The position numbers and the translations under genes were made by a program. A stretch of 64,000 nt of DNA, taken from Takakia lepidozioides. Its lineage: Eukaryota; Plantae; Bryophyta. The stretch lies in the NCBI GenBank assembly GCA_030704615.1, contig CM060732.1, forward strand, positions 77,438,001-77,502,000. Reading direction: 5' to 3'. Shown one piece after another: positions 1 through 64,000 of this stretch. The notes below the pieces were generated by a model. The model saw only the letters and a program-made list of their open reading frames with translations. It did no database searches and had not been told where the DNA came from. How positions within the stretch are numbered: position 1 is the first letter of the stretch; every line of letters starts with the position of its first letter.

Positions 1-804
1 CCCAACTCCTAGATGGGAGGAATGTCATCTGAAGCGAAATTTGGCTTGACTTCGTCGAGCCCTTGTGGGCCTCCGCCCAAGCCTCCATACAGTAGTCTTA
101 CTAGATCTTGAAGTCATCTAGACATGTCAAACAATCACAGTTGCCAGGAGCATTAACACTTGCAGCGCTTTAAGGTTCTGGAGATGTTGGGTTCATGACA
201 TTGGATTTGCAGGTGAGAGGGCAAGGACAGCTGTTGCCATTGTTTGTTTTTCTGTCTACATCCTATCTTAGATATTCAATCTACGATCATTGACAGACAC
301 CATGCTGAATGGAGGGAATGAACCTACATGAGGGGCCACACCTCAAGACTTCTTTCCTGGTCTTAGAGGAGAGCAACAAGTTCTGGGGTCAATTCATGGC
401 CGTGAGGAATGTCATCTAAAGATTATTGTCAGGTTGATCTTCCTGGGTCATGTGTGTGTGTGCTTGCTTGCCAGGGGTGATCCAGGCTATGCAATTACTT
501 AGAGAGATCTAAAGGATGGACAACTGAGCTATCCAAGATATGTTCGAAACTTCTTGCCCACTTGACAGACCCTATCGACTCCTTGGGGTTGATATAATCC
601 AATGCACAGCTTTTAATATTCTTAAGAGGTCGGGGTATACTTAATGTGGTGCTGAGGAGTCTCATTTGGGATTGCTGAAACGAACTGATGTTGGGCATTT
701 TCTGTGGACCAGAGTTTTTACCACCTGCCTGCCTGAAATGTCCTATGGCCAACTTCTGTTGATTATGTTCTGAAGTACTTCTATATTCTACGTGGTGTTG
801 GCAG

Positions 805-3800
805 GATGACCAGCCTGGCATTCAAGGTGTTGCTGTCACTTTAGTTGGTGGTCGAAGCACAACAGAGAGTGTCATAGGTATGAAGCCACTTTTCCCTTAA
901 TTAAGAGATCCGAAGATACTACACTGTAGAGGAGAGATTCTCTCGTAAGTTAATCAATACATCAGAGGTTTGGCAAGATCCTTACTATCAGTGATCCTCC
1001 CTCTTAGGGCCTTGATTGACCTGTTTCCCTGAGGGTCAACTATCATAGATCAGGTTTCATTTTTGGCCCAAGTGTTGGTTCCTCAGACTCCACTAGGAGA
1101 AGTTTCAGCCATCGGTGACCAACTCATCGAATGGCAAGGTATGCTGCTAGATGTATCTTGCATTGAAGGAGATATGGTTGGTTTGCAGACTATGAAGATG
1201 TTTCTGCTTACCAGCTCTCGCTTGCGGAGGATACAAGTGGGATCATTGAGCTGGTATATTTTCCTCAATTACGAACCACAATCTGAGCTTTCTACATCAG
1301 TGTCATAACCTTCCTGTTAGGAGAATAGAATTATTTTTCAAACTCCCAGAGATCTACAAGCCCGAAAATTTACCTTGTTGGATCGTACTGTACTTGATCT
1401 TGGTAGGGTTGTTATATAACCATCTCTGCACAAGTAATCAGTGCCATCCAACAGTGCTTGTGGGCTCTATTGCCTCAGGGCCGCTGCAAGCAAAATCTTC
1501 CCAGGTAACGTATATTTGTTTGCATGTGATTGGAGGATTTGTGGTTAGTCCTTCACATCTCATCTTGAAACTCTTTCTTGGATCAGGACATACTTTGTCT
1601 GGAGGGGAAGGATATGGTGGCCGTTCTCTACACATATCGTAGCTGTGTCAAAGCGCTACCCCAGGTGCGTGGTTCTCAACATGTCCACATAAATAGACAT
1701 GGATATAGGGTTCCAGTCCTTCTTTGCTCAAAGGAGCATGACTTCGGTTGCAAAAACCAAACGATACCTAGGCGCCAAGTCTCAGCTGTTAGAAGACAAA
1801 TATGTGGAGCTTGCCAAGTCTTCACATGAACGTAGCATACATGATTTGATGCTCAGGACAAAAGTGCTGGGTGTTGGAAACCATGTTGGAAAACCACTGG
1901 CGTGTGGTCGGGCTAGGGATTGAACCTAGGACCTCCCCCATTCCGGTGGGGTGCTCTACCACTGAGCTACCCGTCCCCTTTCTGTTCTCAGAGTGCCGTG
2001 CAAGGGCTATAGCCTTGACACCTCCAACACTCCCCCTCAAGGCATAGCCTTTATAGCTGATGCCCACCCATTCTGACCACCGCCCCAACCTTGGCTCTGA
2101 TACCATGTTGGAAAACCACTGGCGTGTGGTCGGGCTAGGGATTGAACCTAGGACCTCCCCCATTCCGGTGGGGTGCTCTACCACTGAGCTACCCGTCCCC
2201 TTTCTGTTCTCAGGATGCCTTTTGTCGCAATTTCTACTAGCCATGGCAATTTGGCGCTCAGTTTACATTCTTGTATGAACATGATAAACCGACACATCTG
2301 ATGATACTGTAATGAGGATTGACCTTTCCACATTGGTTGCTGTGATTATGGACTGACGGAACGTCTTTAAGTCATGCTGAGTATGAGGGATAAGTGGGGA
2401 TTGACTGACGTATCTTTAGAAGATAGGCTGAGGTTCCTTGTTGTGGAATGGTGCAGCTGCCTGAATCAATGAAACAGAGCCAAGCAGACTTGTATGTGGA
2501 AACATATCAGGTGCTGGATATAGAGATAGGCCGGCTACGGGACATGCAACGCTGGCAAGCATCCGCTGCAACCAAAGTGATCCCCTGGTCCTTTCCTTTG
2601 AAGATGTCACTTCTGTGTGCCCCTTGAAATATTAACACGTGATCGGCCAAGAGTCTTTTTGCTTGTGCGTCAAAGCTACTGGTCAGGTCTGTTAGTCACA
2701 TAATTTCAGCATTCGTCTCCAGGCTACTCAGGTTTTCCAACTGTGGGGGGGCTGTTGAACACATGTGAATACAAGAGAGGTCTCTGGGGTTTGCTTTTCT
2801 TTGGCCTAAAGGATATTTGGGTGGATGTCAGCTAGCAGCAGACATGCACAAGTTCTCCCGGTTTGATAAGAAGCTCAGGGGTCCTACGGTCACACACATG
2901 TGGTACACAACAGGTTTCTTTGCCCTTTTCCTTCCTGCGTTCCCCTTTCTCTTTTCCCTCCCTCTACCTCTTCAATCCCCTCCTCTCTTCAGACAACTCT
3001 AGAGATTTGTGGAAATGGGATGTCTCCATGCTGTCCAGGGGTATTAGGGCCTTTGAGATGGTCTCTGGAAGTTCAAGAGTTTAATTCGCTCTAATGATGC
3101 CACAGATGTAGTGAAACATCATTTCAGTGTGCATGGGACTGGGCGTGGGAGGGTCTTTGGTCCAAGTCAGCACTTCCTCATGTGGGTTTCAAGCAATAGT
3201 GAGATCCCCTTCTGCATAACAGTGGAAAAATCCACCCTCAGTATGGGGTGGCTTCAGAAGATATACTTGTCATATAGAGAGTAGTGTAAAATAGTTAACT
3301 CACCTGCACAAGGAAAGATTGGAGTTTCAGGATAGATTTTTTTGTTCAAGAAGTTCCACTTTCTGGTAACCGAGTGGAGAAGTCACATGTGACAGGGGCA
3401 TGCTGAGGCTGCTGGATGTGCTGCTGCAACTGGATCATCTGAAGAATGCCAAGGCTAGCATCCCCAATGACTTTTCTTGGTACAAAAGGTGAAATCATAC
3501 CTGAGAACCACCACTGAACAGAAAACTTTAAACTCCCAAAGTATCCTCTTGGATACTTTTGAGAAAAATCAAGTAGTACAAGGTGTTCAATCCACATCTT
3601 CCTGCAACCTTTTCTTATCTGGAGATTTCATCAAACTCATTAGGCATATTCTCTTGATAGCTGGATGAAAGAAGATCTCCTTCTAGTTGACCAAAATTGA
3701 AGATATCTAAATTTTCCAGATTCAATCTCCTTCATTGCAGAACTTTCTCACAAATAAGCACACAGTGGCCTGACACTGACGGGATGAGGGAAGAACTAGA

Positions 3801-5516
3801 TGATCTTCAGGTTTGTTCTCTATCCAGTCATCCCTGTTTCATCCACACATATTTTGGGGCATTAGAACTGTATTGCACGTTTAAGCCGAAATTGATCTGT
3901 TGTGCTTAGGCAGCAAATGTATAATTGGAATATACCTTGCTGTTTGGCGGTCTGCCAAAGTGTTGGTGGTGTTTCTCCTAATTGTGGAATGTTTTGCCCA
4001 CAGATCTTTCTCAGTACAAGGTGGACAATACTATTGAACTTACAGGCTGAAATGTTCCGCGTGAATGGGTATCCTTTTTGGCTCTTGTTTGGATTCCCTG
4101 AACCATGTAATACTGTGAAGATGGAGATGTAAGGTCAAGTTTTCATAAATGACAACAGCAGAACATATGAAGCATCCAATATGAGTGTATCGAATCACCT
4201 TCTACATTGTGAGAAAGAGAAATATGAGGGTAGATTCATTCATTTGTGGGAGAAATGAAATGAAGTGATACTTTGTAATTTTCACGGCAAGTCAAAGAGC
4301 TTATGGGACAAGAGATAGCATTAAACAAGAAGAGAGTTGGGGCTGCAACAAGCAGCCCAAAAACAACTACTGATTAAGGGCTTGTCTCAGAGTCAACGCC
4401 CCGCGTGGATATGCTGGCAAGCATTTCAGGTCCTCGTAATGGAAGGCCTCTGTGAGAGCTTAGAATAGACAATAGTATCTCCACCTAGAAAGGACAGTGA
4501 AAGAAGGAATGTTCTTCATTTTTCTCCTCCTGTTGTCCTTAGCACATGGGGGGCGCAGGTGCTCCTCACGCCGGAGGTTGTCCCAGTCTCTATCTGCAGG
4601 CTGTGGGAGCCTATAGAGGAAAACAAAAGATGCCTTTTCACGTCAAGTAGGACAACAACAGAACCACATGACAAGACTTCAACGGACAGTTGTGGCCATA
4701 GACCCCGCGCCCAGTTTGGGCAGGGACAAAAGGGACCAGAAACTACCTTTGTGTGGGGCTCACTCTGGTAGTGTGACTTGGTATGAACATTTAGTTCGGG
4801 ATTTCCAGATATCCTCTAGAAAGCCGTTCACACAAGCATCAATCTGCTGTGTGTGAGCACCCCATACCTCAACTGGGCCAGGGCCTTAGGCTCGACGTCA
4901 AGATTTTGAAAGTTGGTGAACAGAGGTGCCGTGACAATGTTCTTGATTCTCCTGAAGAGGATCACTCTCAGGTGAGAACATCCCTGGACAATGTATCAGA
5001 AAATGGATATTGTCTTCTGGTTTGCCCGCACATTGGGCACTTACAATCTCCTCTTCCTCTCAGATCTGCTTATTGTTCAAAGGTAGGCTTCCCACCCTGA
5101 GTTTAATTTCAGTCTAGTGCCACGGGCAGGTATGCCCTTGAGATCATCCTCAAGTTCCTTGCCCATGTCATATACTGGAAAGTTCAGGGAAGTTTTATGC
5201 CTAACTTCATGAGGAGAGAGAGAAATGAAATGAAATGAAATGGAGAGAGAGAGAGAGAGATTGTACTCATAAGACGTTGTTTGCCGTAGCCTTGTGGCCA
5301 TTGACCCCGCGCCCAGTTTGAGTGGGAACAAAGGGACAGAACCTACCTCTGTCAGGGGCTGACGTTGGTAGTGTGACTTACCATCATATATAGAATTAAT
5401 CCGGGTTTTCCAGATATCCTCTAGAAATCCCTTCACACAAGCATCAATCTGCTGTGTGTGATTTGCCCAAAAACTAGGCCTCAGGAGGGCCTGGGCTTTT
5501 GGCTCAGCCTCGAGAC

Positions 5517-5551
<35 letters not shown>

Positions 5552-8500
5552 TACTCATGCTGTCCCTTGAAAACGCTGGCTTGCCATAGCATTACAGCCA
5601 TGGACCCCGTGGGAAAGTAACCCTCCTGTAGCCTTTGTGGGGGTTTGCACCCACCAGTGTTTAGAGAGAGACAGAGAAAGCTTCAAGTCTTCAGGACTTC
5701 AGGATCATATCCATGTTGTCAAACAGAGACAGAGAAGTACAGGAATATCCGAGTTGTGCCAGATTGTTGTTTGCTGCCTTCTCTTATTGGCTTGCTTGGG
5801 AAGCTTAACTCAGGTTGAAACTACGCAGTGTGGAGGACGTACTGCAAGTCCTCATACTCTTCTGCCTGGAGTCACTGGAATCAGATCGTGTCTTACTCTA
5901 TTCGGAGCGGCATACCCTTCTTAGAGTGCTGCCAGTTTTAGTGGTCCTTCTCACATCAGGGGAAAAAGAAGGTGAATCTGTCTTCAAGAAGATCAAGCTC
6001 CCCCGACTTGTTCGCATTTTCAAGGTAAGCTGTGAACTTTTACTAATTCTCCAACGTTTCCAGTGGAGAGATGAGCATGCTCAACAAGCATAGGAACGTC
6101 AGTCCTCTCATCTTTCTATGGCATGGATATGGGAGCAATGAAACTTTTCATATGTGCGTTGTCTTGTGAAACATGTCTGTGTCTTCCTTGGGAAAGGAAT
6201 TGTCTCACATGATTCTATCGATAATGGTTGATGAGCGCTGTTCCTTTCATGGTTGTGACTGAATCCAAATGTGTTTTATATGCAAATGATGTTTCAGAAT
6301 TCTAGCACATCCCGGATTGATTCGTATTTGATAGTTTGTACCTCCGTGAGAATGGTTGCACTCATGTATCTAACATTAGTGAAAAGGTTGAGGTCTCTGC
6401 CGACCTCTACAATGGCGTTCGCAAATATTGGATCCTGATTGCTTTGCAAGGAACCCTTTCCGTAGGTCTCTTTGGTGACGAGGATTAGACCGATTAATTC
6501 TACCCGGGCCTTTTCTTGGGTGGATCAGGAAAAGAAGAGAGAGAGAGAGGGTAGAGAAAGGTGTATGGCTGGCTAAGGAGGATGCTTGTCTGGTGGACAG
6601 AGAGACCCCGTGATCCCAGCATTTCCAGACCTGCATGTGGCACCTGCAAGCATACTGAAGGAGTTGGCCCCGTACTTCCACAAAGTGTCGGCGCAAGTGC
6701 GGCAAATTGGGCTGCCTATGCCCCATGAGCTCAGCCTTCGGGAAGCCTTGGAATATCCTCCTGGAACTGTCCCGTCTTTTTCCTTGTGATATATTGGTGT
6801 TGATAAGGGCATCCTCTACGCAACCCTCATGGAAAGCTGAAATCAACTTGATATTGCAGATTGCATTTCTTGGGCTATCCAGAACATAGACACTGACCCT
6901 CTACACTGACAACGAACTCAGGAGCTGGGACGATCCATGATATAGATCTCTCTCTCGGATCTGAGTGCTTTATTTTCCCGTGTTTTTCATGGGAAAGGCC
7001 TCCTTATCCGTTAGCCAGTAGCCAGTTTGTTTTTCATCCTGCCTGTTGAGGGAAGGCAGGGGGAACACCAAAGAATTTTTTCTCTGGAAGAGCTTAATTC
7101 ACTGGAAGGCCTGTCGATTTATGGTCCACAGCCATCAATGTCAATCAGTGCAGTATCTGTAAACATGGACTGTGTCCAGAGCCTTTACTGATATAGTCCA
7201 CAAGTTTACTTATAGGCAGGGAACAACAAAAGAGCAAGAAAGTCAAGAAAGGATGGATAATCTCCACCTGAGGACAAACTACAACGACAAGAACAAGTAC
7301 ATCACACTAAAACTGAATTGTACTTTTCAAGCAACAATAGATTTCCTGGACGAAGCTCTTTACAGAAGTGTTGACCTGTGAATACGCAACCCAGAACTGA
7401 CCCAAGACACAGCTTTGTGTTGTTGCAATCTCCCACTGATGTAAAGGGGTGCATCGACACTTTGTTTGATGCTTTGAAAGGGAGCCTCTTGTTTAGAAGA
7501 GTTTACGTAAGACAGCACCGGAATATTTTGATGTACACAACCCTCATGTGGGTACTCATGAAAAATTGAAATACAGTACCTTCATAACATTTACAGAGGG
7601 CCACAAGGGAAAGTAGGAACCACGTCAGAATACCAAAGTGGAGGGAGAGATAGAGAGAGAAGAGTTATAAGTGTTCTCTACCTGCAGGCCTTGCCAGTTG
7701 TGATTGAGGTTTGTAGCAGATGAATGGATCCTTAATTGGTCACAAGTATCAGAGGGAGTACCTGATTGTCAATCATATGGCGGCCATAAGATCCCAGCAT
7801 GATGAATATTGCCTACGCTTTTCTACTGCTATGAACCAGGTATCCTCTTCCCCACCACAACCCCCTTGCCTCCATTGTCTCGAAGGAGTGTCTCTGCCTT
7901 TCTTGCTGGTGTAAGAAATTCTTTGTCAGTGACGCTGTCAAGTTTAAGCACTCTTGGTATGCTTGGGTTGTGTCCAACTTTTTGAAGTGCAATGGACTCT
8001 CCAATGGACATTGCCTCCCTACTGCCACAAAATACGGAGGGAGTGGATATTGCGCCCAAATGGGACGGCAATAGATATTCAAGATGAACTCTTAGACGAT
8101 CCCTTGAGCTTTAGTTGCTTTTGGGCTCTTTGTGGCCCCTCTCTCTTTCTTGTTCCTCTTGTCCCATAAACTCTTTGAGCTTCCCACGGACATTATAAAG
8201 TAACAATTCATTTGTTCTCTCTTTCTCTCATGGTTTTCTTGATGTTGAACTTTGTCCTCTGGGGGCCCTTAGGGCTGCCTGCGGAAGTTATACACTTTCT
8301 GTCTTGCTTCCTCTTCTGGTGATGTTTGGGTCTTTTCATACGTTCTACTTTGTTGCATGGGCCTTCTGGACAGACCAAAGGTTTAGTGGCTTAGCAGCCT
8401 ACCTGCATAGGTACTCCGTATTTGAGCAGCTTACTAATTTGTCTTGCCACCTCTTCAACCCCAGCTGCAGTTAGTGAAAATGGCAAAAGATGCCGACACA

Positions 8501-11500
8501 GCATTGCGCAAACGTGTGAAGGAGGACGTTTATCTCATCATAGTCGAAGGCTTCCAACTGCTTAGTGAGTGGACAGGTCGGGTCTGGGAGCAGTGTGCCT
8601 GGAAGTTTTCAAGGCCTGCTAAGGATGTAACTCCCTTAGATTTGGAGCGATCCACAGAAGTCAGTGACTATGAGAAGGTAAGTGCCTCCCCTGCACATGA
8701 TAAAATGTCTTTCTTCTGTTTTCACTTCCTTCAAAACTGGGCTACATTGAATAGTACATCTGTTCATGACTAGACTTGGCATCTATGGACACCAGGTTCC
8801 ACAAGGCAAGTCTATTCTTCATCCATGTCCGTTTGTCCCAAGTTATAATTTATTGGCAGTCTGATGGATACTTCACCTCCCTCTCAGCCAGCATCAGGAA
8901 GGATCTACTTATCAATTAGTGAATTAACTATTCATTTGGTGTGCTTCTCTTTTGTTCCCAATGGCCTTTTGGGCCTGCTGTTTGTGTGATAATTCTTCTC
9001 TGTTTCTGATGATGCAGGTAACATTTTGTCCAACTTTCTCATCTGTCCTCTCGGCATCTTTCAAAAGGGGATACCCGCTTGATGGTCTGTTAAGAGAAGG
9101 ACTCTGTAGATTGTCCTTGCTGCTATCCATAATCGACCCACTCAATCTGTCATGACTGTCAAGGCACATGCAAAAAGTCTACGGATCACATGAGTAATAT
9201 AATCCATTCAGAGATCACTGATCCTGCATTACTTGCCTTGACAGGTTGTCCGCTGCAACTACTCACTGGCGGAGAGAAAGGCTTTGGTGGAACTGATCAA
9301 CTACATCAAAGGAGTGGGCGCAATGATGGAGAGAGTGGACACACTAGTGGCAGACACTGTTTGGGAGGCACTGCATGCTCAAGTGCAGGAGTTTGTTCAG
9401 AACAAGCTGGCCCTTATGCTTCGCACCACCTTCAAGAAGAAAAAGGAACTGTCACGGTAAAATTTCGTATCACGTGGATTTTCATGTGGTAACCTTGGTG
9501 TGACTTTTGAGTTGGTCTTGGTAGGAAGTCCCCACTTCTCCCAAGAGTTTTTGTTGTCAGCATCTCCTGGGATGTAGTGTTCTTGAGCCGTGAAGCATGC
9601 TCTACTTGTGCAGAATCTTGGCAGACATGAGAGTCATATCAGCCGATTGGATGGGGAATGCCAGCCAGTTAGATTTTGCACAAGTTGGAAAAGTCAAAGA
9701 AGAGAATGCTGGAAATCCAGTTAGTTTTCGGCCCCGCCCTGCTCCTCCTACTATTGCTCAGGTTGGACTAATTTCTAACCTCCACTCATATCAACATGTC
9801 ATAGCGCTTTCAACTGATCCATATATTTGTGATTCAAATGTGGTATTAGGTTTGCCTCAGGGATGTACCGGCTGTGTCAATCTGTTTATTGTATGGGAGG
9901 GACAGAATTATGAGATATCCTCTAGTTGTGTTTCCTGAAATGATACAATTTGGTTATCAATCAACAAAGCTGTAATGGCCATTTCTGTAACATTCACACA
10001 GGACCTTAGCATTTGAAGATGGTCATTTGACATTGACAGTTATGTTTGGGTGGAGGTTCAGCTTCATTGCCTGCAGTTTTTGATCCATGAGGTCGTCTCC
10101 GGGGGTGCTCCAAAGAAGGCAGGGGGTTTCTTTACTGGCACAGACACTGATATTCCAGTTGGGGACATCAGACAATTAGAGGACTTCTTCAATAGACTTG
10201 CTTTCTTCCCTCATATCCTTGACTACCGAGGTATAGCACTGCTGTATGCTGGGAATAGATATTTAACTCTCTACACCCTCTGTGTCCCATAAGCCTCTGG
10301 GCCTCCAGTGGGCACAATATAATGTGTCGTTTTATGTCATGTCTGAAGCCGTGCTCTTCTGATCCAAAATTTGTAAGGATTTTGTTGAGTATTATTGAGG
10401 CGCATGCTGACTGCAGTGCTAACACGCTTAAAGAAAATTCACACGTGTTCTTTTTGTTCCTCCTGCAACTAGTTTGTGCTTTAGGTTACTTTCTATCAAT
10501 CTCACAAAACCCAGTGTTATTACAAATGTATAACCTTTAGTGGCCTATAACATGCCCCTGTAACAACCAAGAGTCTGATTGGTACCATCAACAATTATTA
10601 CTTAGGCCAGTCAAGTGTTGACAACCTACAGACCGAGGTTCTGATTCCAATCTGCTCTAACCAAATGCAGGGTATTCAGATTCACATTAACAGACGTGCT
10701 TGTGTGGGAGTGAATGCAGCAACACTAGCACATTTAACTGATCTGGGGTTTCTCTGGTTCCGGGAGTTCTATCTGGAAACATCGCGTGTCATTCAGGTTA
10801 CGTCTCTGGAGCAACACCATAAAATCTGAGATTGTTGTTTTGCTTACTTGTCAGAGTGATTCAAGAATTGTGCTACAACTCCCCCATTCCTTTTTCCCCC
10901 ATTTCTAGTTCGTTTTTGCTTAAGGGCCAGAAAATGTCCTTTATTGTTGCCTTTCTCCCACAGCTTCTGTGGATACGAATTGTGGTCTTTTTCCTCCTCA
11001 AGAAACTGGAAGGCTTATCACAACCACCAATGTTTAGTTGAGCTCATCCCAGAAGTGTGAAAAGTTTGTTTGAGAGTTTGAACTGTTGTGGCATTGCAGT
11101 TTCCAATCGAATGTTCACTGCCATGGATACTGGTGGATCATGTGATCGAGTCACATGATGCAGGTTTGCTGGAAAGTGTGCTCATGCCCTTTGACATCTA
11201 CAATGACTCTGCTGACCATGCACTTCGGACACTAAAGCAACGCTTTCTCTATGATGAGATTGAAGCTGAGGTAAAGTGTCTGTATGGAATCTCAAGAGGA
11301 CAGGTGTTGGATGTAGCGGAGAGGGGGAGGGGTGGAGTTATTTGCGAGTGCTGTTATTAGGACATGAGGGACCACTCATTTGCCTTAGTAATTGATCTTC
11401 GCATTTTGAGGCGTGGCAGGTAGATCTGTGTTTTGACCAGTTGGTGTTCAAGTTGAGTGAGCATATGTTTTCCTACTACAAGAGTCGTGCAGCAAGGTAC

Positions 11501-14500
11501 TCACTGCTCTCACTTTTGTATTCACCATATATTATACCAACTGGATAATACTTGAGCCTCGATGCAAAAATACTTCATCTGCATGTTGGGTTATTTTTCA
11601 CAGAGTTGTATATACAGTTCAAGAGCTTTATTATGGCAGTGAGAAGACAACACTTGGCTGGGACTGTGAAATGATATAGTAACATGTGGGGAGGTTATTC
11701 ATCACCAGTAGTGCATGTTGCCTTCACTTTCACTGTAATTTTGAAGACTGTAGGTTGCAATGGATGGGAGTTTGAATTTAGTTCTGAACACTTGGGGGGT
11801 GTGGTGTAAAATTCAATGGTCCATCTACTGACCTTACGTTGGAAACAGAATCTAACAAGTACGTTGTTGGTTGGCCACTGGAGAGCTGGACATGAACAGT
11901 AAAATGCTGGATCTGTCATTCTTTGGAGCAGTTGAAAACCATGAGAAGTACCAAGTGTTTCCCAAACGCTACGATCATCTGTTTAGACTGCACTGTGTGA
12001 AGGTGTGTCTGTGAAATTCAGTTCGATATTCCACCCTGGGGCTTTAAGTGTGTGCCTGGTTGCTTTCAAGTGTCCCTCAGCGTTTTCTTGTTGATTTACT
12101 TGAACTTATCCCACTGCAATCCTGACACTTCTGATAGCACACTGCCCATCATGTTAGCACATGACAGAAATGCATTATATTACCTAGTGTGTTGGCACGT
12201 TTCAGAGTATGCTCTTGACTCAGACTTCAGCTTCCATTATTGTATGGGGTGTGGATGGCAGCTTTTAGGCCGCAACATCGACATGGCATCTCTTATTGGA
12301 CAGCGTATGAATAAAATATTTCGAGAGAACCTGGACTTCTTGTTTGAGCGATTTGAGTCACATGATCTCTGCTCAATTGTGGTATGCGATCGCTACAATT
12401 TATCAAGAGAGAGAACCAATTTATTTTTAATGGACTTTATTCCATATACCCCTTGCTCTGCTTTGAATATGGCGAACGTATGGGACCGATAGAAGAATTG
12501 TATTTGAATACAGTACAACACTAAGCACTGAAAGTCATTTCACATGCAGACACGATTTTGCTCGTCTTGTTGCAAGTGCAGGATTTACAAAGACTGGTGG
12601 AGATACTGAGATTCACCCACGAGCTCCTATCAGAGCATGTGACTATGGATCCTTTTTCGCTTATGATGGGAGAGATGACTGAAACCATTTCACTTGTGTC
12701 TTTCTCAGGGCGCATTGCCTCCCAGGTGATCACAAACCTAACCAACAATGAATTGACAATTGAACTTGTCTATCAAAGTGAGGGTTACTTCAGTTGACCA
12801 TAGACATTGCACCTAAGAGACTGTCTGAGAGAACTGGAAGCCTGCAGAGCTCTCTTAAGACTCTTTGACTAGAAGAGAGTAGGTAGACAAAGAAAAGAAA
12901 GAGAATTGCTCATTTCTGTCTGAGTTGGGTTTTTAGAATCTACTACCCCTCAACAGAAATCTGGCATTCAGCTTCTGACTTGGAAGTGAGAAAACTGGAT
13001 GACTCACTTGACAAATGTGAGTCGAGAGTGTAAGACAGGTCTTCTTACTCGGTCGAGGTAATGAGAGCAACCAGCCATAATGTTATGTCGTTGTCTTTAC
13101 ACTGCTTCCCCTCCACATTGCAACGGATATTTTGGAAAGACATTGACATCTCTGTAGTGGCCTTGAAAATGGAGTTTGAACTAGCAGCCCAAACATTCAA
13201 CGCCTCCATAGTGCAGGAGTGATTATCTCCATGCCATTATAGTGACATGGTTTGTGAAAATTGTGAAGACAGGTGCTTCAAGAGCTACAAAATGATTTCT
13301 TCCCCAACTTCATTCTGTGCACTACTACTCAGCGTTTTGTCCGATTGCCCAAGTCTTGCCAACAGCCCGTGCAAAGGCCTTCTGCCCCCCATGCTGACCC
13401 CAGCTTTCTCTGTGGCACTGCTGTATGTCTTCCATTCTCATATTCTGTTCACATTGTGGGCACTGGGAGGGTGGCCAGCAAGGAAGAGAATGGAAGTGAC
13501 AAAAGTGACAAAAGTGCTGATGAGAAATGACGTCAAGAGTGAAATGGTACTTTGTAACATCCGTGGAAGGCGCAAAGAGCTTATGGGAGGAAATGCTGAA
13601 GGAGGGTAGAGGGGAGGTGGATCTCTGGTAAAGTAATGCAGTACTTCAAAATAGAAACACCAAGAAAAGAGTGGGTTGGTAGAGCATGTCTGTCTCAGGC
13701 TCTGCAATTGCACAAACTATTAGAGAGCACTGCCAAAGTGGGTGTGGTGAGTTGTCTGCAGGATCTGAATGCAGCGCAAGGCAATATGGCAGACTTACAT
13801 AGCAATTTCTTCGGCCTCCCACACATGTTTGCCGTAGTCAAGCTGCTCGGATCACGGTCACTGCCATGGCTTGTCCGAGCCCTTCTTGACTATCTCTCCG
13901 GAAAGGTTTGCTGTGATGTTGACCATGCTGCCCTCAGACCCATACCAAATTCAGAATAATTGGAAGTCTAGGACCAGGTTTGCAGATCTGTGAATTGCCA
14001 TTATTTTTATTGAAGATTGGCTGGGACCCAAACTTTGTTTTCGTATTAAGAGTGGTTGGATGGTTCTTCAAGTGTGCTTTGTTGCTGCAGATATCGGCTA
14101 TGGTGCCTGGGATTGAGCATATTCGCATGTCCATGCCAAAAGCCATCGCTATCCCCTCCCATTATTGGGGGGTTGACGGTCTGATTCTGGCCATTGATTT
14201 GCTCTGCGTGTGCCTGAGTTTCATCTCTTTGCATTAAGATCTGCTTCAAGCGGGACTTCTAGGATAAACTGAGAACGGTCACAAGTTGTCTCGGAAGGTT
14301 TTCAACATTAAAGATTATGCAGTATAACAAAGTTGTGAAAAGCAGGCAATTGAGCAGGTCTGGATTTTGATACAGTATTCTAGCTACTAAAAGATTTTAT
14401 GACTAAGACCGTGGTGAATGGATGAACTCTTGTCATGGCTAGAATCTTCTCAAGGCCAAAACTTTATGCTATAAGGATTGCCAGCCATTAAGATTAAGTA

Positions 14501-17125
14501 GGTTGGAGTTTATGAGTGTGTATCCTGGTGTGGGTGGCTATTGTTAAAGTCATCATACCATTTTTGACAGCCTTAGATGCAACCATTAGACCATGAAGCT
14601 GTTGGGTTAAGTATGTCTATCAAAGGTTACAATCAATCAAGGGAGTGCTGTGCTTGGCAGGCTGCCTAAGGAATTTCTCAGAGCAGCTGCTGTGGGTGAT
14701 GAACTATGATGGGTTTTTTGAAATGCTGCAAGCGTTGAAAGAAATTGGGAGTCTTGTTTTCTGGATGAGCCTTCTCGACACTGCTATGGTAACACTGATT
14801 TTGTTGCACTTGGAAAGACATGAAGACTAATTAAGCTGGCAAATAAAAAAGGCCCTTTGATTTTGCCCAGTGTATCCCTCGGAGTACTTATGGCTGATCT
14901 GTCACCCATTCCCTTTTCAGTTATACCTTGGTCTCTTGGGTTTTTGCACCTAGGTGTCAGCCATTTCAGGGTCCATTGGGGTGATCCCTCGCTTTCACGT
15001 TTGGTTGCCAGCTTCGAGAGAAGCGGGGCGTAGCCCAGAGAAAAAAGATATTTTGCTATGATTTCAAAAAAGACTTTTTAAATTGACCAGATGCTGTTGT
15101 TGATTTCTTACTGCCTAGGTTAGGCTTTTGTCGTGAAAGGTGATTATGCTACTGGCAAAACATTGCTCTTGATAGGGTTGTGAAAATCCCTCTAATCGCA
15201 CGTCAGATGTTTGCTGTACTTATGTTTTGCTTACCTTTAATTGTAAGTATGGAGATATCTCGATACTTATAAGGATATATATTCTAAGGGCAAGATGTAT
15301 TTCGTTAAGTTGATGGCTGTCTTGTTCTGATTGTCTGTGTCATCTAATGTTGTGGTGTTGTGGAAGTGCAACCCATACCCCAGATAGCCTCGATTGCTGA
15401 GCCATGTCTGGAGGAAACTTACTATATTTAGGGCGCATCACTTTTGCAGAGGCAAACCGAAACAGTGCACTTCATGCAAGTGGTGCCGTGGTTAGGTGTT
15501 GTCCCAAACAAGGAAGGCCAGCTGCAGCAGTTGCTCGCTGATGATAACTACAGTCCTTTGGTGAATCTATTCAAGGAAGCAGCGAATGAGGTTCTCTCTC
15601 ACCCAGCTTGTCTCAACAGCTCCGCATACATCTCCATAGCAAAGCAAGGAGAGGTTGCAGGTAAGTCTTTTAGCCGTCTCTTTCACTCGGTAGGTATTGT
15701 TATCTGGATGGATGTTGAGACTCATAGGCTAAGGAAAGGAAAGGGACGGAACTTTATAAGCTCCACAGGAAGCTTAAAACACACATATATGGTGTTCACA
15801 GGTCAAGTAGAACAACATTTTTTTTCACCGTCTGCTCCAGTTCAGCTTTCCTTAAGACTCCTAATGCACAGCCAGTGATGACCAAATCATAATCCCCCAA
15901 CTCGACAGAACGAAAGCAACATCTATTAGTGCGTGAATTGTTGAAAGTGTTACTTCGATTGGATTGAGGGAATAGGAAGAGCAGATTGGAAATATGTCAA
16001 TTTGGTTGAGACCCTGACCTGCATGTGCAGATATTCTGTACATGAACAATCTACAGACGGGCAGCATTTTGGACTACACACTGGCATACCTCACTGCAGT
16101 GCTAGCTCGTGTGCGTGACAAGTGGGATGCACCGTCCAAAACCGGACTCATTGAGATTACGACATCCAAGGAATATCATCGAATCTTTAGTGGCCTCCAA
16201 TTTGTGAGCTCCCCCGTCTTCTTCAAGGGAAAGAGTCAGACGCACTGGGTTGTACTTTTTGTTCATATATAATAGATAATGAACACTGGGTGTGCTTGAT
16301 TTTTCTAAAAATAGGAAAAGCTAGAGACGGCTTTGTTGTCAAAGTACCAAGGTCTTGGAACTGCTCTACACCAGTGTCAATAAGAACTACTTCCTGTAAG
16401 CTTTGGAATGACTGAATTCCTCGTATGATAACCATTGCTTTCACACTGATTAGCTATTATGCGATTGGTACCAGGTCTATTGCCAGAACCCAGTGGAAGC
16501 GGAGACCTTTCATGAGCGGTTTGGAGATGCAGTTGCATGGGGGGGTTGCACCATTGTGCATCTACTAGGCCAAGAACTACGATTTGAGCTTCTGGACTTC
16601 AGCTACCATGTCCTCTTTGTGGCCGAGGTAGCAGACTCATTGCCCTCAAGCCAGTCACCTGTCCCAGACAAGGCCAAGGGGACATTGTCTTCATACCCTC
16701 TGGTAAGGCCAGGTTCATCCAACCGAATAAATGTTTTTTTTCTCTAATGGTTCCTGTTTTCTTAGCTTTTTGATGCTTTCCAGAGCTGTGGAATAGATGT
16801 GTGAGTAGTGTTTGGTCGCAGACAAGTAAGGGCTGGTTCATCCTATGGGTTATTGTACAAAATCAAACTGATAGGTGATGTTGAGGTTTCATCATCTACT
16901 CTTCCATACAAGATGATGTTGGACATTGTGCAGGAAGTAGCAGGATTTTTGGATAATGCAAAGAAAGCTCGAAGGCTCAACAATCATGTGTTTTCACTGT
17001 TGCGGGCTCGGGCACCACACGGTGACAAGTTGGCATCCATGATCAAACAGAGTGGTTCTGTAGTGCATCGCATCAAGTACCCAGTCACCCCTTCTGTACT
17101 CGATAGCCTTCCCAAGCAGGAGTAA
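805..17125 (+). CDS. PIR: PIROGI/SRA1/CYFIP subunit of the SCAR/WAVE complex; multi-exon, first coding exon upstream of the window
   Basis: Spliced exons give CYFIP peptides (VLYTYRSCVKALPQ, LDHLKNAKASIPNDFSWYKR, DPVIPAFPDLH, WEQCAWKFSRP, QFPIECSLPWILVDHV, FGDAVAWGGCTI). Exons read by eye: 805-877, 1189-1253, 1587-1664, 2457-2576, 2832-2902, 3396-3488, 3741-3810, 4004-4068, 5829-6024, 6601-6752, 7746-7839, 8465-8677, 9245-9456, 9614-9761, 10062-10230, 10720-10796, 11100-11270, 11420-11496, 11900-12002, 12262-12381, 12582-12725, 13273-13422, 13762-13905, 14091-14178, 14661-14788, 15450-15660, 16031-16203, 16475-16702, 16934-17125 (TAA). Confidence 0.95.
1884..2213 (-). mobile_element. TRIM (miniature LTR retrotransposon) with a tRNA-like unit in its LTRs, in a PIR intron
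   Basis: Complete LTR 1884-2029 (TGTTGGA...TCCAACA). PPT TTGAGGGGGAG on minus at 2030-2040, tRNA-iMet PBS TGGTATCAGAGCC on minus at 2093-2105, 76-bp internal region. Second LTR copy is identical over 2106-2213 and then truncated. Confidence 0.85.
1905..1976 (-). pseudogene. tRNA-like sequence inside the TRIM LTR (second copy at 2127-2198)
   Basis: Minus strand GGACGGG-TAGCTCAGTGGTAGAGCA-CCCCACCGGAATGGGGG-AGGTC-CTAGGTTCAATCCCTAG-CCCGACC-A. Cloverleaf with intact A and B boxes, one acceptor-stem mismatch and an aberrant anticodon arm. Confidence 0.8.
4069..5828 (+). other. U12-type (minor spliceosome) GT-AG intron in PIR
   Basis: 5' splice site GTATCCTTTT matches the RTATCCTTT consensus; branch-like GCTTAAC at about 5803-5809 lies upstream of the acceptor CAG at 5828. 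Confidence 0.75.
4650..5625 (-). mobile_element. Cluster of 5'-truncated non-LTR retrotransposon (LINE) 3' ends in a PIR intron
   Basis: Three overlapping partial copies (about 4650-5210, 5270-5515, 5570-5625) share GCCAT(A/T/G)GACCCCG. They are reverse-complement homologs of 48965-49580 and 51240-51660 and are flanked by (GA)n. Confidence 0.7.
6753..7745 (+). other. U12-type intron in PIR with inferred AT-AA ends
   Basis: CYFIP homology stops at GA|ATATCCTCC. TCCTTAAT branch motif at 7729-7736. The frame (...ALE YQREYLIVNH) is kept only if the intron ends at ...CACAA (7745). Confidence 0.65.
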
Positions 17126-17843
17126 ACACGGCCAGCTACAGTAGTAATCTGTTTCTTTAGCACCCCTAGGTGAACATTGATGGGAGATGTCAAAAGTATA
17201 CCCCCGGCCTGGCATGCCTGCTGCACTGCTCCAGCTGGTTGATGCAGGAGACCTACAGTGGGTTGAATACGAGATGAGGATCGAAGTTCGATTACAATGT
17301 TTGAAATTTAAAATAATTTTGTGCACTTTGCTATGTAACATTTCTGAATGTCATGGAAAAATCTCCATTGGGGTGGATGGTCCACATTATGTATTGTTTC
17401 CTTGTCTACACATACTTTCAAGTTCAGTATCGCACAATACATGGCGATTTTCTCCTTGATGCTTTTCTAAGTGCCTGAGTCTAGTTTTGTAGCTCAACAG
17501 TTCAGTTCCTGCTAGCCAGCCGTAGGAAGAGAAGAAAGTAAAATGCTCATCAAAAGTTTGTTGCCATCATTAATAAGCATACATATAACTATTGCATTTC
17601 AAAGTCCCCTCCAAATCTCAAAATTATCCCCTGTTGTGACACTGCATCATGCACATTTTGATTGGGGTGAGAGTGACACTTGGATGTAAACATATTATTT
17701 TGACAAAAAAAAAGATGTATAACCTACAATGACACTCTAGTGATACAAGTCTCGTTGCAAATGCACATACAATTCAAAGAAGGTGAAGCATGCAACACTT
17801 CATTTGTAATTTAATCAAGATTTGGCCAAATTTAGAGTAATAG

Positions 17844-18490
17844 GTAGAGAGCGAGAAGACTCCGGCCAAAATTGGCGTAACTAAGAGCCACTTTGCTTTA
17901 GGAAGAGAGCGAGAAGACTCTGGACAAAGCCGGCGTACGAAGAGCCACTTCGCCTTGCGACTACTGCCTCGTGGGTGTCCTACAATAAAGAACAGTAGGC
18001 CGAATAAGCATGTGCCCGTTCTTCAATGGTGTTGGAGTAGGTGGTTTGAGAATTTAGGCAATCTCATGTTGCAACCAGTTGGAAGTTGGATCACTAGTTC
18101 AACCTTCAAGTCTGACTGGGGGAATCCCTGGCAAATGTTGGGGCGCAAACAAAATCAAAGTAGCGAGATAGCTGTTTGGTTTTGCCCCAACAAAATACAT
18201 GTGGCTTTAGAACTTAGCATAATATAGTTTGGAGGCTGCTATGTTGGGTCGCGTCCAGCCCATTTAGTCATAGAGGCTATTAGCTGGCAAAATTACAATC
18301 ACAGGGCATGAGTCAAATTTCACACCCCTTTCCCCGTCGCTTACAAAATTTGAGCCCCCATCAAAATTGAGAGTTTGAATCTGAAATTTGGTAGATGCAT
18401 GCACCATGACAATTTCCAGAGAGAGAGAGAAGACTCAGGCCAAAGCCGGCGTAACTAAAGAGCCACTTCGCCTTATGGCTACTGCCCCCT
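17844..18490 (+). repeat. ~57-bp repeat unit, two tandem copies plus a third dispersed copy
   Basis: AGAGAGCGAGAAGACTC...GGCGTA..AAGAGCCACTT at about 17845, 17904 and 18420. Confidence 0.6.
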
Positions 18491-20309
18491 TTCGGGGGTG
18501 GGCCCTATCATGACAATTTCCTATGATATGAAGTTTGGAGGGGTAGTCTTTCTTTGCTTGATCAACCGTTATAATTTCAGCGCTGCAATAGTAGATTTGC
18601 GTGTTTTTTTTGCATTGCCTAGCCATGGTAGGTGGGTATCCAACCCTAAGGTGGGCTTGCTGGGATTTGGCCCAAGCTCCGGAATCTGCCTAGGCCCTTA
18701 ACTTACTAGCTTTTAGCTCATGAGGTTGATGTCCCACACAGCCTTGCCCAATGTTGTGTGTAGGAGCAGACAGTTGGCCGGTACACCAAGCAAGTTGTAT
18801 CTTGTTGATTGATCATCTGTTTGAGTGCAGTACTTGAATGACAAACAAATGTCTACAGTGGTGCCCACCTAACCACCAAAACTAGCTTTTCTGCTCTGCT
18901 GCCCCTCAACCTTACAGACCCCACCCCCCCAAAAAAATTAGTTTATTTCTTTAAACAGAAATTAAATACATTTCTTAGAATAATATTGGCATTGCTTCCA
19001 TTTTTGTAATATTGTCTAAACTACATCTATATTGAACGGTAAATGGTCTCAGTTCCTTTTCTTGGGGAGAACGAAAGAACAAAACTAAAGAGGGTAGGTC
19101 TGGTTGTTGTCCAAATAAATACTTCAATGAAGATAATACTCACGTTGATCGTCCAATGAAAAACGAGGAAATAATTTCTGGTTTAATTGTTATATGGAGT
19201 GTTTTTATTCTTTTATTTTATTAAAAAAAACAGGGGACAGTGGCCCTGAAATTCATTTTTCAAAAGTAGCTGGCGGGATAACCTGTGTATGCCCATGTGG
19301 CGAAAATAACCAGATGTCATGTTTTGACTGATTGCTATATGACATGTGGCATGTAAAATGGATCCAAGATGGCGTGATCAGGCACCCGATATCCCCACCG
19401 TTGCATTATGGTGAATTTTTCGAATTCTACCCCACCTTAAGACCTGAACTAATTTTCCTCCTACTTAATTCCTGTGTACAAATAGCTCAGTCATTTGCAA
19501 TTCAAAATATGGCTATTTTTCTCATCTCTTCCATTGTTTGGGCCTGCCTTCTCAAGGCTGCAGGACTACTACGCAAGGGTTTTCGGAATGTGGTACTGCT
19601 TCCGAAAATTGGCAAGCGGGAGACTTTGTATACAAAGGTTCCACTTGGATTAGTGTGTAGAATTTGGGATTTTTTGGCACGACTACGCAAAGGGTTTATG
19701 GAAATTGGAAAGCTAGTGAGTTGAAGATGGAACATGTCATCTTATAGATAAATATATGTACATGATGTAGTTCATACGTCTAGTTGGTGCATGTTTGATA
19801 GGTGAGACTATGCACAGAGACACATTGCTCGGCAATGGTAAAGTTAAGGGTTTCATCCATCATGAGCCTTTCAATACAAAGATGCCACCTGGATTACTGC
19901 AGAATTTGGGACTTTGTTACAAGTATTCTTATATTCATGCCGTAATTATGTAAATCACTTTACAACCGATTAGTAATTTATACAACAAGGTAGGGCTTGC
20001 GTGAATTCCATGCATTTGGTGGCCCAAGACTATACACAAGGGGTTTTTGGAGTATAGTATTGATTCTAAAAATTTGCACATCCATATTTATAGATGAAAT
20101 AGTTAAACATTGATGTAGTTCATCCGGTCAAGTTGGTGCATGTTTGATCGGTCAAGCAATACATTCTTCAGTAATGGTGCAGAATTAGGGTTTCATCCAG
20201 TAGGAGACTTTCTATACAAAAATGCCACCTGGATTAGTGCATATAATTTGAAATCGCTTTACGCCCATTAATTAGCAATTTGTAACAATAATGTAATATA
20301 TGACACCAC

Positions 20310-20458
20310 CAGAAGGAAGCATAAATTATGGTGTCATAAGGGCTACTGCTTCCTGCTGAAAGGTGGACACCTTTGTGACACTGAACGGTGGATTGAACGC
20401 ACAACCACTTCTGAGGTGGTATGTTCCCATTTACCACTGAGCTACAACTTGGTTGTCT
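20310..20458 (-). mobile_element. tRNA-derived SINE-like repeat
   Basis: Minus strand has A box TAGCTCAGTGG and B box GTTCAATCC. Homologous copy at about 41090-41244 and a partial copy at about 63515-63566 share AGCATAAATT(A/T)TGGTGTC...CTACT. Confidence 0.7.
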
Positions 20459-21361
20459 AGTAATTTATACAAACAACAGCTTGCATGAATTCCATGCATT
20501 TAATGTTGAAGCTTCATATCCCACCGCTACAATTGGTGTTTTTTTAAATTAAAATAATAATAATAATAGAGGAAGCCCTTTGGAGCTTTATTAAAATTAT
20601 TGAAGGGAAAAAAATTAAAACCCTTGTAGCCCGAAAGGCCGCCTTAAGGCCCAAACACAGGGGGAGCCGTGACGGATAACTCGGAGAATGATAACGTCTG
20701 ATCAATGAGAAACAAAGAATGCGAACATTCTAGAAGCGGGTTGGAACCGGAGCCCAAGGAACTGGCCTTCCATGGGGAGAGGTAAACAATGAACAGCCTA
20801 AGAGGCTACAGAGAGTGTGGACTGTGAATGTGGAAGTGTGTGCCTAACAAAAGAGAATGACAGCGGGGAGAAGACTACAATCTGGGCACTCTATATCTAT
20901 GGTAGCAGAGTCTAGTCTTGGTAAGAGATTTTGACATGTGTCCAGTTAACCCTTAAAGGACGAGCTAACTTTTGGTGGGCCCACTAAAAAAAGTGTATAT
21001 ACACTTATGGATGGGGGTGTAACTTCTTACCCCCAATCATCCAGGGGGGTGAACCTTACACTTATGTGCATATCTACTATGTACACGTCCTGTAAAAAAT
21101 GTAGGCAAATTGACCATTGCATTTGGGAGATTATAACAAAATAATATGCCCCAATTTGTAAATGTATTCAAAAATTACATGAATGGTTTCACCATAAAAT
21201 TACAGTCTCGAGTTGAATCATCCTAGACAAAGGCCCTCCATAATCTGATTATATGGCACCTAAATCACTGCCTCCCACAAAAATCAGACCAAAACTCCAA
21301 AAATTCAAATAGGCTACTTTGTATGTGAAATCTGGGGGGTCAAATTGTCTTGTTTTGGCTT

Positions 21362-21891
21362 TGTCGTGCGCACACATATCGCTACACAACTACATCGCTG
21401 TCCAAACCACGCCACACATATATGCACAATAAAGTAGTCTGCCACAATGATAAACAAGCTAAAAGGGCACACACTCTCAACACAAGAAATATGAAATCCA
21501 TCGCTATCACTCTTTAAAATAGAAGTCGAGCCAGGGGCACCCCAAGCTATGGGGACTCCACCCCACAACAACCTACACTCCCATCATAAGCACACTCAGA
21601 TCTAAACGCATGAAGGAGCTCGGTCGCGCAGGCTCAACTCGAGAGAGCTGAGCTGCGCGACTGACGCTCTCGTGAAGATAAGGTAGTTCAGGTGTCAAGC
21701 TCAAACTTAACACCTGACTTAACACTTGAACTAAATCCAAGTGTTAAATACAAATAACTAGTTTTATTCTAGTTAGTTTCACACTGTGCTTATTTAACTT
21801 GACAGCTGTCGTGCGCATACATATCGCTACACAACTACATCGTTGTCCAAACCACACCACACATATATGCACAATAAAGTAGTCTGCCACA
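21362..21891 (-). repeat. 3' terminal repeat block Y-gc-X-t-Y of the DNMT retroelement
   Basis: Y copies 21362-21446 and 21807-21891 differ at 3 of 85 positions. X at 21448-21804 differs from 39898-40254 at 3 of 357 positions. Palindromic junction GACAGCTGTC at 21801-21810. Confidence 0.92.
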
Positions 21892-22151
21892 ATCGCCCCC
21901 CTAGCTGGTGGATAGGTCCCTCTACCTCCAGATAGCTACAAGATGTAATAGCCACAGCCGTCCTAAGTCCCCTATCACTGTCCCTATTGTACTCAAATTC
22001 TATAGACCAAGAGGCCGGGTACAAGAGTAGCCCCATCGTTAGTCGCCGTCTTGCAATCTGTGAACTTGAGCCAGGACCTCGTGTGTTCAAGGTCACCTAG
22101 TAGCTGGGCCTTGCGTTTCTTGTTAGTCTTCCATGGTTGTATCCACTCCCA

Positions 22152-23550
22152 CTATCCAATGCAATGTGGACATAACCAATCCCCATCCGGAACCATCTCA
22201 AGAGGTGGTGTCAAGCATCCCATATGCCAACCTCTAGAGCATCGATCACACACCAGCATGGTGGCTGCCCCTCTAGCAGACCCACACAACATGCACCTCA
22301 AACCTGCAGATATCACTGCCAGGTTTGGGTCAATCCTGCCATCGACATTCGGAAGGTGACATGGCGCACAATTACGCACATGGTCCTTCCAAGTTATGCC
22401 ATCCCGACCCTCCAAGACCAAGACGCCTGAGGGCAAGACCTCTCGAACCCTCAAAATAACACGTCCTGCAGTCACATCCAGGGTCGTAGGAGCAGTCTGC
22501 TGCAGATAGACATAGTCACCAGGGTTGAATCTCCGAACCCCAGGACGATAGCCCCCACCACGTATGGTAGCATACCTCAACGTATCATGGTGTTGTGCAA
22601 TGGCAAGGTTTTCGAAAGCCATGGGCATGACTTTCTTGAACAACTCTGCACGCTGCTCACATGCACGTGCCCACACGTCCGGATTGTCAAGGTTAAGAAC
22701 TGCAGCAGCTTCTCTGCGAATGGATGTAGGCAAATCCGGCTCTCGGCCAAAGAGAAGAAAGTATGGTGAGAAGGAGGCAAGTGATGCTTGCCTTATCAGG
22801 CAATGGAACCAACTCAATCCACTTGGAGAAGTGCTCCACCATCACCAACACGTACTTGTTGTGGCGCATGGTCAGTGGCAACGGCCCTATAAAGTCAAGA
22901 CTCCACCTGTAGCCCAATCCCATGATCGGAAGAGGGTGCAATTGTGGAGTAGGGGCGTTGAATGAAGCACGCACCCTGTCACACACCATGTACCTAGCCA
23001 CAAATTGTTGCACCTCTGTGTGCATACCACGCCACCAATACTGCCCCTGCAGTAGACTATGAGTGCGTCGCACCCCAAAATGCCCCAACTCCTCATGGGT
23101 ATGCCGCACTAACCGTGCCCGCTGTGTTGGGTGAGGCACAATCCTCACTCGACCATCCTCCCACACTCGGAGCAAGTGTGTCCCCTCCCACCTGAACCTC
23201 TTGGCTCGTTGTAGGATCCGATCCCTCTCCTTGGCAGTCACAGTGGCTGCCGTGTCTCCAGTGCGGAGGTAGTCCAACACAACTAAATCCTCATGTATAT
23301 CTTTGGCGCCACCTTGCTCATTGCTGGCCTTAGGGTCCTCAGACACTTGATCCACAGTCATCCCTGTTGCAGGTCCAACCTGGCCTTCCGCTGCCAAGAT
23401 ACATAGAAATGCAGATGCATGCCATCCGGGCACCATCTCCTCGTCCGTCTCACCATGCCACCGAGCTCCAGTGTCATCCTGTTGGCTCGTGCATGGATTG
23501 CGACTCAACCCATCTGCATTGCGATTGACCAAACCCGGTCGATGCACCAC
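22152..23550 (-). pseudogene. Integrase with deleted catalytic core and C-terminal PHD finger
   Basis: HHCC-like region (HEELGHFG...YMVCDR) and WSLDF...VMVEHFSKW, then a jump at about 22790 to SPYFLLFGREP in another frame. Ends in a C4HC3 PHD, CMLC...CDRC..GWHMGC...WLCPHC (about 22161-22295). Confidence 0.9.
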
Positions 23551-23565
23551 CTGAAAGTCATACTC

Positions 23566-24831
23566 TCAAAGGATGAATGCCCACCGTGCAAGCTTCCCCG
23601 TAAGCTTGTCTGACTCCATCAACCACTTGAGTGGTTGGTGATCCGTGACAAGGGTGAAGAGATTGCCGTATAGATAGCACCTGAAGTGTGCCACGGCCCA
23701 CACTGCAGCTAAGCATTCTCCCTCATATGAGCTATACTTAGATTCTGCAGCGTTGTTCGAGCGGCTAGCATAAGCCACTACGAACTCTCTTCCCTCATCA
23801 TCCACCTGTGTGAGCACCGCTCCAAGCCCCAGCATGCTCCAATCTGTATGCAGCTGAAAAGGACGCCCCCTGATAGGTCGTCTCAAGATGGGCGCCGAGG
23901 TCAACCTCGCCTTGAGCTCTTGAAAAGCTTGTTCTTGCTCATCTTCACACTGCCACTCCTGGTCCACCTTGGTCAGCTTGGTTAGAGCCTTTGCAATGGC
24001 ACTGAATCCCTTAACAAACCGTCTATAATAGTTTACTAACCCCATGAAATCTCGAACTCGGCTCACATCTGTGGGGCGTGGAACCTGTGCAATGGACTCT
24101 ACCTTAGTTTGCTGTACCCCCAATCCTCCAGGATATATCATGTGACCCAGATACTCAATCTGGTTGTGGAAAAACTTGCACTTTCCCGGATGTAACTTCA
24201 ATCCGTGCGCCCTCAAGCGCTCAATTACCCCCTGAAGGTGTCTCTCATGCTCCTCCACCGTAGCACTAAAGATGATGATGTCATCTATGTAGCACCGAGC
24301 AAACTCCACCCCTGCTAGAATCCTGTCCATGACTCTTTGAAACTCAGCGGGAGAGTTTTTAAGCCCAAATGGTAAGAACCGCCACTGGTATAGGCAATCC
24401 TTCCCGTGCTTATTGATCCCCCAGAATGTCGTCTTTTGCTTATCCGCCTCCTTAATCGGCAACTGGTGATATCCGGATCGTAAATCCAACGTGCTAAAGA
24501 CCTTGGAATGCCCAATGGCATCAAAGATCTCCTCTGGTGTCGGCATGGCATACCTATCGGACTTGGTCTGACGATTTACAGGCCGGTAATCACCGCACAT
24601 ACGTCTCTCCGTCCAATTGCCATAGACATCCTTCTTAGCTGGCATCACTGTGGCTGAAGCATACTCTCCACCAGAGAGCTCCACCAAACCTGCCTCCCAG
24701 AGATCTTGAGTCCTCATCTGAATCAAAGACCTCTCCATGTCACTGTATCTATAGGGTCTCCGAAAGATTGGCGTGTCAGTAGCCAATTCAATGCGAATCT
24801 CTTGACCCTTCAGTGCTCCCAAGTCCTTCAA
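23566..24831 (-). pseudogene. Ty3-type reverse transcriptase and RNase H
   Basis: [37 protein letters not shown]; RNase H motifs HTDWS, YEGECLA, VTDH. In frame with the DNMT segment across a stop at 24991. Confidence 0.95.
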
Positions 24832-25289
24832 ACTGAAGGCAAAGCAATTCCTGTAAGCCCTCAGGAACCGCCGTATACGTCGTCTCTCTCCTCCGGTGAC
24901 AATGGGTCCAATGTCAAGCTCCCAATTGTCCTCCGTAACTGCAACCTTAAGTCCAGTGGGCTTAGAGGTAGAGGACGCGTCCCGTGGTTGCTATGCTGCA
25001 ACCTCTTGAGCAGTACTCCCTTCTTGCTCTGTCAATGACAAGGCCTCATCCTGCCCCATCATGTCATCATTGAGAACCTCCTCAACCCGAGAAGAATCCC
25101 CAACCGCATCTATCACAGCTGCCTTGGCTGCCAACTCCTTATGAGCCTCGAGCACCTCCCACGTGTGCCATGGATGCGGCCTGCACCTTGTGGTCATCAC
25201 CTGCTCGCCCCCACTCGCTGCCTGTACCATCTCGGTAGGCAGAGAGACCGTGAAGGGGAGTGTACTGCGTACTCTGCGCTGCTCAGCCA

Positions 25290-26250
25290 TAGCCAAGCTG
25301 ATAATCCAAGTCAAGCAATTGAGATCCATTGCTTGCCCCAACACCTGACGACGTGATGCCTCAAAAAGAGAAGGCACCGCCGTGGTCCCAGTGGAAAACC
25401 CCATAGCCCGCTCTCGCTCGTCGGCATTAGGCTCCACTAACTGTTGCAACAGAGCATCCCACAGGAGGCCAGGTCCACCATCCCGAAAAGCATGGGATCC
25501 TGGGAAGCTGAGCAGTGTAGGTAATGCTGCTCGTGGTTGACCCACCCTGTTGACCACTGCCAAAGGCGAACGGTCATCGTGTCTCACACGTTGAGACTGC
25601 CTCCCTGTGTCCAAAATGCCATCCACAGTGAGATGTGCTAGCCGCTGCACCCCATCAAATGCACGCTTGAAAAATGCGGGTGGCATCAAGTTAGTCCACC
25701 AAAGCCGTGGACGATGAGCCCGTGACCCCACTGCAGCTGCATCCAACAACACTGCTGACCCAAGCCACGACCGGACTTGATGCACACTGGCCATCACCCT
25801 GGCCCGAGAATCATCCATCAGTGGCACATTCTCTAAGATGTATGCTGGAGATACAGCTTGATGAAGCTGCAAGTAGCGCAAAATCCGCACCATCTCCCAA
25901 AACAGACCCGTCCTCGAGTCTCGCAATCCATTTCCATGCCCGGCTGATGAATGCCCTTGGCAGGGCCAACCTGCCACTACCAGATTAATGGAACCAACCT
26001 GCTCCAAATCCTGCGCCCCCAGCAAAGAAATGTCTGCTGGCAAGGCTTGTTGGTATCCACGAACTGCAGACACTGGCAACAAAGCAGGGTACTGCTGTAC
26101 CAACTGAGCAACATGGCGTAGTGAGACGCTCGTGCAGTCTCATCCCTCTCCACATACAGGTAACGCCTTACCCGCACACCTGCCTGTAGCACAGCAGCCA
26201 ATCCGGTGCTGATCCCTCCAAACAAGTCCAGAAGGCAAATGCCTTCATCC
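25290..26250 (-). pseudogene. DNMT3-like C5-cytosine methyltransferase domain between protease and RT; one frameshift near 26130
   Basis: Motifs in canonical order: I LLDLFGGIS, II YLYVE, IV GWPCQG, VI LENV, VIII AHRPRLWWTNL, IX ERERAMGF, X RRQVLGQAMDL. Confidence 0.92.
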
Positions 26251-26599
26251 GGATACTGCCACACAATAGGTGTGGTATCCAAGGGTGACAACTGAGGTGG
26301 TCCTGGTGCAATACCCGCACTCTCCTCCTCTCCTGACGGTACAAAAGCCTCTACCCAGGCTTGTTGCACCCGTCGATCAGCAACCTGCTGCAAATCCTTG
26401 CTCGTACCCCACAATGGAGTGTGAGCAACCATGGCAGGCAACTCCGCCATACCATGCATGTCATCCTGCTCTGCTGGAGGTGGCACATCCTCTGCATGGG
26501 CATTGCCTTCCAGCAACTCTCTAGGCCAACTAACTGCAGCTGTAAATGCAGCTAGTGTGGGCATCTTGCCTCGCTGGGCAGCCGCAATACCCCCAATGA

Positions 26600-27000
26600 A
26601 TGTCACATGGAGCTGTGCACGACGACCATCCCCTGACTGCCAGCCAGGCCTGTAGGATGCTGACTCCTCCCAAAAGTCCAGGGTGAAGCCCATGGGGTAT
26701 AACACTGCCCCACCAACGAGGACATCGTGAGAGACCGCGTCTGTCACAATGGCCTTGGCTCGCATCACTGAGCCATCTCTAGGATGATCCGGCTGCAGTC
26801 TAATGGCCAATTGATGCCGTGTCATGCCCCGAGCCTGCTCTGATCCTCCCAGAGATGTCTGTATCTGGAAAGGACAAGGCTCCATATCCGCCTCCATGAG
26901 GCCCAAACCTGCAATAGCAGCTCTGCCCAACATCAGTGGCTGAGCTCCCGAGTCCAACAAGACCCGTAGTGGCCGGTACTTCTTGCCTGCCGGTCCACTC
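26600..27000 (-). pseudogene. Aspartic protease domain of the DNMT retroelement
   Basis: VLLDSGAQ catalytic motif and DVLVGGAVL C-terminal motif in ORF 25977..27704. Confidence 0.85.
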
Positions 27001-27728
27001 AAAGTAAAAATGCCTCTCTGGTTGTCTAACAAGACAACTCCAGGTGTCACCATGGCGCGCTCAAAGGCTGGCCTAGCTGGCAGCTCCGTCAACCTGGCAG
27101 CTGCAGCTTGCCATGGCGCAGCCGTGGCAGTCTTGACCCTCACATCCGAGGATCCCTCTGCCACTACACCTTCCAGTAACTCCGCAGAAGATGAAGTGAC
27201 CTCCCCACTCTCACAGAGTGTTGCTGCTAGTCTGAACACTGCAACTGGTCTTACCCCCGGCGTCGCAATCATGGTTGCCAAGAACAGTGGGGCTTGACAC
27301 ACAGAGGTGGCTGCCCCCAACAACACACCGGCTGCACTAGCCTTGGCAGCAGGTGTCAGTGCTGCACGTGTAGCTCTCCCCAATGGCATAGAAACCTCCG
27401 CCTCGGTAACAGTCGGGCGAGAACTAGGTGCCATGGATGGCGTTGACACTGTCTCCGCCAAGGTGAATGATTGAGGCAGCCTCGCCTGACGGCTTGCCTC
27501 CCCACGTTGTGGATCCAACTCCACCTCTGCACCTCGTGGCTCAGGAACTCGTGCTGCTCCTCGAGTCACGGCTGCAGCAGACTCCACCTGCTCTTGTGGT
27601 AGTGCTGCTCCGCAAATGAATCCCATGCCTCCCATATCTCCTCCCTCAGGAACAGGAGGTGGACCATCCCGCCTGGGAGCCAGTACCGCCTGAGCTGTAG
27701 CCATGGCAGCGAGCCTCTGCTCTAGCTG

Positions 27729-29195
27729 CTAAAGCCGGTTGGCCATGCCTTGGTCAACACCCTGACCTCCGCGTCCTTGGCCATGTTGAGCTTGCCCTTG
27801 GCCTGCACCTCGTGCCCGACCACCTCGTCCTCTCTGGGCTGGTCCACCTTGCCCTCGGCCACCATTGTTCCCTTGGAACTGGCCTGGGCGCAACTCAGGA
27901 TGCAAGTCATAACACTGGGCATCTCCATGCCCATGCTTGCCACAATGCCCACACTGCAACTGTGCAGGCTGTACTTGTGCCGACCTTTTGCCACTCTCTG
28001 GGCAATCTCTTTTGACATGGGGTCCTCCACATGTCCAACATATCACCCCTCGTTGTTGTTGGCCTGCAAAAGATGCCACGGGCCTCTGCACCCGAGGTCC
28101 CCTGTAAGCTCCATGGAACTTGGGCTGGGCAACCTTGCCCCCCTGACCACGCTGTTGGGCAAGACCTTGTGCCTGTGGGCTGGCAGCTGCGCCTCGTGCA
28201 AGCATGTCCTTGCCAAACCCAATGGTAACAACTCGCTCCTCCACCATGTTGAGCTCAATCCGCTCAGCCAGCAGAAACACATCTGCTAATGTGGGTTGGG
28301 CTGCTTGTAACAGGGTTGCATCCCGTACCCTTCTCTTGAGCTCCTTGTCTAGAATTCCATACCAAAACTGGATTGCCTGAGCTTCAGTAACCCCTTGGGT
28401 CACACTTATCAAGCGCCTCATACGAGTGTACGCCTCTCGCAGGCTCTCACTGGGTTTGCGCTGGAAGTCTTGCAAACTTCGCAGCTTCTCTATCCGTACA
28501 CCTTGGTAGTTCCTCCGCAACTCCTGGAAGAACTCCACCACCGGGTTGAATCTAGGCACATGTGTTGTAGTCGTGGCAGGAAGAGTAGTAGCACCTTTTG
28601 AAGTGGTACCACCTGCAGAAGTACCGGCACTACTTGTTCCACTACTAGTGCTGGTAGTGGGAGATATTGGTACTGATGCAGCTACTGGTCGCGTCGTGCC
28701 TCGAGTAATGGAGACGTAGTCATGTGACCAATACATCCTCCACTCCTCAATCTCTGCTTCATGTCATCGCCTGAATTCGTGGTAATCGTCCATAGGCGGA
28801 CCTTCCAAATGCTGGAACAGTCCCTTCCACGCCATGAATGGGGTGAATATCTGTGGATTGCGCATCTGCTGCAAATCACACCAGCTGTCGAACTCCTGGA
28901 TAAAGTCATCCAACTCGATTGTGCCCACAGCTCCAGAGTACCTACGAGGCCCCTTGGTAGCTCCATACATCTCTTCCATGTCGTCCCACAACAATGGCGA
29001 ATGAAACTGCACACCTGTTGATGAAGCCTCCGAGTCTGTGTCTGACTCTGCACTAGTTGAGGGTGGAGGTGAAGGTGGTCTGAAACGAACACCTCGTCTG
29101 GTGAACCCACTCTCACTGCTACTACCTGTAGCCGTACTCCCCTCAGAACCCATGGGTAACTCCGTGATGACACTCACAATGTGTACCTCCCCCAC
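27729..29195 (-). pseudogene. Gag of the DNMT retroelement
   Basis: Retrotransposon Gag-like helical region (LDDFIQEFDSWCDL..., FQRKPSESLREAYTRMRRL) and two CCHC knuckles (CWTCGGPHVKRDC, CGHCGKHGHGDAQC). In-frame stops at 28764 and 27729. Confidence 0.85.
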
Positions 29196-29715
29196 GTGAC
29201 ACTATAAGGCTCTATTACTAATTCTAATAGTGACACGGGTAGACACCTGTTGCAGTTTAAGGGTCATATCCCAGTGGCTCAGGGCACTTGCACCTGCATC
29301 CACCGCAAGAACTCCTATGGTTGGCTGGTCATCAACCTAGTCTCACCATAGAAGAAACACTGGTGGTCTTACTGGTCATCACTCCAGCCTCACCACCGAC
29401 AGCATACTCTAGGATTGACCGGTGATCAAATCCGGCCTAATCCCTATGAAAGCAAGCGCCCACACAAAAACAACATGGCGCACAGTCAAGCATGCAGGTA
29501 TTGGGGGGGATCCAAACACAAGAAATCAAAACATCAACACCCCCACACCAAAATCCAGCAGCAACGCTGATCCTGCAGAATATCCCAGCCCAAAACCCCA
29601 GACTGACTGGCCTCCACCAAGAGAGGCTTTGACAACTACAAGTACAAGGTAATGAAAATAGTACAGAGATGGAGGGGAAGAATAGAAGCCCGACCAAGCA
29701 AGATCTAATCCTGAT

Positions 29716-30464
29716 CTATGCTATCAACTGCCAGACTTCTCTCAAAGTGCCTCGCTCTGCATGATGGTAAGGTGTAGAAGGTATATCTATGTCCAGAAAC
29801 CTGCCACTAACCTTGTCCCAAGCTACAATAGCTCGCTCTAACCAACCCTTCTCCTCTTTCTGCCAAGTAGAGACAAAGCAATACTCCCCTATCTCCCGCT
29901 CACTAAACACTAAAGAAAACAAAGGTAGGGTCTGATAGTCTCTCAACTCAAAAGCTTTGAGACGGTTGCGGGTGTCATCATTGCGAATGATTGCATCTCC
30001 TTCAAACAGAACAAACTTGTCCTCGCTAATGAACCCCCGCTCGTGGTTGCCTTGTGCAGAGCGTGTCCGGCTACAACGCTGTCTGATTGCACAAACTTGT
30101 GTAGCTCCTGCTCCTCTACTCCAATACACCACAACCTTGTGGCTGAACACTTGGTCCCTGGGGCTGTCTTTGGCTGTGTTCCAAGCCTAGCTTTCACCCA
30201 CTTTGGTATTTCACCTACAGCTGCAGAACTGCTGGCTCCAACAGAGTTCTGGCTGTCCAAAGCAATATTGAGGCCCTCAACGCCAACTACAACAGTTTGT
30301 TGTCCACTGCTAATGCCTGACTCCCAGTATGCAATCAACTCGTCCAACTGTTCTCCACTCAAATCAGTCTGAGTTCCTTGGGAAACATAAATCCTGTCCC
30401 CTTGTGTGCACAGGCTAAGAGAAGAGACCTGCCCTTCAATTACGTCCTCATTTCCCCCAGCCAT
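29716..30464 (-). pseudogene. Extra sense-strand ORF upstream of Gag, probably one ~250-aa protein broken by a frameshift; unknown function
   Basis: Overlapping minus-strand ORFs 29943..30464 and 29716..30150 with globular-looking sequence; no family recognised. Confidence 0.4.
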
Positions 30465-32627
30465 ACAAGGAGTACATCCACAGATTTGTCTCTCATATAG
30501 ACCAGCACAGGTTCAAGAAACAGGATTGTGGATCTTTCATGGCACACTCACACTCTAAAAATTCCATAGATTTCTAGCAGAGTCCAAAAAAAAACTAAAA
30601 CCAGATAGGTAGATTTCCCCTTTCTGCAGCTATCCCCGCAAAAACTGTACCAAACGGAGCTCATATGACAAAGATATGACCAATTAGGCTCTAAATCATT
30701 CGAATTAGATCAAAAAGTTTTTTTTTTTTTTTTTTTTTTTTTAACACCAAAACGTTCTCGCAGGTTCCCGATTTTCCATCTGAACAGCCCGTCTCGAGTT
30801 CTCTACACATGGGCGGGTCTTGGGGAATTACGATGAATACAGTGGCACGCTGAAGCTCAGCAGCAGGTAGACAATGTGTCCGTTAATGTAAAGAGCCTGG
30901 CAGATCGACAGTTTGAAACGATCAATGCTTCATCTCCTGTTATGCCATTCGCATCAGCCTGCCGTAGACTGTCTGTCAGCCAATATCCGAGTTCAATCGT
31001 GCAAGCAGAAATCTACCAGAAATCTATCAACCGGCTACTGATTCCATAAATACTGGCAACTCCCATTCCGGATCTGTACTCAATGGATCAGTATAGAGTG
31101 GCTGCCCTTAGGGCGCGCATCATCCCAACCAGGGTAATCTGCACTGAAGCCGAGATGACACTTGAAGCGGCTGCTTCCACAATGCTCCCTCTTTGGTGCA
31201 TTCATCGTGCTAATCTAGCACTGCCCAAACCACGCCACAACTCTCGTTGGTGCAGGAAGTATGGCTGCCGCATTGCAGGTCTCGGGTCAGGCTCTCCATA
31301 GCCTAGGCGTGCAAATTGCTGCTGATATTGGGGCTGCCTTCAAATTGACTGCCAATAGGCCCGAACCTGTTTCATTAAAACCGAGACTGTCGAATTTCCG
31401 TCCAAAAAATGCTAGTGGGTATTTGCCATGACAACACCTGACAATGTATGAAAGCCCACCATAAAATCCGAATATCTTCAATCAGAAGTTGGAATTCGTA
31501 ATGGCCTCCATTCTGGTCTGTTTCATCGCCCCTTTGGCCTGCTTCATGATCAGCTCCTATGCTTGTTGGACAGCACCTTAATTACGCACTTGCTAGAAAA
31601 TCTAGCCTGACCCCGTCCATCCATTTGCTTGCTTCCTCGCGATGTGCAGCCAGACAACCTCACATCAACCAGCCCACAACCACTCCTTCATGGTGGCTGG
31701 GCTATAGTCGCACACCGACTTCCCACCCATTGCTAGTAACCACCAGTGACTCTGATGTGAGTTGGCTGACCAGCTCTACAACGTTCAATGCTAGGACGAA
31801 TGGTAAGTCCCCGCAAGTATAATCACAGGTTTCGGGGTCTTTAAACTTCAGGCCCGGATTGTTGTCTTAGGCCTCATTCATCAACCTCCGTGCACCATAT
31901 ACATCTTGGTCTGCCTTATAACACCAGCCGCAATGACTATATCTTATTTTTGTGCACTGCTGACCACCACCAAAATGTGCAACTGAAAGCAGACCGTAAC
32001 ATATGTTGCCATTTTGGCTGGCCGTGGTGGCCGCTCAAGACGTGATCTTAGTCAACATGGTTGAACCGCAACAAGTTCATCTATTTATGTTGTGGTTCAC
32101 TGAAGATCTGGACATCTGCAGATCTGAAGTTCCACTACATCTCTTCGTTTCTTTTCTTTGTCTTCTTTGCTACCACATCTCCACTAGATTGATCATGAAC
32201 TCACATCTAGGAGCGTCATATGAGGTTGCACATTAACAATACGCTTCTGTTGGTCCCATCAACATCCAGGCAAATGCAAACAGCTCATCGCACTTAGGTA
32301 GTGGTCACAACAACAATGGAACTACCTGCATGATGGTATTCTCATATTTGCGGCTGAAGATGAAGGTCACGGGCAACACCTTTAACGCGCTCCTCACATA
32401 CTAGCTTGTAGCTGGATAACAACAGAGATATAGCTGATAGGCTTATCGAGCCTCACCACCAGCCACTCTGAAAACTGCTCAAATGCTCCACAACACAAAT
32501 CCGTGCACAGCTTATGGGAGCCGTGTATGCATCCTTCTCATGCGCAACCTCAGCTTTCAAACCACGTGAGAGTCCACGATTCCCATTTCCGCTAGACACC
32601 ACCCCAATCGATGCCCAACGCATAGGA

Positions 32628-35600
32628 TGTCGCGCACCTCACTTCGGTAAGCTCCCCTTCAAGTCATAGTTACTCGCTTTGATGCGCGCGCCTGACTCCC
32701 AACCTGGCCGCCCGGGCCAACTTGGAGCTTCGGCTGCTCACCGGGACATAACGGTCCCCCCCTTTGCTCCCGCCTAAACCCTCCACCTAATTGGGACTAG
32801 GAGAATTCCCTTTGGTAGATGGCAGTCCGGAACAGCTCCCCACTCTTTGGTCGCTTTCCGGCTCGCTCGCTGGCTCACTAGTTTTTGGTCACCAACGGGC
32901 TTGCACCGTTCTCGGGGTTACTACTCCCTATATATACTTCTGTAGCTGTCCGCGGGGGTTCCACAACCAGCCATGCCATTTTATGGCGAACCACCACGAA
33001 AACCCTCGACTCCCGGTGATGAGTCGCGGTGAGTCTTGGCCCGCTCACCACGGCCCCTATGGACCGTGATGAGTCCCAAGACTCCCCACGACTCCCACCA
33101 CGAGGTCTCCGCCCCCATAGTGAGTCCTATGCCACCCCCACTAAGTCCCGCTAAGCTACCACCACCCCTTGTGGAGCCACCCCCACCGCAACCCGGTGTG
33201 CGGGGCTCCACCTAGTGAGCGCCTCCGCCTCCTTGAGTGCCTTGGGCACTCAAGGGTGCTTCAGCCTCCCCCATACCTATCGCTGCCGCTGCCCCCACCA
33301 CAGGGGCAGCCCCTCATGTGTCCCGACCCCCTGCCCTCAAGGCAAAGGGCCGCGACACACACCCCTACCACAGGGAGTCGATGTCCTCATCGACTTGTCC
33401 ATTTTGTAGAAACGAACATCCAAGTTGTGGCGTCCCACATCAAGGAGTTTGTTTCTGTACCATGGCGTCCCATGGCAAAGAACCAAACCCCACACTTGAC
33501 TCTACTCTCCACTAGCTAGTTCGGCCGACTTCCTCTAAGTCCCGGCCAAGGGTGGAGCCTCTCCAGCTCCTCCCAGTGCACTCTTCTTGGCCTACTTCAA
33601 GGCCAAGGAACGATCCTCCCCGAGGATCGAATCGCCTTACTGCAACAACATTGCTTGCGATCACTCATGATGCCGCTTTTGGCATAACCTTGAGCAAGGG
33701 TTCACCTAGAACCCTCTTTGACTAGGAAGATAACCTTGAACCAACCGTGCGCCCCAATCACTACAATTGGGTCCGCCTTGGAATGCTGGCCTGAGGTACG
33801 GGAACACGCCGAAGCCGCACTACGACTTCGTCCCGAGGCTACACGATTATAGTACGTGAACGGAAGCACGTAGCTTCCGCGTTAGCCCGCACTACAAGGC
33901 AACCCCCTCGGTAGCGCAGTTATAGTACGCGCACGCGCCAGGTGCGCACTACGTGAACTCCCAAAGAAGTCGCAAGTTTCCTTGCCCCTTGGATGGGGGT
34001 CACCCGATTTCGGCACTACGCAAACACACGATTAACCCAATTTACCTCTCCCACTTTTATAAGCTAGCATGCATTCTACACACTAGCCAACCATACCATG
34101 CATCACCATTCCAAACAAAATAGGACGCACAACATTTGGAACCCATTTCCTTTATAACAAATTTTTGTACAATACAAGTTTTTGTAATCGGATTCCTAAG
34201 CTAGCTAAACCGGGCTAAGCATGCATTTCCTCCCCCACGCTCCAAGGTTGATGTCCCCATCAATGTTTCTTCTGCTTTTGAGGTCGCCCTTCGAAAGCTG
34301 CAACCGCTTCGGATGCGTTTCCCATTTCTGAGGCACGCACCCAAGATGCCTCCACATGATGATAGCCCTTCCATTTGACGAGATACTCCGTTTCTCGGTT
34401 TTTGAAGCTCCTCGACTTAAGTATTGCCTCCACCTCGTACTCAGGTTCATTTTCATGATCCAACAGCATAGGTGGCGGACGCAACACTTGATGTCGATTC
34501 GGACGCGCTTCATCTTTGAAGTAAGGCTTCAAAAGGGAGACATGGAATACTAGGTACACCTTGCTGTTTGCCGGCAGCTCCAATTCATACACATCCTTAT
34601 TCATAACCTTCTGAATGCGAAAGGGTCCCGCATACGGAGGTACGAACTTTGGACTCACTTCCGGAGGTAGTCGGAAATTCTTGATGTTCAACCAGACCTC
34701 TGTGCCTGCCTCAAACTTCACTTCCCTCCACTTCCGATTCGCCTGCCTTTCATACCGTTTCCTAGCTTTGGCAATGTTGTACTTTACGAGCTTCAACAAA
34801 CGCCCGCGTTCTTCCAGTATCGCCGCTACTGCCGGTTCCTCAACGTCCTGGGCGGCCCAACTTGTCGGCACCAGAGGTGCTTTTCCATAGACCAATACGA
34901 AAGGGGAAACTCCTGTTGCGGAGTGTTCTGTGTTATTATAACAGAACTCTGCCGCGTCTAAGTGTTCCATCCAGTCTGATTGGTCTGCCGACACGTAATT
35001 CCGCAAGAATTGCTTCACTATGGAATTCACTCTTTCCGTTTGGCCGTCCATCGTAGGTCGGAAGGCGGTGCTCATCTTCAGCCTCGTCCCCATCTTCTTC
35101 CAAAGTGTCCTCCAAAATTTACTCGTAAACTTTGGATCGCGATCCGAGACAATATCCTTCGGGACTCCATGATGCTTTAAGACGTGGGCGAAGTAAAGTC
35201 GCCCTGTCTCCTACGCCGTTGCCGTCTCCTTGGTAGGGATGAAATGGCCCATTTTACTGAACCTATCCACCACCACCATGATTGCATCGAATCCTTTTGA
35301 CAGCGGCATAGCAGTCATGAAATCCATCGAGACGCTTTCCCAAGTCCCCTCTGGAATCGGCAAGGGTTGTAACAGCCCCGCTTGCTTTTTGTACTCGCTC
35401 CGGTTTTGTTGGCATGTGGTGCATGTCTTGACATACTCCTCTGCCTCCTCCCTCAATTTGGGCTAGAAATACTCTTTCTTCAAGAGTGCCGCAGTGCGCT
35501 TGGCTCCGCCGTGGCCCGCAAGCGGGCTATCATGGCATTCTCTCAAGAGGCTATCCCTGATCCCTCCCTTCGGCACGTAGAGGCGCTTTTGCTTATACCG

Positions 35601-38600
35601 GAGCAGTCCATTTTACAAGTGGAACTGCGATTTAACCCCCGTCCTCAAGTCCTGCATCACGTACTTCGCCAGCTCATCCTTCCGGCAAGCCTTCCGGATC
35701 TTCCTTTGGAGCGCCGTCTCGCCCTTGTACACCAACAAGAGCTGCTGCTTTCTACTTAAAGCATCGGCCACCACGTTGTCTCTTCCCGGTTTGTACTGGA
35801 TATCCACGTCGAACACCGCCAAAGTATCTTGCCACCTAAGTTGTTTTGGGGACAACTTGGGCTGCGTGGCAAAATACTTCACCGTGACATTGTCCGTGAA
35901 CACCTTCACTGGGTTGGAACCAACATAGTGGCGCCAAAGCTCAAGACAGTGCACCACCGCCTTCATCTCTTTTTCGTGCATTGGCCACCGTCGCTCCACT
36001 TCATTCAGTTTCTTACTTTCGTAAGCCACTGGACGTCCATCTTGCATCAGTACACCCCCAATCGCGAAGTCCGACGCATCTGTATGTATCTCGAATGGAC
36101 GATCGAACTCCGGGATTTTCAAGACTGGAGCTTCCGCCATCTGCTGCTTCAATTCAGCAAAAGCTTGGCCACAAAAGGTGTTCCATGCCCAGAAGGTCTG
36201 ACAACGGCCCCACGATCTTGGCGAAATTTCTCACATACTTCCGGTAATAGGAGGCGAGTCCAAGGAAGGATCGCACTCCCGGGACCGAAGTCGGAGGCTC
36301 CCAGTCCAAGATCGCCCTCACCTTTCTGTCATCCATTTTGATCCCATCCTGTGTAATCACATGCCCCAAGAACTCCACTTTCGTGACCCCGAATTCGCAC
36401 TTTGAAGCTTTGGCGTACAGCTTCCCTTCTCGCAATTTCTGGAACACCCTTTTGAGGTGCTCCAGGTGCTCCTCCTTTGTTTTCGAATACACCAAGATGT
36501 CGTCGATGTACACGATCACAAAGTCATCCAACCACTCCTGGAAAAGGCTGTTCATCAGCGTGCTAAATGTCGCTGGTGCATTGGTGAGCCCAAAAGGCAT
36601 CACCAAGAACTCATATGAACCATACCTTGTCCTGCACGCGGTCTTCTCCTCATCTCCTTCCGCCACCCGAATTTGGTGGTAGCCGGAGCGCAAGTCGATC
36701 CGGCTAAAATACTTCGCTCTTGCCAACCGATCGAAGAGGTCGTCGATCATTGGCAAAGGGTACCGGTTTTTGATAGTCACCTTATTCAGAGCCCTGTAAT
36801 CGACACACATCCGCAGCGTCCCATCTTTCTTGTCTGCAAATAGCACCGGGGCTCCGTAAGGTGACTTACTCGGCCGGATGTACCCCTTTGACATTAGATC
36901 CTTGAGCTGAGTCTTCAGCTCGACCAACTCTCTGTGGCTCAACCGGTAGGGCGCCTTGGCAGGTGGTTCCGATCCCAGTATCACCTCAATCTTGTGGTCA
37001 ACTCCTCTTCGCGGTGGCAAGCCGCTTGGTAAATCCTCCGGCATCACATCCTGGTATTTCTCCAAAATCCCTTGATCCAATCTGGGCTCGGCTCCCCATC
37101 GCCTTCTCCTTTCACTTCTCTAATGTAAAGCAAAAACTGGGGCTCGTGTACCTCCTCCACGGCCCACTCCTTTGCTGACAGAAGGTTTATTCGCCCTCCC
37201 ACGGATTTGGGCGTTTCTGTCACTCGTAAAACCTCGCCACCATTCCAACATGGCAGCGTAACTACTCTCTTGCGGCCATCTATGACTACTCCGGATTTGC
37301 TCAAAAAGGTCATCCCCAAAATGAGATCCACTCCATCGATCTCGCAGATGGTGAAGTTCTCACGTCCCTCCCAACTCCCCAGTTGAAGAGGAACATCAAT
37401 CGCCAACCTTGTCACCAACTGTGGTTCTCCTTTGGCAGAACGCACCTCAATAGAGGCCCCCACGTCACTTGTCGGGAGTCCCAGCTTTTGTGCCGTTGCC
37501 GGTGTCATGAAGGAGTGCGACGCTCCTGTGTCCACCAACAACGACACATTAGTTCCGGATATTATCCCATCCACGAACAATAACTGACTCCCTTTTCGTA
37601 AGGCGCCAGTTTCCTGATACAACTCACAAGAAAAATTGCCTACCTTGCAAGTCCTGGCGACCACCGCTTCCACCAAGCGACTGATGGTATCTTCCGACAG
37701 CTCCGTGGTCGCCCGAGTCATGTTCAATTGCCGGGGCTTCGTGCACTTCTTGGCCATGTGCCCGGGCTCCCCGCAATTGAAACACACTCCATCAAAGGTC
37801 GTCTTCTGTCCGCCATAAGCCACTCCACCCGCTTTTCCTTTCGAAGCTCCGGGTGCCGCCTTGACGTGTGAAGGCCCTCCCTTCGATTTCCACGTGCCAT
37901 TTTCGCCGCGTGGCCTATCCCACTTCTTTTCCGGTCGGAAGGAGTCACCTTCCCGCCGAATCTTCTTGTGGTTCAGCTCCGTACGGCCTTGTCTTTCACC
38001 CCTAGGGACATCCGAGAAACATTCAGCCCTCTCAATTGCCTCGTTCAAAGTCTTGGGTGGCTTCTCCTCCAACTTCCGCCTGGCCCATGGGGCCAGTCCC
38101 GCCACAAAGTTGAAGACCATTTCTGGTTCTGCCATGTCCGCGACTTCGAGTAACAGCACATTGAAAGCCTGGACATACCCCCGAATGTCATCTGTTTGCT
38201 TCAAATTCCTCATCTTGTCTCGGGCAAGCCAGGACGCGTTGAGGGGCACAAACTGTCTCTTCATCAATTCCTTGAACCCACTCCAGTTCAAGGTTTCCGG
38301 GCTTGGACCTCGGTCGTGAAGGCGTTTCTGCCACCATTGTTGAGCATAGCCCCTCAAATAGGTGGGAGCCACTTCCACCCGATCCTCGTCACTCAACTTG
38401 GCCGCCCGGAAGTACTGCTCTAGCTCCAGGAGCCAGGTGTTGAGTGCCTTCCGATTTCGGACGCCCTCGAAGGTGCCGGGTTCTTTAGGCTTCACCTTAA
38501 ACTTTGCCTTAGTGGAAGTGGCATTAGCCGCCTCAACACGTCTTTTAACGTCCCGCCAAACTACGCCAACAACCCTTCCCAAAAGGCAGCCGGCATGGGA

Positions 38601-39588
38601 GGCATCTCTTGGTTTGTCGGAGCTCTCAAGGATTCCTTGGGCTCCGACTCCTCGGATTCCTCCCGCTCTTGAGCGGCCTCGTTTTCGGAAACATGCATCG
38701 CTTCCTCAAACGGCCGCCTCGGTGACACGTCGCCCCCATCGGGCTCACCGGGATCATCATCTTTTGGGCCGTTCCGCTTTCGCTTCGGCTTGCCCGACCC
38801 CATGATGAGGCCAATCCCAAGGACGATCGCGTACTGAACTCTAAGCTCTGATACCAAGTGTCGCGCACCTCACTTCGGTAAGCTCCCCTTCAAGTCATAG
38901 TTACTCGCTTTGATGCGCGCGCCTGACTCCCAACCTGGCCGCCCGGGCCAACTTGGAGCTTCGGCTGCTCACCGAGACATAACAGTCCCCCCCTTCGCTC
39001 CCCTCTAAACCCTCCACCTAATTGGGACTAGGAGAATTCCCTTTGGTAGATGGCAGTCCGGAACAGCTCCCCACTCTTTGGTCGCTTTCCGGCTCGCTCG
39101 CTGGCTCACTAGTTTTTGGTCACCAACGGGCTTGCACCGTTCTCGGGGTTACTACTCCCTATATATATTTCTGTAGCTGTCCGCGGGGGTTCCACAACCA
39201 GCCATGCCATTTTATGGCGAACCACCACGAAAACCCTCGACTCCCGGTGATGAGTCGTGGTGAGTCTTGGCCCGCTCACCACGGCCCCTATGGACCGTGA
39301 TGAGTCCCAAGACTCCCCACGACTCCCACCACGAGGTCTCCACCCCCATGGTGAGTCCTATGCCACCCCCACTAAGTCCCGCTAAGCTACCACCACCCCT
39401 TGTGGAGCCACCCCCACCGCAACCCGTTGTGCGGGGCTCCACCTAGTGAGCGCCTCCGCCTCCTTGAGTGCCTTGGGCACTCAAGGGTGCTTCAGCCTCC
39501 CCCATACCTATCGCTGCCGCTGCCCCCACCACAGGGGCAGCCCCTCATGTGTCCCGACCCCCTGCCCTCAAGGCAAAGGGCCGCGACA
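32628..39588 (-). mobile_element. Nested Ty3/gypsy chromovirus, full length, mildly decayed
   Basis: 730-bp LTRs at 32628-33357 and 38859-39588 (TGTCGCG...CGCGACA, about 10 differences). 5-bp TSD TAGGA at 32623-32627 and 39589-39593. tRNA-iMet PBS TGGTATCAGAGC at 38845-38856. Confidence 0.96.
34260..38857 (-). pseudogene. Chromovirus gag-pol: Gag(CCHC)-PR-RT-RH-INT-chromodomain, with frameshifts and stops
   Basis: CFNCGEPGHMAKKC, LLVDTGASH, YIDD, HTDASD, DGQTERVN, GPF motif, and chromodomain YEVEAIL...YLVKWKGY...SW. Breaks near 38570, 37060, 36190, 35613 and 35211. Confidence 0.93.
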
Positions 39589-39897
39589 TAGGAGCCCACC
39601 GTGCAATATCCATGTCCAGGCCACAGACTCTCTTGCCTCCATGGATTTGCTTGTGTTGGGTGTTTGAGACAAGCGGCGGCCACACCACACTGTGTGGGAA
39701 GCTCTACAACGAGTGCGGTGTTGAAGCCTTGGACAACGGAACCATTGAACTTGAACTAAGAAATGAGCTTACGCATACACACACTGCTGTACGAATCTAC
39801 AGACTCATATAATACTTGCAAGCTATATTATAATAGTGCTAAAACAAACATCCTATCTAGCTTAGCACTACAAACCTAGATAGGCATCTCTCTCGAG

Positions 39898-40254
39898 TGA
39901 TAAACAAGCTAAAAGGGCACACACTCTCAACACAAGAAATATGAAATCCATCGCTATCACTCTTTAAAATAGAAGTCGAGCCAGGGGCACCCCAAGCTAT
40001 GGGGACTCCACCCCACAACAACCTACACTCCCATCATAAGCACACTCAGATCTAAACGCATGAAGGAGCTCAGTCGCGCAGGCTCAACTCGAGAGAGCTG
40101 AGCTGCGCGACTGACGCTCTCGTGAAGATAAGGTAGTTCAGGTGTCAAGCTCAAACTTGACACTTGACTTAACACTTGAACTAAATCCAAGTGTTAAATA
40201 CAAATAACTAGTTTTATTCTAGTTAGTTTCACACTGTGCTTATTTAACTTGACA
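39898..40254 (-). repeat. 5' terminal repeat X of the DNMT retroelement
   Basis: 357-bp direct repeat of 21448-21804 (TGATAAAC...TTGACA on plus), followed by the TSD GCTT. Confidence 0.92.
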
Positions 40255-41089
40255 GCTTCTTTCACGATTACACCCATGAGATGATATTTGTTTTCCAATT
40301 CCTCTGGTAAGTAAGTGCTCAATAACATTTCATAGTGCCATGTCCAAATTTTTTGGGCTTATGATAAATTTTCAGCCCTAGATGTTACTTTGAAGATTGC
40401 CCATTTGGTTGCCACGTAGGTAGGTCAATGGTGCTCTAACACTGGATTTTCCGACCCCTCGGCACTTTGAAAAACTCTAGGGAGCAGAGCCTTTATGATT
40501 TTTTTGGCGCTGTAAATTCCCACACGTGCTCCTCTCTGACATCCACAATTTATCTTCAGGGTTCACTTCCATCCACTATCATCCACTATCAAACTGGAGC
40601 GTGGGAAAAAACTGACGCGACCCGATTCGGGTCACGTCGTCCTTTAGGGGTTAATGTCTGATTTGTCGAAATTCCAGGGATGTCGAAGAGGAGGGATATG
40701 TGGTGTTGCCATTGTAGTGGGATTTTCCCATGCCATACACGGGACTCAGCTGCATATGATGCCTTGCCGTCCCCATGAGGATCTGAAAGCGTTGAGGAGG
40801 AAATGCTGACATTTTAGAGTCTCTCAAGGTCTGCATGTAGCTTTGCCCAAGCCAGTTTAGTCGCAAATGGTAAGATCAAAGAAAACTCTAGTGAGCAGTA
40901 CTGTAGCCGTGGAGTTAGTATTGTCTAGCGTTCAACTGCAGCGCGCTTTCCACATGCCCTCGAAGCTTTGGATTTTGACCTTTGGTCGTAATTTAGGAGC
41001 AAGGCGACCGATTGGGCTGGGAAATGATCCCAAGTTCTGTATGGAGACTAGAAAATAAATAAATAAATAAATATAGACACCTCCCGAAG

Positions 41090-41244
41090 CTGGGAGCATA
41101 AATTATGGTGTCTCTTCACCACAAGGGCTACTACCTTCCAGCTGAAAGGTGGATACTTTCATGACACACCAGACCGTGGTTTGAACCCACAACCACATCC
41201 AACGAGGTATATGCCATTTACCACTGGGCTACATGCTGGTTGTC
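41090..41244 (-). mobile_element. tRNA-derived SINE-like repeat (second copy)
   Basis: Homologous to 20310-20458; minus strand has TAGCCCAGTGG and GGTTCAAACC boxes. Confidence 0.65.
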
Positions 41245-43227
41245 ATGGAAATTGGACTAGAGGCTAGATAAGGGAGGGGAGACTGGTCCTCATGAATCAA
41301 ACAATGTTCCAAAGATTCAATGGTTCCCAACTGACAACATGAATTTGTAGTGCCTGAACAGGATGGCCCCCAATCTAGGCAAATGTGTTTCCAAGTAGCC
41401 ATGAAAGCAGGGGTCTGTCCAGTGGAGCAGAAGGGTTGAATTCCTTATTGGAAGAGGACCAATGGCAAACCCTAGCAGGCGAGTCAACAGATGTCTAAAT
41501 GGAACATTTCTAGTTGGAGTACAAAGTGAGAAAGCCTGAAAATTTGTCTGCTTGAAAACCATAACAAGTGGAAGTATTATGAAACGTCTCTGTTATGTAC
41601 ATCACTGGAAAGGAGGTGGATTGAGTAGCCACCCATTGTTGCTCCTTCTGTCTTCCTTCTCTATCTTTGAGGATTGTCTTCCAAATTTTGTTGAAGCTTC
41701 CTATCCCACCCCTACATTTGGTGTTTGTATAATTATTTCATAGAAATACGGGGATGATATTAAGGAATACTCCGCCCTTTACCAGCCTTGCCTAGTATAG
41801 CCTTGCCAGCAATCATCTCCAGCCCCTATGTACGTGCTGCTAGGTGGGTGGTGTGAGGGTCCCATTAGGCTGCCGACAAATCTTCCACTTTGTAAGATCT
41901 ACACGTCTCCTTTTTATCTCTTTTGTGGAAACGCGCTTCCCCGGAGGGAGTTCTCATGTTTTCGACCAGGTGACCTAGGCATTTGTAGTCACATTATGAT
42001 GTTTTGTTTTGTGCCGGAATCCTTGCAAGACAACGTTGGCCCAACTGTGAGGCTTCCTACATCTTGCCCATAAATGTACAGTATTTGGTGTTCAGATGAT
42101 TCATGTACCAGATTGTATCACCTACATGCCTTGCCCTAACAATTCCATGATGGGAGTGTAAGAAAAAAATGTTGATTGGTGTGAAAACAAACATAAATTA
42201 CACTGTCACACTTCATCCCAACGGAGTATTGCCTTCTGTTTGGAAAGTGGACACCTATACCAGTCAGGTATGTCACGACTCAGGACAATGCAATTGCCCA
42301 AACCTTGGGAAGTGGTTGGTTGGTTGGTTGACCCCTTGAGACCCCTTCTAAAACTGGGTCGGCCATAATACACCATCACTTCTAAGACGAGTTTGAAGCC
42401 ACCTCATTCGTCGAACCCTCTATCTCTTTTTCTGGGGCCTTCAACACATTCCCCTTGAATGAAACTGCTCTACATATCACTCCAGTTGGATGCTGATGCT
42501 TATAAAAATTATTCTGATGGCTTTTAGACAAGGACCCAATTACGCGAGGCAATTTAGGCGCCGAGAGTTTCTCCCTACCAACTCCACAGTTGACAACCCC
42601 CGGCCGATTCAACATGCCGAAGTACCCGCAAGGGAAAGAGGCTCTTGTTTACAGTAAGTCATAAAAGGAATTCAGCTCTCAACATGAAGAACAGTGAGCC
42701 CCTGTTTTTTTCCTCATTTTTCAAAAGTAGCACGAGTGGCTACTTGTATACTCTATCCAGCACCCAGCTGGCACCTCTAGAAATGTGGCTATATGACAGC
42801 TGGCGGGTTTTAACAGGTCCACGTCGACAATCATTCTAGCAACAACCTCTCATTCATCTCTCTTGTTGTGGCAAAAGTTTGGAAAAAAATGCCTTCATTT
42901 TCCTCTAGCCTAGTGTGAGAAGGAGCTGTTTGGCGAAAATGCTGGCTCAGTTGCATAGTGCACATTGTGTCACCAGGCTAGTTGTTTGGGGCTCAAATCT
43001 GCTACCTTGTCCTGTGTGGTATGGTTTTGGTGGCCGGGGATGGTGTCTTATGTGAAAGGGGGTTAATTCCCCCCCCCTCCTCTGCTGGTACATGACTTGT
43101 GAGCTCTCGCTCCTCCATGTATATCCCTATATTATTTTCCCTACTTTTGAGGAAAAATCGTTGAGCAGCAAAATGCACATCTCATCACTGTTCGTCGGGA
43201 ATCTCCCTCACGTTTATCGTGTGACAG

Positions 43228-43342
43228 GCCTCATGGCAGCCTTGGGGCATGTAAGGGTTTTAATTTTTTTCCCTTCAAGAATTCTAAATAAAATTTAATA
43301 AGGGCTCCTACCCCTTTCTACCAAAAACAAAAAAAAAAAAAA
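43228..43342 (+). repeat. Poly(A)-tailed retroposon 3' end
   Basis: GCAGCCTT...AAGGGTTTTAATTTTTTCCCTTCAA followed by poly(A). Homologs at about 45025-45150 (+) and 20565-20650 (-). Confidence 0.55.
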
Positions 43343-43851
43343 AGGGCTGAAAGAAAACAGAAAAAAGAAGTATGCCACCCACATGACTGGGATGCAACAA
43401 TTTGGCAGCAACAATTCCCTCTTCCCTTTTGTATTCAAGTTTCTTCCTTGCTATGTTACAATGTCAAACTTAGAGAAGTGAAAATATTTTCGCAGTTGGA
43501 AAGGGTACTAGACAACCTGTCTGCAGGCTCAGGACGACTCCACCCTCACTCTACCTTTACAGATGGTGCCTGACATCACGTACTGCATGCATGCCCTGGC
43601 ACGCAAAGGACACAGCAGGGAATGATCAAACTGCTCAGCTTCATCTACACAATTGGGCTACAGGTGTGTTTTCGATGCGGCCCAGGTGGGCAGTCCCAAT
43701 ATTTCGAAGAACTCAGTGAAATCTTTAAGTAGCTTCGTATGTTGCTCTCCAGGAAGCCACACACTCATTTGGGGAAACTGGACCTGTGCTCAAGTAACTT
43801 TTCATCATCTCCAATTCCTCATCTACTTCTGCTCATACCCGCGCTTCTAAC

Positions 43852-45332
43852 CAGTGTTGGGCGGGTAAAAAGAAAAGAAAAGTAACAGGGGGATTGTAGC
43901 CCTGAAGGCTTTATACGTGTTTAAGGCACCAGGCCTTGACTGTTCGAACTATACTCTGAAGAGTAGCAGGATCCCCCCTTCACTGACTACGGTGTGTGTG
44001 CCTAATGGCGTAATTGAGGGTTGTAATTATTTTTCCCTCTAATAATCAGAATAAAGTTTCCAGGGCCTCATCCCTGTTCAAATAAAAAGGTAAGGAAAAA
44101 ATAACCTTACATAACCATGAAGGCAGAGAAAAGAGGTTCCAGTCAGGTCCAATAGTTCAAGGAGAGGGAGAAAAGCAGGTAAGAAAAATAACAAGAGGCA
44201 GGAGAGGGTGCGAACAAGATGTACCAATGCCTCAACTTTTTTTAATACCAGCCGGGTCCTGGTATTGAAGAAATTTTATTTTTCAATACCAGCTGGTTCC
44301 ATAGTATTGGAATATTCACTTAATTTTAATATCCGCCGGTTGTCATAGTAGTTAGACGGTATGATTTTTGATTTGTGGACGGATATCAATAGGATGGGTA
44401 TTCCAATCGTAATAGCAGCCGGTTATCAACCCAGATGTAAATAATTAAAATTAAGATTAAAATACCCACCAAATCATTAGTATGCCTTTAATTTAGAGGC
44501 GGGGATCTTGATTTCACAAAGAAATTAAAAACTCTGCTACAAAATTCAGATTTTGCACTATATAATAATGTTGCAGATTTCGTACGCAAAGTGAAGCGAG
44601 CTTTGTTAAGAGAAAACTGTTTGCAAGCCTCATTGTCAAACATGCCAGCCTCTGCAATGAGGTCCTCACATTCATCAATCGTATTGTCGTCCGACAAAGA
44701 GAAATCCGTGATCCCTTGCTCAACACCCTTGCAATTCGTCTGCACATCATCCGGCCAATTCTTCAAATTAGCACTAATTTGTCGAGGTTGTCAATGCCAA
44801 GTCGAAATTAAAGGGCCTCCGTTCCCTTTCTTTAGGAAAGAAAAAAAAGGTCGAAACTGCCCTACGGACATGTGCTAAAAAATGAAAAATAGTGGCCGGC
44901 CCTTGGGGCTGGACATGCCCTGACCCCTGACTCCCCAACTTCATATCTAGATGCTATACCATGTATATAGTCCTTGTTTTTGCCCATATGTGTGTATTGC
45001 ACGGGTTTTGCCTCTGTCAATACCAGCCTTATGGCAGCCTTCGGCCACTCAAGGGTTTTAATTTTTTCCCTTCAATAATGTAAATAAAGCTCCAAAGAGC
45101 TTCCTCCCCTTTTCACTAAAAAAAAGTTTCCCTTTTCAAAAAAAAAAACACCAGCCTATGTAGGGTATTGACCTAGGTATTGGAATTGTCAATACCAAGC
45201 GGTTCGGTTATTAACCCTAGTATTAGCCCTAGCGGTCCGGTTATTAACCCTAGAACAGCCAATACCGCCGGGGTCGGTTATTTAATACCCTGGTTGATAC
45301 CCGGCCAGGCCCTATATACCAGTCCAACACTG
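43852..45332. mobile_element. Non-autonomous hAT-type DNA transposon
   Basis: TIRs CAGTGTTGG / CCAACACTG; 8-bp TSD CTTCTAAC at 43844-43851 and 45333-45340; subterminal AATACC and GTTATTAACCCTAG repeats. The same TIR recurs at about 54174. Confidence 0.85.
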
Positions 45333-46356
45333 CTTCTAACCCTGTACTAAATAGCTCCAGTTGTAAACAGTGGCCCAATTACGGCAGTTCTTGAACACAA
45401 TGAAACACAAGCACACAGAAGGGCCCTCTCAAGTGCTCATATGCAATCAATCTCTAGACTCTCCCTGTCTCTCCCTCTCTCACACACACCCACAGAAGAC
45501 ATCCACAGCCTCTTTTGGATTCTGTTGTAAATACAGATCACCTCCAATGGCCTCGCACAGAGTTAGCTAGCACATCCTCTCCGATCCGGTAAATGTGCTT
45601 CAGTTCCTGAAGGCGCGAGATTACGTTATGGAGATGTGGAGAAAATTGAGATATATCTAAGGAGCCGAGGAGTTAGAGCTTCCTTCCTCCAACAAGAGTC
45701 TGAGCTACGAATCTCCGAGTCAGATTGCATGACCTCTATTCGACCTCTACAACCTGACACAATTGACAAGTTCATAGCTAGTTCCGTAGTTTACATTATC
45801 TGATGTCCAGAACCAGTCAGATATGATATCTAACGTTTGTCAGGTCAGAGGCGATATGTTATGTCACATATATCTTGATCGTCTGACCTCATTTCTGGAG
45901 TCCGCAGAGCGAATTAAAGTAGAAAGATTCGTGTATAGTTACGTCTCTAGGTAGGCAGAGAGAGCTGCTCTGGGTTGGAACGAGAGGCACATTGAACTTT
46001 GAAAATAAATTAAGAAGGGACCAGTTGTAGTTAGACTAACGCCAATAAAATAATCTAGAAACAAAGTGAATCACGTCCAGAGAGCCCTGCCCATGCAGGG
46101 ACACGGTAGACGTGAGAGAGAAACAGAGAGAAAGAAAGTAGCGTCGTGCAGGGCGAGAAAGAACGAAATAACCCGAGGCCCCAAGGGAGAGAGATTGCTG
46201 ACATTGTTTAGCTGAGGATATCCACTGACCCACTAACAACCTCAGTCATTATCCCTGCATTTGTTGAGGGGAGATCATTATCTACGTAAACAGAGCGATA
46301 AAATGACTTCGAATCTCAACTAACTCTCTTTGTAACTCAAACATAGCTCGAGGGCA

Positions 46357-48830
46357 ATGACAAACATGACATCGGTGACATCGGACGGGGTGCTGACAGG
46401 GGACAATCCCGAACACCATGCATTACTCCTGCTTATACTACAGATAGCCCTCATTGTTGGACTCTCCCGCCTCATCACCTTTCTCCTTCGGCCCCTAAGA
46501 CAACCTCGCGTTGTGGCTGGTGAGATTTCTCCTAGATTATGTTCTCAAAACCAGTAAATTTCGCCTTTTTGTTGCACGAACTATATGATCAGATTGCTGA
46601 GATTAAGAGATTTGGAAGTCGATAATTGATCCTTTTCTGGTAAAACTTCTGATGTGATCGTTCGTCTTTCTACAACCAGCTACCAATCTCCTTGGAAGGG
46701 CATATATGGATAACCAGCTTTTCCGATCGTATTCTGGCCATTGGTCCGGAGCCAATTTATTGAGTTCACATGTAACCTTTGCTAGATATGCCTGCAGAGA
46801 TCTCTGCAAGTTGGTCTGGCCCTCCTATCCCATGTCTCTCCCTCTTATTCTGTTCCTCTTACTCTGTCCCTCTTACTCTGTCCTGTTCTTGGTCGAGGTG
46901 ACACTGTTCGGATCGTGCAGCTCCCATCCAAAAGACTGTACGGTGGGACTTTACCTCCATAGTTATTGAGCAGGGATGACACTTGAAAGCAGCCATTTCA
47001 CGAGTAAAGATCCAGGTATTGATGAGGGCGTCCGTTGTGCAGAGATTTTTGGGGGCATATTGCTGGGACCGACTGCACTCGGCCTTATACCGGGTTTCAC
47101 CGAAAATTTATTTCCGACTAGTTCCTTGGAAGTGTTGGACACATTGGCTAATCTGGGCCTCATCTTCTTCCTCTTTCTTGTCGGCCTCGAGCTCGACGTG
47201 GGAAAGATTCGCAAGTGTGCTGTAAACCCTTACCTGATTTTTTGTTGCAGAGTAACTTGAAAAAAGAAGACAGTACTTAATTAATCCTAATGAAGAGATA
47301 AAGACAGAATTTGAGAGAGAAACTGCCTATACCCAAGTCATGCGGATGAAGTTCAAAGTATAGCACAACAAAGGAGACCGAAATGCATAGTGTTCCCCCT
47401 TAATTATCCCGTAAACCTCACCAATACTCGTCGTTGAGGGTGCGGGATAGTATATCTTAGGCCTAGGCTCCTCTCGTTACTTGTATCTCTTTGGGCCTTT
47501 CTGTTTTTTGGGGGCGGGGATTGAAGATGAAATAGGGCGAGCTATACTTCTCAAGGACAGCAAGTCCCCCACATGTCATATCTTCAGCTCTTCACCTTAG
47601 AGAATCTCAGCTTGACGTTCATTCTTTCCGATGGCTTCTTGAATTTACTGATTGTGCTCAAAGCTTTTGAAGCTTCCCTGGACGTTAAAATGTCTTTCTT
47701 TGTCAGAGCTTATCTTACAAGCAAGGTTTTGCAAACAAAATTGACAGGACTGGAACAGCAGCGTTATGGATGGCTGCATCGGGTGTCATGCTCCCGTTCG
47801 GACTGGGTGTTGTTGTTTCTTTCGTCACTTACAAAGTTATGATGGGCAAAGAGCACTCGAATTTTGCGGCGTTCACGGTGTTCATTGGTGTCGCTCTCTC
47901 TATCACTGCCTTCCCTTTGCTTGCCCGAATCCTTGCAGAGCGGAATCTTCTGACTACTGAGGTGGGTTATCCTGTACCGATACCTTTGTTCAGACAATTG
48001 AGAACATTACAACACCTGCTTCAAATTAACAGTGACTATTGCAAAGGAGCTTGAGGGAAGTTTGAAATAGGAACATTTCCACAGAAGATCCTGATGTCCA
48101 ATTTAGGAAGAATGCCAATCGAATTTCAGCTTAAGATGGAGCCCGCGACCGCAATTGAAGGTAAGAGATCTAAGGTGTACTGAAGTCCTGAAAATTATGT
48201 CAATGAAATATTTTGTTCGGACGTCCTTGTAACTTAATGAAGAGCCATTGATATGCGGTCTGATTTCAGCCTTTTCCGATATCCTGCAGATCGGTCAATT
48301 GGCCATGTCGGCAGCAGCCGTAAACGATGTGGTGGCATGGATACTCTTAGCAGTGGCAGTGGCAATAACAAACGCTGGATCATCTCCTTTAGTGGTCTTG
48401 TGGGTCTTTCTACTGGGGATAGCTTTTCTGGCTGTCATGCTTCTGTTAGTCCGTCCTGTTGCATTTGTGCTGGCACATTATGATGACCCGATTCCGGAGG
48501 CCGTTGTCGCTGTTACAATGGTTCTCGTTCTGGGAGCAGCATTCCTAACTGATGTTATTGGAATTCATGTCATTTTTGGAGCATTTATCTGTGGGCTCAT
48601 CTTCCCTAAGGATGGTCCATTTGCAGGTTAGTGAGTACATTTTCCTTCTCATTGTTAGTTCTTCAATTTCTGTCTCTTCTCTGTATTATATACTGCGGCG
48701 TAGCTTTATAAGAGGACCCAAGTGGGGTGACTGTACAAATGGGTAGGACTGTCCCCAGGAGGAGAAACAAAATCTCATAGTATCATTACTAATCTCCAGT
48801 ATTGTATACTGGATTTATCTCTCACACTTG

Positions 48831-48872
<42 letters not shown>

Positions 48873-51800
48873 GCAAGACCGACCTGTTAAACAGGCTAAG
48901 CCTTGGTGGAAAAGGGTAGCAGAGATTTTCAAGTATCTGAAGTGTAGCCCAGAAGAATTGACCCTACTGGATGAAGCTTACCTGGAGGAGGTTGTCCAAC
49001 GCCATGTGCCCAAACGCTGTCCGATGAAAATTAAGTTGGGCATAAAACTTCCCTGAGGTTTTTTCCAGTCTATGACATGGGAAAGGACCTTAAGGATGAT
49101 CTGAAGGGCCTACCTACCCTCGGCACTCGATGAAATTTAAACTCGGGGCAGGAAGCCTACCTTTGAACAATGAACAGATGCAGAAAGGAAAGGGAGATTG
49201 TCAAAGCTGATGTGCGGGCGGCCTGAAGACAATATCCATTTTCTGATACAATGTATGGGGTAGTCTCATCAGAGAGGAGCGTCAAGAAAATAGTCCCTGT
49301 ACCTCTGTTCACCAACTCACAAAATCTCGAGGCTTAAAGCCCTGGTCCTGTCGGGGTCTAATTGCTGGGAACCTCAAACACAGCAGATTGATGCTTGAGT
49401 GAAGGGCTTTCTGGTGGAAATCTGGAAAGCCTGAACTATTTGTTGAAATAAAGGCAAGACCCACTACTGTAGGGAACCCCTCACAGAGGTAGAGTCTGAT
49501 CCCACCCAAACTGGGCGTTATGGCCACAAGGCTACAGCAAACAACAACTTACAACAACTTACCCCAACAACAACAACAACAACTCTCTTTTTTCTCCCTC
49601 TTCTCCCCCCTCCCCCCCACTATTGTTTTTTGGTCCAGTAAGCTCTCAAAACTTCCTCTGGACATTATTTAAGGTTTCTTTTTCTTTCTTTTGTTATTAA
49701 GTTCCATTTCATTTCGTTTCATTTGCTGTAGACTGATTTTGTCGTTCTTCGTTTGTTCTAATGAGTCCTTTATGTCCCCTCTTGCAGGCATAAAAATCCC
49801 TCTCCTTTCTTCCTGTCTGTCTCTGTTCGTGCAATGTTCAGAGTTTGCTTTGTTCTGTGTTTCCATGGTACTAACTAACCACATTTTTTCTCATATTTGT
49901 CTTCTTTCTCTCAATTCATCTGGGGTCTGATATGTAGGGATATTAATTGAGAAAGTCGAAGACTACGTGAGCATATTGTTTCTTCCTCTATATTTTGCTT
50001 CTTCCGGCCTCAAGACCAACCTCTCTGCAATCAACAGTAGCAGTGCTGGTATGCGCCCTTGTGTCACTCGTTAACAATGTGTGGCTGATATGACCCTATA
50101 AAACTTCACATTGACATTATAAGTTGGCTTTCCCCTGGCCTTCAGTCAATCCCCCTTGGCAAAACTCTCTTCCTATTGTTCTCTCCTCTATATGTGAAGG
50201 TGTTCTAATTTTATTGTCTTTCTTTATCTCCCTCTATGGTATACAATGCAGGAAGGGAAAATAGTATCATTTCTTTTGCTCCCACTGTATATTATGAGAT
50301 TTAAGCTGGAGATAATGTTGTCTGTAAAGACAGAAATGCTTACTATTAACTCACTGGGCACTCAGCAATTGTGCCTGATTTCGTTTGTGGCCTATCCCAT
50401 AAGCTCTTTGAGCTCCGGTTGACATCATAAAGTTCCTATCTCTCTCTCTTTCTCAAAGGCCCTTTGAGCTTCCAATGGATGTAGTAAAACCAATTTGTCT
50501 TTCTTTTTAACCCTGAGATGAGCTGAGAGTTGAATCTCTAATCCTTAACAAGGGTCTTGGGTGGGGGGTCCAGTTGGGATATTGGCAATGATGATAGGGA
50601 CTGCATGCCTGGGCAAAGTCATGGGTACTGTGGTTGTCACCAAGGCATTTGGCATGGACCTGCGCAAGTCTATGGCACTTGGCTTCCTCATGAACACAAA
50701 AGGTATGGTGGAGCTCATTGTCCTCAACATTGGCCTCTCTAAAGGGGTGAGTACTCGCTCCTACACTTTCTCTCTCTGGCTCTTTTTCCTCTCTCATGTT
50801 TTCTTCCATTTTGTCCCATAAGCTCTATGAGCTTTCCGCGGACGTTATAAAGCACCATTTCATTTCATTTCTCTGGTCCCACTTCCCAAAGTTTGAATGA
50901 TTCTTTCTTTCCTTGAAGTAGTTCTATAGGAGTTCTATGGCTCTTTCCAAACCGGTTCCTACTGCTCTCTGTCCCTTGGGTCCTCTGGACCTTCTGTCCC
51001 ATGAGCTCTTGAGCTTTCCGTGTCCAGATGTTATAAAGTCTCTTACCTGCACAAGGCCTTCACCCTTAGACAATCACTCAAGCACTAGTTCTTATTCTTG
51101 GCTTTGTTTTTGTTTCCTCTCTCATGTTTTCTTCCATTTTGTCCCATCAGCTCTATGAGCTTTCCGCGGACGTTATTAAGCAACATTTCATTTCTCTATC
51201 TGAGCCACCACAAATTGCTACATCAAAAGAGCTGCACAAAATGTTTAGAAGTAAAATGAAGTTAGGCAGAAAACTTCCCTGAACTTGTTTCCAGTCTGTG
51301 ACATGGGGGAGGCCATCATGGATGATTTCAAGGGTTTACCCACTCTCGGCACTAGACTGAAATTAAACTCAGGGCGGGAAGCCTACCTTTGAACAGCAAA
51401 GAGATGTAGAGAGCAAAGGGGGATTGCAAATGCCCATTGTGTGGGCAACCTGAAGACAATATTCACTCTCTGATTCATATTCCTGGGTACTCTCACCAGA
51501 GATGCCCTCTTCAGATCCTTCAAGGGATTTGTTCCTGTACCTCTGTTTACCAGCTTTGGAAATCTCCAAGCTTAGGCAAAAGCCCAGGCCTTTTTGGGGC
51601 CTAGTTATTGGGCAAATCACACACAGCAGATGATGCCTGTGTAAATGGATTTCTAGTGGATACAATAGATAGTATCCCTATAAGTTTGCTGACCACTGCA
51701 TGCAACTCACGTAGGTTATAAACGAGGAGCTTTTTGCAATCATGGTGATTATGGCCGTTGTGACTACTTTCATATCAACACCAATAGTGATATGGATCTA

Positions 51801-53465
51801 TAAACCTGCACGCGACAAACGCCCCTATTTGAGGAGGAACCTTGATACTAGCAACAATAAAGATCAGTTACGGATGCTTATCTGTGTTCATGGAGTACGG
51901 AATCTGCCAGCCGTGATCCACTTGGCCGAAATGACAAAGGGGAAGGAGCGTAAATCGCTACAATTATTTGTGCTGCATTTAATGGAGTTTTCAGAGCGCT
52001 CATCTGCTATCCGGATTGCATCCATGGCCAGGAAGGAGGAAAAATCATTTTGGAGAGAGGTGAGGTCTTGGTGTTGAATCCTTTGAACCTTTTTGGCCAT
52101 TCGAGAGGTAGTTTAATCACCCTGGAACTGTGTAATTCTGCACTTGGGATAGTCGCATAATGTAAGACAGCCTGCCTACCAGTCAGTATGCTGTAGTTTC
52201 TTCCTCTGATCTGCTCACAAACCGTCTCCTTGCAATTGCAGGGACAGTCAGACTTGGACTCGGTAGAACTTACATTTCAGACATATGGGCAGCTCTGCAA
52301 TGTGAAGGTGAGGACCACCTTATCGATCAGTGCTTACAGCAACATGCACAAAGATATTTGTTCAATGGCTACTATGAATCGGACAAATTTTATCATTCTG
52401 CCCTTCCACAAGCACCACTTCCACGATGGGACCTTTGAGCCTGTGCACTCTGGTCTACACCATGTAAATGCAATGGTCACAAAGGATGCCCCTTGTTCTG
52501 TGGGTATTTTGGTGGATCGAGGGTTTGGGGGACAATCAGCCACCCTCCCTGTGAACATCTCCCAACACATTTGTGTTATGTTTTTTGGGGGACCAGATGA
52601 CCGTGAAGCTCTCATGGTTGCACGCCGAATATCCCAGCACAGTGGTGTCAAGCTTACGGTGATCCAATGTTTGATCAATGGCCCACAGCAGCCAGATGCA
52701 ATGTCGAGACCTGCAAACGACCTGAGTGTGACCCATTTGCCAATTGAAGATGTTGGTCTTGCATCGGCTACGTGGAAAAAGTCTCTTACACTTGGGGGGA
52801 AAATACATAGATTTTTAAAGGCGCCATGGTGTGACAGTGAGAAACCAGTACCAGCTGAGCAGAATGGGGCAACTTACAGCAATAGGCAGGCAGGAAACAG
52901 AAAGTCTGCGGCCATGATGGGGCAGGTTTCAGCAGCAAGTGTGGCCAATGAGAAAGGTGGGGCAGTTCATCTCAAGATGGACGAACTAGAGTATGAGAAT
53001 GATAGGAAATTAGACATGCAAGCTCTTGCGCCCCTCATGGGTGTGGTAAAAACCAGCAACGAAAGTTACAGCAGTCTGGTGGGCAATAACAATTCGACAG
53101 ACTTCAGTTTGAGGGATCAAGATGCAACTGAGCCTAATTACAATTTAAGATTAAAGGTTTGGGAGATGGAGGATCCCTACAAATCTGTTTTAGAAATAGC
53201 AGGATCACCCGAATATGAGTTACTGATAATCGGCCTCCACTTGACTTCCAAAAGCCCTGTTTCACGATGTGGAGCCTTTCCATCGATGGAGCAGCATGGG
53301 CTGGGCCCAATAGGAGACCTTCTTGTATCCAGGGAGCTCAAACACATGAGCGCTTCATTGCTTGTGGTCCAACAGTACCAACTCTCTCACGGACAATATG
53401 GAATCCCCACTAAATCCCTTGGACTTTCTCCCCCTTTTGATGAGGAAGTGCCATGTGCAGAATAA
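46357..53465 (+). CDS. CHX: Cation/H+ antiporter of the CHX (CPA2) family
   Basis: Exons 46357-46519, 47043-47214, 47748-47961, 48290-48626, 49938-50048, 50574-50746, 51715-52059, 52242-53465. Motifs [84 protein letters not shown]. Confidence 0.95.
48965..49582 (+). mobile_element. LINE 3' end with ORF2 C-terminal zinc-knuckle remnant and (CAA)n tail, in a CHX intron
   Basis: Translates [14 protein letters not shown] near 49212 (the copy near 51431 gives [12 protein letters not shown]) and ends in ACAACAACAACAAC. Confidence 0.7.
51240..51660 (+). mobile_element. LINE 3' fragment, same family as 48965-49582
   Basis: Colinear homology including AAACTCAGGGCGGGAAGCCTACCTTTGAACA. Confidence 0.7.
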
Positions 53466-54173
53466 GAAAAAATTATCTGTCTAAGTACAACCGACTCTCT
53501 GGCCCCGTTGAAGTGACAGAGGGGTAGGGAACATGTCCTACTGAGGATGGCAGCGCATCCCAGGCAGCCCGGCTAGCTTCTGTTAGCTGCTTTCGTAAGT
53601 ACCTAAGTGCAGAGATATGCTGATTTTCTCTCTGGTTCACTTTCTTTTTCTTTCTTCAGATGCAGCCGGTGCATCTTCCTTTGTGGATTTTGATGCAGCT
53701 TGGTTAGGATTTGCCCTGCCTCTGTAAGCCTCAGTGCTGGCCCTTGTTTTTTTTCTTTCTTTTTTAAACACAAAGGGCCTTGTATCTCATGTCAAAAGAG
53801 GTTGTGGAAAAAATACCCAACAGGAAGCCATGGCCGGCTTTACATCAAATGATGGGTAACACCCATGTCAGCAAGGCAAGCCCTACAGTTCTCTGTGAGA
53901 CCAAAAAGCTATGAACCTTCAGTGTCTACAGAGGTGCAAAGAGAAGAAGAGGAACTAAAACTTAAAGCCAGATGGCAGAGCGAAAAACCCAGAACCTACA
54001 CGCAGATTGTGAGGGGTGGAACACGAGCACAATCCACCCTTATGGGGGTAACATGTTCACAAACGGAATACAAGTCATAGGTGGACATAGGGATTTAATT
54101 TTTTTTTTCCCCATTATCAGTAAAATTTAAATTTCTTTCCAGTGATTCCTTTTGTGTAGCAGGAGGTTTCAAC

Positions 54174-54510
54174 CAGTGTTGGGCGGTTACCCGCCGGTTC
54201 AGGTTAACCGGAAACGGGCCCATTCCTACAGAACCTGACCTGGAACCGGAACCTGCCAATGGGGATGGGCACAGAACCGAACGGGCGGTTCCTGCTGGGT
54301 GTGAGAACCGGGGCGCAGGGGGGGTAAAAACAGGTTCCGGTTCTTGACCCCTTGGGTGGGGCTGGTGGGCCCAGGGAAAAACTTATTTAATGCTCTCAAG
54401 CTCCTGAGATCCTGGGTTCAATGCTTGAAGGCCATCAGATTCTATGCTCAATGCTTCAGCGCCATGAGATCTTGGGTTCAATCTCCAGCTCCATGATATC
54501 CTGGCTCAGT
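54174..54510. mobile_element. Single end of a hAT-type element
   Basis: Begins CAGTGTTGGGCGG as at 43852, with clustered AACCG/CGGTT subterminal motifs; no partner TIR found, so the right boundary is uncertain. Confidence 0.5.
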
Positions 54511-55439
54511 TCATTAATAAAATGTTTGAAGATGCCAATACTTGCCAGGTAGCTGAATAGTACTTTCAACCCATAAAATTTTACCCATTTTCTTCTACCA
54601 GTTTATTTAGAGTATTTTTGTTTGTTTTTTTGTGTTAGTAAAAACTAACAAAATCGTTGGATTTTAGTTCAAATATGTGATTTGGAGTGTGAAGTCAAGG
54701 CACAGGGAGTGGCGTACTCTACTTGTGCAACCAAGAATCAAAAGAAGATGACGATCCAGGGAAATTGGAAGAGATTTATACATTACAAGAGGATTGGAAA
54801 TCAAGGAAGGCAGTGGACAATCATCGATATTCCACAGCATCTCCGAAAATGACTTTGCTTCATGTGTCCAAGGACAAGTAGCGGGGAAACCAACGATGTT
54901 GTCGACTCACACTGGCCAAGAGCAAGGAAGAATGGCCCATGCCACCACATCTCCCATACCTAGGCCTACCGGAGCATAAATTATTAAAGCTTCTTGACAG
55001 GGTAGGTTTCGCATATGTGACCACCAGAAGTAATCCCACGACTATCCACAGATCAGCATAGTTTTGATATAAATCTTTCTGAACCTCCACTGAGTTGCAA
55101 AGTACAGTGTTAGAAAATTGACAGGGGGCAACCAGAGTGGAACAGCACAATCGAGACAGGCGAGAGACCAGAAGACAGAATGTTGCAAGATATCACACTG
55201 CATACTTGGCAGGTAGATTCACAGCACTGAACTACCTGCACAACTTGGAAGGTAGACTCACAGCACTGAACTAATCAGTTTTTATTCTTCAAAATTTCCT
55301 TAAGCTCTGCAGGTGGATAATGATGAGAGGAAACCAACTGCCCACTTTGCCATGACAGAACTGTGTGTTTCTGCTTACAACACAAAAAATGATAGACCTA
55401 ATTTTGAGATCTTTACAAGGTTCCTGCACTTCACTATGC

Positions 55440-58400
55440 TTAAGCCAAATTTCCAGAGACAATCCTTCTGGGTGTCACACTACCTTCATGCTTCTGTTCC
55501 CTCATGGCAACAAAAGTCAAAGCATCGCTAGCCACAGAGTAGAGGAAACAGTGCCAAGGAGAGTCACTGGGAGCGTGCCAGATACATGGGCCTTCCAAGT
55601 AAGTTTCCTCAGTGAGTTCAGTACGTGCACACCACACTGAATCCAAAGAGGGCTCGGAATAGGCAGGGACAGCCACACATCCTAGCCCCACATAGTGTTC
55701 TGGAGCCCTTGGCATCCAAATGGAAACTGGACTCCCAGACCTATCCTTCCAGTTTCGCCATACCTGCCAACTCCAGGTTGATTCGGCATGAAATCAGCCT
55801 TCCCACTTACATGTGTGCATAAAAAGCTGACGCTTACACTCTCTGAACTCTTACAGTTGGAACAAACTTATCACCTGGTTCCAGTACTGGAAAGGAAGGT
55901 ATGCCGAGTAGTATAAAAACAGATCTAAAGCATACAAAGTGAAACTGATAGTACTCATAACTCATTTGCAGTTGCCAATGCCAGTACTGTCTGTGTTTGT
56001 CAGAATCCAGTTCTCTACCTTAATGTTTGCAACACAAAACTGTTCCACGAGCCCTCCTGGTCCTCTACGGACATTATAAAGTTTGCTTGTACCTTTTCCT
56101 TCAAGTGCAGAGTGTAGGATATCCAACAGGAATTTGTTTGTTAGACTCAATCTCAACCTAGTAGAGGCAGATGCTCACTGCTGAAAGCGTCTGGTGATAG
56201 CAAATCACTTGATGGCGTAGAGAAAGAAGAACAAAATTACTGTGGACAACCTTTCAGGAGTGTGCATGTTTGTGAAGGGGGCCTGTATGGATAGGCTATA
56301 GAACAAAAATAAGTAACCACTTGCACAGACAGCAACCAGCAGTGAAGTGGACTTACAAGATCAAAGCAGGTAGGTGGTGCAAATCTTCCGTCGTCATTCC
56401 TGTAGGTAATTGCCTTGGTGGGGGGGTTTTCCCCTGTGTAAGCAACATCCCCCACAGATACATATCTGCCATATGTGTGCTATGTCAGATCTCAAGTAGG
56501 ATTGAATCATCTGTATAGATTAATTCATTCTTTGTCCACAAATGATGGCACTCGTTCAACTAATCAGCATGTCTGCAAATCAGAAACATTCTAATACTTG
56601 CTAGGACTCCTCCAAGGCAAGTGCCAGATCTGTCTTAAGGGGACAAACCTACAGCTATAACTTTTATAGAAGTGGGGCAGAAATGCTGCCACAAGAAGCT
56701 GCAAACGCCTAAGGTGAATATACAGCTTCAAGTTGGAAGTTGAGAGGCATGAACATTACCCCTCTGGTGCCATGGGTCGCCAGAATGTGCAGGTCCCTCT
56801 TTCTGAGGTTCCCTGGAAAGAAGCAATCAGAGCTCTCAATATCAAATGGGAAACTCTTCATGCAAGTTTCACACCCACAAAATTAGAATGCACAATCAAG
56901 CTCTACTTACAAACATCACATCAAACTACAGATAGGAGGACATACAGTAAAGCAGGAGGAGCTGAACCCCTTCCTACTGATATCAGTGGTCCAAATTTGC
57001 TCAAATTGATTCACTTCTTGTCTGAATGCATCCTGCACTGCAAGAGACATGCTCTTTTGCCGCTGGCTGTCTGCAGATCCTGTTGACTTTCGAAGATGTC
57101 GTTGTGAACCATTGCTGGACCCAGTCGCACTTCCTCTCTGTGTCTTTTCGGTCGAGTATTTCTTTCTTTTTCTTGAGTGTGAATGTACATTGGGCTCCGT
57201 TGTTGCTGTCATCCCACAAGGTTGGTTTCTCTGGTGGACATCACATCCAAGCATGACCGCAACCAACTCATTAGAAAGGAGCTCATGGAGCTACATGTCA
57301 GGAGAACTTGGAAGTTACCCAACCTCACGACAAAGTCAGCAGCTAGAGCAGCGGCTTGCTGCCATGGCCACAGCTCATCGAGAAACATTCTTGGTTCTCC
57401 GAGATGATAGAATCTTGCGGCCCAATTACCTTTCGGCATCTTTATCTCCTTCTCTCCTGAGGGCTTTGAGGCGAGCTCCCACAACCTACAGATAGAGACT
57501 GGCAGATGGGAAAACCTGCGGCGGGAGGACCACCTCTGTCCAGCTTGCACAGGGCGCAACCAGGAAATTGAAACTGAAGAACACTTCTTCTTCTATTGCC
57601 CTCTATACTATGAGATCCGTGGGAGATTCCATTGTCTATTCCGTGGAACCCAATCTCTCACTGAAGTCTTTCACTATGAGGATCAAAAATGCCTGGCAGC
57701 CTACCTGCACGAGGCATTCACCCTCAGACAGTCACTCAAACAATAGTTCTTCTCTTTGACTCTGGTTTCCTGTTTTCTCTATGAGCTTTCCACGGACGTT
57801 ATAAAGCACCATTTCATTTCATTTCATTTCATTTCTCATGTTTTTCTTTCCATTTTGTCCCATAAGCTCTATGAGCTTTCCGCGGACGTTATAAAGCACC
57901 ATTTCATTTCTGCAGAAGGCCTTCACCCTTAGACAATCGCTAGAACATTAGTTCTTATTCTTGGGTTCTGGTTTTGTTCCTCTCTCATGTTTTCTTCCAT
58001 TTTGTCCCATAAGCTCTATGAGCTTTCCGCGGACGTTATGAAGCACCATTTCATTTCATTTCTGTTCTCTCTGTGAGTGGTCATGGTCAGGATACAGCGC
58101 AGCACCCAATTGCTGTAAGGAGCAATCATTTGATCAAACAGGAACAGCAAAGCACAGGTTTTCATGTGAACAAGAAATTTATTATGTCCACATGGGGCCC
58201 AGAAGGCCTATGTGCCAAATTAAACATAACATAAGACAATACCAAAGGGAACACCAAAAGACCCCAAGTATTGTGAGACATTTTATGATTTGAAAGGTAA
58301 GAGACTTGGCAAATACTTGGTTCATGCCTTGAGGTTTCAACTGATGTGTCTACTTGGATGCCTGACAAATCTCTACTGATAGGGACATCTGAATGTCGCA

Positions 58401-61400
58401 TCAACTTGGCCAGGAGTCATATCGTACCTTTGCGGAAGTATCCCCATGCCCCCACTCATTTGCACGCCACTGGCAGTGGATGACATGGTATATGTGAGTG
58501 GCTTGTGCAATTTCTGACTTTTGAGGCTTGTAACAAGTTATAACATGGGTGAAACTTTTTGAAGAGTGGCGAAGGTGAATAAGAACACATGAGGGCTGTT
58601 GGTTAGCTTGCCCATTTGCTACCTCCATAGCCATTACGTTTTCCCATTGCACTTCCCATTGAATCATGCAAGGATCTGACAGTGACTTGTGTGGGTCCTT
58701 GGCGTGGGATGGTGGATGCTGCATAAAACAGAGAGCTATCAGATCGATTGAAATGACAGGTTGCAGTGACCATTGAAGAAGAGTTGAAAGGAAAGAGATG
58801 AAAGAAAGACAGGAAGAAACTTTATAATGTTCACAGAGGCCTACCAGCGCTTTGGGACAGGGTGGCAAAAACAAAAAAGACAAGTCTGCCTGCCAAAGTA
58901 TCTCATGGAGGGAGGCTCAAGAAGAATATTTTTTACTTTCCCATGATGGACAATGGAACTGAAAGAGAAAACAATCAGAATGTATCCACAAATCCAAAAG
59001 TCACCACCAGAGCGAGAGAAAAAGGACGACAGACATTTCTTGGCATAATTTGGAAGATGCCGGTTCTACAGACATCCTTACATACATAGACATACATGGT
59101 TGAGAAACTGATCATCTGGGTATCACTTACCTTGAGAATAATTACACGCCTGTTTGTCACCATCAGAATACAGTTGTTGGGGAGATAAAAGTGGTCCTGG
59201 TAGAAATCCGACCATGCAAATTTCGCTGGCTCCTTGAACACATCTTTGCTCCCAAAGTAAGCACCTGCCCCTGCCAGCTGCAAAATAGCCTGCATTCACA
59301 TAACTTTCAGAGTAAGTTGATTTCTCCTGTGTTGTATGTTCATGTTTTGTAGAAGTCCCAACAACAGGTTCAAGGTGTTTGTCATAGCGGACGTTATAAA
59401 GCTTTAAGCGAACGTTATAAAGCACCATTTCATTCATTTCATTTCATAGACGAACTAAACCAGAAGGGGACTGTCAAATGAGACAGTCACCAGATGATTA
59501 GATCCTCATGACTAGATCCACCTATATGGCTGTATCACTTCTCTATGCTGAGATTGTGTGGCATACCTGTCCACGAGCGCTTTTCTCATCGTAAGGGCAC
59601 AGGACTCCATCCCCGCGAAATGCCCGGGGAAGACGGGACCGCTGACACTCAGTCTTGTTTTCAAATACACCAAGGCACTGGGAGCAGCTGCCGCCCACCC
59701 CATTCACTGTCAGGGCTGCAAAGTCAAGGATGCCGCTAACAGGCTGTGCCACAGCGCCCACCATGGCTTGGCCTAAGCCTTGGAAAAGCCCAACAGGTCC
59801 GCTTTGACGCACTCTCTCAACAGGTTTTGTGACCACACCTTTAAACCCATAGGTAAATCCACGTGCAAGGGCTTCTGTCCCCTGAAGAAGCCCATCCCCG
59901 AGCCCTCCTACATTTCGGACCCTCTCCTGCATTTTTCAGAAATTGTTTTGAGAGATAAGAAGAACAAAGTTTGAATAGAGGATAAAAGTTTTTAAGTCTG
60001 CTAAGCAAGATATTATAACATCTCCGGATTACCCGGGTGATTGTGATGGTGAGGATATCACTCGGACAAAGGCAACATCAGGATTGTGTGAAATAAGAAA
60101 AAAAATAAGAATAATCTAGGGGCTTCAGCTCTCTGAAGCCATGAAGAGGCTTGGAAATAGAAATATATATTTACTACTCACAAATTTCATATGTAGCGAA
60201 AGTTGAGTCACTAACTCCCTAGAGGTCCACCGGTACTCCTCAAGTTTTGCTCTATGGTGTCCAACCGAATTCACCAATCGCGGTTTGTGCAGTTTAGTGC
60301 CAAGCAGGAGGTTTATGTATGTCACATGGAACTACTTGCATGAATAGGTTGGTACTCATGTTTAATAGCAATGTCACAAGTGTGCTTTTAAGTATCAAGA
60401 TATCTCCATATTTGCAATTAAAGGTAGCCATAATAGAAGTACTGAGAAGATCTGATCTACGGTTAGAGGATTTTTCAGAAGAGAAAACCAGAAACAAAAA
60501 GAAAATGAAATGGTACTTCATAACGGCCCTGGGAAGCTCAAAGAGCTTATGGGACAAAGTGCAAAGAAGTTGAGGTTTCACCTGTTTCTCTCGCAGCTGC
60601 AGATAATTTCTATCGTTAGACAAATTTGCAGCTCCCCTGCTCAAGGTTCCAAGCGTAGAACTAGTCATGCCAAGCACGTCCACGCTTGTAAGGAGCTGCA
60701 GTGGCTGGTGGATCAAGTCCCGCTTCACACGATTCAGAATGGAAGATGTCACCTGGCTCTTTCGCATATAGTGGTTTTCAAAATAGACACTGCTCAGGCG
60801 AATCTGCCACATCACAAACAGATTAATTGCGGTTATTGGTGAGGAAACTGTTTCTGTTATTGTCCTTTCTGGGTCATGTGTCATGAGTACCAGCATAGAG
60901 CTATCCTTACCAAAGTTATATCCCAAAGTAATTGCTAGCAACTGTATCTCCAGGAAGGGAACAAAAATGACTAATCTGATGTGTGGTTTACAAATGTGTA
61001 GAAAGGACTGAAGGGGAGCTTGCCATGACACTCCATATGACGCACACACAATCTAACAAAATAATTGAAGAGAGTGCCGTGCAGCTGCTGTGAGTGCACA
61101 TACTGGCATTTTCGATATGTTGCCAATGGTAGTGAGCAGAGGACCCCAGATGCCAAGCTTGCCAGCAGGTCGCTGCTCTGGAGCTGTGTCCACTGTCAGC
61201 TTCAGCCGCACTTCTGACACATCAATGAGCCTGAAAAGAGAAGCATACAACAAGAAGCACTAAAATGAGCCACAATTGGGATGCGTGTATCATGACATGT
61301 GATGTATGGCAAAACATTGAAGCCAACGTTTCTTCTGAAGCTCTCTATTATTCTGCATCTTGGTGGTTACACTGCACTGGAGATGTTCCTCTGGTTGCCT

Positions 61401-63800
61401 GAATTGCCACATGTTAACCTTTAGCAGATCAGCCTTATAAGATTGGCAGTGAGAAAACAGGCAGTGGAAAAACCTACTCTATTCGAATTTCAGGATCCAC
61501 TTGTACAACGTCAGAATCCCCAGAGAGACGATCCAGATGCAAACTGTTGTACATCTCCATGACTGCCCAAACGATTGGCTCATGGACATTGATCTGCAAT
61601 GTGCTTTTAACCTGCAAAGGGAAGTGTTGCAACCAGAGCACTTAGTACTCAGGGTCTCTGCAGTCCAAATACCAAACTTTGCAGGCAGCAATGCCAAACC
61701 ATTTTAGAGCATACATGTTTGACTATGATCATCCCCATGGAGGTAGTTCAGTTTGTTTTTGCAACTACCTTCATGGAGGAAATAAGCAATCGGCTGTTGT
61801 GGACACTGATTAGATTGAAGTGAACAGAGGTTGAGATGAGCAGTGGAAGGTATTTGAGAAGGTACTTATAAATTTTATAACCCCAGGAACTTCCTAAGTC
61901 ATTGACCCAATTAATTTGAAAAAAGGTAGTCCGCTCCTATATTAATGAGGTGGTGGGCCCGACCACCCGACCAGCATGGAAATTGCATCATGTGGTGTTG
62001 GGGCTGATAATGCCCTTAATCTTTCAGCAAGCCTCAAATTGTTGACCATGATTTGTACCACTCCTCCATGTATTTCACATGATAACATACCTGTACGCCA
62101 ACGTAAGGGTACACCTCTGTAGCCTCCACGTTGTCATTACACGTCGCAACAGTGACCTTCATTACAAACTCCTCATTCTCATCTCTTACTTCTGGAACAA
62201 GGAGCACTGGCATGGTTTCCAGCGGTAGCTGGTTATCCAGCTGCATATATTTTACCATCAGCTCCAGCCTACATTCATAAGCAGCATTTATTAACAAGAA
62301 TAATATGTTATTTTGTCCACTGGAAACCAAAACCAATGGCCCTCCACAATCAAAGCTTTGATGTATGCAGTAAACCGGATGGCAATGCTATGAAAGAAGA
62401 AATGAACTGTTATCAAGAATGGACGTTACATCTTCATAACGTCCAAGGGAAAATCAAACAGTATATGAAAATGGGGCCGCAACAACCAGCCACAACCATA
62501 AGACTACAATTCAACAGCGAGAGATTTTCTATAGACAAAACAAATGTTATAATGTCCACAGGGGATCCTGAGGCTCCAGGGTAGAACAAGCAGACAGAAG
62601 AAGCATCCAGTGGCAGACAGAGAATGGCTGCACTATAAAGCAGGTGCACACAAACACATTACAAATACCTTAGTGTTTATTTAAGTGGTACCTGCTCACG
62701 TTTGCTCCTGAGCCGGATAAGTATGTGAGGTTGACTCTCTCCATGTGCAAGAACAGGATCTCTTGCGGCTTTTGGTCAATCACAGACAAACCTAGGCTCC
62801 CAATGTTGAGCACGACCTCAAGCTGTGAAGGGGCATCTGGTTTTGTATCGTGTTCCTGCTGCATAGGCTCAGCTGCTCCCTCAGTGGGCACTGATGACTC
62901 TACCTCTTGGGACCCCTCTGTTTCGTGATCTTTCTCAATATATTGATCAAAAATCCGAATCACTTTGATATCTCCAACTTCCAACACACGCACACAGAGA
63001 CTGGTTGTGTTAGTCCCATTGGACATCAAAAGAGGATGGTCACCTGTCTTATTGATGTCATATTTGACACTGCTTGAGTGATTACTGTCATTTTGAACCA
63101 CCTCCAAGCGTTGTTCGCTATGTGCACTTTCCCATGCAAATGATGCCGTGGAGTGTGGCTGCAGTAACTGCCATGCATGCTCATCAAGGGACACTTGGCG
63201 GAACTTTATTTGCTGACCTTTGGTGCGGTTCTCAATCCTGGTATTCCACAAACATCTTCAGCACATTTATCTGACTTCAGATGCATGGTATCCATTGCTA
63301 CACAAACATTTTCCCAGTATTGACATTCTCTACGAAACCCAGAGCATTGGAGAAAGTGGAGAAATAATTGTCCTCTAAAAACAGCCCAGTGTTCTTGACT
63401 GGTTAAGGGTTTCCTGCTTCCACCCTCTCATATTGTTTACTGTGATCACTTGAACGAAAAGAAAAGAGACAAAATGGGCCAGGCTAGCATGTAGAGTAAA
63501 GGTTGACTTCTGCTGAAGCAAGCATAAATTTTGGTGTCACTTCACCCCTGAAGGACTACTGCCTTCTTTTGCAAGTAGATCATGAATGGTTGCAGTAGAA
63601 ATGATCACAGATTATCACCTGTAAGGCCCACGTGAAGAGCCAAGCTGGAAAAGAACCAAAAATCTAGAGCCATCGACATAGCCACGGACATTCACCCGCA
63701 TGCCTTGCCTCATCCCATTCGCATGGCGCACCACAATATGCATGGTCTCTTCCTTTTGAATCGCAAATGGGTATGACCACTGTGACCCTTCTAGTTGAAC
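55440..63800 (-). CDS. VPS13: 3' portion of a VPS13 lipid-transfer protein with a C-terminal Vps62-like region; continues beyond the window
   Basis: Approximate exons 63619-63800, 62692-63237, 62091-62268, ~61477-61611, ~61083-61230, ~60582-60810, ~59568-59930, ~59130-59277, ~58427-58718, 56946-57230, 56760-56812, 56357-56465, 55440-55763 (TAA). Motifs PYRIENRT, QLDNQL, GVVTKPVE...GAVAQPVSGILD, RSRLPRAF, FWRPMAPEGYVSVGDVA, IWMPRAPEHYVGLGCVA. Confidence 0.93.
57337..57377 (+). mobile_element. Short relic of the DNMT-retroelement family in a VPS13 intron
   Basis: 37 of 40 nt identical to the reverse complement of 27691-27730; encodes QQLEQRLAAMATA. Confidence 0.7.
57778..58065 (+). repeat. Three clustered copies of an abundant short (CATTT)n-tailed repeat
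   Basis: GTCCCATAAGCTCTATGAGCTTTCCGCGGACGTTATAAAGCACCATTTCATTTC. More copies at about 8155, 50395, 50790, 50995, 51120 and 59390 (+), and 4250-4315, 13540-13590, 58800-58860, 60505-60560 and 62400-62430 (-). Confidence 0.8.
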
Positions 63801-64000
63801 CTGCAGCAATACTGTCATAAGGATAAACCAAAGAGCACGAGACTTCTGTGGAAATATTACGTCCATGGGAACAAAGTGAACCATGGATACCAAAGAACAA
63901 TTCCAACGTCAAACATTTCATGTTGATGCACTGGCTCATGCAGGGAAGTCACTCCAGTCCTCATAATTCAAGGCCTCTGCAGGGACGGCTTGATCTATTA

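Follow-up and report, generated by a model that had tools for sequence, protein, structure and literature searches.

A Gypsy-like retrotransposon of Takakia lepidozioides with a DNMT3-class methyltransferase domain, split terminal repeats and a conserved stop codon ahead of the reverse transcriptase

In Klebsormidium nitens, KnitGypsy-Dnmt3 joins a set of Gypsy domains to repeats of the DIRS type (de Mendoza et al. 2018, PMC5890265). As described in that paper, K. nitens is the sole green-plant case and the acquisition is placed in its lineage; its DNMT domain was inactive in yeast, a result that the authors call inconclusive, and the DNMT3 domains of SymbioDIRS and dinoflagellate retroelements methylate CG de novo in yeast. 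Two further sources, in the parts accessible to us, cite elements of the KnitGypsy-Dnmt3 kind as ‘streptophytes’ (PMC12344493; bioRxiv 10.64898/2026.05.21.726589). The second of these, a preprint on EpiLTRs, sets the latter apart from ‘streptophyte Gypsy-DNMT3’.

The window analysed here is a 64,000-nt stretch of the Takakia lepidozioides genome (GCA_030704615.1, contig CM060732.1, positions 77,438,001 to 77,502,000). It contains an element that runs on the minus strand from 40254 to 21362 and comprises, in this order, repeat A1, a nested chromovirus, gag, protease, DNMT, reverse transcriptase-RNase H (RT-RH), integrase (IN), a PHD finger, a G tract and the repeats B1-A2-B2. The features are as follows (TSD, target site duplication).

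40255–40258, no strand: 4-bp TSD on the 5′ side; identical 4-mer on both flanks, with a 5-bp test failing
39898–40254, minus: repeat A1, the 5′ element end, starting TGTCA; 99.2% identical to A2
40087–40097, minus: complement of the primer-binding site located inside A1, 11 nt long; putative transcript start and self-primer
39888–39898, minus: primer-binding site directly following A1; unlike a tRNA site, it is the complement of the 11 nt within A1
32628–39588, minus: nested chromovirus without DNMT, used as internal control; 730-bp LTRs 98.6% identical, 5-bp TSD, chromodomain
27732–29153, minus: gag, with a capsid-like part and two zinc-knuckle-like motifs; start codon predicted; interrupted by a stop at 28764–28766
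26700–27050, minus: aspartic protease, LLDSGA at 26943–26960; 55% identical to Marchantia P0003
25282–26264, minus: DNMT3-class C5 cytosine methyltransferase; frame broken once, at 26129/26130; PC and ENV of the catalytic site preserved
24985–24993, minus: conserved in-frame stop TAG (24991–24993), then CAA CCA, a CARYYA context
23569–24984, minus: reverse transcriptase and RNase H, YIDD at 24280–24291; Pfam RVT_1 8.5e-33, RT_RNaseH 1.1e-33
22332–23205, minus: DDE integrase made up of an HHCC zinc finger, a core (deletion at 22790) and a C-terminal part; Pfam Integrase_H2C2, rve
22155–22307, minus: C-terminal PHD finger; Pfam PHD 4.4e-11
21894–21902, minus: G-rich polypurine tract directly before B1; also in L080, L098, L111, L125, L126 and L130
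21807–21893, minus: repeat B1, ending CGACA; 96.6% identical to B2
21805–21806, no strand: 2-nt spacer of the internal CA-NN-TG junction B1/A2
21448–21804, minus: repeat A2
21362–21448, minus: repeat B2, the 3′ element end, ending CGACA
21358–21361, no strand: 4-bp TSD on the 3′ side, matching the 5′ 4-mer

The PR-RT-RH-IN order, the DDE integrase, the TG..CA ends and a TSD within 4–6 bp are those of Ty3/Gypsy elements (Metaviridae), except that a full LTR at each end is replaced by a split A-coding-B-A-B arrangement. Split direct repeats are shared with SymbioDIRS-Dnmt3 and other elements of the DIRS order, and in SymbioDIRS a DNMT3 also occurs together with an RT; however, the DIRS order has a tyrosine recombinase instead of the DDE integrase, protease, TG..CA ends and 4-bp TSD found here. 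The integrase end carries a PHD finger, also present in many relatives, and not the chromodomain of a chromovirus. In the proteins P0018 and P0034 the region equivalent to the protease matches Pfam gag-asp_proteas. EpiLTRs resemble the Takakia element as LTR elements with a DNMT and a chromatin reader, and one group of them occurs in Cymbomonas, but as described in the preprint their DNMT is sister to DNMT4 and is accompanied by DAM and a chromodomain, a combination that the Takakia element does not have (bioRxiv 10.64898/2026.05.21.726589). With KnitGypsy-Dnmt3, by contrast, it shares an unpermuted DNMT3-related domain within a Gypsy polyprotein, the A-coding-B-A-B layout and the Gypsy domain set, and by this published description, as distinct from Klebsormidium sequence, it is probably an element of the same kind (PMC5890265). 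The differences are its land-plant host, relatives that span streptophytes and chlorophytes and, apparently, the position of the DNMT, which the paper assigns to the Pol ORF; in Takakia the DNMT is in frame with RT, but a conserved stop cuts Gag-PR-DNMT from RT-RH-IN-PHD. The text of PMC5890265 available to us does not mention PHD, readthrough or target sites, apart from a TSD for a LINE element, and none of the matches listed in our searches was a Klebsormidium-named protein. Within the open-access literature, we found no report of land-plant or chlorophyte copies, nor of the stop, the termini or the priming. The kind of element is known, and what is new are its host range, the two-ORF layout defined by the stop and the resolved termini. 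The initial annotation of this locus, made from the letters of the window, had likewise not covered the conserved stop, the split repeats with their 4-bp TSD, the PHD finger or the relatives in chlorophytes.

The Takakia copy is complete but dead. The initial annotation had given a frameshift near 26130 as the only break; this holds inside the DNMT, but elsewhere the copy has three stops (28764–28766, 27729–27731 and 23566–23568) and a deletion in the integrase core at 22790, which makes the core about 294 nt shorter than in the X9 contig from a second organism. Differences number 3 in 360 positions between A1 and A2, 3 in 87 between B1 and B2, and 10 in 730 between the LTRs of the nested chromovirus. 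These few differences indicate that both the element and the nested insertion are recent, in keeping with the recent activity proposed from the sequence alone. The nested chromovirus has Gag, protease, RT, RNase H, integrase, SH3-like and chromodomain parts and a primer site that we take to be tRNA-Met-like; it is far less CpG-depleted than the DNMT element around it. The region between A1 and gag (29202–32627 plus 39589–39887, about 3.7 kb) is longer than in relatives and has no match in related loci; it includes a poly(T) run near 30716–30742 and two ORFs without Pfam hits, and may hold a further insertion.

The land-plant setting was likewise borne out by the surroundings, which are of bryophyte type and probably those of a moss. 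A plant cation/H+ antiporter (CHX) exon at 52197–53465 on the plus strand contains an ORF (52197–53462) that is closest to bryophyte proteins (264 bits for Ceratodon, 242 for Physcomitrium and 206 for Marchantia), with only 40% identity to the best moss match, from Ceratodon. At 57338–57377 lies a 40-bp fragment that is 92.5% like 27691–27730 but inverted relative to it, a remnant of a further family member. Short dispersed repeats occur in both orientations (4250–5515, 8088–8239, 49027–51662, 57475–58071 and 60385–60568); they belong to several families, some with terminal ATTTC runs, and are possibly MITE- or SINE-like.

Six C5-MTase motifs had been named in the DNMT, and all are present between the protease LLDSGA and the RT YIDD (minus strand: LFGGIS, 26208–26225; GWPCQ, 25957–25971; ENVP, 25822–25833; AHRPRLWW, 25696–25719; ERAMGF, 25396–25413; LGQAM, 25327–25341). 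Their order is unpermuted, as had been stated, and lacks the circular permutation of DRM; the catalytic PC and ENV are intact in the Takakia copy as well. The Pfam DNA_methylase search suggested at the time matched ORF 24991–26139 with E=6.8e-12, above the curated cut-off. Motif I lies in the protease frame and the remaining motifs in another, with the switch at 26129/26130. Sibling contigs from three of the four sequencing runs have one extra base at this site (48 contigs in X1, three in X5, the single X9 contig from the second organism and none in X7; contig numbers do not equal copy number). Thus, the Takakia copy has lost one base there.

By sequence profile as well as by fold, the domain is nearer to DNMT3 than to DRM, DNMT2 or bacterial enzymes, which upholds the likeness originally seen in the wording of its motifs. 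The single sequence retrieved DNMT3B and DNMT3A as top matches in the PDB (E ~4e-5), and a profile of 21 relatives matched DNMT3A at E=2.2e-23. The strongest match outside DNMT3 was chain 4onj at 4.3e-10; HaeIII scored 7.5e-9 and DRM2 1.8e-6. A predicted model of the 278 residues after the frameshift (mean pLDDT 86.6) had DNMT3C, 3A and 3B as best Foldseek matches, with TM values of 0.63–0.67. All 17 alignment rows, at identities of 34–68%, retain the catalytic C, E-N and R-x-R without change. We take R836 of DNMT3A to be a CpG contact residue; its position is apparently F, Y or H in the retro-DNMT (alignment by eye), which makes the target context of the enzyme unsure. The DNMT is probably catalytically active in active copies of the element.

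Among the matches listed, named DNMT relatives came from Calypogeia fissa (73% identity), Marchantia polymorpha (up to 72%), two Sphagnum species, Haematococcus, Closterium, Cymbomonas and Monoraphidium; Hariotina also has a relative. In a library clustered at 50% identity, 205 clusters passed 1e-30. Viral contigs yielded 57 loci with short matches of at most 51%, which resemble ordinary viral C5-MTases, and no retroelement relative. The DNMT occupies one of two places, either before RT or, in four chlorophytes, between RNase H and integrase, both often with a C-terminal PHD finger. A quick unrooted DNMT tree, calculated without the Sphagnum proteins, separates these placements with an SH-aLRT support of 97: the four chlorophytes are split from a set made up of Closterium, the two liverworts and the Takakia copy. 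A clade with a support of 98 unites the stop-bearing forms and also takes in the Marchantia model P0005, whose tail is missing. A quick RT tree has the same main split at 90 and a stop clade at 96 that also contains the fused P0080. The simplest reading of these sequences would be one old capture followed by a later relocation; two captures, or horizontal spread, possibly lie behind both placements, the trees being unrooted. The chlorophyte relatives argue against an acquisition confined to Klebsormidium.

Several of the relatives deserve mention on their own. Full-length Gag-protease-DNMT ORFs of Marchantia polymorpha are annotated as hypothetical host genes (P0003, P0438, P0439, P0445 and P0446); the loci of the lineage are Mp_4g09160, Mp_5g06330, Mp_5g06860, Mp_Vg00370 and Mp_Vg00540, and, judged from the locus names, two of the five ORFs are on the V sex chromosome. 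Open RT-RH-DNMT-IN(-PHD) frames, as in the named chlorophyte proteins, were found at L087:419-4492, L097:749-5215 and L123:7751-12058. In precomputed Pfam annotations of the RH-DNMT-IN relatives P0074, P0357, P0370 and P0368, three contain PF01585 and one a chromodomain (PF00385). Most loci from L088 to L137 form a more distant family with about 38% DNMT identity, in which DNMT and RT are fused without a stop; split repeats, 4-bp TSDs and the self-priming signature occur there too, along with heavy C-to-T decay. An assignment of the L058 family to Sphagnum was rejected, as its identity to Sphagnum models (68–71%) is about the same as to Marchantia.

A dN/dS test had been proposed along with the initial annotation. 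Nei-Gojobori values for the DNMT of the Takakia copy versus L058, L059, L061 and L067 were 0.09–0.10 at a dS of 2.2–2.5, which is near saturation; the other 10 pairs with the Takakia copy were saturated in dS and unusable. For L081 versus L082 the ratio was 0.12 at a dS of 0.29, and within the decayed L058 family it was 0.50–0.70. The DNMT is under purifying selection, with a dN/dS of about 0.1, as reported for KnitGypsy-Dnmt3 (Ka/Ks < 0.2; PMC5890265). A second footprint concerns CpG sites. Of the third codon positions with C or T before G, C was present in 31 of 202 (15%) in the Takakia element versus 85 of 181 (47%) in the nested chromovirus (p=1e-11), and before H the share of C was 52% versus 60% (p=0.03). 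Stop-free ORF parts of L082 had C before G in 26 of 208 cases, and L058 and L087 were only mildly depleted (C3G1 o/e 0.63 and 0.73); the flanks in the window are CpG-depleted, too (o/e 0.37–0.43). The silent-CpG depletion shows long exposure to CG methylation; it indicates neither depositor nor timing, and long targeting by the host can explain it equally well.

Protease, DNMT and RT had been described as lying in one ancestral frame. The DNMT is indeed in register with the RT, which follows in the same open frame, but the DNMT tail ends at the in-frame TAG 24991–24993, which is conserved in the family and splits the two. In the 241 bp from 24880 to 25120, four runs yielded 31 variant rows at a share of at least 5%, and none of them at 24985–24995 (1896 records were aligned in run X1). 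An RT comes after the DNMT at 64 loci, of which 24, counting the Takakia copy, reach a DNMT identity of 45% or more. A stop followed by CARYY is present in 19 of these, five with the full CARYYA (the Takakia copy, L081, L082, L085 and L101) and 14 with CAACCC, and is missing in the remaining five. None of the 40 more distant loci has this combination, though 25 have some stop in the stretch. Codon two past the stop varies between families (CCA, TTA, TCA, CCC, for Pro, Leu or Ser) and yet keeps two pyrimidines, which points to a signal at the nucleotide level. At the protein level, 39 of the matches listed contain the whole DNMT at an identity of 47% or more; 30 of them end 55–190 aa past the DNMT, seven run into RT/RH/IN and two stop sooner. 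Most of the seven are gene models, considered here as predicted proteins, but P0041 is a metagenome ORF; the labels of P0038, P0042 and the other ‘_S’ proteins were set by the protein end point, not by DNA. Several Marchantia ORFs of 1278–1281 aa terminate at the same place after the DNMT. The stop is not required across the group, since DNMT and RT are fused without it in the L088 family and others.

In MuLV, gag-pol is made by stop readthrough. A stop would likewise control how much structural product the Takakia element makes relative to enzymatic product, but the MuLV stop follows Gag, whereas that of the Takakia element follows protease and DNMT. The context, UAG and then CAR YYA, is of the TMV type, a readthrough consensus described as working at all stops (PMC7026636), with 6–10% readthrough in stable Arabidopsis lines (PMC2754532). 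Based on this context, the UAG after the DNMT is probably read through in active copies. Gag-protease-DNMT would then be the major product and RT-RH-IN-PHD the readthrough minority and, if the stop is leaky, the DNMT would likely be among the most abundant proteins of the element. Another in-frame TAG at the gag end (27729–27731, minus strand) is also followed by a CARYYA hexamer (TAG CAG CTA). It was rejected as a second readthrough site: 13 matched loci have Glu (one of them Lys) there, and with a sense codon in the relatives this TAG is probably a point mutation.

No tRNA-like primer site follows A1. Instead, the 11 nt at the A1 end are the exact complement of positions 158–168 of repeat A; in a random control, none of 2000 internal 34-mers matched as well. 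Five of nine copies have an exact complement of at least 10 nt and the other four one of 6–9 nt; when six copies were rescored with mismatches, 13–14 of 15 nt paired in A1 or A2. The paired sequence differs among three families. A predicted fold joins both stretches (z=-3.59, from a fold start picked for its complementarity). Neumann et al. (2019, PMC6317226) describe self-priming by a complement of at least 10 nt between the 5′ repeat and the site after it; the Takakia element comes close to this criterion, with a slightly different start window in our script. Such complementarity is known from the Tf1/sushi and Tcn1 chromoviruses, from which the Takakia element differs by its PHD finger in place of a chromodomain, its DNMT and its split repeats; its RT is only 40% identical to that of the nested chromovirus. 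For minus-strand priming, the 5′ end of the transcript would fold back as in Tf1, and on the complementarity described we regard self-priming by the element as likely.

Among the loci of at least 6 kb in a set of 80 metagenome loci, the full A-coding-B-A-B layout was found in L080, L092, L098, L111, L125, L126 (L131 being alike) and L130, and in part in L058. Full-length copies end in TGTCA..CGACA or decayed versions thereof. Seven of eight have an exact 4-bp TSD, in L130 only three of the four bases match, and none passed a 5-bp test. At the B1/A2 junction the copies have CA-NN-TG or a decayed version, and the spacer measures 2 nt in nine of nine junctions. Troyka elements, described as limited to animals and having CG..CG ends and a 3-bp TSD (PMC12440569), are excluded by the TG..CA ends and the 4-bp TSD.

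All eight full-length copies are arranged A-coding-B-A-B and none A-B-A-coding-B, a uniformity that a simple 2-LTR circle cut at either junction fails to explain. Two CA-3′ ends with 2-nt overhangs are the usual processed substrate of integrase. A staggered cut at CA-NN-TG by the DDE integrase would yield two such ends together with the permuted layout; plus-strand priming would take place at the G tract, and B+NN+A would act as a single ordinary LTR. The insert would accordingly resemble a two-LTR molecule opened inside its first LTR. Foamy virus integrase also cleaves 2-LTR circle junctions, and the internal cut likewise gives processed ends, but it restores the normal LTR order, whereas the site in the Takakia element lies inside the LTR equivalent and the insert is permuted (PMC1180852). 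Split repeats, a DDE integrase and a 4-bp TSD in one element point to an integration route between those of LTR and DIRS elements, and standard two-LTR finders likely miss elements with such repeats.

What the methyltransferase does for the element can be approached from its place in the polyprotein. With a leaky UAG, Gag-protease-DNMT would be the main protein of active copies and the enzyme would be packed into the particle, where the new cDNA would likely receive its CG methylation ahead of insertion; readthrough would add a minority of full polyprotein including RT-RH-IN-PHD, and the PHD finger would read chromatin at the target. On balance, we lean slightly towards this chain of leaky stop, packaged DNMT and cDNA methylation before insertion, and give cDNA a marginal preference as the main substrate. 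Methylation of its own cDNA, put forward in the initial annotation, would have indirect support from the CpG depletion and from the predicted stoichiometry of the products. Less likely, an active and selected DNMT acts on genomic DNA instead, be it integrated copies, rival elements or host target chromatin. Purifying selection and the PHD finger fit that reading equally, the CpG depletion is silent on when methylation occurs, and both an influence on the methylome of the host and a benefit to the host are brought up by de Mendoza et al. (PMC5890265); however, fusion behind Gag-protease and before the stop would put the enzyme in the particle, and its location between RNase H and integrase in chlorophytes is a particle location as well. 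The domain might instead serve without catalysis or be directed at RNA, for instance as a structural particle component that binds the RNA or the cDNA. Such a role would suit the predicted Gag-level abundance and the inactivity of the Klebsormidium domain in yeast. We find it quite improbable, given catalytic C, ENV and RxR residues that are invariant over 34–68% identity and the de novo CG methylation by related dinoflagellate retro-DNMT3 (PMC5890265).

The readthrough step itself has a competitor in a pol translated from a spliced RNA, from an RNA with a start of its own, or after re-initiation, the CAR-YY context being incidental. An ATG lies two codons past the stop in the 14 CAACCC loci, which are all of one family, and in Marchantia the gene models P0005, P0009 and P0012 run from DNMT into RT, with P0005 lacking the roughly 78-aa tail as an intron would cause. 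Such joins may be artefacts of gene prediction, though; the frame is open and in register across the stop with YY kept over three amino acids, and in the Takakia copy no Met occurs for 84 codons, the first one of the RT frame being 85 codons past the stop, which disfavours re-initiation there. We therefore consider a separate route to pol improbable, and readthrough the better account. That the Takakia copy recently and neutrally captured a host DNMT3 exon, or that the nesting is due to chance, has hardly any probability left. The frameshift inside its DNMT would fit, but the domain has the same position in liverwort, peat moss and Closterium relatives, has no introns, shows a dN/dS of about 0.1, and yields a tree with the same main split as the RT. 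The initial annotation had named absence from siblings or a neutral recent capture as what would speak against it; siblings and relatives carry the DNMT under purifying selection, which rules out both.

As one joint claim, these elements would form an unnamed Gypsy-like lineage that spans the green plants and is as old as the chlorophyte-streptophyte split, with a single DNMT3 capture and two Pol positions, self-priming, permuted ‘LTRs’ arising by a staggered CA-NN-TG cut of circular cDNA and, in bryophytes, UAG readthrough with Gag-level DNMT and copies that arrive CG-methylated; in its entirety this picture is tentative and rather doubtful. Until now, the only green example of a retrotransposon-borne DNMT was an alga whose domain was without activity in yeast (PMC5890265). 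The stop after the DNMT predicts the amount and the place of the enzyme and, as Marchantia polymorpha is a genetic model with full-length ORFs, the role of the retro-DNMT is directly testable. Furthermore, bryophyte DNMT inventories and methylome work may contain unrecognised transposon enzymes.
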